From assembly GCF_964213995.1 (NCBI RefSeq), contig NW_027590182.1:558001-622000 (forward strand): a DNA stretch of 64,000 nucleotides, written 5' to 3'. The translations under genes and the position numbers were made by a program. Under the pieces are notes generated by a model. The model was not told where the DNA came from and made no database searches. It saw nothing but the letters and a program-made list of their open reading frames with translations. Below, piece after piece: positions 1-64,000 of the stretch. Source of the stretch: Mustelus asterias (Eukaryota). Positions within the stretch are counted from its first letter, which is position 1, and every line of letters starts with the position of its first letter.

Positions 1-10
1 ATCCCCATAT

Positions 11-853
11 TCACTTGTGAACTTGTTGGTGTTTCAGCAGGGTGGATGAATCACAGAATCCCTTCCCACACTGAGAGCAGATGAACAGTCTCTCCCCGGT
101 GTGAACTCGCTGGTGTGATTGCAGGGTGGATAACCGAGTGAATCTCTTCCCACACACGGGGCAGGTGAACGGCCTCTCTCCAGAGTGAACTCGCTGGTGT
201 CTCCGCAGATTAGATAACTGAGTGAATCCCTTTCCACACTGAGAGCAGGTGAATGGCTTCTCCCCAGTGTGAACTCGCTGGTGTGTCTGCAGGTTTGATA
301 AATGAATGAATCCCTTCCCACACTGAAAGCAACTGTATGGCCTCTCCCCAGTGTGATTGCGCTGGTGTGTCTGCAGGCTGTACAATTGAGTGAATCCCTT
401 CCCACACTGAGAGCAGGTGAATGGTCTCTCCCCAGTGTGAACTCGCTGGTGTGCCCGCAGCTGAGATAACTGAGTGAATCTTTTCCCACATGCAGAGCAG
501 CCGAATGGCCTCTCTCCTGTGTGAACTCGCTGGTGTTTCTGTAGGTTGGATGACTTACTGAATCCCTTCCCACACTGAGAGCAGGTGAATGGCCTCTCCC
601 CAGTGTGAACTCGCTGGTGTGTCTGCAGGCTTGATATCTGAGTAAATCCCTTCCCACACTGACAGCAGGTGAATGCACTCTCACCAGTGTGAACTTGCTG
701 GTGTCTCTGCAGAGTGGATGAATCAATGAATCCCTTCCCACACACCCAGCAGGTGAACGGCCTCTCCCCAGTGTGGCTGTGCCGATGAGCTTCCAGTAGA
801 GAGGGCGCTTTGTATCTCTTCCCACAGTCCTCACATTTCCATGGTTTTTCCAT
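11..853 (-). CDS. C2H2 zinc-finger protein, 10 tandem fingers, no effector domain (unit G1)
   Basis: 280-aa ORF of ten 28-aa C-x2-C-x12-H-x3-H repeats with HTGERP linkers; starts MEKPWKC. Confidence 0.9.
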
Positions 854-1179
854 ATTTTCAGTCTCCTTGTATCATTTGAAACCTTGTCCACACAGAGAAC
901 ACGGTATGGTCTCTCCCTGCTGTGAATGCTGCGATGTATTTTCAGGCTGTGTAACTGGTTAAAGCTCTTTCCACACTCAGTGCACTGGAACACTCTCACT
1001 CAGGTGTGTGTTTGTGTCCCGGTGTTTTTCCAGTCACACTGCTGCTTAAAATCTTGCAGTCAAACATTTCTCCTTCCCATTCAGAGGCTGAGGATATTTA
1101 GTTTCCAAGGAATCGAGTGACTCTGTCAGATCGAGATGTGATCGTTAAGATTTATCGGTGTGATTCCTCTTCTAATATC

Positions 1180-1347
1180 CTGTAAAAACAATTTACAAAA
1201 TTCATCACAGTCAGTACAGGATAGAAATTCAGAACAGACAATTCTAGTTTCTGTGGAACATTCTTTCCACTCTCATTCCCCAAAAGCTGTAAATCTCCAT
1301 CCCACACACTCTCCCTCCATTCTCACTCTGCTGTATCTCATATTCAC
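1180..1347 (-). other. 168-nt intron upstream of the G1 zinc-finger exon; mini-exon at about 1348-1440
   Basis: Minus strand donor GG|GTGAAT at 1347 and acceptor TTTTTACAG|GATATT at 1180; same length and sequence in paralog G5 (30554-30721). Confidence 0.7.
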
Positions 1348-1572
1348 CCTCCCAATTCTCCTGAAGGTGCTGATTGAGGCTGATTGACAGATCCATGCTC
1401 ACTGCTTCCTGTCCTGGACACACACAGCTGAAAATCTCCATGCAGACTGCCAGTCTAACAGAAATATAGCGACATTCTCGACTAAAAATGTTTCAAATGG
1501 ATTGATTCAGTTAGTGAAGATACAGGGGGGTTGTGACTGATGATATTGAACTTGCTGCCAACGTGGGTGATC

Positions 1573-1935
1573 ATAGAGTTTTACAGCATGGAAAGAGGCC
1601 CTTCGGCCCATGGTGTTTGTGCCGGCCATCAAGCACCGTTCTATTCTAATCCCATTTTCCACACTTGGTGCGTAACCTTACGTGCTATGGCATTTCAAGA
1701 GCTTACCTAAATTCTTCTTAAATGTTATGATGATTCCCACCTCTACCACCCTTTCATGCAGTGAGTTCCAGATTCCCACCACCGTCTGAGTGAAAAAGCT
1801 TTCCCTCACATCTTCTATAATCCTCCTGCCCCTGAACTTAAATCCAGGCTCCTGGTTATTGACCTCTCTACTAAAGAGAAAAGTTCCTTTCTATCCCCCC
1901 TATCTGTGCCCCTCAGAATTTTATACATCTCAATG
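1573..1935 (-). mobile_element. CR1 LINE 3' fragment (same insertion site as 26646)
   Basis: ORF2 C-terminal remnant (IEMYKILRG) and CR1 3' tail; flanks homologous to 26510-27006. Confidence 0.8.
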
Positions 1936-2047
1936 TTAGGCTGGATAACTTGGGGTTGTTCTCCTTGGAGCAAAGTAGATTGATTGAGGTGTACAAGGGT
2001 ACATGGAGGTGTCAAAGTTTTCATGCTCTGTTTACACGTGTACAAGC

Positions 2048-2150
2048 TCTGACTATGGGTTATCCAGTCTCAAAACGTTGGTTCTATTCTCTCTCCACGG
2101 ATGATGTCAGATCTGCTGAGATTTTCCAGCATTTATTGTTTTTATTTCCT
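2048..2150 (+). mobile_element. Short repeat family B with decayed hammerhead motif
   Basis: ctgactatgggttatccagtctcaaaacgttgg followed by gatgatgtcagatctgctgag; homologous to 12838, 33763 and 52154. Confidence 0.6.
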
Positions 2151-2249
2151 TCTCTGTCACCGCTCTGCCTCATCAATAAGACATTGGGACTCAGAGGGTT
2201 GATGCAGTTTGATGGACAAGTTGTCTCCATTCTGAACACTGGGGAACAA

Positions 2250-2700
2250 GCGCCTCCCGCTGATTGACAACATTGCCCTCCACAAACATGTCGGCCGCAC
2301 ATGCGCACTGCTGCATATTGCCCCCAATAAAGATGGCGAACGTTAACCCGGGACGAACATGAGGAGCTGCAGGCCTGCTCGGTACAAACTGGGTCCGGGA
2401 GGCTCTCTTCCGCATTTTGCGACTCTCACAACATGCTTACACAGCGTTTCCACCCACCTGGACGATCCATTGCTCTCTCCGTACCGCCAATCACCTCGAA
2501 CAGATTTCCGGCCCAAAATAAATGTTTTCCATCGCCATTACTCACACTCGAGTCAAAGTTGGCCCCGCCCCTCGTTCGCTCCTATTGGTTGGAGGACCGA
2601 CCGCTCCAGATCGGTCCTCCAGCACTGCCCCCTCTTCCCATTGGTCCGCGCTGCCGTCAATCAGCCGGACATTGTGACGGTGACTTGCTGTTTGTCCAAT
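2250..2700. promoter_or_regulatory. CpG-island promoter of G1
   Basis: CpG-rich; NRF1-like GCACATGCGCA, YY1 AAGATGGCG at about 2330, GC box at 2561, two CCAAT boxes; inverted homolog of 8700-8900. Confidence 0.75.
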
Positions 2701-4359
2701 AATAATAGTGAGAGAGTCTCAGTGTAACAATGACACACACAGGCTCCAATACAATCAGAGTGGGGATGGAGCACAGAGACAACACAGCAAAGCACTGACT
2801 TACTCTGAGTGTAACAAATACAATGTTTGTTCAAATAATAAGTCATGTTGCAGTATGTTAGTGAACACAGCATTAGATCCAATGTAATGATAATACAGTC
2901 AGTATCTAGTGCACCAGAACCAAAGTTTCGGCTTCATTTGATAGTGTGAGTGAGTCATGGTCTATTGATATAATGTATTTAAATTCCGGTGTGTGTTACT
3001 CTGCCCCACTGTCATTATCAGACAATAACCTATCTGTTATTCCAATTCTGCTGTATTTTACAACTGCAGCTCCTGGGGCTGATTGGAGTCTGGTATAAAA
3101 ATCACAAAGGTCGGTTTCAGTGTCTCTGAGGTCATTTTAACTGCAGATAATCTGACATTAAGGGAGACAAGAGGCCCAACAAACATTTGATTAAAATAGG
3201 AGGACAAAGTGTAAGGGAACAATGATATTTTAAGGTGTCTGTGTTATAGTGAGTGTCACTGGGAGGTGAGTGATAAAATACAAGTGGAAACATCATGACA
3301 GAGACACATGTGACTGACTCGGCCTGACTGAGAGCTGTTATACTCGAGGCGAGAATAATGAGGACATGGGAAACTCCAGGGATTTCTGATATCTGAGGTG
3401 TGTCCGTTAGAGGAACTGAAAATAATCAGTTCCTCCTCATGGTTATCACCAGTTCGCAAGTTACACAGACACACAGGAAAGAGATCTGATGCTCATCAAA
3501 CACAATATTTTAATCTTCTGTTTGAGACACATTATGACCGAAAAGATCAAACATTAAAACCTTAGGAGAGAAACATTCAGAATGTCACAAAGATGAGTGA
3601 ACTGTCCAATTAATCCCATTCACCATAACTCTGCCAATTTACCTTCTGCAAGTATTTATCCAATTCCCTTTGAAAGCTATTATTAAACCTGCTTCTAGCA
3701 CGTGTCAATTTGTGCATTCCAGATCATATCAAGTTATTGTGCAAAAAATTCTCCTTATCACCCCCTTCAGTTCTGTTGTCAATTATATTAAATCTCTGTG
3801 TCCTCTGCTTACAGACCCTCCTGCACCGAGGAAATTGATTCTCTCCATCGACAAACCCTCCTGCTCCTGGGAGATAATTTCTCTCCATTGACACTATCAT
3901 AAATCATTTGTCATTTTAAACACCTCTATTAAATCTCCCCATCACATTCCCTAATCTAAGATGGATAACGCATGTTTTTCCTGCTCTGAAGAATTACATG
4001 GACTCAAAATGTTAACTCTCTGAACAGATGCCGCCGGACCTGCCGGGTTTTTCTGCTTTTCTCCCTGTTTTTCCCTCTATAATCAATCAGAAACTCTTCA
4101 TGATTTTGAACATCTTGATCAAATAGGAACACACAGAGCCTGAGAGAGATACAGAGGAAAGGAGAGACAGAAAGACTGAGAGAAAAATTGAGAAAGATTT
4201 TAAAAAGCAGAAAGATGACGCAATCAAAGATAAAAGCTGAGAAACAGAGGAAACAAGCAATACAGAGAGAATGATATAGAATTTAAGGGAGCAGGCTATC
4301 AGTTCCCAGCTATGGGGAGCAGAGTCGGCATCTCCACATCAGAGCAGAGGGAACTCAGT

Positions 4360-4694
4360 GGGTGGCACGGTAGCACAGTGGTTAGCACTGCTGCTTCACA
4401 GCTCCAGGGACCTGAGCTCGATTCCTGGCTCGGGTCGCTGTCTGTGTGGAGTTTGCACACTCTCCTCGTGTCTGCGTAGGTTTCCTCCGGGTGCTCCTTC
4501 CTTCCTCCAAAGATGTGTGGGTTAGGCTGATTGGCCATGCTAAATTTGCCCCTTAGTGTTCTGAGATGTGTAGGTTAGAGGGATTAGCGGGTAAATATAT
4601 GTAGGGATATGGGGGTAGGGCCTGGGTGGGATTGTGGTCGGTGCAGACTTGATGGGCCGAATGGCCTCCTCCTGCACTGTAGGGTTTCTATGAT
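4360..4694 (+). mobile_element. tRNA-derived SINE (HE1/V-SINE type)
   Basis: A-box TAGCACAGTGG, B-box-like GCTCGATTCC, V-domain tgtgtggagtttgcac, CR1-like tail gatgggccgaatggcct. Confidence 0.85.
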
Positions 4695-5339
4695 TTAGAA
4701 ACTGATCCACAGACACAGCTGGCTATATCTGTGAATGGAAACTCTGAACAGAAATAACTGACTCATTTGTAAATGTCACCACAATGTGACCTGTGAGATT
4801 CTGCCCTGACTCTGTGGACAGATATAGGCCGCATTGACAGATGTTCTCAACAGATTGTTGTCCCTGGATTTATTTTCTGCTCAGAAGTGAGATGTGCGTT
4901 TTTGAACCGGCAGCAGAGAAACAGGAAGTTGTGTTACCTGAGAATGAAACAGCCGGCGTCAGTTTGATGTTATCACTGTGAACAGTCTTCCTGTCTGTGA
5001 GGGTGAACTCACTCTGACAGCATCAAGAACAACCACACAGATTGCTACTGGTCTCAGCATTACATTCAGCTCCATTCCTGTTTTAAACAATAAAGAAAGG
5101 AGATTATTTGGACTTTTAACAGATTCACTGAATTGGGAGATGGACTGAGGGTCATCACTGGGAGAAATGAGGAGGAATTAGAGAACAAATGAGTTTTCCC
5201 AAACAGGGTTATTAGAAAAGAGGAGATTTAAAGTGAGTCAGGGCCTGTCAGAGGAAGTGGGAGAGAGAAACAGAGAGGATTGAATCTCCATCAATTAGAT
5301 GTTTTCTCAGACAGCGAAGAGAGATGAAGTCTGTTTGTG

Positions 5340-5670
5340 CTTTTTCAGAGAGAGGTAATGAGAGAGAGAAAACAATGAATAAGTTTAAGCATTATCTGAA
5401 ATAGGAAGGTTAAATGAGTGAGTGTTTGAAAGAAAGATAGAGAGACATTAAGTGACGAACACAGTATCCGAGAGGAGAGAGGTTAAGTGAATGTGAGACA
5501 GGAGCGAGGTTAGAGTGTAAGAGAGGTGGAAGGTGAGGTAAGTGTGAGTGAATGCCTGGAGAGAGAGAGAGAGACGTTCAGTGAGTGTTAGAGAGATGAG
5601 AGAGGTTAAGTGATTGAGTTTCTGAGAGAGAGGAGATGTTAAGTGAGTGAATGTCTAAAAGAGAGGAGAG
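5340..5670 (+). repeat. Degenerate GA-rich minisatellite (about agagaggttaagtgagtg)
   Basis: Several imperfect copies of gagaggttaagtga interspersed with (GA)n. Confidence 0.5.
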
Positions 5671-6587
5671 CAGGTTCACACCCAGGGGTCACTGAGAATG
5701 ATCAAAATAAGGAGATCACCCAGAAAACTACCAACAGGAAACTTCAGCTGAACACATCACTCATTCTTAAATGGTCAGTCAGGGCTCTGGTGCTGCTCAG
5801 CTTCTCTCTGTTCTGTTTATAATGGTTAAAGGCTGATAGGAGTGAGGTTTATTTAAAAGGATAGTGTATGGGAAGCACACATCAACAAAACTGAGAATTC
5901 TTGGACACACACTGCAGCTCCTTCTCTATCTGGGAATCAAATTGTTGTCTAATTGTCCCAGCAGTTAACAGGGTCCTTTGAACGTCTCCAGCTGCTACTT
6001 TAATGCAGACTTCAAACAATTTATTTGAAGCCAGTTTCTGTTCAATAAACCAGGACTGACACACACACACACATTAAAATGTTTTAGACTTTTTTGCATT
6101 TTTAGTCTGGAAACCTAAACCTGCCGTTTCACTCTCAGTCAGGAATAGATCCCAGTTTTACACCAATCTTTGACAGCACGTTTCCAGCATTCACCATTGT
6201 TCTTCCTGACTCTAAACACAGTTGTAAAGGAGCTTCTGTTCCATGTCTGGGAGCTCTGAACCATGGAAAAGAGCGGCTGGGACACATTTTTTTCACACCT
6301 CAGGATTCACCCACACGGGGACTTTGCTGTCAGTGAAAAGTGACGAAAAAGACCAAAGTGCTGTTTGTCCCTCTCAGCGTGACCCTGAAGGACTGGGTCA
6401 AGAATGAAGTTCTGTTCCTACTGTGTGATCCTCCCTCAGATTGCCCTTTCTGAGCTCCAGCCTGGTGACGTTAAACACTCAAATGGAAAAGACAAAAATC
6501 TACAACAATGATTCAATCAAATGTCTATTTCACATTTATTCAGAATATCAAACCTCAACAGAAGAAAAAAGTCAGAGTGAACATGAT

Positions 6588-7736
6588 TCAGTCCTGGATA
6601 TGATTAACAGCAACGATAAGTGTAGAATCCAAACCTTGCAGTCCCTTGTGAACTCGCCGGTGTGTTAGCAGGTGGGATGACTGAATAAATCCCTTTCCAC
6701 AGACATTACAGGTGAACGGCCTCTCCCCAGTGTGAACTCGCTGGTGTTTCAGAAGATAAGATAAATGAGAAAATCCCTTCCCACAAACAGAGCAGGTAAA
6801 TGGCCTCTCCCCACTGTGAACTCTCTGATGTGTCAGCAGGATAGATGACTGACTGAATCCCTTCCCACACGTGGAGCAGGTGAACGGCCTCTCCCCAGTG
6901 TGAACTCGCTGGTGATTCAATAGGTTGGATGAACGAGTGAATCCCTTCCCACATACGGAGCAAGTGAATGGCCTCTCCTCACTGTGAACCTGCTGCTGTG
7001 TCAGAAGGTTGTATGAACGGGTGAATCCCTTCCCACATTCAGAGCAGGTGAACGGTCGATCCCCTGTGTGGAGTTGCTGGTGTATCAGAAGGTTGGATGA
7101 ATTAATGAATCCCTTCCCACAGTCTGAGCAGGTGAAGGGCCTCTCCCCAGTGTGAATTCTCTGGTGGTTCAATAGGGCAGATGGATGGCTGAATCCCTTC
7201 CCACACACACAGCAGGTGAATGGCCTCTCCCCAGTGTGAGTATATTGGTGCGTCAGCAGATCTTTTTTATTTTTAAAGCTCTTCTCACAGTGGGAACAAT
7301 TAAAAAGTTTGTTATCAGAGTGAACAAGTTGATGTGTCTGCAAGTGGGATGACTGAATGAATCCTTTCCCACACACACAGCAGGTGAACGGTCTCTCCCC
7401 AGTGTGAATACGTTGGTGCGTCAGCAGATCTTTTTTGCATTTAAAACTCTTCCCACAGTCAGAACATGGAGACAGTCTCTCATCAGTGTGAACAAGTTGG
7501 TGTGTCACAATGTGGGATGAGCGAGTGAATCCCTTCCCACACACAGGGCAGGTGAACGGCCTCTCCCCAGTGTGAACCCGTTGGTGAGTCAGAAGGTTGT
7601 ATGAATGGGTGAATCCCTTCCCACAAACAGAGCAGGTGAACGGTCTCTCCCCAGTGTGACTGCGCCGATGAACTTCCAGTTGTGATGGGAAACTGAATCC
7701 CTTCCCACAATCCACACATTTCCACGGTTTCTCCAT
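6588..7736 (-). CDS. C2H2 zinc-finger protein, 13 fingers with finger 9 degenerate (unit G2)
   Basis: 382-aa ORF; finger 9 has His to Gln (LTQQQVH); AATAAA on minus strand at 6535-6540; acceptor TTTTACAG at about 8095. Confidence 0.9.
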
Positions 7737-8499
7737 GGTGCTGGTGCCCTTGTGTTTCTCCAGGTTGGATGATCAGTTCAAGCCTCATCCACACACACAA
7801 CATACACGTAGTTTCACCCTGCTGTGAACTGTGATTTTTTTTCAGGCTGTGTAACTGGTTAAAGCTCTTTCCACAGTCGGTTCACTGGAACACTCTCACT
7901 CGGGTGTGTGTTTGTCCTGCTGCTTTTCTGGTCACACTGATGTTGAATTTCTTTGCCCACAGGCAGAACAGACAAATATTGCTCCTTCCACATTCAAAGA
8001 CCGATCATATTCAGCTCCGAAGGAACTGAATGACTTTGTCAGATGTGATGTTCGGTTTGAGTTTTCTGTCTGCCATTCCTTCACTTTGAATATCCTGTAA
8101 AAACAGTTTAGAAAAGTCATCACTGTCAGAACAGGAGAGAAACTCTGAACAATTCTAGTCTTTCTGGAACATTTTTTCCTTTCTTGTTCCCCCAAATCTG
8201 TAAATCTCCGTCCCACACACTCTCCCTCCTCCCTGGGCTGAAATCCAAACCCATCTCACCATTTCTTTCCTCCACTCCCAGTTTTCTCCCTCCCTCTCCT
8301 CTGTCTGGGTTCAGTTCTCCAGCTCCTGTCTGCAGACTGACAATAAAACCAATGGGTCTTATTGGGGCTGTTGGGGCCTCCAGCGGGTGTTTGTGAATCC
8401 TCCCCGCCCACCTCCCAGGGTTTCCTTCCTTCCCAGAGATCAGAGTCCTCATTGATTTGAGGCCAAAGTGTAACCTCTTATTTATTGTCCCCCTCCCCC

Positions 8500-9145
8500 A
8501 TCCTCTGATGTGAACCATCCTCCAGTGGCTGAGCCAGGATGGGGCCGTTAACCTGGGCCTGTTCCCGGGAGGGAGGGAGGGAGAAGCCCCGCAGCTGCAA
8601 ACCAGGGAGCTGACAATGATTCTGAAGGGTTTGCGGATCCACAAAGTGTTTCCAAATCCTCCCAGCCACCGCCTAACGCTGACTCCGCTTCTCCGGGACA
8701 AACAAGCGCCAAGGACAGCAATGACACTGCGCATGCTCCACATCACAATGCCCGGGGACTGATTGACGGCAGCTCTGGACCAATAGGAAGAGGGGGCGGG
8801 ACTGGAGGACCGAGGGGGAGTGGCTGGTCCTCCAACCAATCGGAGTGAATGAGAGGCGGGGCCTGAAGCATGCGCAGTGCGGGTAATGGCGACGGATGGA
8901 CGGTTTTAACTCGGTAGCGAGATCAATACGAGGTAGAGGGCGGCGTGCGGGGAATGATAAATGTGGCGGGTGGGTGGAGAGGCTTTGTAAACATGTTGTT
9001 CAACCCCAAACCCCGGAAATGAACTTCCGGGTCCCCCCCTTTGTACCAAATGGAGCGGCAGCTTGTAGTGTTAGACCCGGGCTGACTGCCGCCATTGAGG
9101 CTGCATGTGGGAGGCCGGCAGGGATTGTGATCGGAGAGTGAAGCC
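8500..9145. promoter_or_regulatory. CpG-island promoter between divergent G2 and G3
   Basis: TGCGCATGC and GCATGCGCA (NRF1-like), CCAAT x2, GGGGCGGG, AATGGCG, paired ETS sites CCGGAA...TTCCGG at 9013-9030. Confidence 0.75.
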
Positions 9146-9146
9146 C

Positions 9147-9310
9147 TGACGTCACAATGGAATGGGTGAGAGTGTGAGGTCACAATGGAATGGGTGGGAG
9201 TGTGAGGTCACAATGGAATGGGTGAGAGTGTGATGTCACAATGGAATGGGTGAGAGTGTGACGTCACAATGGAATGGGTGAGAGTGTGATGTCACAATGG
9301 AATGGGTGAG
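9147..9310 (+). repeat. 28-bp minisatellite, about 5.9 copies, each with a CRE-like site
   Basis: Unit TGA[C/G/T]GTCACAATGGAATGGGTGAGAGTG starting at 9147, 9175, 9203, 9231, 9259 and 9287. Confidence 0.95.
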
Positions 9311-9361
9311 GTTTCCAGATGAGCTGACACTGGGCTGGAGTCGGGCGATGGCACTGACATG

Positions 9362-9669
9362 TGGCCCGGTGGCACAGTGGTTAGTGCAGCTGCCTAACAG
9401 CGCCAGGGACCCGGGTTCAATTCCAGCCTCGGGTCACTGTCTGTGCAGAGTTTCTACATTCTCCCTGTGTCTGGGTGGGTTTCCTCCAGGTGTTCCGGTT
9501 TCCTTCCACAGTCTAAAGATGTGCAGGTTAGACAGATTGGCCATTATAAATTAACCCTTGGCATCAGGGGGATTAACAGGTAAATATGTGGATAGGGCCT
9601 GGATGGGATTGTTGTCGGTGCAGGCTCGATGGGCTGAATGGCCTCCTCCTACAATGTATTTTATGATTC
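9362..9669 (+). mobile_element. tRNA-derived SINE (HE1/V-SINE type)
   Basis: TGGCACAGTGG A box, GGTTCAATTCC B box, V domain, CR1-like tail. Confidence 0.85.
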
Positions 9670-9793
9670 ATTACTGTTAATTAATTAATTACTTTGAATG
9701 AAGGTGGTCTTGATGATGATGTGGACGTGGTTGGAAGCTCATATTGGGATGAACTATTTCACCCTGGTTGTGAACAGCCTAGTTCAGCCTCAG

Positions 9794-10165
9794 ACAGTAA
9801 GTAATCTCACAACACCAGGTTAAAATCCAACAGGTTAATTTGCTGGCATAAGCCACAGGATTTTGGAGCGCTGCTCTTCATCAGGTGAGTGGGAGTTCTA
9901 TTCACAAACAGGGCACAGAGACACAAACTCAATTTACAAAATAATGGTTGGAATGTGAGTCTTTACAGGTAATCAAGTCTTAAAGGTACAGACAATGTGA
10001 GTGGAGAGAGGGTGAAGCACAGGTTAAAGAGATGTGTATTGTCTCCAGCCAGGACAGTTAGTGAGATTTTGCAAGCCCAGGCAATTTGTGGGGGTTACAG
10101 ATAGTGTGAGTTACAGATAGTGTGACATGAACCCAAGATCCCGGTTGAGGCCATCCTCATGTGTG
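9794..10165 (-). mobile_element. Penelope-like element 3' fragment with decayed hammerhead
   Basis: Terminus acagtaagtaatctcacaacaccaggttaaa; homologous to 26093-26508 and 42880-43550; GAAA decayed to AAAA. Confidence 0.75.
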
Positions 10166-10450
10166 ATTGACAGATCCGTGCTCACTGCTTCTTGCCCTGG
10201 ATGCAGAGAGCTGAAAATTTCCATGCAGGCTGCCAGACAAATAAATGTCTACATTACTGGAGTAAAAATGTGTGGAATATACAGACCAAATTCACTTCAT
10301 TCCCTTCAGTTGCTGCAAGTCCCCAATTTCCCCAGAATGAGAAAAGAAATGGAAAGGGGGAAACATTGATTTCCTCCCAGATGTTGTCCAGAAGAGGAAG
10401 TTTCAATCTGAAGCTCATTGGACAACTTCCGCATTGTGACGTCACAATGG
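10164..10450 (-). pseudogene. Relic 5' end (exon 1, intron, mini-exon) of a ZNF unit, opposite in orientation to G3
   Basis: Homologous to 1381-1450, 44085-44220 and 29012-29080. Confidence 0.6.
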
Positions 10451-11072
10451 AGCCTGCCTGAATCAGCGAATAGGAATCTCTCTTCCTACATCAAGAGCTG
10501 ATGTTTCTTGTCCAGATGACCCTTTGTCAAAGCTCTGAAACATCAGTTCTTTTCTCTCCATACAGATGCTGCCAGACCTGCTGAGAATGGGGAGAGAGTG
10601 TGTGGGATGGAGATTTACAGCTTTTGGGGAATGAGAGAGGAAAGAATGTTCCATAGAAATTGTCTGTTCTGAATTTCTATGCTGTACTGACACTGATGAC
10701 TTTTGTAAACTCGTTTTACAGGATATTGAAAGAGGAATCACAGGCCGAAATCTCGAACGTCATGTCTAGACGTGACAGAGTCATATTCCTTGGGACCTCA
10801 ATATCATCGGACTTTGAATCCAGAAGGAGAAATGATTGTCCAGTCTGTCGATTTGAAAAGATTTGAAATGTCAGTGTGAGTGAAAAAGCATCAACACTCT
10901 GCCACACTCGAGTGAGAGTGTTCCAATGCACTGACTAAAGAGCTTTAACCAGTTACACAGTCTGAATAAATATCACACCATTCACAGCGGGGAGAGACTG
11001 TAATCTTGTTCTGAGTGTGGGCGAAGTTTCAACTAATTGTCCAGTCAAGAGAGAGGTAAGGACACCTGCACC

Positions 11073-12251
11073 ATGGAGAAACCATGGAAATGTGGGGACT
11101 GTGGGAAGGGATACAGAGCCCCATCTAAGCTGGAAGCTCATCGACGCAGCCACACTGGGGAGAGACCATTCACCTGCTCTCAATGTGGGAAGGGATTCAC
11201 TCGATTATCCCTCCTGCAGAGACACCAGCGAGTTCACACTGGAGAGAGGCCATTTTCCTGCTCTCAATGTGAGAAGGGATTCAGTCAGTTATCCGACCTG
11301 CAGAGACACCAGCGAGTTCACACTGGGGAGAGGCCGTTCACCTGCTCTCAGTGTGGGAAGGGATTCACTCAATTATCCACCCTGCGGACACATGAACGAG
11401 TTCACACTGGGGAGAGGCCATTCACCTGCTCTCAGTGTGGGAAAGGATTCATTCTGTTATCCAGCCTGCGGATACACCAGCGAGTTCACACTGGGGAGAA
11501 ACCATTCACCTGCTCTCAGTGTGGGAAGGGATTCATTCAGTTATCCAGCTTGCAGAAACACCAGCAAGTTCACACAGGAGAGAGGCCGTTCACCTGCTCT
11601 CAGTGTGGGAAGGGATTCATTCTGTTATCCCTCCTGCAGAGACACCAACGAGTTCACACTGGGGAGAGGCCATTCAACTGTTCTCAGTGTGGGAAGGGAT
11701 TCACGAACTCATCCATCCTGCGGACACACGAACGAGTTCACACTGGGGAGAGACCGTTCACCTGCTCTCAGTGTGGGAAGAGATTCACTCAGTCAGCCGA
11801 CCTGCAGAGACACCAGCTACGTCACACAAGGGAGAGGCCGTTCACCTGCTCTCAGTGTGGGAAGGGATTCATTCTGTTATCCAGCCTGCGAATACACCAG
11901 CGAGTTCACACTGGGGAGAAACCATTCATCTGCTCTCAGTGTGGGAAGGGATTCACTAACTCATCTGATCTGCGGACACACCAGCGAGTTCACACAGGGG
12001 AGAGGCCGTTCACCTGCTCTCAGTGTGGGAAGGGATTCACTCAGTCATCCCACCTGCAGAGACACCAGCGAGTTCACACTGGGGAGAGACCATTCAACTG
12101 TTCTCAGTGTGGGAAGGGATTCACTCAGTCATCCAACTTGCAGACACACCAGCGAGTTCACACTGGGGAGAGGCCATTCACCTGCTCTCAGTGTGGGAAG
12201 GGATTCAGAGTTTCATCCCACCTGCTGAGACACCAGCGAGTTCACGAGTGA
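11073..12251 (+). CDS. C2H2 zinc-finger protein, 14 fingers (unit G3)
   Basis: CACCATGG at 11073, 392 aa = 14 x 28; acceptor TTTTACAG|GATATT at about 10721. Confidence 0.9.
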
Positions 12252-12479
12252 TTCCAGAGGTTGGATTCTGCTGTTATTGTTTCTGCTCTCAATTACATCC
12301 AGGACTGCATTTTGTTCATTCTCACAGGTGGTCAATGGGGAGGGTCGGAGGGTTTCTTTCTGCTGGACTGGCCGGTCTCATGACTTTGCCTCCAGTGGGC
12401 TGATGCTCTTTGAGTCTTGTTGCAAATACATGGTTTTTAGATTTCACACGGATCACAGAGTGACAGGGTGTTAGGAAGT

Positions 12480-12750
12480 TATAGAGGTTTACAACATGGA
12501 AACAGGCCCTTCAGCCCAACTTGTCCATTCCGCTCAGTTTTTACCACTAAGCTAGTCCCAATTGCCCGTATTTTGCCCATATCCCTCTATACCCATCTTA
12601 CCCGTGTAACTGTCTAAATGCTTTTGAAAAGACAGTATTGTACCCACCTCTACCACTGCCTCTGGCAACTCGTTCCAGACACTCACCACGACCTGAGTGA
12701 AAAACTGCCCCTCTGGACCCTTTTGTATCTCTCTCCTCTCACCTGAAACC
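12480..12750 (-). mobile_element. CR1 3' fragment
   Basis: Similar to 17065-17335; tail gggctgaagggcctgtttccatgttg. Confidence 0.75.
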
Positions 12751-12794
12751 TCAAACTAAGAACAAGAAATGTATCGATAAAATGATTAGAGAAC

Positions 12795-12960
12795 AGAGCC
12801 AACGTTTTGAGTCTGGATGATGCTTCATGAGAGCTGTTATGAAGGGTCATCCAGTATTGAAACTTTGGCTCCATTCTTCACAGGTGCTGTCAGACCTACT
12901 GAGATTTTCCAGCATTTTGTGTTTTTGTTTCAGATTCCAGTATCTGCAGTATTTTACTCT
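12795..12960. mobile_element. Family B short repeat, head-to-head inverted pair with decayed hammerheads
   Basis: gagccaacgttttgagtctggatga...tcatccagtattgaaactttggctc inverted arms; paralogous to 33723-33865. Confidence 0.65.
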
Positions 12961-13156
12961 TCTGATGAAATGATTAGTTCTGATTGGAATCCCCATGACC
13001 CTCCTTCAAAACAGAGGGAGTGGTGGCAGAAGGAGAAAAATGATAAGGATGATAAAGTCTGGGTTCTGATTCTCCGAGCCCATGTAGAATTAACAAAATG
13101 AGTGAACCAGTTTATAAAGAACAGAAGTTACCCATCCCTAACTTACCCATCCCTAA

Positions 13157-16100
13157 GTAACTCCTAGAAATGAGGCTTGGGTCAATGCCAGGAGGAGGGG
13201 TAAGAAGCAATCGGGAAGACAATCCCCTGGGGCGGTTCCCCTCCATAATAGGTTTTCGGTGCTGGAGGCTACAGTTGAGGAGGAATCAACTGAGCATAGA
13301 GAGCAGATCTCTGGGGGTGAGCCGAGTGAGAAAGCTCAGGTGGTTAGGGACTGTAAAAGACTGGGCCTTGTGATTGGGGACTCCGCAATTAAGGGGACAG
13401 ATAGGAGGGTCGGAACTAAAGGTAGGGACTCAGGGTTGGTGTGTTGCCTACCAGGGGCTGGGGTCCGGGATGTGTCTGACAGGGTATTCAGGACTCTTAG
13501 GGGGAGGGAGATAAACCACAAGTTATTGTACATGTGGGGACACACGACATAGGGAGGATAGGGGAAGGGGATATTAGGCAGGGATTTATGGAGTTGGGGT
13601 GGAAACTAAAGGCCAAGACTGACAGAGTGGTTATCTCTGGACTCTTGCCTGTACCACGGGATAGTTTAGAGAGGAATAAGGAGAGGGAAGGTTTGAATTC
13701 ATGGCTGAGGGGATGGTGCAGGAGGGAGGGGTTCAGGTACTTAAGCAATTGGGGCTCGTACTGGGGAAGGTGTGACCTCTATGAGAAGGATGGTCTACAC
13801 CTTAATCAGAAGGGGACCAATATCCTGGGGGGTAAATTTGCTAAGGCCATGCAGGGAGGTTTAAACTGATTCGGGGGGGGGAGGGATCCTGAGTAGTGGG
13901 GCTGAAAGTGAGGGATGCATGGATGGGGACTGCAATGCACGGCATTGCAGAGGTGGGGTGGAGCAGGGTTTGAAATGTGTATACTTCAATGCCAGGAGTA
14001 TTCGCAATAAAGTGGGTGAACTTGCAGCGTGGATCAGTACCTGGGACTTCGATGTTGTGGCTATTTCAGAGACATGGATAGAGCAGGGGCAGGAATGGAT
14101 GCTGCAGGTCCCGGGGTTCAAATGTTTTAGTCGAAGTAGGGAAGGAGGTAGAAGAGGGGGAGGGGTAGCATTATTGGTCAGAGATTGTATCACAGTGTCA
14201 GAGAGGAGGTTTGATGAGGACTTATCTGTTGAGGTAGTATGGGCGGAGATTAGAAATAGGAGAGGAGAGGTCACCCTGTTGGGAGTCTTTTATAGACCTC
14301 CTAAAAGTTCTAGAGAGGTTGAGGAAAGGATTGCGGAGTCAATCCTGCTTAGGAGTGAAAGTAATAGGGCAATTGTTATGGGGGATTTTAACTTGACTAA
14401 TATTGACTGGAATTGTTATAGCTCTAGCTCGTTAGAGGGGTCAGTTTTTGTTCAAAGCGTGCAGGAAGGTTTTTTGACTCAGTATGTAGACAGGCCAACT
14501 AGAGGTGAGGCTATATTGGATCTGGTGCTGGGAAATGAGCCAGACCAGGTGCTAGACTTGGAAGTTGGTGTGCATTTTGGTGATAGTGACCACAATTCGG
14601 TTACGTTCACCTTAGTGATGGAAAGGGATAGGCATGAACCTCGGGCCAGTGGTTTTAGCTGGGGGAAGGGTAATTATGAGGCTATTAGGAGAGAATTAGG
14701 AAACATAGGTTGGACTAGGAGATTACAGGGACTGGGAACGTCCGACATGTGGAGTTTTTTCAAGGAGCAGCTACTGCGAGTCTGTGATAGGTATGTCCCT
14801 GTCAGGCAAGGAGGAATTGGTAGGGCTAGGGAACCGTGGTGCACCAAAAAAGTTTCTTTGTTGGTTAAAAAGAAAAAGGAGGCTTATGTTCGGATGAGAC
14901 GTGAGCACTCGGGTAGTGCACTAGAAAGCTTTAGATTGGCTAAGAGGGAGTTGAAGAGCGAGCTTAGAAGGGCTAAAAGGGGACATGAGAAGACTTTGGC
15001 GGATAGGGTTAAAGAGAATCCTAAGGCGTTCTATAGGTATGTCAAGAACAGAAGGTTGGTTAGGGCAAGTTTAGGGCCAGTTATAGATGGCAGAGGGAAG
15101 TTATGTGTGGAACCGGAGGAGATTGGTGAAGCATTGAACCAATATTTCTCTTCGGTGTTCACGCAAGGGGACATGAATATAGCTGAGGAGGACACTGGGT
15201 TGCAGGGGAGTAGAATAGACAGTATTACAGTTGATAAGGAGGATGTGCAGGATATTCTGGAGGGTCTGAAAATAGATAAATCCCCTGGTCCGGATGGGAT
15301 TTATCCAAGGATTCTCTGGGAGGCAAGAGAAGTGATTGCAGAGCCTCTGGCTCTGATCTTCAGGTCGTCGTTGGCCTCTGGTATAGTACCAGAAGATTGG
15401 AGGTTAGCGAATGTTGTCCCATTGTTTAAGAAGGGGAACAGAGACTTCCCCGGGAATTATAGACCGGTGAGTCTCACTTCTGTTGTCGGCAAGATGTTGG
15501 AAAAAATTATAAGGGATAGGATTTATAGTTATTTGGAGAGTAATGAATTGATAGGTGATAGTCAGCATGGTTTTGTGGCAGGTAGGTCGTGCCTTACTAA
15601 CCTTATTGAGTTTTTTGAGAAAGTGACCAAGGAGGTGGATGGGGGCAAGGCAGTGGACGTGGTATATATGGATTTTAGTAAGGCGTTTGATAAGGTTCAC
15701 CATGGTAGGCTTCTGCAGAAAATGCAGATGTATGGGATTGGGGGTGATCTAGGAAATTGGATCAGGAATTGGCTAGCGGATAGGAAACAGAGGGTGGTGG
15801 TTGATAGTAAATATTCATCATGGAGTGCGGTTACAAGTGGTGTACCTCAGGGATCTGTTTTGGGGCCACTGCTGTTTGTAATATTTATTAATGATCTGGA
15901 TGAGGGTATAGTTGGGTGGATTAGCAAATTTGCTGATGACACCAAAGTCGGTGGTGTGGTAGACAGTGAGGAAGGGTGTCGTAGTTTGCAGGAAGACTTA
16001 GACAGGTTGCAAAGTTGGGCCGAGAGGTGGCGGATGGAGTTTAATGCGGAGAAGTGTGAGGTAATTCACTTTGGTAGGAATAACAGATGTGTTGAGTATA

Positions 16101-16847
16101 GGGCTAACGGGAGGACTTTGAATAGTGTGGAGGAGCAGAGGGATCTAGGTGTATGTGTGCATAGATCCCTGAAAGTTGGGAATCAAGTAGATAAGGTTGT
16201 TAAGAAGGCATATGGTGTCTTGGCGTTTATTGGTAGGGGGATTGAATTTAGGAGTCGTAGCGTTATGTTGCAACTGTACACAACTCTGGTGCGGCCGCAC
16301 TTGGAGTACTGTGTGCAGTTCTGGTCCCCACATTACAGGAAGGATGTGGAGGCTTTGGAGAGGGTGCAGAGGAGGTTTACCAGGATGTTGCCTGGTATGG
16401 AGGGGAGATCCTATGAGGAGAGGCTGAGGGATTTGGGATTGTTTTCGCTGGAAAGGCGGCGGCTAAGAGGGGATCTTATTGAAACATATAAGATGATTAG
16501 AGGTTTAGATAGGGTGGATAGTGATAGCCTTTTTCCTCTGATGGAGAAATCCAGCACGAGGGGGCATGGCTTTAAATTGAGGGGGGGTAGTTATAGAACC
16601 GATGTCAGGGGTAGGTTCTTTACCCAGAGGGTGGTGAGGGATTGGAATGCCCTGCCAGCATCAGTAGTAAATGCGCCTAGTTTGGGGGCGTTTAAGAGAT
16701 CCGTAGATAGGTTCATGGACGAAAAGAAATTGGTTTAGGTTGGAGGGTCACAGTTTTTTTTTTTTTTTTTTTACTGGTCGGTGCAACATCGTGGGCCGAA
16801 GGGCCTGTTCTGCGCTGTAATGTTCTATGTTCTATGTTCTATGTTCT
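13157..16847 (+). mobile_element. CR1 LINE #1, 5'-truncated, frameshifted ORF1 (SGNH esterase), intact ORF2
   Basis: IGDS esterase motif in ORF1 pieces; (ATGTTCT)n tail; empty paralogous site at 34038-34065. Confidence 0.95.
13919..16738 (+). CDS. CR1 ORF2: APE endonuclease plus reverse transcriptase
   Basis: YFNARSI, ISETW, MGDFN, SDHN (APE); [21 protein letters not shown] (RT). Confidence 0.95.
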   Translation: MDGDCNARHCRGGVEQGLKCVYFNARSIRNKVGELAAWISTWDFDVVAISETWIEQGQEWMLQVPGFKCFSRSREGGRRGGGVALLVRDCITVSERRFDEDLSVEVVWAEIRNRRGEVTLLGVFYRPPKSSREVEERIAESILLRSESNRAIVMGDFNLTNIDWNCYSSSSLEGSVFVQSVQEGFLTQYVDRPTRGEAILDLVLGNEPDQVLDLEVGVHFGDSDHNSVTFTLVMERDRHEPRASGFSWGKGNYEAIRRELGNIGWTRRLQGLGTSDMWSFFKEQLLRVCDRYVPVRQGGIGRAREPWCTKKVSLLVKKKKEAYVRMRREHSGSALESFRLAKRELKSELRRAKRGHEKTLADRVKENPKAFYRYVKNRRLVRASLGPVIDGRGKLCVEPEEIGEALNQYFSSVFTQGDMNIAEEDTGLQGSRIDSITVDKEDVQDILEGLKIDKSPGPDGIYPRILWEAREVIAEPLALIFRSSLASGIVPEDWRLANVVPLFKKGNRDFPGNYRPVSLTSVVGKMLEKIIRDRIYSYLESNELIGDSQHGFVAGRSCLTNLIEFFEKVTKEVDGGKAVDVVYMDFSKAFDKVHHGRLLQKMQMYGIGGDLGNWIRNWLADRKQRVVVDSKYSSWSAVTSGVPQGSVLGPLLFVIFINDLDEGIVGWISKFADDTKVGGVVDSEEGCRSLQEDLDRLQSWAERWRMEFNAEKCEVIHFGRNNRCVEYRANGRTLNSVEEQRDLGVCVHRSLKVGNQVDKVVKKAYGVLAFIGRGIEFRSRSVMLQLYTTLVRPHLEYCVQFWSPHYRKDVEALERVQRRFTRMLPGMEGRSYEERLRDLGLFSLERRRLRGDLIETYKMIRGLDRVDSDSLFPLMEKSSTRGHGFKLRGGSYRTDVRGRFFTQRVVRDWNALPASVVNAPSLGAFKRSVDRFMDEKKLV

Positions 16848-17056
16848 AACAAAAACTGATCAAATTAAAATAATTAGGTTGAGGAAGAGAACAAAAGAAT
16901 TCATAGATAAAGTTTAAAATCAACTTTGTTTTGTTGTTAGAGAAGTTTTTAAAAATTATGTAAAGTGATGTAACTGTGTGCCAAGTTTCTTCTCACTCCC
17001 CACCCCTTTCGGTTCTGTAGAAAAGTTAACCCTTTCAGCAGACAGTTGATTTAGTC

Positions 17057-19752
17057 ATGGAGTCATAGAGGTTTCCAGCTTGGAAACGGGCCCTTCAGCC
17101 CAACTTGTCCATGCCGCCCCTTTTTTAACCCCTGTGCTCATCCCAATTGTCCACGTTTGGCCCATATCCCTCGACACCCATCTTACCCATGTAACTGTCT
17201 AAACGCTTTTTAAAAGACAAAATTGTACCTGCCTCTACTACTACCTCTGGCACCTTTTTCCAGACACTCACCACCCTCTGTGTGAAACAAGTGCCCCTCT
17301 GGACCCTTCTGTATCTCTCCCCTCTCACCTTAAACCTATGCCCTCTAGTTTTAGACTCCCCTACCTTTGGGAAAAGATATTGACTATCTAGCTGATCTAT
17401 GCCCCTCATTATTTTATAGACCTCTATAAGTTCACCCCTAAGCCTCCTACATTCCAGGGAAAAAGTCCCAGTCTATCCAGCCTCTCTTTATAACTCAAAT
17501 CATCAAGTCCCGGTAGCATCCTAATAAATCTTTTCTGCACTCTTTCTAGTTTAATAATATCCTTTCTATCATAGGGTGACCAGAACTGTACACAGTATTC
17601 CAAGTGTGGCCTTACCAATGTCTTGTAAAACTTCAACAAGACATTCGAACTCCTGTATTCAATGTTCTGACCAACATGCAGAATGCCTTCTTCACCACTC
17701 TGTCCACCTGCAACTCCATTTTCAAGGAGCTATGTACCTGTACCCCTAGATTTCTGTTCTGTAACTCTCCCCAACACCCTACCATTAACGGAGTAAGTCC
17801 TGTCCTGGTTCGATCGCCCAAAATGTATTACCTCGCATTTATCTAAATTAAACTCCATCTGCCATTCGTCAGCCCACTGGTCCAATTGATCAAGATCGCG
17901 CTACAATCCTAGATAGCCTTCTCCACTGTCCACGATGCCACCAACTTTGGTGTCATCTGAAAACTTACTAACCATGCCTCCTACATTCTCATCCAAATCA
18001 TTAATATAAATGACAAATAACAGTGGACCCAGCACCGATCCTTGAGGCACACCGCTGGTCACAGGCTCCAGTTTGAAAAACATCCTTCTACAACCACCCT
18101 CTGTCTTCTGTCATCAAGCCAGTTTTGTATCCATTTGGCTAACTCACCCTGGATTTCATTAGATTTAACCTTAAGCAACAATCTACCACGCGATACCTTG
18201 TCAAAGGCCTTTCTAAAGTCCATGTAGACAGCATCACCTGTACTGCCCTCATCTACCTTCTTGGTTACCCCTTCAAAAAACTCAATCAAATTTGTGAGAC
18301 ATGATTTTCCACTCACAAAGCCATGCTGACCGTCCCTAATCAGTCCTTGTGTCTCCAAATGCTTGTAGATCCTGTCTCTCAAATACCTTCTGACAACTTA
18401 CAGATGTGAATCACACCGCCCTTTAGTTCCCAGGCTTTTCCCTGCAGCCCTTTTTAAACAAAGGCTCCACATTTGCCACCCTCCAATCTTTAGGCACCTC
18501 ACCTGTGACTATCGATGATTCAAATATCTCTGCTAGGAGACCCGCAATTTCCTCCCTCGCCTCCCACAGTGTTCTGGGATACACTTCATCAGGTCCCGGG
18601 GATTTATCTACCTTGATGCGCTTTATGACTTCCAGCATCTCCTTCTCTGTTATAAGTACACTTCTCAAGACATCACTTTATTTCCCCAAGTTCCCTAACA
18701 TCCATGCTTTTCTCAGCAATAAATAATGATGAAAAATATTCATTTATGATCTCACCCATCTCTTGTGGATCCGCACATAGATGACCTTGTTGATCCTTAA
18801 GAGGCCCTACTCTCTACCTAGTTACTCTTTGGCACTTTATGTATTTATAGAACCTCTTTGGATTATCCTTTGCCTTATCTGCCAAAACAATCTCGTGTCC
18901 CCTTTTTGCCCTCCTGATTTCTCTCTTAATTCTACTCCTACACCCTCTATATTCTTCAAGGGATCCCAGCTGCCTATGCATGTCATGTGCCTCCTTCTTC
19001 TTGATGAGGGCCTCAATATCTCGAGTCATCCAGGGTTCCTGACTTCTACCAGCCTTGCCCTTCACTCTAAGAGCAATGTGCTTATCCTGAACACTGGTTA
19101 AAACACTTTTGAAAGCCTCCCACTTTCCAGACGTCCCTTTGCCTTCCCACAGACTCCCCCAGTTAACTGTCGAAAGTTCCTGCCTGATACCATCAACATT
19201 GGCCTTGCCCTAATTTAGAATTTTAACTTTTGGACCTGACCAATCATTTTCCATAGGTATCTTAAAACTAATGGAATTATGGTCACTGGTCCCAAAGTGA
19301 TCCCTCACTCACACTTCTATCACCTGCCCTTCCTTATTTCCCAAGAGGAGGTGAAGTTTTGCCCCTCTCTAGTCGGGCCATCCACATACTGAATGAGAAA
19401 TTCCTCCTGAATACACTCAACAAATTTCTCCCCATCCAAGCCTCGAATACTATGTCTGTCCCAGTCAATGTTGGGAAAGTTAAAATCCCCGACTATTACC
19501 ACCCTATTTTTCTTGGAACTATCTGTAATCTCCTTACATATTTGCTCCTCAATTTCCCACCGACTATTTGGGGGCCTATAGTACAACCCTATCAAAGTGA
19601 TTTCCCCCTTCTTATTTCTCAGTTCACCCCTTTTGACTCAGTGGGCGAACCCTCGGATATGTCCCCTCTCAGTACTGCCGTGATGTTTTCCTGAATCAAA
19701 AGTGCAACTCCCCCTCCTTTCTTTTCTCCTGTTCTATCTTTCCTATGGCATC
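17057..19752 (-). mobile_element. Older decayed CR1 LINE (ORF2 fragments)
   Basis: Consecutive broken minus-strand ORFs with APE and RT motifs ([31 protein letters not shown]). Confidence 0.9.
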
Positions 19753-20805
19753 TTGTTTTTAACTTGTTTTTAAATCACCCAGAAACTCGTGTCTATTTTA
19801 GTTTATAATTGTGGATTTATTGGAGCCAGTTAAATGTGGAAATTTTAAGCGTAGCCTGGAGGAATTTGGAATAACTGAGAATTTTATATTGTTGTCACCT
19901 CAACCCCAGGTAAAGAACAAAGAGATTGCAGGTGGTAACGTGTTTGGGATTTTAAATTAACAAAGATTAGATGTTGCTGATAAAATGGCTTAAAAAGGGT
20001 TAAGTTATAATGAAGGATCTTGGATCTTATTTTAATCAAGGAGTTGTGAGCTTGTAGTGCTCTATCACTTTAAGAAGCTATCACTGCGAGAGAGAATGCT
20101 GAGGATTCATTGACTGAAATTTACGAGCTGTGAGAATCTGTGTGTTTCATTTGTTTTCTGTGGATGTTTGTAGATGTGTTTTATAATTGTTTTGGGCTAC
20201 ATTTGTTAAGTTTTATCTTTCTGGGGAATTAACCTTACCTTGAGTCTTTGATTAAAGGCATTTTTGGAAGTTTTAAAAACAGAATCACAAGAACGCTTAA
20301 GTAATTAATTTTGGTTATTGTTGTTGTAAAGCACATGCTAAGTTTCTCTGTTTGTGTATGGATGATATTTGTGGGTTGAATGCTTCAGGCTTTGAGTTTT
20401 TCTGTCTGTGATTTAAGTCAAACATTTAAAAAAGGAAGTGTAATTAATAAAATGTTTTTTTTCAAAAGTTATGAACTTGGAGCCATATTTACTGGACAGA
20501 GACATGTTTCCAGGATATTTTACTAAACATGCAGGAATTTTAATCCGGATAAAACTCACATGTGAGAATGAGAGTTTTAATTTGTAATGGTTATTTAAAA
20601 TTTGGTACATATGAAATGATTCTGACCAGTCCTGTGTTGGATTGATCTTGGGTTAAACTTCCTGTCAGGTCCAAAGATTTATTCCTGACACAATTAACAC
20701 AATGAAAAGGAAAATTCTGGCATTGGATACTGAAGAACAGAGTTTAAAAGGAGAGATTATTAAATAGAAATGATTCCCAGACCGTGTGGTCATTAGATTG
20801 AAACA

Positions 20806-21594
20806 AGTTTAATGCGGAGAAGTGTGAGGTAATTCACTTTGGTAGGAATAACAGATGTGTTGAGTATAGGGCTAACGGGAGGACTTTGAATAGTGTGGAG
20901 GAGCAGAGGGATCTAGGTGTATGTGTGCATAGATCCCTGAAAGTTGGGAATCAAGTAGATAAGGTTGTTAAGAAGGCATATGGTGTCTTGGCGTTTATTG
21001 GTAGGGGGATTGAATTTAGGAGTCGTAGCGTTATGTTGCAACTGTACACAACTCTGGTGCGGCCGCACTTGGAGTACTGTGTGCAGTTCTGGTCCCCACA
21101 TTACAGGAAGGATGTGGAGGCTTTGGAGAGGGTGCAGAGGAGGTTTACCAGGATGTTGCCTGGTATGGAGGGGAGATCCTATGAGGAGAGGCTGAGGGAT
21201 TTGGGATTGTTTTCGCTGGAAAGGCGGCGGCTAAGAGGGGATCTTATTGAAACATATAAGATGATTAGAGGTTTAGATAGGGTGGATAGTGATAGCCTTT
21301 TTCCTCTGATGGAGAAATCCAGCACGAGGGGGCATGGCTTTAAATTGAGGGGGGGTAGTTATAGAACCGATGTCAGGGGTAGGTTCTTTACCCAGAGGGT
21401 GGTGAGGGATTGGAATGCCCTGCCAGCATCAGTTGTAAATGCGCCTAGTTTGGGGGCGTTTAAGAGATCCGTAGATAGGTTCATGGACGAAAAGAAATTG
21501 GTTTAGGTTGGAGGGTCACAGTTTTTTTTTAACTGGTCGGTGCAACATCGTGGGCCGAAGGGCCTGTTCTGCGCTGTAATGTTCTATGTTCTAT
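20806..21594 (+). mobile_element. 5'-truncated CR1, near-identical to CR1 #1
   Basis: Matches 16038-16834; the 206-aa piece is identical apart from its alternative start; one synonymous change and a poly-T length difference seen. Confidence 0.95.
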
Positions 21595-21998
21595 AAAGGA
21601 AGGGTGCTGACATCCATTTGAGAACTTTTAATCCACCCCTTTTCAAACTCAGTCTATGTACAAAGAAAACCCCAAGGATGGTAGATAAGGGGGTCTGGAA
21701 AACATCATGATGGGGGCACCTATCTGTTCATGAGATGCTGACAAAGCCCCATGATGCCCAGATACTAATTTAATTGCACCTCTATGTAATGTATGTAATC
21801 TATCACCATTCTGATTGGATTGTGTCCAGCTGGGATGGACTAAGTAACTGCATAAGAATTGATCATATTCTTTATTGGGTGGAGTTGCACGTGGTCAGCC
21901 CCTGTGGCTTCTCCCCGCTGGCCCAGCTCAATAAACTGTTTGTCGATTGAATCAGGTTTGAGTGTTGAATGATTCTTCTGAGTTCATTCCCCCCAACA
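21595..21998 (+). mobile_element. LTR-like segment (possibly starting near 20635, interrupted by CR1)
   Basis: AATAAA at 21930, ends CCAACA, possible TGTTGG start at 20635; no clear TSD. Confidence 0.35.
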
Positions 21999-22009
21999 CA
22001 CTGGGTACA

Positions 22010-22150
22010 TTACCACTTCATCCATGGGAGTGGCCTGATAGGCCGTGGTCCAGACTACATGTGGCCCTTGGGGGGCCTTTCATGAATCACATGTGTTTGC
22101 TTATTGTAGATGCACATTCAAAATGCTTGGAAGCACAGATCATGAGTAAT
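22010..22150 (+). mobile_element. Ty3/Gypsy integrase relic
   Basis: PLHPWEWPDRPWSRLHVALGGPF...LLIVDAHSK resembles the start of the Gypsy integrase core. Confidence 0.7.
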
Positions 22151-22821
22151 ATTACAGGGCAATTAGGACTAGTTTAGTGGTAAAAACTGGGCGGCATGGA
22201 CAAGTTGGGCCGAAAGGCCTGTTTCCATGCTGTAAACCTCTATGACTCTAACTACCTTTTTTGTGCCCTGAAGTTCCCACAATTGGAAAGCAGCCAGATT
22301 AGTTAAATAGACAGCCTTAATTGTGAGACAATTAAATAATAAATGATTCATTAATACATATGTTATAAAGGCTGGAAATGTAAATTTGAACACAAGTTTA
22401 TAACTTAGAATTATAAACACATTAAGAATGGTTAAAATGCTGTGGGAATTATCAGATGTTCCCTTCCCATGCTGACAGAATAAAGAAAGATGAAAGGACT
22501 TGTTAACCTTGACCGGAGGGAATGAATCGGCTCCTGTTCAAGATGTCTCACCATTGAATGACTGATGTGAACCAATTATCGGTTGACCCAATTATCAGGC
22601 TACCCCAAGCTAAGAGATATCGTCTGAGAGAAAGATATGTCTTAAAATTAAGACAATATGTGCAATTAGCTAAAAACCAAATCAATTTCATTATTGACAA
22701 GTTATAGACCAATTCACTAATTCCTAACAATTAGCTGAGCTGGGCTTTCTACATTTTGAAAGTATAAAAAAGGGATTCGAGAAACCAATTCAGTAAAAGT
22801 GTTTAAAAGTTAACTTTTTTT

Positions 22822-23107
22822 ATCGTTTGTTTATTAATGTCACACATAGACTTACATTAACATTGCAATGAAGTTACTCTGAAAATCCCCCAGTCGCCAC
22901 ACTCTGGTGCCTGTTCGGGTAAACTGAGGGAGAATTTAGCATGGCCAATGTACCCAACCAGCACGTCTTTCGGACTGTGGGAGGAAACTGGAGCACCCGG
23001 AGGAAACCTGCACAGACACGGGGAGAATGGGCGAACTCTGCACAGCCAGTGACCCAAGCCAGGACTCGAACCCTCTGCTGTGAGGCAGCAGTGCCTCACA
23101 CTGTGCC
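22822..23107 (-). mobile_element. V-SINE variant with a different 3' tail
   Basis: V-domain reverse complement; tail ttcattgcaatgttaatgtaag shared with 27478-27733. Confidence 0.75.
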
Positions 23108-24055
23108 CGACAGAGAGACGTTGAGAGCTGTTAGTTTTTCAAGTTATCCACGTTTTCAGAGCCATCACTTCATGTCCTGGTTTGTGAAGGATGGAGAAGT
23201 TAAAGTTCAGCTTTCCTCCTTTTGCTGTTGATCCATACTTTGCTTTTTTATCTTTCTAACTTGTTACATTTTTAATGGTTCATAAACTTTCTGAATTCAC
23301 CGTTTAAAATATCCTTTCTTGCCATATGGTTAAGTCACTGGAACCTGGTGTGATTTATGATTAGAACAAAGAACAGTACAGCACAGGAAACAGGCCCTTC
23401 GGCCCTCCAAGCTTGTGCCGCTCCTTGGTCCAACTAGACCAATCATTTGTATCCCTCCATTCCCAGGCTGCTCATGTGAGGTTATTGTAAACAAGAGAAC
23501 CCCCATAAATCTTAGTTCAAACAAATCAAAGTTCTTATAAATGGAATGTTATCCTTTATTCTGAGAGAAATTGAACATAGAAGTAAAGATGTTATGCTCC
23601 AGTTGTGCAGGGTGTTGCTGAGATTGCACCTTGAACACAGGGTACAATTTTGTCTCCTATTAAACAAAGGATATAAATGCATTGGAAGCAGTTCAGAGGA
23701 GGTTCACAAGATTGATTCCCAATCCAGTAGTGTGAAACATTAACACTGTTTCTCTCTCCACAGATGCTGCAAGACGTGTTGTGTTTTTCCAGTTCTTTCT
23801 GTATTTATTTTAGATCTACCTGTCGTGGTCGGAAAAACACTATTTACTATCCAGGATAAAATAAATATCATTTCAGTGAAATGTGCTCTCCCAGGCTCAA
23901 AGAGCATCAGCGAACTAGAAGTAAAGTCGTGAGTCCAGCCAGTCCAACAGAAAGAAACCCTCCGACCCTCCCACTTCACCAACTGTCAGAATGAACATGG
24001 TTCAGTCCTGGATGTGATTAACAGCAGCAAGAACAGCAGAATCCAACCCCTGTCA

Positions 24056-25521
24056 TCATTTGTGAACTCGCTGGTGTTCCCGCAGGCTGGATGACTGAGT
24101 GAATCCTTTCCCACACACACAGCAGGTGAACGGTCTCTCCCCAGTGTGAACTCGCTGGTGTTCCCGCAGGCTGGATGACTGAGTGAATCCCTTCCCACAC
24201 ACACAGCAGGTGAACGGTCTCTCCCCAGTGTGAACTCCCTGGTGTTCCCGTAGGTGGGATGACGTTCTAAATCTCTTTGTGCAGTGAGAGCAGCTGAACG
24301 GTCTCTCCTCAGTGTGAATGCACTGGTGGATCATCACATCCCGAGAACTTTTGAAACCACTTTCACAATCCGAGCATTTAAAGGGTGTCTCATTGATGTG
24401 AGTGAGATTGTGGTTCAGTGTTGGGGCCACAGCTGTTCTCTTTATATATTAACGATCTAGATGACGGGACTGGGAGCATTCTGGCCAAGTTTGCCGATGA
24501 TACAAAGATAGGTGGAGGGGCAGGTAGTATTGAGGAGGTGGGGAGGCTGCAGAAAGATTTAGACAGTTTAGGAGAGTGGTCCAAGAAGTGGCTGATGAAA
24601 TTCAACGTGGGCAAGTGCGAGGCCGTACACTTTGGAAAAAAGAATAGAGGCATGGACTATTTTCTAAACGGTGACAAAATTCATAATGCTAAAGTGCAAA
24701 GGGACTTGGGAGTCCTAGTCCAGGATTCTCTAAAGGTAAACTTGCAGGTTGAGTCCGTAATTAGGAAAGCAAATGTAATGTTGTCATTTATCTCAAGAGG
24801 CTTGGAATACAAAAGCAGGGATGTACTTCTGAGGCTTTATAAAGCACTGGTTAGGCCCCATTTGGAGTACTGTGAGCAATTTTGGGCCCCACACCTCAGG
24901 AAGGACATACTGGCACTGGAGCGGGTCCAGCGGAGATTCACACGGATGATCCCAGGAATGGTAGGCCTGACATACGATGAACGTCTGAGGATCGTGGGAT
25001 TATATTCATTGGAGTTTAGGAGGTTGAGGGGAGATCTGATAGAAACTTACAAGATAATGAACGGCTTAGATAGGATGGACGTAGGGAAGTTGTTTCCATT
25101 AACAGGGGAGACTAGGACGCGGGGGCACAGCCTTAGAATAAAAGGGAGTCACTTTAGAACAGAGATGAGGAGAAATTTCTTCAGCCAGAGAGTGGTGGGT
25201 CTGTGGAATTCATTGCCACAGAGGGCTGTGGAGGCCGAGACGTTGAGCGTCTTCAAGACAGAAATTGATAAATTCTTGATTTCTCGAGGAATTAAGGGCT
25301 AAGGGCTATGGGGAGAGAGCGGGTAAATGGAGTTGAAATCAACCATGATTGAATGGTGGAGTGGACTCGATGGGCCGAATGGCCTTACTTCCGCTCCTAT
25401 GTCTTATGTCTTATGGTCTTATGAATGGCCTCTCCCCGGTGTGACTGCGTCGATGGATTTCCAGGTCACAGGGGGCTCTGTATCTCTTCCCACAGTCCCC
25501 ACATTTCCACCGTTTCTCCAT
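24056..25521 (-). pseudogene. C2H2 ZNF pseudogene G4 disrupted by CR1 insertion
   Basis: [10 protein letters not shown]...HTGERPF at 25521-25423; remaining fingers at 24056-24418. Confidence 0.9.
24412..25422 (+). mobile_element. 5'-truncated CR1 (distinct subfamily) inside G4
   Basis: Open 294-aa RT C-terminus (GPQLF...FADD...HLEYCEQFW); (TATGTCT)n tail. Confidence 0.95.
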
Positions 25522-26092
25522 GGTGCGGGTGTCCTTGTCACTCTCCAGGTTAAACAGTCAGTTAAATCTCACACAGAACACGGGTAGTCTCGCCGCGCTG
25601 TGAATGTCACCGGTTAAAGCTCTTTCCACACTCAGTGCACTGGAACACTCTCACTCAGGTGTGTGTGTGTCAGTGCTTTTCCAGTCACACTGATGTTTAA
25701 AGTCTTCTAAAGCAGGCAGAGCAGAGAAACATTTCTCCTTCGAGATTCAAAGGTCGATGATATTGAGGTCCCGATGAATTGAGTGACTCTGTCAGATGTT
25801 AACGTGACGTTTGTTTCAAAATTTCATTCTGTAAATCCTCACCTTCTGATAACCTGTAAATGAGTTTGAAAAAGTCATCAGTGTCAGTACAGGATAGAAA
25901 TTCAGAACAGACAATTCAAGTTCCTATGGAACATTCTTTCCTCTCTCATTCCCCAAAAGCTGTAAATCTCCATCCCACACACTCTCCCTCCATTCTCACT
26001 CTGCTGTATCTAATATTCACCCTCCCAATTCTCCTGAAGGTGCTGATTGAGGCTGATTGACAGATTCATGCTCACTGCTTCCTTCCTGGACA

Positions 26093-26508
26093 CAGTAAGA
26101 AGTCTCACAACACCAGGTTAAAGTCCAACAGGTTTATTTGGTAGCAAAAGCCACTAGCTTTCGGAGTGCTGCCCCTTCATCAGGTGACTGGGTGTTCAGT
26201 TCACAAACAGGGCATATAAAGACACAAACTCAATTTACAAAATAATGTTTGGAATGTGAGTCTTTACAGGTAATCAAGTCTTAAAGGTACAGACAAAGTG
26301 AGCAGAGAGAGGGTTAAGCACAGGTTGAAGAGATGTGTATTGTCTCCAGCCAGGACAGTTAGTGAGATTTTGCAAGCCCAGGCAAGTCGTGGGGTTACAG
26401 ACAGTGTGACATGAATCCAAGATCCCGGTTGAGGCCGTCCTCATGTGTGCGGAACTTGGCTATCAGTCTCTGCTTAGCGACTCTGCGCTGTCGTGTGTCG
26501 TGAAGGCC
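26093..26508 (-). mobile_element. Penelope-like element 3' fragment inserted at G4 mini-exon
   Basis: Encodes GIY-YIG-like C-terminus (LIAKFRTHEDGLNRDLGFMSH) plus PLE terminus. Confidence 0.8.
26151..26191 (-). ncRNA. Minimal type I hammerhead ribozyme (intact core)
   Basis: CAC-CUGAUGA-A-GGGG(CAGCA)CUCC-GAAA-GC-UA-GUG. Confidence 0.75.
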
Positions 26509-27477
26509 TCCATGCAGAATGCCAGCCTAACAGAAATATCACTATATTCCTCAACTAAAAATGTTTTAAATGGATTGTTTCAGTGAGTGAAGATACAGGG
26601 GGTTGTGACTGATGATGATATTGAACTTGCTGCCAACGTGGGTGATCATAGAGTTCTACAGCATGGAAAGAGGCCCTTCGGCCCATCATGTTTGTGCCGG
26701 CCATCAAGCACCATTCTATTCTCATCCCTTTCCACACTTGGTGCGTAACCTTGTATGCTATGGAATTTCAAGAGCTTATCTAAATTCTTCTTAAATGTTG
26801 TGAAGGTTCCCACCTCTACCACCCTTTCAGGCAGTGAGTTCCAGATTCCCACCACCCTCTGGGTGAAAACATTTTCCCTCACATCTCCTGTAAACCTCCT
26901 GCCCCTGAGCTTTAATCCAGGCCCCTGGTTATTGACCCCTCGACTGAAGAGAAAAGTTCCTTCCTATCCCCCTATCTTTGCCCCTCAGAATTTTATACAC
27001 CTCAATGAGGTCCCCTTCATCCTTCTCTGCTCCAAGAAAAACAATGCCAGCTTATCCAGTCTCTCTTGATAACTGAAACACTCCAGCCCAGCCAACACCC
27101 TGGGGAGGTTCCTCTGCACCCTCTCCAGTGCAATTACATCCTTCTTATAGTGTGGCGACCAGAACTGCACACAGTACTCCAGCTGTGGCCTCACAAGCAT
27201 TTTATACAGCTCCATCATAACCTCCCTGCTCTTATATTCAATGCCTCGGTAATAAAGGCAAGTATCCCATGTGCCTTCTGAACCACATTGTGTCCCTGTC
27301 CTGCTGTCTTCAGGGATCTATGACATGCACACCAAGGTCCCTCTGAACTTCTGTACTTCCTCGGATCTGACCATTTATTGTGCATTACCTTGTTAGTCTT
27401 CCCAAAATGCATTACCTCAAACTTTTCAGGTCTGAATTCATTTTGCCACTGTTCTGCCCATCGAATTAAAGTTTTAA

Positions 27478-27733
27478 AGTTCATTTATTAGTGTCACAAG
27501 TAGGCTAACATGAACACTGCAATGAAGTCACTGTGAAAATCTGTTCGGATACACTGAGGGAGAATTTAGCATGGCCAATGCACCTAACCTAAAGCACGTC
27601 TTTTGGATTGTGGGAGGAAACCGGAGAATCCAGAGGAAACCAAGCAGACACGGGAAGAAAGAGAGAGAGTGACACAAACCGGGAATCAAACCCAGGTCTC
27701 TGGTTGTGTGATGCAGCAGTGCCACCGTGCCGC
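27478..27733 (-). mobile_element. V-SINE variant nested in CR1
   Basis: Same tail as 22822-23107; about 35 bp of the head is duplicated at 27746-27781. Confidence 0.7.
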
Positions 27734-28386
27734 CTCGTCGATATCAAACACAGGTCTCTGGTTGTGTGATGCAGCAGTGCTGCCCCGCCGATATCATCCT
27801 GTAATCTAAGGCTTTGCTCTTTGATATTTACCACATCACCAATTTTGTCCCATCTGTAAACCTACTGATCATACCTCCTACATTCACATCCAGATCATTA
27901 ACTTACACTAAAAACAAGGGACCCAGCGCTAATCGTGCGGAACACCACTGGACACAGACAGCTCATCAGAAAAACAGCATTCGACCATCCCCCTCTGACT
28001 CCTGCCACTTTTGGATCCAGTTTAGCAAATTACCCTGGATCCCATGGGACCTTCTTCATCAGCCTCCCATGCGGGACCTTGTCAAAAGCCTTACTGAAGT
28101 TCATGTAGACTACATCAACTGCACTCCCCTCATCTACACACCTCCTCGAAAAGTTCAACCAAATTTGTAAGACATGATCTTCCTTTGCCAAAATCATGCT
28201 GACTATCCTTGATTAATCCTTACTCCCCAAGTGGAAAGTAATCTCTCCCTCAGAATTTTTTGCAATACTTTCCCTATTGCTGAAGTTGGACTCACTGGCC
28301 TGTAGTTTGCTGTTTTTTCCCCGACTTCCCTTCTTGACTAATGGTACCATATCAGCTGTCCTCCATTCCCCTGGCACCTCTCCTGT

Positions 28387-28558
28387 TGTGGAGATGCCGG
28401 CATTGGACTGGGGTAAACACAGTAAGGAGTCTAACAACACCAGGTTAAAGTCAGAGATCTCCCACTCACCCGACGAAGGAGGAGCGCTCCGAAAGCTAGT
28501 GGCGTTTGCTACCAAATAAACCTGCAGGACTTTAACCTGGTGTTAGACTCCTTACTGT
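28387..28558 (+). mobile_element. 172-bp PLE mini-insert with inverted termini and hammerhead (U4 to C)
   Basis: 11-bp TSD ACCTCTCCTGT (28376-28386 and 28559-28569); CCGACGA-A-GGAG...CTCC-GAAAGCTA. Confidence 0.8.
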
Positions 28559-28748
28559 ACCTCTCCTGTGGCCAGAGAAGATTTGAAAATTATTGTCAGA
28601 GTCGCTGCAATCTCCTCCCTTGCCTCCCACAGCAGCCTAGGATATATCTCATCTGGAGCTGGGGATTTATACAATTTTAGGCCCCGTTGAAACTGTTAAT
28701 ACCTCCCTCTCAATGTTAAGTTGTTGAAGCCTCTCTCTGCTTTCTATA

Positions 28749-28840
28749 TGACTCACCTGATGAAGGTGCAGCGCTCCAAAAGCTCATGATTCCAAATAAA
28801 CCTGTTGGACTTTACCCTGGTGTTGTGAGACTTCTTACTG
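28749..28840 (+). mobile_element. PLE 3' terminus mini-insert with hammerhead (GAAA to AAAA)
   Basis: 11-bp TSD TGCTTTCTATA (28738-28748 and 28841-28851). Confidence 0.8.
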
Positions 28841-29009
28841 TGCTTTCTATACCAACATCACCCTCCCCCATAGTGAATACAGATGCAAAGTATTCATTTA
28901 AAACCTTACCAATGTCTCCCAGCTCCTCATACAAATTACCACATTGCTCCCTAATGGACCCTATTCTTTCCCTGGTCACCTCCTACCCTTCACATGATGA
29001 AAGAACACC

Positions 29010-29545
29010 TTTGGATTTCCTCCCAGATGTTGCACAGAGAAGGAGGTTTTGGTCTGAAGCTCATCGGCCAACTTCCGTATTCACACAATGCAGGACATGT
29101 GATTGGCTGGAGGACCAGAGTTCTTCCGGTCCTCCCCTCTTCCCATTGGTCAACACGTCAGCATGCCGGTAAGGGGATGGGCTTCACCGCACATGCGCAG
29201 CGTCCCCTCTCCCTTGGACATGCGCAATCCCGGGCCGGGGGGGGAAGGGGGACGGGGAGATCACCGAGCGGCTTCTCGCTCTGGCCGGAGCCATCAGCCG
29301 GTTGCCTGGAAACCTTGGCTCGAGGAGGTGTAGGGGGAGGGGGAACAATGGGTGGGGGCGGGGCTCCCGTGTCCGCGCGGCGGAGATCCCACCCCCTGAC
29401 CGTCACGCTAAGGTAATGGCCAATGGGAAGAGTTGGAGGATCGGAACGACGCTGGTCTTCCAGCCAATCAGAGCGCGGGCTTTGTGTTAATAAAGATTGA
29501 GCTTCAGACAGACTGAAACTTCCTCCTGTCGGCAACATCTGTGAG
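29010..29545. promoter_or_regulatory. Bidirectional CpG-island promoter for G4 (-) and G5 (+)
   Basis: Two inverted CCAAT/dyad modules, GCACATGCGCA, GGGGCGGG; G5 exon-1 donor CATCT|GTGAGT at 29541. Confidence 0.8.
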
Positions 29546-29808
29546 TAAAACACTTTCTCTTCTCCCCCTTTCCATTTCTTTTCTCATTCTGGGGGAAATT
29601 GGGGACTTGCAGCAACTGAAGGGAAAGGAAGTGAATCCAGGGAGGCTGCAGAGTCTAGACAGGTTGGCCCAGGTCTCTCTCTCTCTCTTAAAGACATTGA
29701 CATCCTTTGCTCCCTCAGCTTGAGACATTTATTTGTCTGGCTAAAAGGATGGTCTCTTTCCTAATGTTCACAATTAAAGGGTTTGTTTCCCAGGAGATGG
29801 CTGACATT

Positions 29809-29895
29809 ACGAAGGAGCAGCGCTCCGAAAGCTTGTGTGGCTTTTGCTGCCAAATAAACCTGTTGGACTTTAACCTGGTGTTGTGAGACTTCTTA
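29809..29895 (+). mobile_element. PLE 3' terminus mini-insert truncated within the hammerhead core
   Basis: 8-bp TSD CTGACATT; empty paralogous site at 43910-43927 (reverse strand). Confidence 0.85.
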
Positions 29896-31054
29896 CTGAC
29901 ATTTAAGAGGACAGTAAATTAATATAGGATAGAGACATGTCGAGTGTTGTTATATGATATAGATTAGATATATTATTTATGACTCTGAAATAATATACAT
30001 TTATTATTATTTATAGTCTTGTACTATAGAAACGTAGCTACGTTATATATTTCCAGTCATCTCCTCAGGCAATTGTTATTCTTGAATTTCCTTTCCACAG
30101 GGATCATTGCAGGCTAAGAATCATTAAATATCTTCCAGGATGAGTTAGACTGATTTTTGACTGACAAGACTGTCAAGGCTTATGGGGAACATATGGGGAA
30201 ATGGAGAGAAAGCTAAGATGACGAGGGATTTCCTCATTCAAGTATGTGGTGAAGCTTTGGAATTCTCTACCCTGGCGGCCTGTGGAGCCTCAGTCATCAA
30301 GAATTTTCAGGAGAGAGAGAGAGAGAGAGCGATTGGTTTCTAGATATTGAAGAAATCAAGGGAGATGGGTTTAGTGATGGGAGAATGATGCTGAGGTAGA
30401 TGAGCCAATGATCTCACGGACTGGTTTAAAAGGCTCGATAGACCAATTGGCCAATCGCAGTTCCAATTTGTTATTATTTCTGTGCTGGACAGGAAGTAGT
30501 GAGCATGGATCTGCCAATCAACTTCAATCAGCACCTTCAGGAGAATTGGGAGGGTGAATATTAGATACAGCAGAGTGAGAATGGAGGGAGAGTGTGTGGG
30601 ATGGAGATTTAGAGCTTTTGGGGAATGAGAGAGGAAAGAATGTTCCATAGAAACTAGAACTGTCTGTTCTGAATTTCTATCCTGTACTGACAGTGATGAC
30701 GTTTGCAAACTTGTTTTACAGGATATTGAAAGAGGAATCACATGCAGAAATCTCAATCGTCACATCTAGATCTGACAGAGTCATATTCCTTGGGACCTGA
30801 ATATCATCAGCTTTTGAATCCAGAAGGACAAATGATTGTCTGGTCTGTCGATTTGAAAGGATTTTAAATGTCAGTTTGACTGGAAAAGGACCAACACACT
30901 GCCACAATCAAATGAGAGTGTTCAAGTGCATTGACTAAAGAGCTGAATACAGATCGCACCATTAACAGTGGGGAGAGACTGCACTTGTGTTGTGTGTGTG
31001 TTAACGAGGCTTCAACTGATTGTCCACCAAAGAGAGAGGCAAGGACACTGCACC

Positions 31055-32233
31055 ATGGAGAAACCATGGAAATGTGGGGACTGTGGGAAGAGATACAGAT
31101 ACCCATCAGAACTGGAAGTTCATTGGCGCAGTCACACTGGAGAGAGGCCATTCACCTGCTCTCAATGTGGCAAGGGATTCAGTGAAATATCCCACCTGCG
31201 GACACACCAGCGAGTTCACACTGGGGAGAGGCCGTTCGCCTGCTCTCAGTGTGGGAAGGGATTCAGTCAGTTATCCGAGCAGCGGACACACCAGCGAGTT
31301 CACACTGGGGACAGACCATTCACCTGCTCACAGTGTGGGAAGGGATTCACTCATTCATCCAACCTGTGGAAGCACCAGCGAGTTCACACTGGGGAGAGGC
31401 CGTTCACCTGCTCTCACTGTGGGAAGGGATTCAGTGATTCATCCAACCTGCGGGCACACCAGGGAGTTCACACTGGGGAGAGGCCGTTCACCTGCTCTCA
31501 GTGTGGGAAGGGATTCAGTGAATCTTCCCGCATGAGGAGACACCAGGGAGTTCACACTGGGGAGAGGCCGTTCACCTGCTCTCAGTGTGGCAAGGGATTC
31601 AATGAAACATCCCACCTGCGGAGACACCAGCGAGTTCACACTGGGGAGAGGCCGTTCACTTGCTCTCAGTGTGGGAAGGGATTCACTCAATTATCCCACC
31701 TGCAGACACACCAGCGAGTTCACACTGGGGAGAAGCCGTTCACCTGCTCTCAGTGTGGGAAGGGATTCAGTCAGTTGTCCAGCCTGCAGACACACCAGCG
31801 AGTTCACACTGGGGATAGGCCATTCACCTGCTCCCAGTGTGGGGAGGAATTCACTAATTTATCCAGCCTGCAGATACACCAGCGAGTTCACACTGGGGAG
31901 AGACCATTCACCTGCTCTCAGTGTGCGAAGGGATTCAGTCAGTTATCCAACCTGCGGAAACACCAGCGGGTTCACACTGGAGAGAGACCATTCACTTGCT
32001 CTCAGTGTGGGAAGGGATTCAGTCAGTTATCCACCCTGCAGACACACCAGCGAGTTCACACTGGGGAGAGACCATTCACCTGCTCTCAGTGTGGGAAGGG
32101 ATTCACTCATTCATCCAACCTGCGGAAGCACCAGCGAGTTCACACTGGGGAGAGACCATTCACCTGCTCTCAGTGTGCGAAGGGATTCAGAGTTTCATCC
32201 CAGCTGCTGAGACACCAACAAGTTCATGAGTGA
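31055..32233 (+). CDS. C2H2 zinc-finger protein, 14 fingers (unit G5)
   Basis: CACCATGG at 31055, 392 aa; upstream mini-exon about 30485-30553 and intron 30554-30721. Confidence 0.9.
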
Positions 32234-33045
32234 TTCCAGGGTTGGATTCTGCTGTTATTGTTTCTGCTCTCAATTACATCCAGGACTGCATTTTGTTCAT
32301 TCTCACAGTTGGTCAATGGGGAGGGTCGGAGGGTTTCTTTCTGCTGGACTGGCCGGTCTCACGACTTTGCCTCCAGTGGGCTGATGCTCTTTGAGTCTTG
32401 TTGCAAATACATGGTTTCAAATTTCACAAGGATCACAGAGTGACAGGGTGTTAGGAAGTTCAGAGATAATTGGTAAGGATTTCTGTTTGGAACCTCCCCA
32501 AATGCCCATCCAATTTCCTTTGTAATTGTTTATTGTCTCCACTTCCTCCACCCTCGTAGGCAGCAAGTTCCAGGTCATTACCATTCACTGCATCAAAATA
32601 TTCTTCCTTACATCCCCCCCTGTATCTCTGATTCAAAACTTTAAATCTGTGCCCTCTTGTCCTTGTCCCATCAGCTAATGGGAACAGCTTTTCTTTGTCC
32701 ACTTTATCTAAACCTGTCAGAATCTTGTCAGGAATGTGTAGCTGGAAATCCCTCCCTAACAGCACTGTGGGTGTACTTACACCTCAGGCATTGTAGCAGT
32801 TCAGGAAGGCAGTGTTGGGGTTGACCATGGCCGAGGCAGCTACATACAGCCACATATTCTGTTATAATTGAAGGACTGCTGATTGAATGTGAGGCATTAT
32901 GGGACTGGACTATCTTGACCACATTCCTGTGACTGCTCAGTTTCTGCAATCACGGACCATTAAAGCTGCTTAGCAGAGCCCCAACAGAGGACCTGGTGAG
33001 AATATTTACTCAGAATGAGTTAGAATTAAACTGGGGAATTAAACT

Positions 33046-33366
33046 GGGGCGGCACGGTGGTACAGTGGTTAGCACTGCTGGCTCACAGCGCCAGGGACCC
33101 GGGTTCGATTCCTGGCTTGGGTCACTGTCTGTGTGGAGTCTGCACATTCTCCCCGTGTCCCAGTTTCCTCCGGGTGCCCCGGTTTCCTCCCAAAGTCCAA
33201 AGATGTGCGGGTTAGGTGGATTGGCCATGCTAAATTGCTCCTTAGTCTCAGGGGGACTAGCTAGGGTAAATGCATGGGGGATAGGGCCTGGGCGTGATTG
33301 TAGTCGGTGCAGTCTCGATGGGCCAAATGGCCTCATTCTGCACTGTAGGATTCTATGAATCTATGA
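33046..33366 (+). mobile_element. tRNA-derived SINE (HE1/V-SINE type)
   Basis: A box, GGTTCGATTCC B box, V domain, CR1-like tail; absent from the paralogous flank at about 49360. Confidence 0.9.
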
Positions 33367-33722
33367 ATAACCAGCTGATATTCCGCGGCTGAGATATCCG
33401 AATCTGTAAAAAGGGGGTCTGATCAATCAACAAACGGTGGTAAGTAGATTAAGAAACGTTCTCAGGCATTGCTGAAATTATTTTATCATAGATTTGTGAT
33501 AAGTACTGTGAGGGACTTGTGACCGATAGTCGGTGAAGTGACGGTACACTCCAAGTAGCACTGGACTGAAAAGTGGACCTCTAAGAGTGGATTCTAATCG
33601 TTATAATCTTACCCAAGCATGGCCAGTGAAAAATTCAGAGCTCGAGTAGGGACCGGACAGATTTCTTACCTGTCTTTTGGAAACTAAGAACAAGAAACCT
33701 ATCGATAAAATGATTTGAGAAT

Positions 33723-33865
33723 AGAGCCAACATTTTTAGTCTGGATGACACTTCATAGGAGCTCTCATGAAGGGTCATCCAGACTTGAAACGTTGGCTCT
33801 ATTCTCTCCCTACAGATACTGTCAGATCTGCTGGGATTTTCCAGCATTTTCTGTTTTTGTTTTAC
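33723..33865. mobile_element. Family B short repeat, inverted pair
   Basis: ctcatgaagggtcatccagacttgaaacgttggc (hammerhead-like, core mutated). Confidence 0.65.
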
Positions 33866-34227
33866 TTTTATAATAAATGATTTGGTCTGATTGGAATCCC
33901 CACGATCCTCCTGCAAGACAGAGAGAAAGTGGTGGCAAAAGGAGAAAAAGGATATGGATGATAGAGTCTGGGTTCTCATTCTCCGAGCCCATGTAGAATT
34001 AACAAAATGAGTGAACCAGTTTATAAAGAACAGAAATTACCCATCCCTAACAAAAAACTGATCAAATTAAAATAGGTTGAGGAATATAACAAAAAAATTA
34101 ATAGATGAAGTTTAAAATCAAGTTTCTTTTGTTGTTAGAGAGGGGATTTTTCACAGTAACTTCATTGCAGTGTTAATGTAAGCTTACTTGAGACTAATTA
34201 TAAACTTTAAGTTTTTTAAAGTTATTT

Positions 34228-35006
34228 TGTTAGAAGGGTTCAGGATACCTTGAGATTAAAAACTAATAAAGGCTATTGAAACAGGGTGGACTGACTTAGA
34301 CTAATGTAGAATAAGGACCACAACGTGCCTTATTTATATTATACAAAGGTACTGTCTGCATAGAGACACATATAACCACTGGTATCGAATTTAAACATGT
34401 ATTTCAGATTTAAATATGGACTTTTTGTACTAAAATGTATACCTTGGCCAAACTGCAGACTGACCTAAAGCATAATGGGATAAAAGCTGAGTGAGACAGG
34501 CCACATTCTGTCAGAACAGTGAAGCCACAGAGCACAGTTTTTATCAGTATGAGTTATAAGGGATGGCTCAGCAGACAGTGGAAAGGAACTTTTGAACCCT
34601 ATAAGCTATGTAATAGAAGTTGCTGAGAGTCAGTTAGGAAGCAACCTTTGAACCCTATGGACCTACGTAAGTGAAAGTTGCAAAGTAACAGTGGGCAGGA
34701 ACTTTCAGATTCTACAGACCACTGAATTCCCATTCTTCCAGAAGATAGGATGTTATTGGCCAAGGTAAATATTGTGCACGAACATGATTGGAGCATCCAG
34801 TTAGGATGACAGAGTGGGCGGGTGAAATGAACTTTCAAAATAGTATAACTACACGGCCAATGTATTGTAACTTTAGAAAGGAGTTGGACTGCCCAGCTGC
34901 CTTTCTCCCAGCGCGTGTTGGTCAATAAAGAATGTCTTTAACCAGTATACTGTCTTTTGCAAATCTTTGTATTAACTGAGTTCAGCTCAATACTTCGCCC
35001 CCATCA
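34228..35006 (+). mobile_element. Solo LTR
   Basis: TG...CA ends, AATAAA at 34924, 5-bp TSD TATTT/TATGT, empty paralogous site at about 16955. Confidence 0.75.
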
Positions 35007-35422
35007 TATGTAAAGTGAAGTAATTGTGGGCCAAGTTTTTTCTGCTCACTCCCGACCCCTTTAGGTTCTGTAGAAAAGTTAACCCTTTCAGCAGACAGTC
35101 CATTTGTTTGTAAATCACCTGGAAACTCATGTGTCTATTTTAGTTTTTGATTGAGGATTTATGGGAACCAGTTAAATGTGGAAATTTTATGTGGAGCCTG
35201 GAGGAATTTGGAAGAACTGTGAGGATTTTATCGTGTTGTCACCACAACCCCAGATAAAGAACAAAGATTTTGCAGCTGGCAACATGTTTGGGATTTTAAA
35301 TCAACAAAGACTAGATGTTTCCTATAAAATCAGGCTTTGGAAGTTGGCTAAAAAAAGTTTAAGTTATAATGAAGGGGAATTAAGGATCTTGTATCTTATT
35401 TTAATCAAGGAGTTGTGAGCTT

Positions 35423-36337
35423 AGACCATAAGACATAGGAGCAAAATTAGGCCACTCGGCCCATCGAGTCTTCTCCGCGATTCAATCATGGCTGATATTT
35501 TTCTCATCCCCATTCTCCTGCCTTTTCCCCATAAGCCCTGATCCCCTCATTAATCAAGAACCTATCTATCTCTGTCTTACAGACACTCAATGAACTGACC
35601 TTCACAGCCTTCTGCGGCAAAGAGTTCCACAGATTCAACACTCTCTGGCTGAAGAAATTCTTCCTCATCTCTGTTTTAAAGGATCATCCCTTTAGCCTGA
35701 GGTTGTGCCCTCGAGTTCTAGTTTTTCCTACTAAGTTTCAATAAGATCCCCACTCATCCTTCTAAACTCCAATGAGTACAGACCCAGAGTCCTCAACCAT
35801 TCTTCATACGACAAGCTCTTCATTCCAGAAATCATTCTTGTGAACCTCCTCCAGACCCTTTCCAAGACCAGCATATCCTTCCTTAGATGTGGGGCTCAAA
35901 ACTGCTCACAATACAATGGGGTCTGACCAGAGCCTTATACAGTCTCAGAAGTACATCGCTGCTGTTGTATTCTAGCCCTCTTGACATGAATGCTAACATT
36001 GCATTTACCTTCCTAACTGCCAACTAAACCTGCCTTAAGAGAATCTTGAACAATGACTCCCAAGTCCCTTTGTGCTTCTGATTTCTGAAGCATTTCCCCA
36101 TTTAGGAAATAGTCGATGCCTCCATTCCTCCTACCCAAGTGCATAATCTCACACTTTTCCACATTGTATTCCATCTGCCACTTCTTTGCCCACTCTCCTA
36201 GCCCATCAAAGTCCTTCTGCAGCCCCCCTGCTCCCTCAATACTACCTGTCCTTCCACATATCTTTGTATCATCTGCAAACTTAGCAACAGTGTCTTCAGT
36301 TCCATCTTCCAAATCATTAATGTATATTGCGAAACGT
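35423..36337 (-). mobile_element. CR1 3' fragment
   Basis: FADDTK RT remnant; empty paralogous site at about 20052. Confidence 0.85.
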
Positions 36338-36932
36338 TTGTGGTGCTCTGTCGCTTTAAGAAGCTATCGCTGCGAGAGAGAATGCTGAGGATTCATTGTT
36401 TGAAATTTACGAGCTGTGAGAACCTGTGTGTTTCATTTGTTTTATGTGGATGTTTGTAGATGTGTTTTATTATTGTTTTGGGCTACATTTGTTAAGGTTT
36501 ATCTTTCTGGGGAATTAACCTTACCTTGAGTCTTTAATTAAAGGCATTTCTGGAAGTTTAGAAACAGAACCACAAGAACGCTTCAGGAATTAATTTCAGT
36601 TATTGTTGTAAAGCACATGCTAAGTTTCTCTGCTTGTGTATGGATGATATTTGTGGGTTGAATGCTTCAAGCTTTCAGGTTTTCTGTCTGTGATTTAAAT
36701 CAAACAGATTTAAATAAAGGACGTGTAATTAATAAAGCTTTTTTTCACAAAAGTTGTGAACCTGGAGCCACATTTACTGGCCAGAGACATGATTCCAGGA
36801 TACTTTGCTAAACTTGTGGGAATTTTAATTCGGATTCAAACTCACACATGTGAGTATGAGAGAGTTTTAATTGTAATGGTGATTTAAAATTTGGGACATG
36901 TGAAATGATTCTGACCATTCCTGTGTTCATTG

Positions 36933-37281
36933 AATCATAGAGTCCCTCCAGTACAGAAGGGACCATTCGGACCATCGAGTCTGCACCATCTCTCTAACAG
37001 AGCACCTTACCCAGGCCCTTTCCCCTGCCCTATCCCTGTAATCTCACACATTTACCATGGCTAACCTATCTAACCCACACAGCTTGGGATACTAAGAGGG
37101 AATTCAACATTGCAAATCCACTGAATCTGGGCATCTTTGGTCTGTGGGTGGAAACTGGAGCACCCGGAGTAAGCCCACGCAGACACAGGGAGAACATGCA
37201 AATTCCAAACAGACACTCACCCAAGGCTGGAATTAAATGCCTGACGCTGTGAGGTAGCAGTGCTAACCACTGTGCCACCAT
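36933..37281 (-). mobile_element. tRNA-derived SINE; adjacent plus-strand CR1 3' end at 37290-37480
   Basis: Reverse complement of A box, V domain and tail. Confidence 0.8.
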
Positions 37282-39819
37282 GTCACCCGATAGTTGAGGC
37301 CAAAACATTGTCTGATTTCAAGAAGATATGAGATATACTCTTGGGGCTAAAGGGATCAAGGGATATGGAAGGAAGGGGCGAATCAGGAAATTGAATTCAA
37401 TGATCAGCCATGATCAAGATGAATGGTGGAGCAGGCTCAAGGGGCCGAATGGCCTACTCCTGCTTCTAGTTTCTATGTTTCTCTCCACTGTGCCAGCATT
37501 CCATCCAGTGGCACAGTTGTTAGCACTGCTGCCTCAAAAAAGCAAATACAGCAATGGCTTTGGCATCTGCTACAATGTGACTGACAGTTTGACAACGGAG
37601 TCAAGGGCATCAGGAGCAAAAGATACCCTGGGAGGTGGAGAAGAATGTGACGGAGATTACGAGCGGGTCCTTGATAGGTTTTCTAAAGAGATTCAGAAAG
37701 GAAATAGCGAGTTGGAAAAAGTCCAGAATAAATTAATTTAGTTACATTGGAAACCTGTTGCCTCACAGCTGAGTACAAAATATAAAGAGTTGAGGGAACT
37801 GGTGGATAAGCTGCAGAATGGAGCTGATTGCTGGCAGGAGAGCACGTCTGACCTGGACAATCAGTTACATTGGGGACAGGGGGCAGATGATAGGGTGAGT
37901 GGAGCTCAGAAAAATCTCAGAGTTTGGCCAAACTTTGGAACAAGATATTGATTTACAGTCAGAAAATATCAGATCAAGTGAAGAGTTAGAAGATGCCATG
38001 GGGACTTTGAGGAAGTGAATTCAGCCACAAAGTGACACCTCCCTGAAGCAGACCACTCCCCGTGTTTAGCTAAAATCAAACAACCTGAGACACAAATCAG
38101 TCACCAGTGAGAAGATGTAGTTGTTTTCTCCAAAACCAAGGCCACTGAAAGCACTCCTCCCTCTCCTCTGCCTCTCCTGTGTGATAAGGGAATGCAGGTG
38201 TGTGAGGTTAGCCATGACTTCTGCACCATCATGATCCACAACCCTTACTCCAAGTTGGTTTGCCCAGTTGAAGGAATTCTTAAAGCAGCGTGTTTTTTGC
38301 AAGTATCATAGATTCGAAGACTTAGTTTGGAAAGGGAGTAGCAATTAATATAATTTGAAATGCCGTGTGTTTCTGTTTGAAATAAACTCAGACTGTACTA
38401 AAATGTGAAAGGAATGTATTTGGGTTTGAAATTAAGTTGTTCAAGGTTAGAATTGTGAAGGCCAATTTGCTCCCAAAACACAAAGATAAGGCTGCAGTTT
38501 GGCAGCAAACCAGTTCCAACTTTCCAAAACATTTGAGTTAAAATTGTTGAGATTCGGTTAACAACATATTTCACAAAGTATTTCTTTCAACTTCGATTAA
38601 GTAGCAAATATTGGAAATTGGCATTTACAAAAAAGACAGACAAAAGAGATGAAATTTGAGCAAAATTGAAGAAAATGACATGAGAGAAGTTTTTTAAACT
38701 ATGTAAGTTGATGCAATTGCCAAGTTTCCTCTGCCCACTCCCCGCCTCTCTCGGTTCCACAGAGAAGTTAACCCTTTCAGCAGACAGTTGATTTTTATAA
38801 ATCTCCAAACAGCCTTTGTTTTTTAATGTAACCTATGATTGGACATATTAACTCACTGGGATCTTGGCCAGAGCCAGATGGATTGTTTTTTTAAACAGGT
38901 GATGACGGTTTCACTCACAAACAATCCGAGTGAAGGCCGCAGTTTTGAGAATTAAAGCAGAGAATAAAAGACTTTACCTTTCAGAAAGCCAACAAGCCTG
39001 CTTTTGATATTGGAATTGATAAATATCTGACATGAGTTGCTATTTCAAGCATTTAAAATGGAAATTACCTGGTGTTTAAGGGAAAGAACAAAATTGATAA
39101 TGCCTGGAATCAAACAGAAATGTTCGGTTTCTGTTAAAAGATATTATGAGAATACTTAATGATTTATTTGACACCAAAGATTCTCCAGAACTCCTGAAAG
39201 TGTAGTTTAAAGCAATCCATACATTTGGGTGTTTATGAAGATTTGAGTGAAAGGGAAATCTAGATGAGATGAATGAGGTGACAGTTTTCTCTTGGAGATA
39301 TTTGTTTCTTTGTCTATGAACTATTTGAGAGAACTGAATTTGATAATCTGGCCACCATCTGACACATTGGGACTGTACAGGGGGAAATAAGCAAAGACAT
39401 TGAGATGAAGAACCCCTTTGACTCTGACTTTTGACTTTCTTCTGAAGATTCTGACAGAATTATTTAATGGTGCTTCTTTTGTAAGAAAGTGGAATCCAGG
39501 ATGATGAAACTGATTGGTAAAAAACACAGCACAATCCCAAAAGACCTGATAAACCTTCCACAAATGTAAAACAATGATTTGTTGGAGAGGGAAAAGAGAT
39601 GCCAACAAGCATGACAAAAGTACACTGTCTGGTTAAAAATAAAATGAGAGGCAACGTTTAACAGGAAGGGACATGTGTGAAGATGGCTTATGAGCGTGAG
39701 ACTCCAACAGAGGGTTAAAGAAGGAGTTGGAACACCGATGTGAGATTGCAGAGGTGGTTTGTAAATTGTGAAGGAACTGACATCCGACAGTACACAGTGG
39801 AACTGCACTGAAGAATAAA

Positions 39820-40088
39820 GGGTGGCATGGTGGCACAGTGGTTAGCACTGCTGCCTCACAGCGCCAAGGACTCGGGTTCAATTCTGGCCTTGGGTGACTG
39901 TCTGTGTGGAGTTTGCACATTTTCCCCATGTCTATGTGGGTTTCGTCCGGGTGCTCCAGTTTCTTCCCTCAGTCCAAGATTGGCAGGTTAGGTTGATTGG
40001 CCATAGTAAATTGTCCCTTCATGTCAGCGGAACGAGCAGGGTAAATAAGTGGTGTTATGGGGATAGGGCCTGATGGGATTGTGGTCTG
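39820..40088 (+). mobile_element. tRNA-derived SINE, tail lost at a CR1 junction
   Basis: TGGCACAGTGG, GGTTCAATTC, V domain. Confidence 0.85.
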
Positions 40089-40822
40089 GGGAAATGCTTA
40101 GGAAATCAGAAGCACAAAGGGACTTGTAAGTTCTGGTTCAGGACTCTCTGAAGGTTAACATGCAGGTTCAGTTGACAGTTTGGAAGGCAAATGCAATGTT
40201 AGCATTCATGTCGAGAGGGCGAGAATACAAGAGCAGGGATGTACTTCTGAGGCTGTCTAAGGCTCTGGTCAGACCCCATTTGGAGTATTGTGAGCAGTTT
40301 TGGGCCCCTTATCTAAGGAAGGATGTGCTGGCCTTGGAAGGGGTCCAGAGGAGGTTCACAAGAATGATCCCTGGAATGAAGAGCTTGTCGTATGAGGAAC
40401 GGTTGAGGACTCTGGGTCTGTACTCATTGGAGTTTGGAAGGATGAGGGGGGGGGGATCTAATTGAAACTTACAGAATACTGAGAGGCCTGGAGAGAGTGG
40501 ATGTGGAGAGGATGTTTCCACTAGTGGGAGAGTGTAGAACTCGAGGGCACAACTTCAGAGTGAAGGGATGATCCTTTAAAACAGATGAGGAGGAATTTCT
40601 TCAGCCAGAGTGGTGAATCTTTGGAAGGAGAGCTGTGGAGACCAGGTCATTGAGTGTCTTTAAGAGAGAGATAGGCAGGTTCTTGATTAATAGCTGGATC
40701 AAGGGTTACGGGGAGAAGACAGGAGAATGGGGACAAGAATCAGATCAGCCATGATTGAATGGCAGAGCAGATTCGACGGGTCAAATGGCCTAATTCTGCT
40801 CCTATATCTTATGGTCTTATGA
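40089..40822 (+). mobile_element. CR1 3' fragment
   Basis: HLEYCEQFWAPY...QRRFTRMIPG; tatggtcttatg tail. Confidence 0.85.
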
Positions 40823-41339
40823 TTACATTAGAACGGTCTGGGTATTCTGTATCTGAGATCATCAATATAATTTCTCCCATTGATCACTGGTTTTTAATGA
40901 AGTTTTACCTTTATACTGTGACATTGGTTTCCGGAGTATAATTGCCACCTTGTCGGAGAAACCCACTAACAAATGGTGTGGAAGGGGTTCTGGGTTAATT
41001 AGCAGAATGACAGGCAGAGTCTGAGGTTTAGCAACAGCTGGGGAGGAAAGAGTTACAGGGATTCCCTGTACTGCCAGGGGTGGTGGTGGAGGCAGATACA
41101 ATAGGGGCTTTTAGATAAACACAGGAATTTGTAAGGAATAGAGGAATATGGACCAAGGGCAGGCAGAAGGGATTAGTTTAATTTGGCATCATGTTTAACG
41201 CAACATCGTGGGCTGAAGGGTCTGTTCCTGTGCTGTACTGTTCTACGTTCTATTTGTGATCTCCATTTAGAAAAAGGAAACAGAGGCACTGGAGAAGGAG
41301 CAAGAAAGATTCACAAGAATAATCCCAGAACTGTAATCA

Positions 41340-42243
41340 CTTGTGAACTCACTGGTGTTTCACCAAGTTTGCTGACTGAGTGAATCACAGTCAGAGCAGG
41401 TGACCAGCCTCTGCCCAGTGTGAACTCACTGAAGTACCCATGGGTTGGATGACTTAGTGAATCCCTTCCCACACTGAGAGCAGCTCCCCAGTGTGAACTC
41501 GCTGGTGTTTCGGCAGTGCTGAAGATATTCTAAATCTCTTTGAGCAGTGAGAGCAGCTGAACGGCCTCTCCTCAGTGTGAATGCGCTGGTGGGACATCAG
41601 CTCTGAGAGCTTTTGAAGCCACTTCCACAGTCAGAGCATTTGAAAGGCCTCAGATTGGTGTGAGTGACTTTATGTCTGAGCAGGCTGGATGACTGAGTGA
41701 ATCCCTTCCCACACAAAGAGCAGGTAAATGGTCTCTCCCCAGTGTGAACTCGCTGGTGGGACACCAGTTCTCCAGAGCTTTTGAATCTGCTCCCACAGTC
41801 AGAGCATTTAAAGGATCTCTCATTGGTGTGAGTGAGATTATGACTCAGCAGGTGGGATAACTGAGTGAATCCCTTCCCACAGTCAGAACAGGTGAATGGT
41901 CACTCCCCAGTGTGAACTCGCTGGTGTCTCTGCAGATTGGATGAGCTTTTAAACCTCTTTCTGCAGTGAGAGCATCTGAACGGTCTCTCCTCAGTGTGAC
42001 ACCTGGTGGGACACTGGTTCTCCAGAGGTTTTGAAGCCAATGCTACAGTCAGAGCATTTAAACGTTCCCTCATTGGTGTGAGTGAGATTGTGTTTCTGCA
42101 GGCTGGATAACTGAGTGAATCCCTTCCCGCACACAGAGCAGGTGAATGGCCGCTCCCCAGTGTGACTGCATCGATGAGATTCCAGCTGTGATGGGACCCT
42201 GAATCGCCTCCCACAGTCCCCACATTTCCACGGTTTCCCCCTG
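41340..42243 (-). pseudogene. C2H2 ZNF pseudogene G6
   Basis: Start codon changed to AGG (RGKPWKC), frameshifts at about 42000, 41600 and 41483; exon-1 donor reads GA instead of GT at about 44178. Confidence 0.85.
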
Positions 42244-42927
42244 GTGCGGGTGTTCTTGTGACTCTCCAGGTTCAACAATCAGTTAAATCTCACACAGAAC
42301 ACGGGTACAGTCTCTCCCCGCTGTGAACGCTGCGGTGTATTTTCAGGCTGTGTAACTGGTTGAATCTCTTCCCACACAGTACACTGGAACACACTCACTC
42401 GGGTGTATCTGTGTCTCAGTGATTTTTCAGTTACATTTATGTTTAAAAAAATTCTGAAGCAGACAGAACAGAAAAAGATTTCTCCTTTTAGATTCAAAGG
42501 CCAATGATATTCAGGTCCTGATCAAATGAATAAATCTGTCAGGTCTTGATGTGTTGTTTGATTTGAGATTTCTGCCTGTAAATCCTCACCTTCTGCAAAT
42601 CTATCGTGCAAAAGGAGTTTATAAGATTCATCAGTGTCAGTACAGGATAGAAATTCAGAACAGACAATTCTAGTTTCTATGGAACATTCTTTCCTCTCTC
42701 ATTCCCCAAAAGCTGTAAATCTCCATCCCACACACTCTCCCTCCATTCTCACTCTGCTGTATCTAATATTCACCCTACCAATTCTTCAAAAGGTGCTGAT
42801 TCAGGCTGATTGACAGATCTATGCTCACTGCTTCCTGTCCTGGGTGTGGAGATGTCGGCGTTGGACTGGGGTAGACACAGTAAGAAGTTTCACAACACCA
42901 GGTTAAAGTCCAACAGCTTTATTAGTA

Positions 42928-42965
42928 GCAGGAGCTTTCGGAGCACTGCTCCTTCATCAGCTGTG
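42928..42965 (-). ncRNA. Minimal hammerhead ribozyme (intact core, variant stem I)
   Basis: CAG-CUGAUGA-A-GGAGC(AGU)GCUCC-GAAA-GC-UC-CUG. Confidence 0.75.
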
Positions 42966-43249
42966 TGCAGGATTTGGTTCGCAAACAGGGCACATATAGA
43001 CACAAACTCCATTATAAGATAATGGTTGGAATGCGAGTCTTAACAGGTAATCAAGTCTTTCCAGGTACAATGTGAGTGGAGAGAGGGTTAAGCACAGGTT
43101 AAAGAGGTGTGAATTGTCTCAATGTTGTCTCAATTGTCTCACGTTGTTTCTATCTTAAAGACTTGATTAGCTGTAAGTATTCGCATTCCAACCATTATTC
43201 ATGTAAATTGAGTCTGTGTCTTTATCTGCCCTGTTTGTGAACAGAATTC

Positions 43250-43295
43250 CCACTCACCTGAAGAAGGGGCTTGGAGCTCCGAAAGCTTGTGTGGC
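43250..43295 (+). ncRNA. Minimal hammerhead ribozyme (intact core)
   Basis: CAC-CUGAAGA-A-GGGGCU(UGG)AGCUCC-GAAA-GC-UU-GUG. Confidence 0.75.
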
Positions 43296-44169
43296 TTTTG
43301 CGACCAAATAAACCTGTTGGACTTTAACCTGGTGTTGTTAAACTTCTTACTGAATTGTCTCAAGCCAGGACAGTTAGTGAGATTTTGCAAGCCCAGCAAG
43401 TTGTGGGGGTTACAGATAGTGTGACATGAACCCAAGATCCTGGTTGAGACCGTCCTCGTGTGTGCGGAACTTGGCTATCAGTTTCTGCTCAGCGATTCTG
43501 CGCTGTCGTGAGTCTTGAAGGCCGCCTTGGAGAACACTTACCCGAAGATCAAGGGCATTCAGCCTCTGATCTTCGGGTAAGTGTTCGCCAAGGCGGTTTA
43601 TAGTTTAGTTTTGATTGTTTATTAATTAGTGTCACAAGGAGGCTTACATTAACACTGCAATTAAGTCACTTGAAAATCATGAAAAAAGTGCAAACAATCT
43701 ATGAAGTTACTGTGAGAGTCAGCATGGACTCGAGTTGTCCAATGGACTCCTTCTGTGCTGTAATGACTCTATAACTGGAAATATATAATGTAGCTACAGT
43801 ACAATATGACAAGATTGGAATGATAAATGCATTTATTGCAGGACCAGGAATAAACCTGGCTGATATAACAACACTGGACATATGTCTGTCCTATATTAAT
43901 TTACTGTCCCCTTAAATGTCAGCCATCCCCTGGGGAAACCAGCCCTTCAATTGTGAACATTAGGAAAGAGACCATCCTTTTAGCCAGACAAATAAATGTG
44001 TCAAGCTGAGGGAGCAAAGGATGTCAATGTCTTTAAGAGAGAGGGAGACCTGGGCCAACCTTTCTAGAGTCTGCAGCCTCCCTGGATTCACTTCCTTCCT
44101 TCAGTTGCTGCAAGTCCCCAATTTCCCCCAGAATGAGAAAAGAAATGGAAAGGGGGAGAAAAGAAAGTG

Positions 44170-44625
44170 TTTTACTCTCAGATGTTGGAGACAGGAGGAA
44201 GTTTCAGTCTGTCTGAAGCGCAATCTTCATTCACGCAAAGCCGGCGCTCTGATGAGCTGGAGAACCAGAGTCCTTTCGGTCCTCCAACTCTTCCTATTCG
44301 TGAACACCTCAGAAGGGCAGGGGATGGACTCTCCCCTGGACATGCGCCTCTCCCTTGGACAGCCGCCGTCCTTGGCCGGGGGGAGGGGGAGATCACTGAG
44401 CGGCTTCTCGCTCTGGCCGGAGCTGTCAGCCGGTTGCCTGGAAACCTTGGCTCGATATGGTGTAGGCGGAGGGGGAACAATGGGTGGGGGCGGGGCTCCC
44501 GGGTCCGCGCGCCCGGGCCTGCTCACTGGAAACTGGAGAGGTCACCGCGGAGCAGAGTGATTCCTATTGGCTAATTCAAGGATGGCTCCACTGTGATGTC
44601 ACAAAGGGGAAGTTGGCCAATGATG
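44170..44625 (-). promoter_or_regulatory. CpG-island promoter and exon 1 of G6
   Basis: Homologous to the 29100-29550 island and 61350-61470; GC box, CCAAT, CRE-like site. Confidence 0.7.
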
Positions 44626-44757
44626 ATGTAATTTAAACAATGCCTGAGATCACTTCACTTCTTGGTCATAGAACATAGAACATAGAACATAGAAAGCCAC
44701 AGCACAAACAGGCCCTTCGGCCCACAAGTTGCGCCGATCATATCCCTACCTCTAGGC

Positions 44758-47670
44758 CTATCTATAGCCCTCAATCCCATTAAATCCCATGTACTCATCC
44801 AGAAGTCTCTTAAAAGACCCCAACGAGTTTGCCTCCACCACCACCAACGTCAGCCGATTCCACTCACCCACCACCCTCTGAGTGAAAAACTTACCCCTGA
44901 CATCTCCTCTGTACCTACACCCCTGCACCTTAAACCTGTGTCCTCTCGTAGCAACCATTTCAGCCCTTGGAAATAGCCTCTGAGAGTCTACCCTATCCAG
45001 ACCTCTCAACATCTTGTAAACCTCTATCAGGTCACCTCTCATCCTTCGTCTCTCCAGGGAGAAGAGACCAAGCTCCCTCAACCTATCCTCATAAGGCATG
45101 CTCCCCAATCCAGGCAACATCCTTGTAAATCTCCTCTGCACCCTTTCAATGGCTTCAACATCTTTCCTGTAATGAGGTGACCAGAACTGTGCGCAGTACT
45201 CCAAGTGGGGTCTAACCAGGGTCCTATAAAGCTGCAGCATTATCTCCCGACTCCTAAACTCAATCCCTCGATTAATGAAGGCTAGTACGCCGTACGCCTT
45301 CTTGACCGCATCCTCCACCTGCGAGGCCGATTTAAGAGTCCTATGGACCCGGACCCCAAGGTCCTTCTGATCCTCTACACTGCTAAGAATGGTACCCTTC
45401 ATATTATACTGCTGCTTCATCCCATTGGATCTGCCAAAATGGATCACCACACACTTATCCAGGTTGAAGTCCATCTGCCACTTCTCCGCCCAGTCTTGCA
45501 TTCTATCTATGTCTCGCTGCAACTTCTGACATCCCTCCAAACTATCCACAACACCACCTACCTTGGTGTCGTCAGCAAACTTACCAACCCATCCCTCCAC
45601 TTCCTCATCCAGGTCATTTATGAAAATGACAAACAGCAAGGGTCCCAGAACAGATCCCTGGGGCACTCCACTGGTCACTGACCTCCATGCAGAGAAAGAC
45701 CCCTCCACAGCCACTCTCTGCCTTCTGCAGGCAAGCCAGTTCTGGATCCACAAGGCAACAGCCCCTTGGATCCCATGCCCTCTCACTTTCTCAAGAAGTC
45801 TTGCATGGGGGACCTTATCGAACGCCTTGCTGAAGTCCATATAGACCACATCCACCGCTCTTCCTTCGTCAATGTGTTTGGTCACATTTTCAAAGAACTC
45901 AACCAGGCTCGTAAGGCATGACCTGCCCTTGACAAAGCCGTGCTGACTACTTTTGATCATACTAAACTTCTCTAGATGATCATAAATCCTGTCTCTCAGG
46001 ATCCTCTCCATCAACTTACCAACCACTGAGGTTAGACTCACCGGTCGGTAATTTCCCGGGCTGTCCCTGTTCCCTTTCTTGAATATAGGGACCACATCTG
46101 CAATCCTCCAATCCTCCGGAACCTCTCCCGTCTCCATCGACGATGCAAAGATCATCGCCAAAGGCTCCGCAATCTCCTCCCTCGCCTCCCACAGTAACCT
46201 GGGGTACATCCCATCCGGTCCCGGCGACTTACCAACCTTGATGCCATTCAATAGTTCCAACACATCCTCTTTCTTTATGTCCACATGCTCGATTCTTTCT
46301 GTCCACCGCAAACCAGCAGTACAACCACCCAGATCCCTTTCCACCGTGAATACCGAGGTAAAGTATTCATTAAGCACCTCCGCCATTTCTAACGGTTCCG
46401 CACAAACTTTTCCCCCTTCACCTTTTAAGGGTCCTATGCCTTCACATCTCATCCTTTTACTCTTGACATATTTGTAGAAAGCCTTGGGATTCTCCTTAAT
46501 CTTACCCGCCAAGGTCTTCTCATGACCCCTTCTCGCTCTCCTAATTTCCTTCTTAAGTTCCTTCCTACATCCCGTATACTCCTCTAAATCCTTAACACCT
46601 CCTAGCTCTCTGAACCTTCTGTACGCCTCTCTTTTCTTATTCACCAGGTTCATCACAACCTTCGTGCACCACGGTTCCCGTACCCTACCAACACCCCCCT
46701 GTCTCATCGGAACGTTGTCATGCAGAGCTCCAGACAAACATTCCTTGAAAATCCTCCACTTTCCTTCGGTACTTTTCCCCAAGAATGCCTCCTTCCAATT
46801 TACCCGTCTAATTTCCTCCCTGATGACACTGTATTTCCCTTTACTCCAGAGAAACACTTTCCTAGCCTGCCTGATCCTATCTCTTTCCAATGCTATCGTG
46901 AAGGAGATAGAATTATGATCGCTATCCCCAAGATGCTCACCCACCGAGAGATCCTCCACCTGTCCAGGTTCATTAGCCAGCACCAGATCAAGTACAGCCT
47001 CTCCTCTAGTAGGCTTATCCACATACTGTGTCAGGAAACTCTCCTGGACACACCTAACAAACTCCTCTCCATCCAAACCCCTAGCCCTAGGGATATTCCA
47101 ATCTATGTTTGGGAAATTAAAATCTCCCATCACGACAACTCTGTTATTCCTACATCTCTCCAGGATCTGTTTCCCCATCTGCTCCTCAACATCTCTGTTA
47201 CTATTGGGCGGCCTATAGAAAACACCCAGCAAAGTTACCGACCCCTTCCTGTTCCTAACCTCCACCCACAGAGACTCCGTAGTCAATCCCTCCACGGCGT
47301 CCACCTTCTCTACAGCCGCGACACTATCCCTGATCAACAGTGCCACTCCCCCCCCTCTCTTGCCTCCCTCCCTGTCCTTCCTGAAACATCTAAAACCCGG
47401 CACCTGAAGCACCCAGTCCTGTCCCTGAGACATCCAAGTCTCCGTAATGGCCACCACATCACAATTCGAAGCAGCAATCCACGCTCCAAGCTCATCCACT
47501 TTATTCACTACACTCCTGGCATTAAAATAGACACATCTCAGACCTTCAGCCTGAGCATTTCCCTTCTCCATCACTCGTCTAACCTCCCTCTTACCCTGTC
47601 TACATTCCTTATCTATTTGCGAGCTAACCTCCTCGCTCTCAGTCCCCTCATTTCGATTCCCTCCCCCCAA
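44758..47670 (-). CDS. CR1 ORF2 (APE plus RT), open from the slippery site at 47685
   Basis: 970 aa uninterrupted with all APE and RT motifs. Confidence 0.95.
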   Translation of the reverse strand: MGGGNRNEGTESEEVSSQIDKECRQGKREVRRVMEKGNAQAEGLRCVYFNARSVVNKVDELGAWIAASNCDVVAITETWMSQGQDWVLQVPGFRCFRKDREGGKRGGGVALLIRDSVAAVEKVDAVEGLTTESLWVEVRNRKGSVTLLGVFYRPPNSNRDVEEQMGKQILERCRNNRVVVMGDFNFPNIDWNIPRARGLDGEEFVRCVQESFLTQYVDKPTRGEAVLDLVLANEPGQVEDLSVGEHLGDSDHNSISFTIALERDRIRQARKVFLWSKGKYSVIREEIRRVNWKEAFLGKSTEGKWRIFKECLSGALHDNVPMRQGGVGRVREPWCTKVVMNLVNKKREAYRRFRELGGVKDLEEYTGCRKELKKEIRRARRGHEKTLAGKIKENPKAFYKYVKSKRMRCEGIGPLKGEGGKVCAEPLEMAEVLNEYFTSVFTVERDLGGCTAGLRWTERIEHVDIKKEDVLELLNGIKVGKSPGPDGMYPRLLWEAREEIAEPLAMIFASSMETGEVPEDWRIADVVPIFKKGNRDSPGNYRPVSLTSVVGKLMERILRDRIYDHLEKFSMIKSSQHGFVKGRSCLTSLVEFFENVTKHIDEGRAVDVVYMDFSKAFDKVPHARLLEKVRGHGIQGAVALWIQNWLACRRQRVAVEGSFSAWRSVTSGVPQGSVLGPLLFVIFINDLDEEVEGWVGKFADDTKVGGVVDSLEGCQKLQRDIDRMQDWAEKWQMDFNLDKCVVIHFGRSNGMKQQYNMKGTILSSVEDQKDLGVRVHRTLKSASQVEDAVKKAYGVLAFINRGIEFRSREIMLQLYRTLVRPHLEYCAQFWSPHYRKDVEAIERVQRRFTRMLPGLGSMPYEDRLRELGLFSLERRRMRGDLIEVYKMLRGLDRVDSQRLFPRAEMVATRGHRFKVQGCRYRGDVRGKFFTQRVVGEWNRLTLVVVEANSLGSFKRLLDEYMGFNGIEGYR

Positions 47671-48611
47671 CCTTTCTCGTTTAAAGTCTCTCCAGTAGCC
47701 TTAGCCAACCTTCCCGCCAGGATATTGGTCCCCCTGGGATTCAAGTGCCACCCGTCTTTTTTAAACAGGTCACACCTGCCCCTAAAGAGGTCCCAATGAT
47801 CCAAGTACCCAAATCCTTGTCCCTTGCTCCAGTCCCTCAGCCACGCATTCATTCTCCACCGATTCCTGTTCTCACTCTCCCGCGGCACAGGCAGCAATCC
47901 CGAGATTACTACCTTTGCATTCCTCTTTCTCAGCTGTCTACCTAACTCCCTACATTCTCTTTTCATGACCCCTTCCCTCTTCCTACCTATGTCAGCAGTA
48001 CCTATATGCATCACGACCTTCGGCTCCTCTCCCTCCCCCTTCAGGATTTCTGGGACTCGACCAGAGACATCCCGGACCCCTGCACCAGGGAGGCAAACCA
48101 CCATCCGAGAGTCCCGTCTGTGTCCGCAAAAACGCCTATCTGACCCCCTCACCGTAGAGTCCCCAATTAGCACTACCCTCCTTTCCTTACCCTTTTGCAC
48201 TACTGGGCCAGGCTCAGCTCCAGAGACACTGCCACTGCTGCTTCCCCCAGGTGGGCTGTCCTCCCCAGTAGTACTCAGACAGGAGTACTTATTATTAAGG
48301 GGCACATCCACCGGGGTGCTCACCATCAACCGAGCTTTCTCCTTCCTCACTGTTACCCAGTTACCCTCCTCCCGTGGTCCCGGTGTGACCACCTGCCGAT
48401 AGCTCCTGTCAATGACCTCCTCACTATCCCTAACCCGGCGAAGGTCCTCGAGCTGCAATTCAAGTTCCCTAACATGGTCCCTTAGGAACCGCAGCTCAAC
48501 ACACCCAGCACAGATATGGTCGTCCGGGAGGCTAGGAGCCTCCAGGACCTCCCACATCCTACATTGGGAACAACATACTGGCCTCACACTCATAATTGCC
48601 CTTTTAAACAC
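47613..48611 (-). CDS. CR1 ORF1: Cys-rich zinc finger / leucine zipper plus SGNH esterase
   Basis: CSQC...CAGC, LRDHVRELELQLEDL, IGDS, CLPGAG, DGWHLN; first ATG is 6 codons in. Confidence 0.9.
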   Translation of the reverse strand: MFKRAIMSVRPVCCSQCRMWEVLEAPSLPDDHICAGCVELRFLRDHVRELELQLEDLRRVRDSEEVIDRSYRQVVTPGPREEGNWVTVRKEKARLMVSTPVDVPLNNKYSCLSTTGEDSPPGGSSSGSVSGAEPGPVVQKGKERRVVLIGDSTVRGSDRRFCGHRRDSRMVVCLPGAGVRDVSGRVPEILKGEGEEPKVVMHIGTADIGRKREGVMKRECRELGRQLRKRNAKVVISGLLPVPRESENRNRWRMNAWLRDWSKGQGFGYLDHWDLFRGRCDLFKKDGWHLNPRGTNILAGRLAKATGETLNEKGWGEGIEMRGLRARRLARK

Positions 48612-50407
48612 ACAGGGAAAAAAAAAGTGAATGAAAATTTTAAACTTACCTTTCCTCCTCCTGTTTTCTCCAAAGCCCTGCTCTCACTGGGTCTTTTTTT
48701 TTAGGTTAGAGGAGGAGGGAGGGTGGGATACTCTACAAGTGTAGAGTATCGGGATTCCTCTCTGTTCCAATTTATTGGGGAAAAAAAAAATCTCTCTCTC
48801 CCAGACCTCCCTGCGCGACCACTTCCGGGTTCAGATATTTTTTTAAAAACCCCGCGAAAAAGTAAGTTAAAAAATAAAAGCGCTTACCCGCAGCACTCTT
48901 CTCGCGAATCTCTCCCTCTCTGCTGTACTTCCAAGAAGCAATGAGGCCGATTCACTGAGGTGAGTAACTTTTAAAAAATCTCTCCCTCCCAGACCTCCCT
49001 GCGCGACCACTTCCGGGTTTAGATATTTTTTTAAAAACCCCGCGAAAAAGTAAGTTAAAAAATAAAAGCGCTTACCCGCAGCACTCCTCTCGCGAATCTC
49101 TCCCTCTCTGCTGTACTTCCAAGAAGCAATGAGCAATGGTCAGACCCCCTTTTCAGTCCAGTGCTACTTGGAGTTTACCGTCAATTCAACAACTATTGGG
49201 TTACAAGTCCCTCACAGTTCTGATCACAAATTCATGATAAAATAATTTAAACAATGCATGAGAACGCTTCTTAACTAACTACCTACCACTGTTTGTTGAT
49301 TGGTCAGACCCCCTTTTTACAGATTCAGGAATCTCAGCCACTGAACACCAGCCGGTCCTGGAATAAGTTTCATTCTAACTCATTCTGAGTAAATATTCTC
49401 ACCAGGTCCTCTGTTGGGGCCCTGCTAAGCAGCTTTAATGGTTCATGATTGCAGAAACTGAGCAGTCACAGGAACGTGGTCAAGATAGTCCAGTCCCATA
49501 ATGCCTCACATTCAATCTGCAGTCCTTCAATTATAACAGAATATGTGGCTGTATGTAGCTGCCTCGGCCGTGGTCAACCCCAACACTGCCTTCTTGAACT
49601 GCTACAATGCCGAAGGTGTAAGTGCACCCACAGTGCTGTTAGGGAGGGATTTCCAGCTACACATTCCACATTTCCTCTAGACTGTGGGTGGATATCAGAT
49701 TGATACATTTCATTCAACTGCACCCAAGCTGAGTTATTGAAATTCCTTTATTGTACGGGACAATATATTCATTATTTCTTTAAAACAGAAATTAAACATT
49801 CCCATTTGATTTCAGGTATTAACATATTCTGTTAGTTTGATCTTTATTGTCGATGTCAGGCTGGGGTTGTTCCCCTTGGAGCAAAGGAGGTTGAGGGGAG
49901 ATTTGATAGAGGTGGACAAGATTCTGACAGGTTTAGATAAGGTGGACAAAGAAAAGCTGTTCCCATTAGCTGACGGGACAAGGACGAGGGGGTCACAGAT
50001 TTATGGTTTTGGATCAGAGATGCAGGGGGGGATGTGAGGAAGAATATTTTGATGCAGCGAATGGTAATGACCTGGAACTCGCTGCCGAGGGTGGAGGAAG
50101 TGGAGACAATAAACAATTACAAAGGAAATTGGATGGGCATTGGGAGGTTTCAAACAGAAATGCTGACTAAATATCTCTGAACTTCCTAACACCCGGTCAC
50201 TCTGTTATCCTTGCGAAATCTGATACCAGATATTCACAACAAGACTCAAAGAGCATCAGCCCACTGGAGGCAAAGTCATGAGACCGGCCAGTCCAGCAGA
50301 AAGAAACCCTCTGACCCTCCCCATTGACCAACTGTGAGAATGAACAAAATGCAGTCCTGGATGTAATTGAGAGCAGAAACAATAACAGCAGAATCCAACC
50401 TCTGGAA

Positions 50408-50998
50408 TCACTCGTGAACTCGCTGGTGTCTCAGCAGGTGGGATGAAGCTCTGAACCCCTTCCCACACTGAGAGCAGGTGAATGGCCTCTCCCCAGTGTG
50501 AAGTCGCTGGTGCGTCTGCAGGCTGGATAACTGAGTGAATCCCTTCCCACACTGAGAGCAGGTGAATGGTCTCTCCCCAGTGTGAACTCGCTGGTGTTTC
50601 TGCAGGTGAGCTAATTGACTGAACCCCTTCTCACACTGAGAGCAGGTGAATGGCCTCTCCCCAGTGTGAAGTCGCTGGTGCGTCTGCAGGCTGCATAACT
50701 GAGTGAATCCCTTCCCACACTGAGAGCAGGTGAATGGTCTCTCCCCAGTGTGAACTCGCTGGTGCTTCTGCAGGTTAGCTAATTGACTGAACCCCTTCTC
50801 ACACTGAGAGCAGGTGAATGGTCTCTCCCCAGTGTGAACTCGCTGGTGTGTCCGCAGGGTGGATAAATCAGTGAATCCCTTCTCACACTGAGAGCAGGTG
50901 AATGGTCTCTCCCCAGTGTGGCTGCGCCGATGAACTTCCAGCTGAGATGGGGCTCTGCATCCCTTCCCACAGTCCCCACATTTCCATGGTTTCTCCAT
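50408..50998 (-). CDS. C2H2 zinc-finger protein, 7 fingers (unit G7)
   Basis: CACCATGG at 50998, 196 aa = 7 x 28. Confidence 0.85.
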
Positions 50999-52029
50999 GG
51001 TGCAGGTGTCTTTTCCTCTCTCTTGAGTTGAAGACTCGTCCACACACAGAACAGTCTCCCCCCGCTGTGAATGGTGTGATATTTATTCAGGCTGTGTAAC
51101 TGGTTCAAGCTCAGTGCACTGGAACACTCTCACTCCAGTGTGGCAGCGTGTTGGCTCTTTTCCAGTCACATTAATGTTTGAAATCTTTTCAAGTCATCAG
51201 ACCGGACAACCATTTCTCCTCGATTCAAAGGCCGATGATATTCAGGTCCTAAGGAATATGACTCTGTCAGATCTAGACACAACGTTTGAGATTTCAGCCT
51301 GTGATTCCTCTTTCAGTATCCTGTAAAACAAGTTTACAGAGGTCATCAGTGTCAGTGCAGGATAGAAATTCAGAACACACAATTCTAGTTTCTATGGAAC
51401 ATTCTTTCCTCTCTCCAGACTCGAAACATTGGCTCTATTCTCTCTCTATCTGGGGGATAGCGTGGGAAATGATGCTGCGGTAGATCAGCCAATTCTCAAT
51501 GAATGGTTGAGGCAGTTCGATGGGCTGAATGGCCAACTGCAGCTCCTGTTTCTTATGATTTGTGTGTCCACGACAGGAAGCAGTGAGCATGGATCTGTCA
51601 ATCAGCCTCAATCAGCACCTTCAGGAGAATTGGGAGGGTGAATATTAGATACAGCAGAGTGAGAATGGAGGGAGAGTGTGTGGGATGGAGATTTACAGCT
51701 TTTGGGGAATGAGAGAGGAAAGAATGTTCATTAGAATCATAGAATTCCTACATCTTATCAACCGTCCCTGAGCCTTCATAATGAATCTCTCTTCTCAAGA
51801 CATTCTTATCTCTGACTTGTCTGTGCTGCTCGCAGTCTCACAAAGCAGCTGCCTGTGTGTTGACACAAGGGGCCCTGCGAGGCAAGTTTAATGCTCCATG
51901 ACTGTGTCTTTAATGACTGAATAACTATAGGAATATGGTCAAGTCAGCTAAATCACATGATGCTTTATATTTCGGTTAGTAACTGTCCATTTTGTTAACA
52001 TAGCACATTTGGATATATAAATACATATA

Positions 52030-52200
52030 AAGGCAAAATATTGCGGATGCTGGAAAAAACAAAAACAGAAAATGCTGGAAAATGTCAGCAGGTCTGACAG
52101 CATCTGTGGAGAGAGAGTAGAGCCAACATTTAAAGTCTGGATGACCCTTGTTCTGACAAAGGGTCATCCAGACTCAAAATGTTAGTCTATTCTCTCTCTG
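52030..52200. mobile_element. Family B short repeat, inverted pair
   Basis: gtctggatgaccctt-gttctgaca-aagggtcatccagac; hammerhead core decayed (CTGACAA, AAAA). Confidence 0.65.
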
Positions 52201-52375
52201 TAAATATACATACGACAGCTGCCTCAGGCTTGGCCCACTCTAACTCCCTGCAAAAGGAGATTACAAGAGTCATGTGTCAATTGTGGCTTGAAATTAAGAA
52301 ATACACATTTTTTGGGGGGTTTGAGATTGCTGTAAAAATCCTCTTCTTCTAACCATCTGTAAAAGGAGATTCCAA

Positions 52376-52703
52376 AATCACAGAATCTCTGCAGTGCAGA
52401 AGGAGGCCTTTTAGCCCATCGAGTCTGCACCAAGTTTCTAACAGAGCACCTTTACTCAGGCCCTATCCCTGTAACCTGATGTACGTACATCACTAATCCT
52501 TTCCTTCCCCCTCATCTTGGGACACAAAGGGACACTTTAGCATGGTCGATCAACCCACTCTTTGGAGTGTGGGAGGAAACCAGAGCAACCAGAGGAAACC
52601 CACACAGAGGGAGAATGTGCAAACTCCATACAGACAATCACCCGAGGCTGGAATTGAACCGGGTCTCTGGCGCTATGAGACAGAAGTGCTAACCACTGTG
52701 TCA
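52376..52703 (-). mobile_element. tRNA-derived SINE
   Basis: Reverse complement of A and B boxes, V domain and tail. Confidence 0.8.
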
Positions 52704-53379
52704 CCCCCAACAGTCATTTGTCAGACCTGAATATAAATCCATAACATTCTCCCCTCCTGTTTTCTAGCATAAGATTACTTAAGATGAAATATACTTACAT
52801 TGGAAGCAATTCAGACAAGGTTCACTCGCTGATTTTGGGCATGAAGGGGTCTGTTTTTTGAGGAAAGGTTAGGCAGGGTGCATCTATGCTCATTGGATTT
52901 TAGATAAATGAGATGAGTGTTGGAGTGAAACTAAGACTGCGACCTTTGAAAGTTAATGCATACGGGACTGGCTGTGCCCAGCACTTATCCTGTGGTTAAC
53001 AAAGATCATTCTGTTGCTGACTAAATAACGAACTAACCTTTGAGCTACATCCTGTTATTGTATAAAAAATACGGAACAGACAAAAAAAACCAGACCGCGA
53101 GGTCCAGATGGTCGGCTGAGCTTAAGATAAAGGGGAACTGAAACAATAAGTTGTGGGTTTTTGTTCACGGTTGTTTTTGAAGGAATGTGATTGGAGGTCA
53201 ATTGTTGCTAGGGGAGCCCAATTGGCTAAGTACAGGTAACCACCCAAAGCTAATGACGAAGTAACCGCTAATGTCTGTATGATCAAAGTGTATAAAAGAC
53301 GGCGAGCCGCCGCTCCAAATTGAGAAGGTGAAAGGCAGCATCCATTAACCCGGCCTGTCAGTCAATGACTCAAACATTG

Positions 53380-53780
53380 TCTCACCTGGTCACCCAAATC
53401 CTGAAGCTCCGCCCACCGGCCGCGCATGCGCTCTGCTCCCCGCTAAACAAAGATGGCGGCCACGGCACCGGGCCTGATCCCGGATAAAATCCACGGAGCT
53501 GCAAACCCGGGACCGGAAGGCTCTTATTCAGACCTTGCGGCCTACAGCAGATGTTTATGAAGCCTCTGCTCCCTCCCCACCCCGACACCCGGCTCCATTC
53601 CTCCCTCCGCCGCACCGATTCTCACCCCTTGAAACAAACGTCTCCCGGACTCGCGGGCTCCGAGCAAAGTGACACTGCGCATGCCCCAGATACAGCGCTG
53701 CGCCTGCGTACTGGGCTCCTGTGGAGTGAATAGGGCACTTTCACACCCGCAGCGAATGCTGGGCAATGACCGCCATTGAA
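53380..53780. promoter_or_regulatory. CpG-island promoter between divergent G7 and G8
   Basis: GCGCATGCGC at 53422-53431 (NRF1), AAGATGGCGGC at 53450-53460 (YY1), minus-strand donor CAG|GTGAGA at about 53386. Confidence 0.75.
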
Positions 53781-53816
53781 ACTTCACAGTTAGTTCAAAA
53801 TAACATTGTTAGCATT

Positions 53817-53914
53817 TAGAACATAGAACAGTACAGCACAGAACAGGCCCTTCGGCCCACGATGTTGTGCCGAGCTTTATCTGAAACCAAGATCAAGCTA
53901 TCCCACTCCCTATC
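53817..53914 (-). mobile_element. Short CR1 3' tail
   Basis: gtgggccgaagggcctgttctgtgctgtactgttctatgttcta on the minus strand. Confidence 0.75.
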
Positions 53915-54092
53915 AACACACTGTCACACTCGAGTGAGTGTGTTCCAATGCACTGACTAAAGAGCTTTAACCAGTTACACAGTCTGAATAAATATCACAC
54001 CATTCACAGCGGGGAGAGACTGTACCTGTGTTGTGTGTGGACGAGGCTTCAACTGATTGGCCACCCAAGAGAGTGGCAAGGACACCTGCACC

Positions 54093-54933
54093 ATGGAGAA
54101 ACCATGGAAATGTGCAGACTGTGGGAAGAGATACAGAGCCCCATCTCTGCTGGAAGCTCATCGGCTCATCCACACTGGGCAGCGGCCGTTCATCTGCTCT
54201 TAGTGTGGGAAGAGATTCACTCAGTCATCCAGCCTGCAGAGACACCAGCAAGTTCACACTGGGGAGAGGCCATTCACGTGTTCTCAGTGTGGGGAGGGAT
54301 TCACTCGATCTTCTGACCTGCTGGTCCATGAGCGCATTCACACTGGGGAGAGGCCGTTCACCTGCTCTCAGTGTGGGAAGGGATTCATTCGGTCTTCCGA
54401 CCTGCGGAAACACCAACGAGTTCACACCGGGGAGAGGCCCTTTACCTGCTCTCGATGTGGGGAGGGAATCACTCAGTCATCCCACCTGCAGAGACACAAG
54501 CGAGTTCACACTGGGGAGAGGCCATTCACCTGCTCTGTGTGTGGGAAGGGTTTCTGTGATTCATCCAGCCTGCTGACACACCAGCGAGTTCACACTGGGG
54601 AGAGGCCATTCACCTGCTCTCAATGTGGGAAGGGATTCACTGGGTCCTCCCGCCTGCAGATGCACCAGCGAGTTCACACTGGGGAGAGGCCATTCACCTG
54701 CTCTCAGTGTGGGAAGGGTTTCTGTGATTCATCCAGCCTGCTGACACACCAGCGAGTTCACATTGGGGAGAAACCGTTTACCTGCTCTCAGTGTGGGAAG
54801 GGATTCACTCGGTTATCCAACCTGCGGATACACCAGCGAGTTCACACTGGGGAGAGACCGTTCAGCTGCTCTGTGTGAGAAGATATTCAGTCTTTCATCC
54901 CATCTGTTGAGACACCAACAAGTTCACGAGTGA
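54093..54933 (+). pseudogene. C2H2 ZNF pseudogene G8 (10 fingers)
   Basis: CAG to TAG at 54201 (codon 37); 2-nt deletion at about 54875; upstream acceptor region replaced by a CR1 tail. Confidence 0.85.
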
Positions 54934-56390
54934 TTCCAGGGGTTGGATTCTGCTGTCATTGTTTCTGCTCTCAATTCCATCCAGAACTGCATTTTGTTCA
55001 TTCTCACAGTTGGTCAATGGGGAGGGTCGGAGGGTTTCTTTCTGCTGGACTGGTCGGTCTCATGGCTTTGCCTCCAGTGGGCTGATGCTCTTTGAGTCTT
55101 GTTGCGAATACCTGGTTTCAAATTTCACAAGGATCACAGAGTGACCGGGTGTGAGGAAGTTAAGAGACAGTCACTATTTCTGTTTGAAACCCCCCAATGC
55201 CCATCCAATTTCCTTTGTAATTGTTTATTGTCTCCACTTCCTCCACCCTCGTAGGCAGCGAGTTCCAGGTCATTATCATTCACTGCATCAAAATATTCTT
55301 CCTCACATCCCCCCACTGCATCTCTGATCCAAAACCTTAAATCTGTGTCCCCCTCGTCCTTGTTCCATCAGCGAATGGGAACAGCTTTTCTTTGTCCACC
55401 TTATCTAAACCTGTCAGAATCTTGTCCACCTCTATCAAATCTCCCCTCAACCTCCTTGCTCCAAGGGGAACAACCCCAGCCTGACATTGACAATAAAGAA
55501 CAAACTAACAGAATATGTTAATACCTGAAATCAAATGGGAATGTTTAATTTCTGTTTTAAAGATATTGTGAATATATTGTCCTGGAGAACAAAGAAATTG
55601 GAATAGCTCACTGTGGGTGAGGTTGAATGGAATATATCAATGTGGAATCCTGGTTCATTCCAGTGAAAGTCTGGAATGTGTCGATGGGATGAATAAGTTG
55701 ATCACTTTCTCTGGGAGATATTTACATCCTTGTCCATTGTTCGAGGGGGTTCAGGACAACCTGGGACTAAAAGACTAATATATCAGAATAGGTTAATTTA
55801 GAGTGAATATATTCAAGAAGAATCACAAAGTACCTGGAGTTACAAAGGTACTGTTTGCATAGAAATACATATAACCATTGTTAGTGAATTTAAACATGTA
55901 TTTTTGATAACATATATTCTGTATTAAAATCATACACCTTGGCTAATAACACTCTAAGGCATGATGGTATATAGCTATGTAAGAAGAACCACATTCTTTG
56001 AAAACAATACAGCTACTGAGTTAAGAAAAAAAAAACTCTTATCAGTGTTGGCTCCAGACAGTACAAGCTTCCCAGACAATTGAATGAATAAGAGCATACC
56101 ATTTTCCGATAAGGAAAAGCACTTTTGAATTTATGGACCGATGTATTCTCATGCTGCCAGAGAGTGACATGTTATTGGCCAAGGTAAATAATCTAGATGA
56201 ATAATGATTGGTTGATGTCTGGCTGGGTGAGCAAAGTGGGTGGGGAAATGATTTTTGAAAGTTGTATAATTGTAATATTGGAAGCAATGGAATTTAGAAT
56301 AGTTTGGCTGCCCCAAATTATTCTCTGACGCCCCTGGACCAGGCCTGGGCAATAAAGCACGTATTCAACAGAATTACTGTCTCTGTGAGG

Positions 56391-59300
56391 GCTTTGGCTC
56401 ACAGGGCTTCGGCGAAGGCGAGGAAGGTTGTTTGTTTTTCTTCTGTTACACCCCCTTTTTTGTTTTATCTCCCAAAAACTAAAAAGGACATGGCTGGTAT
56501 GAGTGGGAGGCCAGTATACTGCATTCGGTGTGGGATGTGGGAGTTCCTGGAGACAACTTGCCTCCCGGAAGTCCATATCTGTGCCAGATGCGTGGAACTG
56601 CAACTCCTGAAGGATCGTGTAAGGGAGCTGGAGCTGAGGCTCGATGAACTCAGTTTAGTTAGGGCAAATGAGAGATTAATAGATAAAGGTTATAGTCAGG
56701 TAGTGACACCAGGGTCTCGGAAGGAAGACACGTGGGTCACAGTTAGGAGGGGTAATAGTCAGAAGGGTGATGTGCCAGAAAGTACCCCAGTGGCAGTCTC
56801 CCGTAAAAGAAAGGGATGGCAACAGATGGGAGAAGGGAAGGGAGTGAGCAGTCTGTGGAGGGATCCCCTGTGGTTGTCCCCCTCCAAAATAGGTATATTG
56901 TTTTGGATTCTGTGGAGGGGGATGACCCTCCAGGGGTAAGCCACGAGGACCAGATCGCCTCCACGGAGACAGGCTCAAGGGTCCGGAAGGGAAAGAAGCG
57001 ATTTAGGAGAGCGATAGTTGTGGGGGACGCAATGGTTAGAGGCACGGACAGGCGGTTCTGTGGGAGTGAACGAGAATCCAGGATGGTAGTCTGCCTCCCT
57101 GGAGCCGGGGTACTGGATGTCTCCGAGAGGGTAGGAAGCATATTTAAAAAGGAAGGTAGTCAAACGGATGTGATTATACACATTGGTGAAAATGATGTCG
57201 GTAGGAAGAGCAGGGGGGTCATACGAGAGAAATTCAGGGAGTTGGGTGCTAGGCTAAAAAGTAAGGCCTCCAGGGTAGCAATCTCTGGACTGCTCCCGGT
57301 GTCTAGTGCAAGTGAGGCTCGGAACAGGGAGATTCTACAGTTGAACGCGTGGCTAAAGGACTGGTGCAAGAGGGAGGGTTTTTAATTCATAGATAACTGG
57401 GAAATCTTCAAGTCAGGATGGCAACTGTACAGAAAGGATGGGTTACACCTTAACTGGAAGGGAGCAAATATCCTGGCTGGGAGTTTTGCGAGAGTGTTTC
57501 GGCAGGATTTAAACTAGTGTGGCAGCGGGGTGGGGAACAAAACAGTAGGTCAGTAAATACTGAGGCTGGGGTTGAGCTGGGGGCCAGGGCAAGGCTAGCT
57601 AAGAAGAGGAGCACTCTGGAGGAGGATGACCTGAGTGGGCCTGGAGGTCTGGAGTGCATCTGCTTCAATGCAAGGAGCGTAACGGGTAAAACAGACGAAC
57701 TTAGGGCCTTAATGCTTATGCGGAATTTGGATGTGGTTGCGGTGACGGAAACTTGGTTAAAAGAAGGACAGGACTGGCAGCTGAATATTCCAGGGTATAA
57801 GTGTTTTAGGCGAGACAGAGGAGGGGCTAAAAAAGGTGGGGGAGTAGCGATATTAGTTAAGGAGCATGTTACCGCGGTGCAGAGGGTAGACAACTTGGAG
57901 GGGTCATGTACTGAGTCGCTGTGGGTGGAACTCAGAAACAGGAAGAGTGCAGTCACTATGCTGGGGGTGTACTACAGACCACCTCTCGGCCCACGGGAAG
58001 TGGAGGAAAGGATATGTCAGGAGATTCTGGATAGGTGCAGAAAAAATAGGGTTGTTGTAGTGGGGGACTTTAATTTCCCTGGCACAGACTGGAAAGTGCT
58101 TAGAGCTGGGGGTCCGGATGGGGAGGAATTTGTAAAATGCGTACTGGAAGGTTCTTTGGAACAGTATGTAGATAGCCCGACTAGAGAGGGGGCTATACTG
58201 GACCTAGTTCTGGGAAATGAGCCCGGTCAGGTCGTCAAAGTTTCGGTAGGGGAACATGTGGCAAATAGTGACCACAACTCTGTTAACTTTAGGATAGTAA
58301 TGGACAAGGATGAGTGCTGTCCTACGGGCAGGGTGCTAAATTGGGGGAAGGCTGACTACAGCCGGATTAGGCAGGAATTGGTGGATGTTGATTGGGAGAG
58401 GATGTTCGAGGGTAAGTCCGCGTCTGGCATGTGGGAGTCTTTTAAGGAACTATTGATAAGACTGCAGGATAGGCATGTGCCTGTAAAAAGGAAAGATAGG
58501 AAAGGTAGGATTCGAGAGCCGTGGATAACCAGGGAAATTGAGGATCTGATTAAAATGAAAAGGGAGGCGTACGTTAAGTCGAGGCAACAGAAAACAGATG
58601 GAGCTCTGGAGGAATACAGAGAGAGTAGGAAAGAACTCAAACGGGGAGTTAGAAGGGCAAAAAGAGGTCACGAGATGTTCTTGGCAGGCAGGATTAAGGA
58701 GAATCCTAAGGCATTCTATTCATACGTTAGGAACAAAAGAGTTGTCAGGGAGAAAATCGGACCTCTCAGGGACAAAGGAGGGGAATTATGCTTAGGACCC
58801 AAGGGAATAGGGGAGATCCTAAATGAATACTTTGCATCGGTATTCACGAAGGAAAGGGGCGTGTTAACCGGGACTGTCTCGGAGGGAGGTGTTGACCCGT
58901 TAGAGAAAATCTCCATTACAAGAGAGGAAGTGTTAGGTTTTTTAGGGAACATTAAAACTGACAAAGCCCCATGGCCTGATGGCATCTATCCTCGACTGCT
59001 CAGGGAGACGAGAGATGAAATTGCTGGGCCTCTGACGGAAATCTTTGTCGCTTCTTTGGACACGGGTGAGGTCCCTGAGGATTGGAGGATAGCGAATGTG
59101 GTCCCGTTGTTTAAGAAGGGTAGAAGGGATAACCCAGGAAATTATAGGCCGGTGAGCTTGACGTCCGTGCTAGGGAAGTTGTTGGAGAGGATTCTTAGAG
59201 ACAGGATGTATGTGGATTTAGAACGGAACAATCTCATTAGTGACAGACAGCATGGTTTTGTAAGAGGGAGGTCGTGCCTTACAAATTTGGTGGAATTTTT

Positions 59301-60575
59301 TGAGGAAGTGACAAAAACGGTTGATGAAGGAAGGGCCGTGGATGTCGTCTATATGGATTTCAGGAAGGCATTTGACAAAGTCCCACATGGCAGGTTGGTT
59401 AAGAAGGTTAAGGCTCATGGGATACAAGGAGAAGTGGCTAGATGGGTGGAGAACTGGCTTGGCCATAGGACAGTAAGAAGTTTAACAACACCAGGTTAAA
59501 GTCCAACAGGTTTATTTTCATAGGCCATAGGAGACAGAGGGTAGTGGTCGAAGGGTCTTTTTCCGGCTGGAGGTCTGTGACCAGTGGTGTTCCACAAGGC
59601 TCTGTACTGGGACCTCTGCTATTTGTGATATATATAAATGATTTGGAAGAAGGTGTAACTGGTGTAATCAGCAAGTTTGCGGATGACACGAAGATGGCTG
59701 GACTTGCGGATAGCGAAGAGCATTGTCGGGCAATACAGCAGGATATAGATAGGCTGGAAAATTGGGCGGAGAGGTGGCAGATGGAGTTTAATCCGGATAC
59801 ATGCGAAGTGATGCATTTTGGAAGAAATAATGTAGGGAGGAGTTATACAATAAATGGCAGAGTCATCAGGAGTATAGAAACACAGAGGGACCTAGGTGTG
59901 CAAGTCCACAAATCCTTGAAGGTGGCAACACAGGTGGAGAAGGTGGTGAAGAAGGCATATGGTATGCTTGCCTTTATAGGACGAGGTATAGAGTATAAAA
60001 GCTGGAGTCTGATGATGCAGCTGTATAGAACGCTGGTTAGGCCACATTTGGAGTACTGCGTCCAGTTCTGGTTGCCGCACTACCAGAAGGACGTGGAGGC
60101 GTTAGAGAGAGTGCAGAGAAGGTTTACCAGGATATTGCCTGGTATGGAGGGTCTTAGCTATGAGGAGAGATTGGGTAAACTGGGGTTGTTCTCCCTTGAA
60201 AGACGTAGAATGAGGGGAGATCTAATAGAGGTGTACAAGATTATGAAGGGGATAGATAGGGTGAACGGTGGGAAGCTTTTTCCCAGATCAGAAGTGACGT
60301 TCACGAGGGGTCACGGGCTCAAGGTGAGAGGGGCGAAGTATAACTCAGATATTAGTGGGATGTTTTTTACACAGAGGGTGGTGGGGGCCTGGAATGCTCT
60401 GCCAAGTAGGGTGGTGGAGGCAGGCACGCTGACATCGTTTAAGACTTACCTGGATAGTCACAGGAGCAGCCTGGGAATGGAGGGATACAAACGATTGGTC
60501 TTGTTGGACCAAGGAGCGGCACAGGCTTGGAGGGCCGAAGGGCCTGTTTCCTGTGCTGTACTGTTCTTTGTTCTT
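56391..60575 (+). mobile_element. CR1 LINE #3, near full length; ORF1 has a frameshift and a nonsense codon, ORF2 broken by a 52-bp PLE insert
   Basis: 7-bp TSD TGTGAGG; ORF1 CIRC...CARC plus VGDA esterase; ORF2 at 57517-59470 and 59533 onward. Confidence 0.95.
59471..59522 (-). mobile_element. 52-bp PLE 3' terminus insert
   Basis: 10-bp TSD GGCCATAGGA (59461-59470 and 59523-59532). Confidence 0.9.
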
Positions 60576-61344
60576 TGTGAGGTCTTTGTATGAGCTGAGT
60601 TGTAAATCAGTGGAAAGCCAGCATAATACTTGGTCTCTGAAACGTTTCTACATCCATGAACTTTGTTTTAAAGAAATCCACATTTGAAAGCCCGGCCACG
60701 ACATGAAATATCAGCACCATAACAAGAGGAGATAAGAAAGACAGACACTCACTTTGATCTTTTCATCAGCAATCTGAGAGTTAAGAATGTGTGACATGAT
60801 TTTCGGACACTGGAGTGAGTGTACAGATGTGATTTGTTACATGTGAAAAATAGCAAGCCTAAATTCATGGTGAGATGGAGTGAAGAGCGGGTCCCAAACA
60901 CACACAGCTACTTGAGACACAGCAGGAGATGAAATGGCTAATGTGGCCAGGGGGTTGAGACAACATTGTGACATCATCAAGGCATTGACACACACTCCAG
61001 AGAAACTGAGTTCAAAACAATCAGGATCCAATTAAACACACTGCACATGCTCACACAGTGAGGAAAATTACAGTAAAATGGATCATATAATGGATTGGGA
61101 CAACTAAGGGCTTGGGAGAAATAATACTGAGTAAGAACTGTCCACAAGTTGGATAGGGGTAAAGAGAGCTGGAGAATCTTTTACATCTTTTATGGACTAG
61201 TAACCCAGAACTGACAGCGCTCCTTCAGGAGTAGGAAAGGTCGAGTAGATGTGACCCCAGGCGGGACAGGAACAGAACTGGAAAATAACGGAGTGGAATT
61301 GAAATTGTCTCAATGACTGAACTAACAATGTGTGGAATGGACAG

Positions 61345-61860
61345 ACTGGGGAACAATGGGTGGGGGCGGGGCTCCCGGGTCCGCGCGCCTGAAACCGGAG
61401 ACGTCACCGCGGAGCAGAGTGATTGCTATTGGGTGATTGAGGCAGGGCTCCATTGTGCCGTCACAATGACTCAGAGGGGCGTTCCTAGCACACAGTGTCC
61501 CATTGGCAGCAATATCACTGGTTACAGAAGCCGCACACTGCGGATTGGACACCAGCTCAGCGCGGCTGGCGGTCAGAGCCCCGCCCACCCCACGTGGGCT
61601 CGGGTTCCGCCCCCTCATTGTCCACATGCGGCATATTGACCAATGGTTGCCAGGAGGACTGGATGGGCGATGGTCCTCCAGCCAATCAGAGTCCGGGCCT
61701 TGTGTCAATGGCCGCATGGAGCTTCGTCTATTGTTGCTGCTGCTCCTCTCCCTCTGAATGAAGATTGAGCTTCAGACAGACTCAGCCTTCCTCCTGTCTC
61801 CTACATCTGTGAGTAAAACACTTTCTTTTCTCCCCCTTTCCATTTCTTTTCTCATTTTGC
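61345..61860 (+). promoter_or_regulatory. CpG-island promoter and exon 1 of a further ZNF unit (G9)
   Basis: Homologous to 44470-44600 and 29420-29590; donor CATCT|GTGAGT at about 61808; mini-exon start at about 62890. Confidence 0.7.
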
Positions 61861-61943
61861 GCTTCAATTTTTAACTTCTGGGTCACCACTCGCTGCCTAA
61901 GTAAAGATTCTCCTCACATTCTCTATGTATCTCTCACCGGGTA

Positions 61944-62817
61944 ATAGTTTGGAGGGATGTCAGAAGTTGCAGCGAGACATAGATAGAATGCAAGACTGGG
62001 CGGAGAAGTGGCAGATGGACTTCAACCCGGATAAGTGTGTAGTGATCCATTTTGGCAGATCCAATGGGATGGAGCAGCAGTATAAAATGAAGGGTACCAT
62101 TCTTAGCAGTGTAGAGGATCAGAAGGACCTTGGGGTCCGGGTCCATAGGACTCTTAAATCGGCCTCGCAGGTGGAGGATGCGGTCAAGAAGGCGTATGGC
62201 GTACTAGCCTTCATTAATCGAGGGATTGAGTTTAGGAGTCGGGAGATAATGCTGCAGCTTTATAGGACCCTGGTTAGACCCCACTTGGAGTACTGCGCGC
62301 AGTTCTGGTCACCTCATTACAGGAAAGATGTTGAAGCCATTGAAAGGGTGCAGAGGAGATTTACAAGGATGTTGCCTGGATTGGGGGGCATGCCTTATGA
62401 GGATAGGTTGAGGGAGCTTGGTCTCTTCTCCCTGGAGAGACGAAGGATGAGAGGTGACCTGATAGAGGTTTACAAGATGTTGAGGGGTCTGGATAGGGTG
62501 GACTCTCAGAGGCTATTTCCAAGGGCTGAAATGGTTGCTACGAGAGGACACAGGTTTAAGGTGCTGGGGGGTAGGTACAGGGGGGATGTCAGGGGTAAGT
62601 TTTTCACTCAGAGGGTGGTGGGTGAGTGGAATCGGCTGACGTCGGTGGTGGTGGAGGCAAACTCGTTGGGGTCTTTTAAGAGACTTCTGGATGAGTACAT
62701 GGGATTTAATGGGATTGAGGGCTATAGATAGGCCTAGAGGTGGGGATGTGATCGGCGCAACTTGTGGGCCGAAGGGCCTGTTTGTGCTGTGGCTTTCTAT
62801 GTTCTTTCTATGTTCTA
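61944..62817 (+). mobile_element. 5'-truncated CR1, close relative of CR1 #2
   Basis: Protein nearly identical to the C-terminal 260 aa of 44758-47670. Confidence 0.95.
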
Positions 62818-62923
62818 ATACAGTGTATTACACACACCATCAGTCTGCTCATTTATATCCAAATGTAAAACTGTAACATGACTGTCAGCTTGAAGATTTT
62901 CAGCTCTCTGTGTCCAGAACAGG

Positions 62924-64000
62924 AAGAAGTCTCACAACACCAGATTAAAGTCCAACAGGTTTATTTGGTGGCACAAAGCCATCGTCACAATGCCACATTT
63001 GGTAGAACAGGAAACTTGAGAAACTCGGCATCACCACCAGCAGCAATCAAGCCTCCCCCGGTACCACAGTAGAAAACAGTACCACTGCAGGGAAGTCCAT
63101 TGTCAACTTGTCGGACACACTTCAACCAGATGAAATCAAAGTTCTCAATTTCTGCCCCACCACCAAAATAGACCCCAGCAGTCTCGCAGCAGACACAGAG
63201 GAATTCATCAGGCGAATGAGGCTGCGGGAGTTCTTCCACAAACCCCAAGAGGCCAACAGCGAACATAATGAGATAGTCAATGAACTGGAACAGCCGATAG
63301 AGAGATCCACGGTACAGCAACCAAAGAGGAAAGAGTCGAATTGGACTCCTCCGGAAGGCCGCTGCCCTCGACTTGACATGTATGCCCAAGCCGTCAGGAG
63401 GTGCGTCAATGCCAGATTCATCAGTCGCACTCACAAGACAGCCCCGAACATCACCCAAGCACAACGCAACGCCATCTGCGCTCTCAAGATCAAGCGCACC
63501 ATTGTCATCAAACCAGCAGACAAAGGAGGGGCAATCATCATGCTGAACAGAACGAATTACTGCAAAGTGTCCTGACAACTGAACAATGAGGAAAACTACA
63601 GACAGTTACCTGCAGATCCGACCAAAGAACACACCCGTCAACTCAACAGACAGATCAAGACATTTGATCCGGACCTTCAGAGCACCCTCCGTGCTCTCAT
63701 CCCACGTACTCCCCGCGTTGGAGATCTCTACTACCTCCCGAAGATACACAAGGCAAACACACCTGGCCGTCCCATCGTATCGGGCAATGGGACCCTGTGT
63801 GAGAAACTCTCCGGCTACGTCGAGGGCATCCTGAAACCCATTGTACAAAGAACCCCAGCTTCTGTCGTGACACTACGGACTTCCTTCAGAAACAGCACAC
63901 ATGGAGCAGTTGAACCAGTAGCACTCCTCATCACAATGGATGTCTCGGCACTCTACACCAGCATCCCCCACGACGATGGCATTGGTGCAACTGCCTCAGT
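62924..64000 (+). mobile_element. Penelope-like retroelement (frameshifted ORF) with an inverted 3'-terminus copy at its 5' junction
   Basis: VNLS, KPADKGG, LPKIHK, GRPIVS and TMDVSALYTSIP motifs typical of PLE reverse transcriptase. Confidence 0.9.

Follow-up and report, generated by a model that had tools for sequence, protein, structure and literature searches.

The 64-kb window analysed here, which is the whole stretch of DNA under study, carries around positions 42928 to 43295 two short sequences that resemble hammerhead ribozymes, and it raises the question of what these motifs are, what larger element they belong to, and whether they have any function where they now lie. We consider it highly probable (about 0.88) that they represent a minimal type I hammerhead located in the terminal repeat of a Penelope-like element (PLE) that bears an endonuclease, and that the copies in the window are truncated and likely passive carriers. 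The original prediction had proposed the same PLE identity and had pointed to the palindromic AGCU that replaces helix III and to the extra A that follows A9. Both features stand, as does the precedent that it cited for this additional A in the hammerhead of CChMVd, where A10 is confirmed (PMC3705267).

All seven related copies reported in the window are present where they had been placed, and the three that were said to retain an intact core (26152-26186, 42929-42963 and 43255-43291) do so. A structural descriptor (CUGANGA, an extra base where present, a stem II of 4 bp or more, GAAA..UH, and a stem I of 3 bp or more) matched the 64-kb window three times, exactly at these intact-core copies, and produced one match overall on 200 dinucleotide shuffles (mean 0.005 per shuffle). 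C3 of the complete motifs lies at 26183 (-), 42960 (-) and 43258 (+). The variation described across the copies was likewise borne out, with U, A or C at N7 and A, U or C at H17. The motif at 42929-42963, on the minus strand, belongs to a short-tail subfamily and has N7=U, H17=C and a CAG/CUG stem I, with the predicted cut 3' of C17 at 42932. That at 43255-43291, on the plus strand, is also an intact minimal type I hammerhead, in this case of a young subfamily (N7=A, H17=U); it has matches elsewhere at 97-100% identity, a predicted cut 3' of U17 at 43288, and an AAUAAA at 43307. The third intact core, at 26152-26186 on the minus strand (N7=U, H17=A), sits in a 3' fragment at about 26093-26519 and shows a C-A mismatch at the fifth pair of stem II. 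Three further copies are decayed: 9855-9890 (minus strand, in a 3' fragment) has GAAA changed to AAAA and GCU to UCC, 28461-28502 (plus strand) is a short copy with U4 changed to C and an inverted partner at 28377-28452, and 28752-28790 (plus strand), also a short copy, has G12 changed to A and a mismatch in stem I. The remaining copy, at 29809-29840 (plus strand), is an element copy truncated from its 5' side inside the core. Nowhere in the window do two intact motifs lie close together on the same strand. The comparison with hammerhead covariance models that had been suggested as a check did not recover the motif, since an Rfam cmscan of the window at E<=5 returned 11 weak hits, none of them to a hammerhead family.

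The two motifs at 42928 and 43250 lie on opposite strands, a point on which the original prediction was silent, and they therefore cannot provide helix III for each other in cis. The older of their two carriers (42845-43600, minus strand) is a 5'-truncated PLE 3' fragment comprising the ORF C-terminus, the 3' UTR, the hammerhead, a poly(A) signal at 42923 and a tail. Its C-terminal remnant (about 43410-43560) ends ...QKLIAKFRTHEDGLNQDLGFMSHYL*, with the stop at about 43410, and matches the C-terminus of the intact ORF of the full-length copy L112 described below. A younger copy from the same element family, likewise truncated at its 5' end (43138-43352, plus strand), is inserted in reverse in the 3' UTR of the older one and is flanked by a 13-bp target duplication (43110-43122 and 43351-43363). 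The arms of this nested pair share only 72% identity, and a transcript across both motifs is predicted to fold into a single long hairpin (-260 kcal/mol). The surrounding unit (41500-44400), in which a broken ZNF exon lies at about 41600-42250 (-), has undergone at least 13 segmental duplications, and these show 92-100% identity. At the end of the window, a long copy of the parent element, with its ORF frameshifted, contributes its 5' part (62919-64000, plus strand), in which an inverted 3' stub is followed by ORF pieces; this copy runs past the window to about L031:3630 and has its own hammerhead.

The full element has a pLTR-ORF-pLTR layout with a period of about 3.0 kb. The motif is located in its pseudo-LTR (pLTR), that is, in both the 5' leader, about 126-130 nt upstream of the start codon, and the 3' UTR, about 210-240 nt past the stop and just 5' of AAUAAA. 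A search with the ORF start returned 30 loci, 14 of which were extended, and the motif flanks the ORF on both sides in 6 of these 14 long loci. One natural full-length copy, L112 (1569-4244, G000:C21), has an open ORF of 892 aa with motifs at -129 and +2891, and, to judge by this open copy, the family has been active recently. The 892-aa protein, encoded as a single ORF, contains a reverse transcriptase domain (RVT_1, E=1.9e-9, Pfam). Its C-terminal part is similar to GIY-YIG clusters in which 13-23% of the members carry PF01541 (Atlas score 0.96), and a VVY..YIGET motif as well as a C-x4-C-x2-C linker can be read in its sequence. A Pfam scan of the full 892-aa protein did not detect GIY-YIG, and we treat the endonuclease as a lead backed by the visible motif; Pfam on the broken ORF pieces and a PDB sequence search gave no match. 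Taken by itself, the linker motif suggests Neptune or Nematis as the clade. Neptune-clade PLEs (Craig et al. 2021, PMC8557442) share with this family a single ORF in which the reverse transcriptase is followed by GIY-YIG, pLTRs, a Zn-finger-like CX2-5CxxC linker (also found in Nematis), and the habit of inserting with an inverted 5'-truncated partner and an optional 30-40 bp tail. Among the shark copies, pLTRs, inverted truncated partners and the 30-40 bp tail are all present. Measured from the first base of AAUAAA, their 3' ends fall into two classes about 35 nt apart, at 43-52 nt (85 of 161 copies) and 77-89 nt (47 of 161), which matches the published PLE tail; 12 of the 161 copies reach into the ORF, and no strong target consensus was seen beyond 81 3' ends. 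The PAc Poseidon element of Anolis (Frangieh et al. 2024, PMC11167929) also has a hammerhead at the pLTR-ORF junction and two 3'-end classes that define the tail, but its motif overlaps the start codon, whereas here the motif lies about 126 nt upstream, and 5' of the poly(A) signal. Some endonuclease-bearing PLEs have a spliceosomal intron in the pLTR, and candidate intron signals are found around the ribozyme here, with GUAAGU upstream of it and a branch-like site and an AG before the ATG. The candidate splice donor differs among subfamilies (GUAAGU, GUAAAG, GUAGAG), and no GT..AG splice joint across the ribozyme was found in contigs from the 4 runs, out of 22 listed, that were guessed to be RNA.

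The conservation of the motif was examined among copies. From 101 distinct copies with both flanks, six were dropped (duplicates and copies picked for CAG/CUG) and 88 of the remaining 95 could be parsed. Each core position is kept in 82-88 of these 88 copies, the extra A after A9 is found in 86 of 88 and the G10.1-C11.1 pair of helix II in 80 of 87, and the palindromic AGCU at 15.1-16.1, with helix III absent, is seen in nearly all. N7, H17 and loop II differ by subfamily, with H17 never being G (0 of 88). The core is also intact in at least 37 of 53 copies from loci that had been fetched without the core pattern or the 43150-copy query. Pair 10.3/11.3 is A-U in 43 copies, G-U in 38 and G-C in 6, and so remains paired in 87 of 87; pair 2.1/1.1 is C-G in 60, U-A in 18, U-G in 5, C-A in 3, G-C in 1 and G-G in 1. 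The covariation among genome copies to which the original prediction had looked is thus present, by subfamily, as C-G/U-G/U-A at 2.1/1.1. Alignment A1 leaves out 15 near-identical, duplicate or CAG-picked rows and holds 86 of the 101 copies (78 of them distinct). In it, pairing reaches 97% in stems I and II and 80% in a distal stem I, which has a further A-U to U-A change. The covariation score of this alignment was reached by none of 500 shuffles and every slid control scored lower; its four doubly changed pairs are a number that 432 of the 500 shuffles reach. Read from the aligned copies, the subfamily covariation (C-G to U-A in stem I) appears real but modest, because it reflects only two or three independent subfamily events. 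With so few events, and a sample picked in part by the core pattern, both the Fisher P (2e-11) and the shuffle test overstate it. The flanks outside the ribozyme are also well conserved (mean column identity of 81%).

The CAG/CUG stem I at 42928, in place of the more usual CAC/GUG, had been taken as a compensatory change. The two strands do pair on paper; that selection produced the pairing is not supported by the genome-wide counts. In identical pattern frames, CAC/GUG occurs 37,344 times, CAG/GUG 422 times, CAC/CUG 315 times and CAG/CUG 20 times, such that 737 mismatched single changes stand against 20 double ones. The possibility that CAG/CUG is a subfamily trait was considered and ruled out; 13 of the 20 copies are duplicates of one locus, sharing the host flanks and the nested insert of the 42928 locus at 92-100% identity. 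Independent cases number 8, against 3.6 expected from independent mutation (Poisson P=0.03), and mixed copy ages would push this expectation above 3.6. On these counts, the pair at 42928 is likely due to chance and not to selected covariation; the slight excess is unexplained, and, being mild, leaves room for a small CAG/CUG effect. Two mutations probably arose in one copy after its insertion, and segmental duplication of the ZNF unit then increased their number. A more general caution follows, in that at such a copy number one "compensatory" pair arises by chance.

How far the ZNF setting matters can be judged from the abundance of the family. A pattern combining the core with the poly(A) flank gave 100,134 exact matches in the 3.68-Gb genome (a control pattern gave 0), or about 27 core-bearing copies per Mb, and a pattern of the two flanks alone gave 44,365. 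With 100,134 copies across the genome, the motif is not a feature of ZNF clusters, and since its density in the window does not stand out from the figure of about 27 per Mb, its occurrence beside ZNF genes is incidental; the link to a ZNF cluster drawn in the original prediction does not hold. It might still be argued that the ZNF genes have co-opted the copies, as active self-cleaving elements, for transcript processing, with the one at 42928 kept functional by compensation. That motif is sense to the ZNF exon about 700 nt downstream, the locus occurs in at least 13 duplicates that retain the motif, element 3' ends occupy one spot at 3 of 8 paralogous sites, and double changes are in twofold excess. 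We find this extremely improbable, however, since the ZNF exon contains an in-frame stop as well as a change of frame, the core is altered in some of the duplicates (L006, L018), the locus transcript is predicted to be tied up in the long hairpin with the antisense nested copy, and four of the seven window copies are broken. The host flanks of the duplicates are, moreover, themselves 92-100% identical, so that retention of the motif is expected anyway. Another proposal, which we regard as very unlikely, is that the short copies form a separate non-autonomous family, retrozyme or SINE-like, that spreads via circular RNA. Short copies do far outnumber long ones (at least 390 ORF-start candidates versus 100,134 motifs), and retrozymes, which derive from pLTRs, have been reported in one chondrichthyan (bioRxiv 2026.07.22.740005). 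The non-LTR retrozymes share with the shark family type I hammerheads, a relation to pLTRs and large numbers of copies, reaching 120,000 in axolotl (PMC7229834; bioRxiv 2026.07.22.740005), but they are tandem monomers of fixed length with mostly canonical hammerheads, whereas the copies described here derive from an autonomous element as ragged 3' fragments. Their shared 3' end and tail, ragged 5' ends and often inverted partner amount to the published PLE insertion unit (PMC8557442), and the window contains no head-to-tail array of fixed-length monomers, its copies being dispersed, ragged or inverted.

For a minimal hammerhead in the PLE terminal repeat, the remaining issue is activity. Because the motif has no helix III of its own, cleavage would need a dimer or a protein: it would take place after H17 only when two motifs pair via the AGCU palindrome, or in the presence of the element's protein, as published work on other PLEs suggests. 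In ViennaRNA predictions, stem I has a pairing probability of at most 0.05 in monomer folds, and the lowest-energy dimers differ from the active AGCU dimer. We envisage that the ribozyme is kept in the source elements, where it would likely process pLTR-to-pLTR transcripts, and that the copies in the window are passengers. Selection likely acts on the RNA of source elements and inserted copies would then decay, which would account for subfamily changes that keep pairing alongside decaying inserted copies. It is possible, if rather unlikely, that source elements retain the motif as a pLTR structure or protein-binding element and that cleavage in vivo is rare or absent. The hammerhead of the anole Poseidon element is dispensable for insertion in vitro, was active in cleavage only when protein was present, and is not marked by RNA-seq reads with ends at its cut site (PMC11167929); published activity of minimal hammerheads, which depends on dimers, is low (PMC4209133); and host-joined 5' ends in the shark have no peak at the cut site, albeit in small samples. 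Against this, the catalytic positions are common to all the subfamilies seen, G is absent from H17 throughout the 88 copies, and N7 varies freely, which is the pattern expected of catalysis. A lack of cleavage would concern activity alone and is compatible with the identification as a PLE hammerhead.

A possible trace of cleavage was sought in the 5' ends of copies, counted at offsets -2 to +1 from the predicted cut with a twofold criterion set beforehand. Copies starting at offsets -2, -1, 0 and +1 number 48, 84, 307 and 688; with expected ratios of 0.19:0.20:0.39:0.86, offset 0 stands raw at 1.9x offset -1 and 3.1x offset -2, close to the twofold mark within offsets -2 to +1. Fold-backs centred on a self-complementary AT make up 16 of the 30 offset-0 loci inspected. 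Host-joined loci account for 2/15, 7/15, 6/30 and 6/15 at the four offsets (about 34, 196, 157 and 320 when scaled) and, in these small samples and over these offsets, form no peak there. Cleaved templates could have given rise to the fold-backs, but so could the palindrome by itself. The combined reading, in which the ribozyme cuts the element RNA in vivo and tiny fold-back insertions with both arms starting right after the cut are its fossil record, seems unlikely to us; if true, end-mapping of more than 100,000 copies would settle PLE hammerhead cleavage during retrotransposition. Many tiny perfect fold-backs whose axis is the first two bases past the predicted cut were seen among L160-L184 (e.g. 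G000:C2:48893114-48893171). A common, unexplained sequence of about 18 nt lies 5' of the element in three independent loci (L163, L180 and L181).

This class of motif, together with where it lies and what marks it, has been in the literature since 2014, and the shark family is a further example. Every sequence feature listed by the original prediction is already in Cervera and De la Pena 2014, and the extra base, the helix sizes and the opposite-strand pairs are described there as well (PMC4209133), which leaves no novelty to the motif as such. The minimal hammerheads of metazoan PLE pLTRs (PMC4209133) have in common with those of the shark the type I topology without helix III, the palindromic 15.2-16.2 region, the extra base between 9 and 10.1, the G10.1-C11.1 pair, a short helix I, several subfamilies with covariation, and a location in both pLTRs of full elements; they too occur mostly solo or as opposite-strand pairs 100-700 bp apart. 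Such motifs are known from the Xena, Poseidon and Neptune elements of fish (PMC4209133). Stem II is 5-6 bp in the shark, as compared with 7-8 bp in the Schistosoma families, and the copy number exceeds 100,000, as compared with about 4,000 in coelacanth and 9,000 in Xenopus tropicalis (PMC4209133), roughly tenfold the frog or coelacanth counts, although the search methods differ. The abstract, results and discussion of PMC4209133 name no shark, and a literature search whose scope lay outside the supplements of that paper and of the preprint, Repbase and Dfam found no paper on shark PLE hammerheads among those listed; the two sets of supplements may include shark motifs. This vertebrate family represents a resource: it was recently active, includes a copy whose ORF is intact, falls into several subfamilies and numbers over 100,000 motifs. 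These properties make it a good system in which to ask if PLE hammerheads cut in vivo.

Other repeats were observed in the window. A LINE 3' end is present as two inverted copies that are 98% identical (44684-45545 and 61944-62805), and long LINE ORFs occupy 13865-16735 (+), 44761-47700 (-) and 57454-59496 (+). A second family of short inverted repeats with related arms lies at 33716-33850 and 52106-52211 and has weak Rfam hits only. At 3 of 8 paralogous sites 5' of ZNF exons, the 3' end of a Penelope-like copy lies near one host position (26082, 42835 (-) and L031:3632); these ends are within a few bases of that position and come from at least two subfamilies. At a fourth paralogous site (10192) the element fragment is about 30 nt off, and an empty paralogue (1409) shows a short TG repeat at this place. 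It is possible that this recurrence reflects an insertion hotspot or gene conversion.

Follow-up and report, generated by a model that had tools for sequence, protein, structure and literature searches.

A likely programmed −1 frameshift site at the ORF1/ORF2 junction of shark CR1 elements

ORF2 expression in related elements

In sharks, reptiles and birds, CR1 ranks among the major LINEs. Described vertebrate CR1 elements (chicken CR1 and turtle PsCR1, with a zinc-finger/esterase ORF1) resemble the copies studied here in their SGNH esterase ORF1, their ORF2 with APE and RT, and their repeat tail. A frameshift is said to have been proposed for Dictyostelium TRE5-A, and no passage proposing it was found in the TRE5-A literature searched. 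TRE5-A is a two-ORF LINE with overlapping ORFs (PMC5633606). L1 and SART1 are two-ORF LINEs like CR1, the frames being separated by a 63-nt spacer in L1 and joined by an overlapping stop-start in SART1 (PMC5972666). ORF2 translation in LINEs has been called an open question (PMC3894237); the worked cases, L1 and SART1, use reinitiation, and a fixed slip site would answer the question for CR1.

U_UUA_AAC, G_GGA_AAC and A_AAA_AAC are listed among the sequences at which mammalian ribosomes shift most readily (PMC5009743). A 2016 review anticipated natural frameshifting stimulated by a G tract or a quadruplex, of which it knew no case. The literature search, with founding CR1 papers outside its scope, found no paper assigning a frameshift site to CR1, and the word "frameshift" is absent from the text of Suh 2014, Galbraith 2021 and Metcalfe 2014; an earlier mention of the site could be present in the annotations of repeat libraries. 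From sequence comparison, the CR1 junction is likely a programmed −1 frameshift site yielding ORF2 as an ORF1-ORF2 fusion. This reading, put forward in the initial annotation, is supported, as an inference, by invariant Leu and Asn codons, the −1 phase and a slippery heptamer in distant relatives.

CR1 copies and junctions in the window

The window (the whole 64-kb stretch of DNA analysed) contains three long CR1 copies, and one further CR1 junction was found in 200 kb beside it. ORF1 was recognised as an SGNH esterase by matches to PF13472 and to the structure 4C1B, and PF03372/PF14529 and PF00078 were matched in all three copies, giving an ORF2 with an APE endonuclease and RT. Over its full length, ORF2 was 44-46% identical to bird-like loci vs 22-23% to L2-type elements, and by these comparisons the window elements belong to the CR1 clade of LINEs. 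CR1 copies end in a short tandem repeat tail without poly(A) and are frequently 5'-truncated.

The first copy (13156..16848, plus strand) is truncated at 13156 within ORF1, has a frame break near 13500 and ends in a repeat tail. Its heptamer and TGA stop lie at 13860..13869, followed by a run of nine G and AGGG (13873..13885), and its ORF2 spans 13865-16738. In the second copy (minus strand), ORF1 (47679..48590) encodes 304 aa with a Cys-rich N-terminus and the esterase (PF13472). Its last codons, Leu and Asn, form the heptamer T_TTA_AAC (47679..47685), and the candidate stimulator, a G tract, is found at 47659..47671 (+7 to +19 behind the heptamer). The ORF2 frame (44758..47700) opens five codons ahead of the heptamer in the −1 frame and encodes a 54-aa linker, APE (motif Asn codon at 47523) and RT; the 3' UTR (44667..44757) has the short tandem repeat tail at its end. 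The coding part and tail of the third copy occupy 56499..60578 (plus strand); ORF1 is broken near 56800 and has one internal stop, and ORF2 is interrupted near 59450-59500. Here the heptamer and TAG stop lie at 57508..57517 and the G tract at 57522..57535, with ORF2 in the −1 frame and no ATG ahead of the APE motif (Asn codon at 57667).

TTTAAAC is located at 13860-13866 (plus), 47685-47679 (minus) and 57508-57514 (plus) and is phased T_TTA_AAC in all three copies, as the initial annotation had reported. In each, Leu-Asn are the last two ORF1 residues, 26 codons from the DGxH esterase motif. TTTAAAC alone is common (27 matches on both strands of the window); the non-chance part is its place and phase. 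In the second and third copies the −1 frame was likewise confirmed to run without a stop from the heptamer to within the APE domain; in the first, ORF2 lies in +1 and the −1 frame meets a stop after 10 codons.

Two details of the annotation were not upheld. The span had been drawn to 47613, which is the end of a read-on in the window copy: the codon behind the heptamer (47676..47678) is TAG, the ORF1 stop, in 26/30 of the closest loci and GAG in 4/30, the window copy among them, so the stop directly after the heptamer is the family state. The codon-for-codon alignment claimed for the three junctions fails past the G tract, where the linkers have an identity of 0.39-0.50 and unequal lengths.

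Conservation of the heptamer, phase and G tract

Silent positions were compared in 19 sequence clusters from 149 copies of this genome. The base ahead of Leu was T in 19/19 clusters (spanning seven amino acids), the Leu codon was TTA in 18/19 and the Asn codon AAC in 19/19, with a stop next in 19/19, although these clusters share descent and the counts are not independent. Fixation of the preceding T, TTA and AAC had been proposed as a check, and none of them varies among families. Control Leu codons 4 and 12 were TTA in 0/19 clusters each, control Asn codon 10 was AAC in 3/16, and none of the 43 codons upstream of the heptamer had an invariant third base. TTA made up 4/78 and 11/84 of the Leu codons in two ORF2s. 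Within one family the heptamer was intact in 96/100 copies, a figure that reflects only post-insertion decay. As judged from these alignments, the heptamer site is kept at silent positions, and changes stay inside the slippery X_XXY_YYZ pattern.

That the Leu-Asn end was kept for ORF1 protein function, with codons inherited by chance and ORF2 made another way, is extremely improbable: the families have common ancestry and LN is terminal in 43/114 distant ORF1 proteins, but protein need cannot fix silent bases, a second Leu-Asn pair 20 codons upstream has 13 spellings and the heptamer spelling in 0/97 copies, the CR1 ORF1 profile match to the solved esterase 4C1B (E 4.7e-43; positions 145-307 of 311) stops ahead of LN, and the residues that substitute, GN or KN, are both slippery-type.

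A −1 step at the heptamer entered ORF2 in 81/112 copies, and among these 81 the ORF2 frame ran unbroken up to the APE motif in 71, against 2 and 0 for the other two frames. When copies were sampled blind to the junction, only 56/93 were in −1 as counted from the DGxH anchor. Both this and the 31/112 out-of-phase copies we put down to decay after insertion. The consistency of the −1 phase held when checked across families: it was the commonest ORF1-to-ORF2 phase in each family with at least five copies (family 1 sampled without bias), and modal linker lengths differed among families by multiples of three. Besides family 1, another family had 61/100 copies in −1 phase. One divergent family had been taken as out of phase from three single copies, and this was rejected, as 59/100 copies have the −1 length.

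For the first window copy, a sample of family 1 drawn with the copy's own junction gave 40 identical copies with G9 and was discarded as biased; the junction was resampled from sequence upstream of it, leaving its pattern open. This yielded 2591 genomic matches, and the first 100 listed comprised G10 77, G11 16, G12 3, G9 2, G13 1 and G14 1, with −1 phase in 78/100. The guess that one more G would place this copy in −1 was therefore correct, G10 being the commonest family state. G9 is a minority state shared by at least 40 copies and not private to the window copy, and the extra G of family 1 was also present in contigs from three public runs.

The G tract lies 10-19 bases behind the heptamer and is fixed in place at wobble positions; a single locus (L233) lacks it. 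In local folding of 26 representatives, no stem-loop of the sort that stimulates −1 shifts from 5-9 nt downstream was common to them (z between −2.2 and +2.1), and a duplex scan of 39 elements found no recurring long-range partner within the element except an upstream coding motif. A quadruplex was part of the predicted lowest-energy fold in 11/26 junctions vs 10/182 ORF2 windows. Of the G-rich structure suggested as a stimulator, the conserved tract stands, but the local folding and the duplex scan found no shared fold.

Relatives were sought in 33 metagenome loci, 15 of which ended ahead of the junction or were unreadable there. T_TTA_AAC_TAG was kept in seven bird-like loci, and four further loci had T/G_TTA_AAC followed by a stop. 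Three distant loci forming one clade (96/97) had G_GGA_AAC, another slippery class, and in one of them the −1 ORF2 was open over 300 codons; in the readable DNA, the change to G_GGA_AAC counts as a single event. In a sister clade of four loci, one TGA-C separates ORF1 from an in-frame ORF2, and the junction is of readthrough type. In the tree of relatives, little weight can be given to the positions of L225, L115 and L136, which are broken upstream. Among distant ORF1 proteins, 62/114 ended in a slippery-encodable dipeptide (LN 43, GN 13, KN 3; background 4.8%), including those of swallow, snake, lizard and turtles, and 52/114 had no slippery-type terminal dipeptide. No relative was found in the viral and prokaryote contigs scanned.

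Proposed mechanism, alternatives and known systems

Under the proposed frameshift, most ribosomes would terminate at the ORF1 stop, freeing ORF1p with its Leu-Asn end. In a minority, the Leu-tRNA and Asn-tRNA on UUA and AAC would re-pair with UUU and AAA, and the next codon would be CUA; the fusion product from the second window copy would have about 1277 residues (304 + 973). Less firmly, the G tract may slow the ribosome when at its mRNA entry; a protein-bound single strand or a small quadruplex is likelier here than a stem-loop. The adjacent stop may add to the effect through slow termination.

Ribosomes might instead terminate and restart close by, at an AUG or another codon, making ORF2p a separate protein, as has been proposed for L1 and SART1 (PMC5972666, PMC3894237). 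This also explains the open linker, and the −1 codon overlapping the stop occupies the position of an AUGA stop-start; that codon is CUA in 26/27 representatives, two changes from AUG, and CUG in family 1, and no AUG overlapped the ORF1 stop in the 27. Some bird-like loci have an AUG two bases behind the stop. Counting against a frameshift, Met was present in 10/10 non-shark linkers readable to the APE motif, and it was the fifth linker codon in 4/5 readable bird-like linkers. Among shark representatives, Met was found in 3/12 linkers; no ATG preceded the APE motif in 48/81 in-phase copies, and its position varies where present. Reinitiation leaves the fixed T, TTA and AAC and the change to G_GGA_AAC unexplained, and is considered unlikely.

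Fusion at the RNA level is very improbable. Here, polymerase slippage adding a base at the T/A run, or splicing, would join the frames or free an ORF2 message. Junction G runs differ in length among copies, and CTAG and CTAA/CTGA at the junction resemble the consensus of acceptor or branch signals. The runs within the heptamer are just three long, however, stop type and the base behind the stop both vary among representatives, and spliced RNA would return to the genome, whereas the junction is retained in the copies. G-run slippage cannot fuse the frames because the run sits behind the ORF1 stop.

If the programmed frameshift is real, the slip site would set the ORF1p:ORF2p ratio, and RT is predicted to be tied to a lipid-binding esterase, ORF1p. 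The annotation of CR1 ORF2 would change, many families having no start codon, and an uncommon G-rich stimulator would become available in thousands of naturally occurring CR1 variants.

The ZfL2-1 element and related fish elements (PDB 4C1B) have the esterase in common with CR1 (E 4.7e-43). Unlike the probable frameshift junction of CR1, that of four ZfL2-1-type loci is of readthrough type, with a lone TGA-C ahead of an in-frame ORF2; ORF2 of one (L217) is 22-23% identical to that of CR1 over its length. For ZfL2-1, Kajikawa (2012) reportedly put forward stop suppression. Because the sister clade has this TGA-C junction, ORF1-ORF2 fusion through recoding is in keeping with the wider group. More tentatively, and less likely than not, LINEs of the esterase type in sharks through birds, probably also in invertebrates, might make RT as a Gag-Pol-like fusion by recoding (−1 frameshifting in CR1, readthrough in the fish L2 type). 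A G tract lying 10 bases past the site would then drive the CR1 shift, a natural case of stimulation by a G tract or quadruplex.

In the arterivirus PRRSV, frameshifting is stimulated by a protein, and a C-rich motif follows the site at a distance of 11 nt (PMC5009743). The CR1 tract has a similar spacing but is G-rich and its binder only putative, so that the likeness is one of layout alone. Compared with X_XXY_YYZ frameshifting systems, CR1 is a non-LTR element, has a stop directly behind the site, and carries a G tract without a conserved stem-loop among 26 representatives. It has the same heptamer classes and phase (IBV U_UUA_AAC; G_GGA_AAC; the equine arteritis virus G_UUA start; retroviral gag-pol), and its order matches the retroviral gag-pol type, with the structural gene first and the polymerase in −1 (PMC5009743).

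Elements in the window and their ORF1/ORF2 junctions

The window (G000:C150:558001-622000, from a 3.68-Gb genome) contained three long LINE copies (#1, #2 and #3) and C2H2 zinc-finger arrays, named from their motif, in both orientations (11-871, 6588-7772, 11037-12251, 24056-24448, 30947-32233, 41900-42271, 50408-51082, and 54204-54878). Domain searches detected APE and RT in ORF2 of all three copies and an SGNH esterase in ORF1 of #2, which matched the ZfL2-1 esterase structure (4C1B). ORF2 identity was 59-63% among the copies, 44-46% to bird-like CR1 loci, and 22-23% to one L2-type locus; the nearest named relatives of ORF1 came from rays, skates, and sharks, suggesting that the DNA is from a cartilaginous fish, and short repeat tails closed the 3' ends. 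By sequence comparison, the copies were assigned to CR1. Short CR1 3' fragments lay at 20802-21506 (minus strand, matching the end of #1 ORF2), 24406-25302 (plus), and 61901-62731 (minus, matching the end of #2 ORF2), and a reading frame at 63006-63575 (plus), going by a motif, may be the start of a Penelope-type RT. The 5' UTRs of #2 (48649-48598, minus) and #3 (~56410-56485, plus) resembled an intron in having a donor-like word and, further on, a tract of pyrimidines with an AG just before the ORF1 start; in #2 the stretch was only ~52 nt, short for an intron.

The heptamer TTTAAAC, reported in the initial annotation, was present in all three copies (13860-13866, plus; 47685-47679, minus; 57508-57514, plus); read in phase as T_TTA_AAC, it encodes the Leu-Asn with which ORF1 ends. 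The phase of ORF2 was -1 in #2 and #3, as annotated, and +1 in #1 as found. One more G had been proposed to restore -1 in #1, and its family indeed mostly carried G10, the tenth G also being borne by contigs from three public runs. A query built on the junction of #1 itself had returned at least 40 identical G9 copies, which at first spoke against this repair; that argument was dropped, as an open-pattern search of the genome (2591 matches) gave G10 as the commonest state (among the first 100 matches listed: G10 77, G11 16, G12 3, G9 2, G13 1, G14 1). The run (13873-13881 in #1) drifted mainly upward, 21 of the 100 listed copies being longer than G10 and 2 shorter, which assembly bias or slippage of the RT may explain. 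In the family of #2, TAG directly followed the heptamer in 26 of the 30 closest loci, and this ORF1 stop was lost in the window copy. One locus of this genome (L171; G000:C12:51334300-51339500, minus) had the two ORFs joined into one frame of 1290 codons by a change of one base close to where ORF1 ends; as far as seen, it is one decayed copy and no family state.

ORF2 phase and codon choice at the heptamer

The CR1 junction is most probably a programmed -1 frameshift, retrovirus-style in a LINE; a change at the RNA level is a very unlikely alternative. The tRNAs on UUA and AAC would re-pair with UUU and AAA, and the slipped ribosome, at whatever rate, would escape the stop adjoining the heptamer and yield an ORF1p-linker-APE-RT fusion (~1277 residues in #2). 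A review (PMC5009743) counts U_UUA_AAC, G_GGA_AAC, and A_AAA_AAC with the sites at which mammalian ribosomes shift most readily.

Measured from the DGxH anchor in 93 copies that had been sampled without regard to the junction, ORF2 was -1 in 56, 0 in 19, and +1 in 18. A -1 step at the heptamer reached ORF2 in 81 of 112 copies, a set including 12 loci found by a pattern fixing part of the slip site. Among these 81, the ORF2 frame was open up to the APE motif in 71, compared with 2 and 0 for the remaining frames. The -1 frame was usually shut by a stop five codons upstream of the heptamer, and any shift would therefore be confined to the heptamer region. That ORF2 is made by reinitiation is improbable: 48 of the 81 in-phase copies had no ATG upstream of the APE motif, and a start codon downstream of the first APE motif would remove an active-site strand. 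Modal anchor-to-APE distances by family (179, 191, 194, 200, 203, 209, 212, 230, 239, and 290) differed by multiples of three only. In a divergent family that had looked out of phase, 59 of 100 copies were of the length that gives -1.

Many CR1 families were sampled with an ORF1 motif excluding the junction (7941 genome matches), and further copies came from a Pfam search and 40 additional genome stretches. ORF1 was open across the last 46 codons at 149 of 180 junctions, and these 149 formed 19 clusters; the clusters are not 19 independent trials, because of junction-based queries (dominating three clusters), single copies (at least seven), and common ancestry. The synonymous choices, whose fixation the initial annotation had named as a check, were fixed almost throughout: the base preceding Leu was T in 19/19 clusters, in a codon for Gly, Ser, Asp, Thr, Arg, Cys, or Ala; Leu was TTA in 18/19 (the exception, TTT, being a single copy); Asn was AAC in 19/19; and a stop came next in 19/19 (TAG 13, TAA 5, TGA 1). 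None of 43 upstream codons had an invariant third base. A constraint on the protein that keeps Leu-Asn is the least probable explanation: two other invariant Leu codons were TTA in 0/19 clusters each, and the Leu-Asn of the DGLHLN motif had 13 spellings in 97 copies, none giving the heptamer.

Junctions in other lineages

In a set of 150 representatives of distant ORF1 proteins, the catalytic motif lay 15-45 residues before the C-terminus in 114, and 62 of these ended in a dipeptide encodable by X_XXY_YYZ (LN 43, GN 13, KN 3, three others), against a background of 4.8% among internal dipeptides; the L2-like subset gave 2/16. Named proteins ending in LN included those of swallow, snake, lizard, and turtles. 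Another distant group (P0091, P0115, P0137, P0195, and others) ended in FF plus one residue, and U_UUU_UUY would encode FF. A protein filed as a Pseudomonas aeruginosa SGNH hydrolase (P0023) is likely a contaminant, as it shared 54% identity with the CR1 ORF1 of sharks and ended in LN. Two manta ray 'transmembrane protein 204' isoforms (P0054, P0055) started with a CR1 ORF1 piece, which may reflect capture of an exon or an error of annotation.

A single scan of metagenomes yielded 33 loci, 18 with a readable junction. T_TTA_AAC_TAG was found in the seven loci nearest to the swallow protein, T_TTA_AAC with a stop in three more, G_TTA_AAC_TAG in one, and G_GGA_AAC in three. The last formed a single clade (support 96/97) and apparently represent one switch of three bases with the slippery pattern retained. 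The -1 frame was traceable to the APE motif in 10 of these 14 loci; three contigs ended early and one was broken. The remaining four (L214:1081, L216:1315, L217:~1817, L222:1259), fish L2-type esterase elements, formed a sister clade (99/98) with readthrough-type junctions: one TGA separates ORF1 from an ORF2 in the same frame, and the next base is C (in two loci, the next four are CTAG), a context known for readthrough (PMC13517186). Met occurred in all ten readable non-shark linkers, which counts against the frameshift reading; four of the five bird-like linkers among them had it at codon five, where three other bird-like loci had TGG, TCG, or GTG. As judged from these sequences, conservation of the junction site spans cartilaginous fish and birds and reaches further still.

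The G tract and known recoding systems

In 27 representatives (13 metagenomic, and 14 of this genome that were selected for an open ORF2 in the -1 phase), G was found behind the heptamer in 25 at +7, 22-26 at +10 to +14, and 20-23 at +17 to +19. In the ORF2 frame, +7, +10, +13, and +19 fall on third codon positions (background G frequency 0.37-0.41), where G was kept under varying amino acids, and constraint therefore acts on the RNA. The annotated G-rich tract was thus retained at fixed positions. As to the G-rich structure suggested with it, folding of the 60 bases that follow the heptamer gave no shared stem (z -2.2 to +2.1), and a quadruplex, mostly two-tier, was predicted in the lowest-energy fold of 11/26 representatives versus 10/182 ORF2 windows. 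As of 2016, natural use of quadruplexes in frameshifting was not known, according to the consulted part of PMC5009743. No recurring distant pairing partner was found in 39 elements. One locus (L233:692) had T_TTA_AAC_TAG and a -1 ORF2 without the G tract; it has a predicted hairpin (z -2.2) that begins 7 nt past the slip site.

Stop suppression has reportedly been proposed for ZfL2-1 and a frameshift for TRE5-A. A literature search found no paper on CR1 frameshifting; passages of PMC3905857, PMC4120745, PMC8665684, PMC5972666, PMC4316615, PMC3159450, PMC5633606, PMC5006619, PMC4700185, and PMC1925062 were among those covered. A passing suggestion in Haas 1997, Kajikawa 1997/2012, Kapitonov 2003, repeat-library notes, or supplements is quite possible. 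The term 'CR1' was absent from the first 300,000 of 449,034 characters of PMC5009743, and PMC3894237, in the part consulted, treats the way ORF2 is initiated as unsettled without putting frameshifting forward. In PRRSV, a protein-bound C-rich motif lies 11 nt behind the slip site (PMC5009743, same part), and the CR1 G tract, which may have a role in the slip, stands at a similar spacing.
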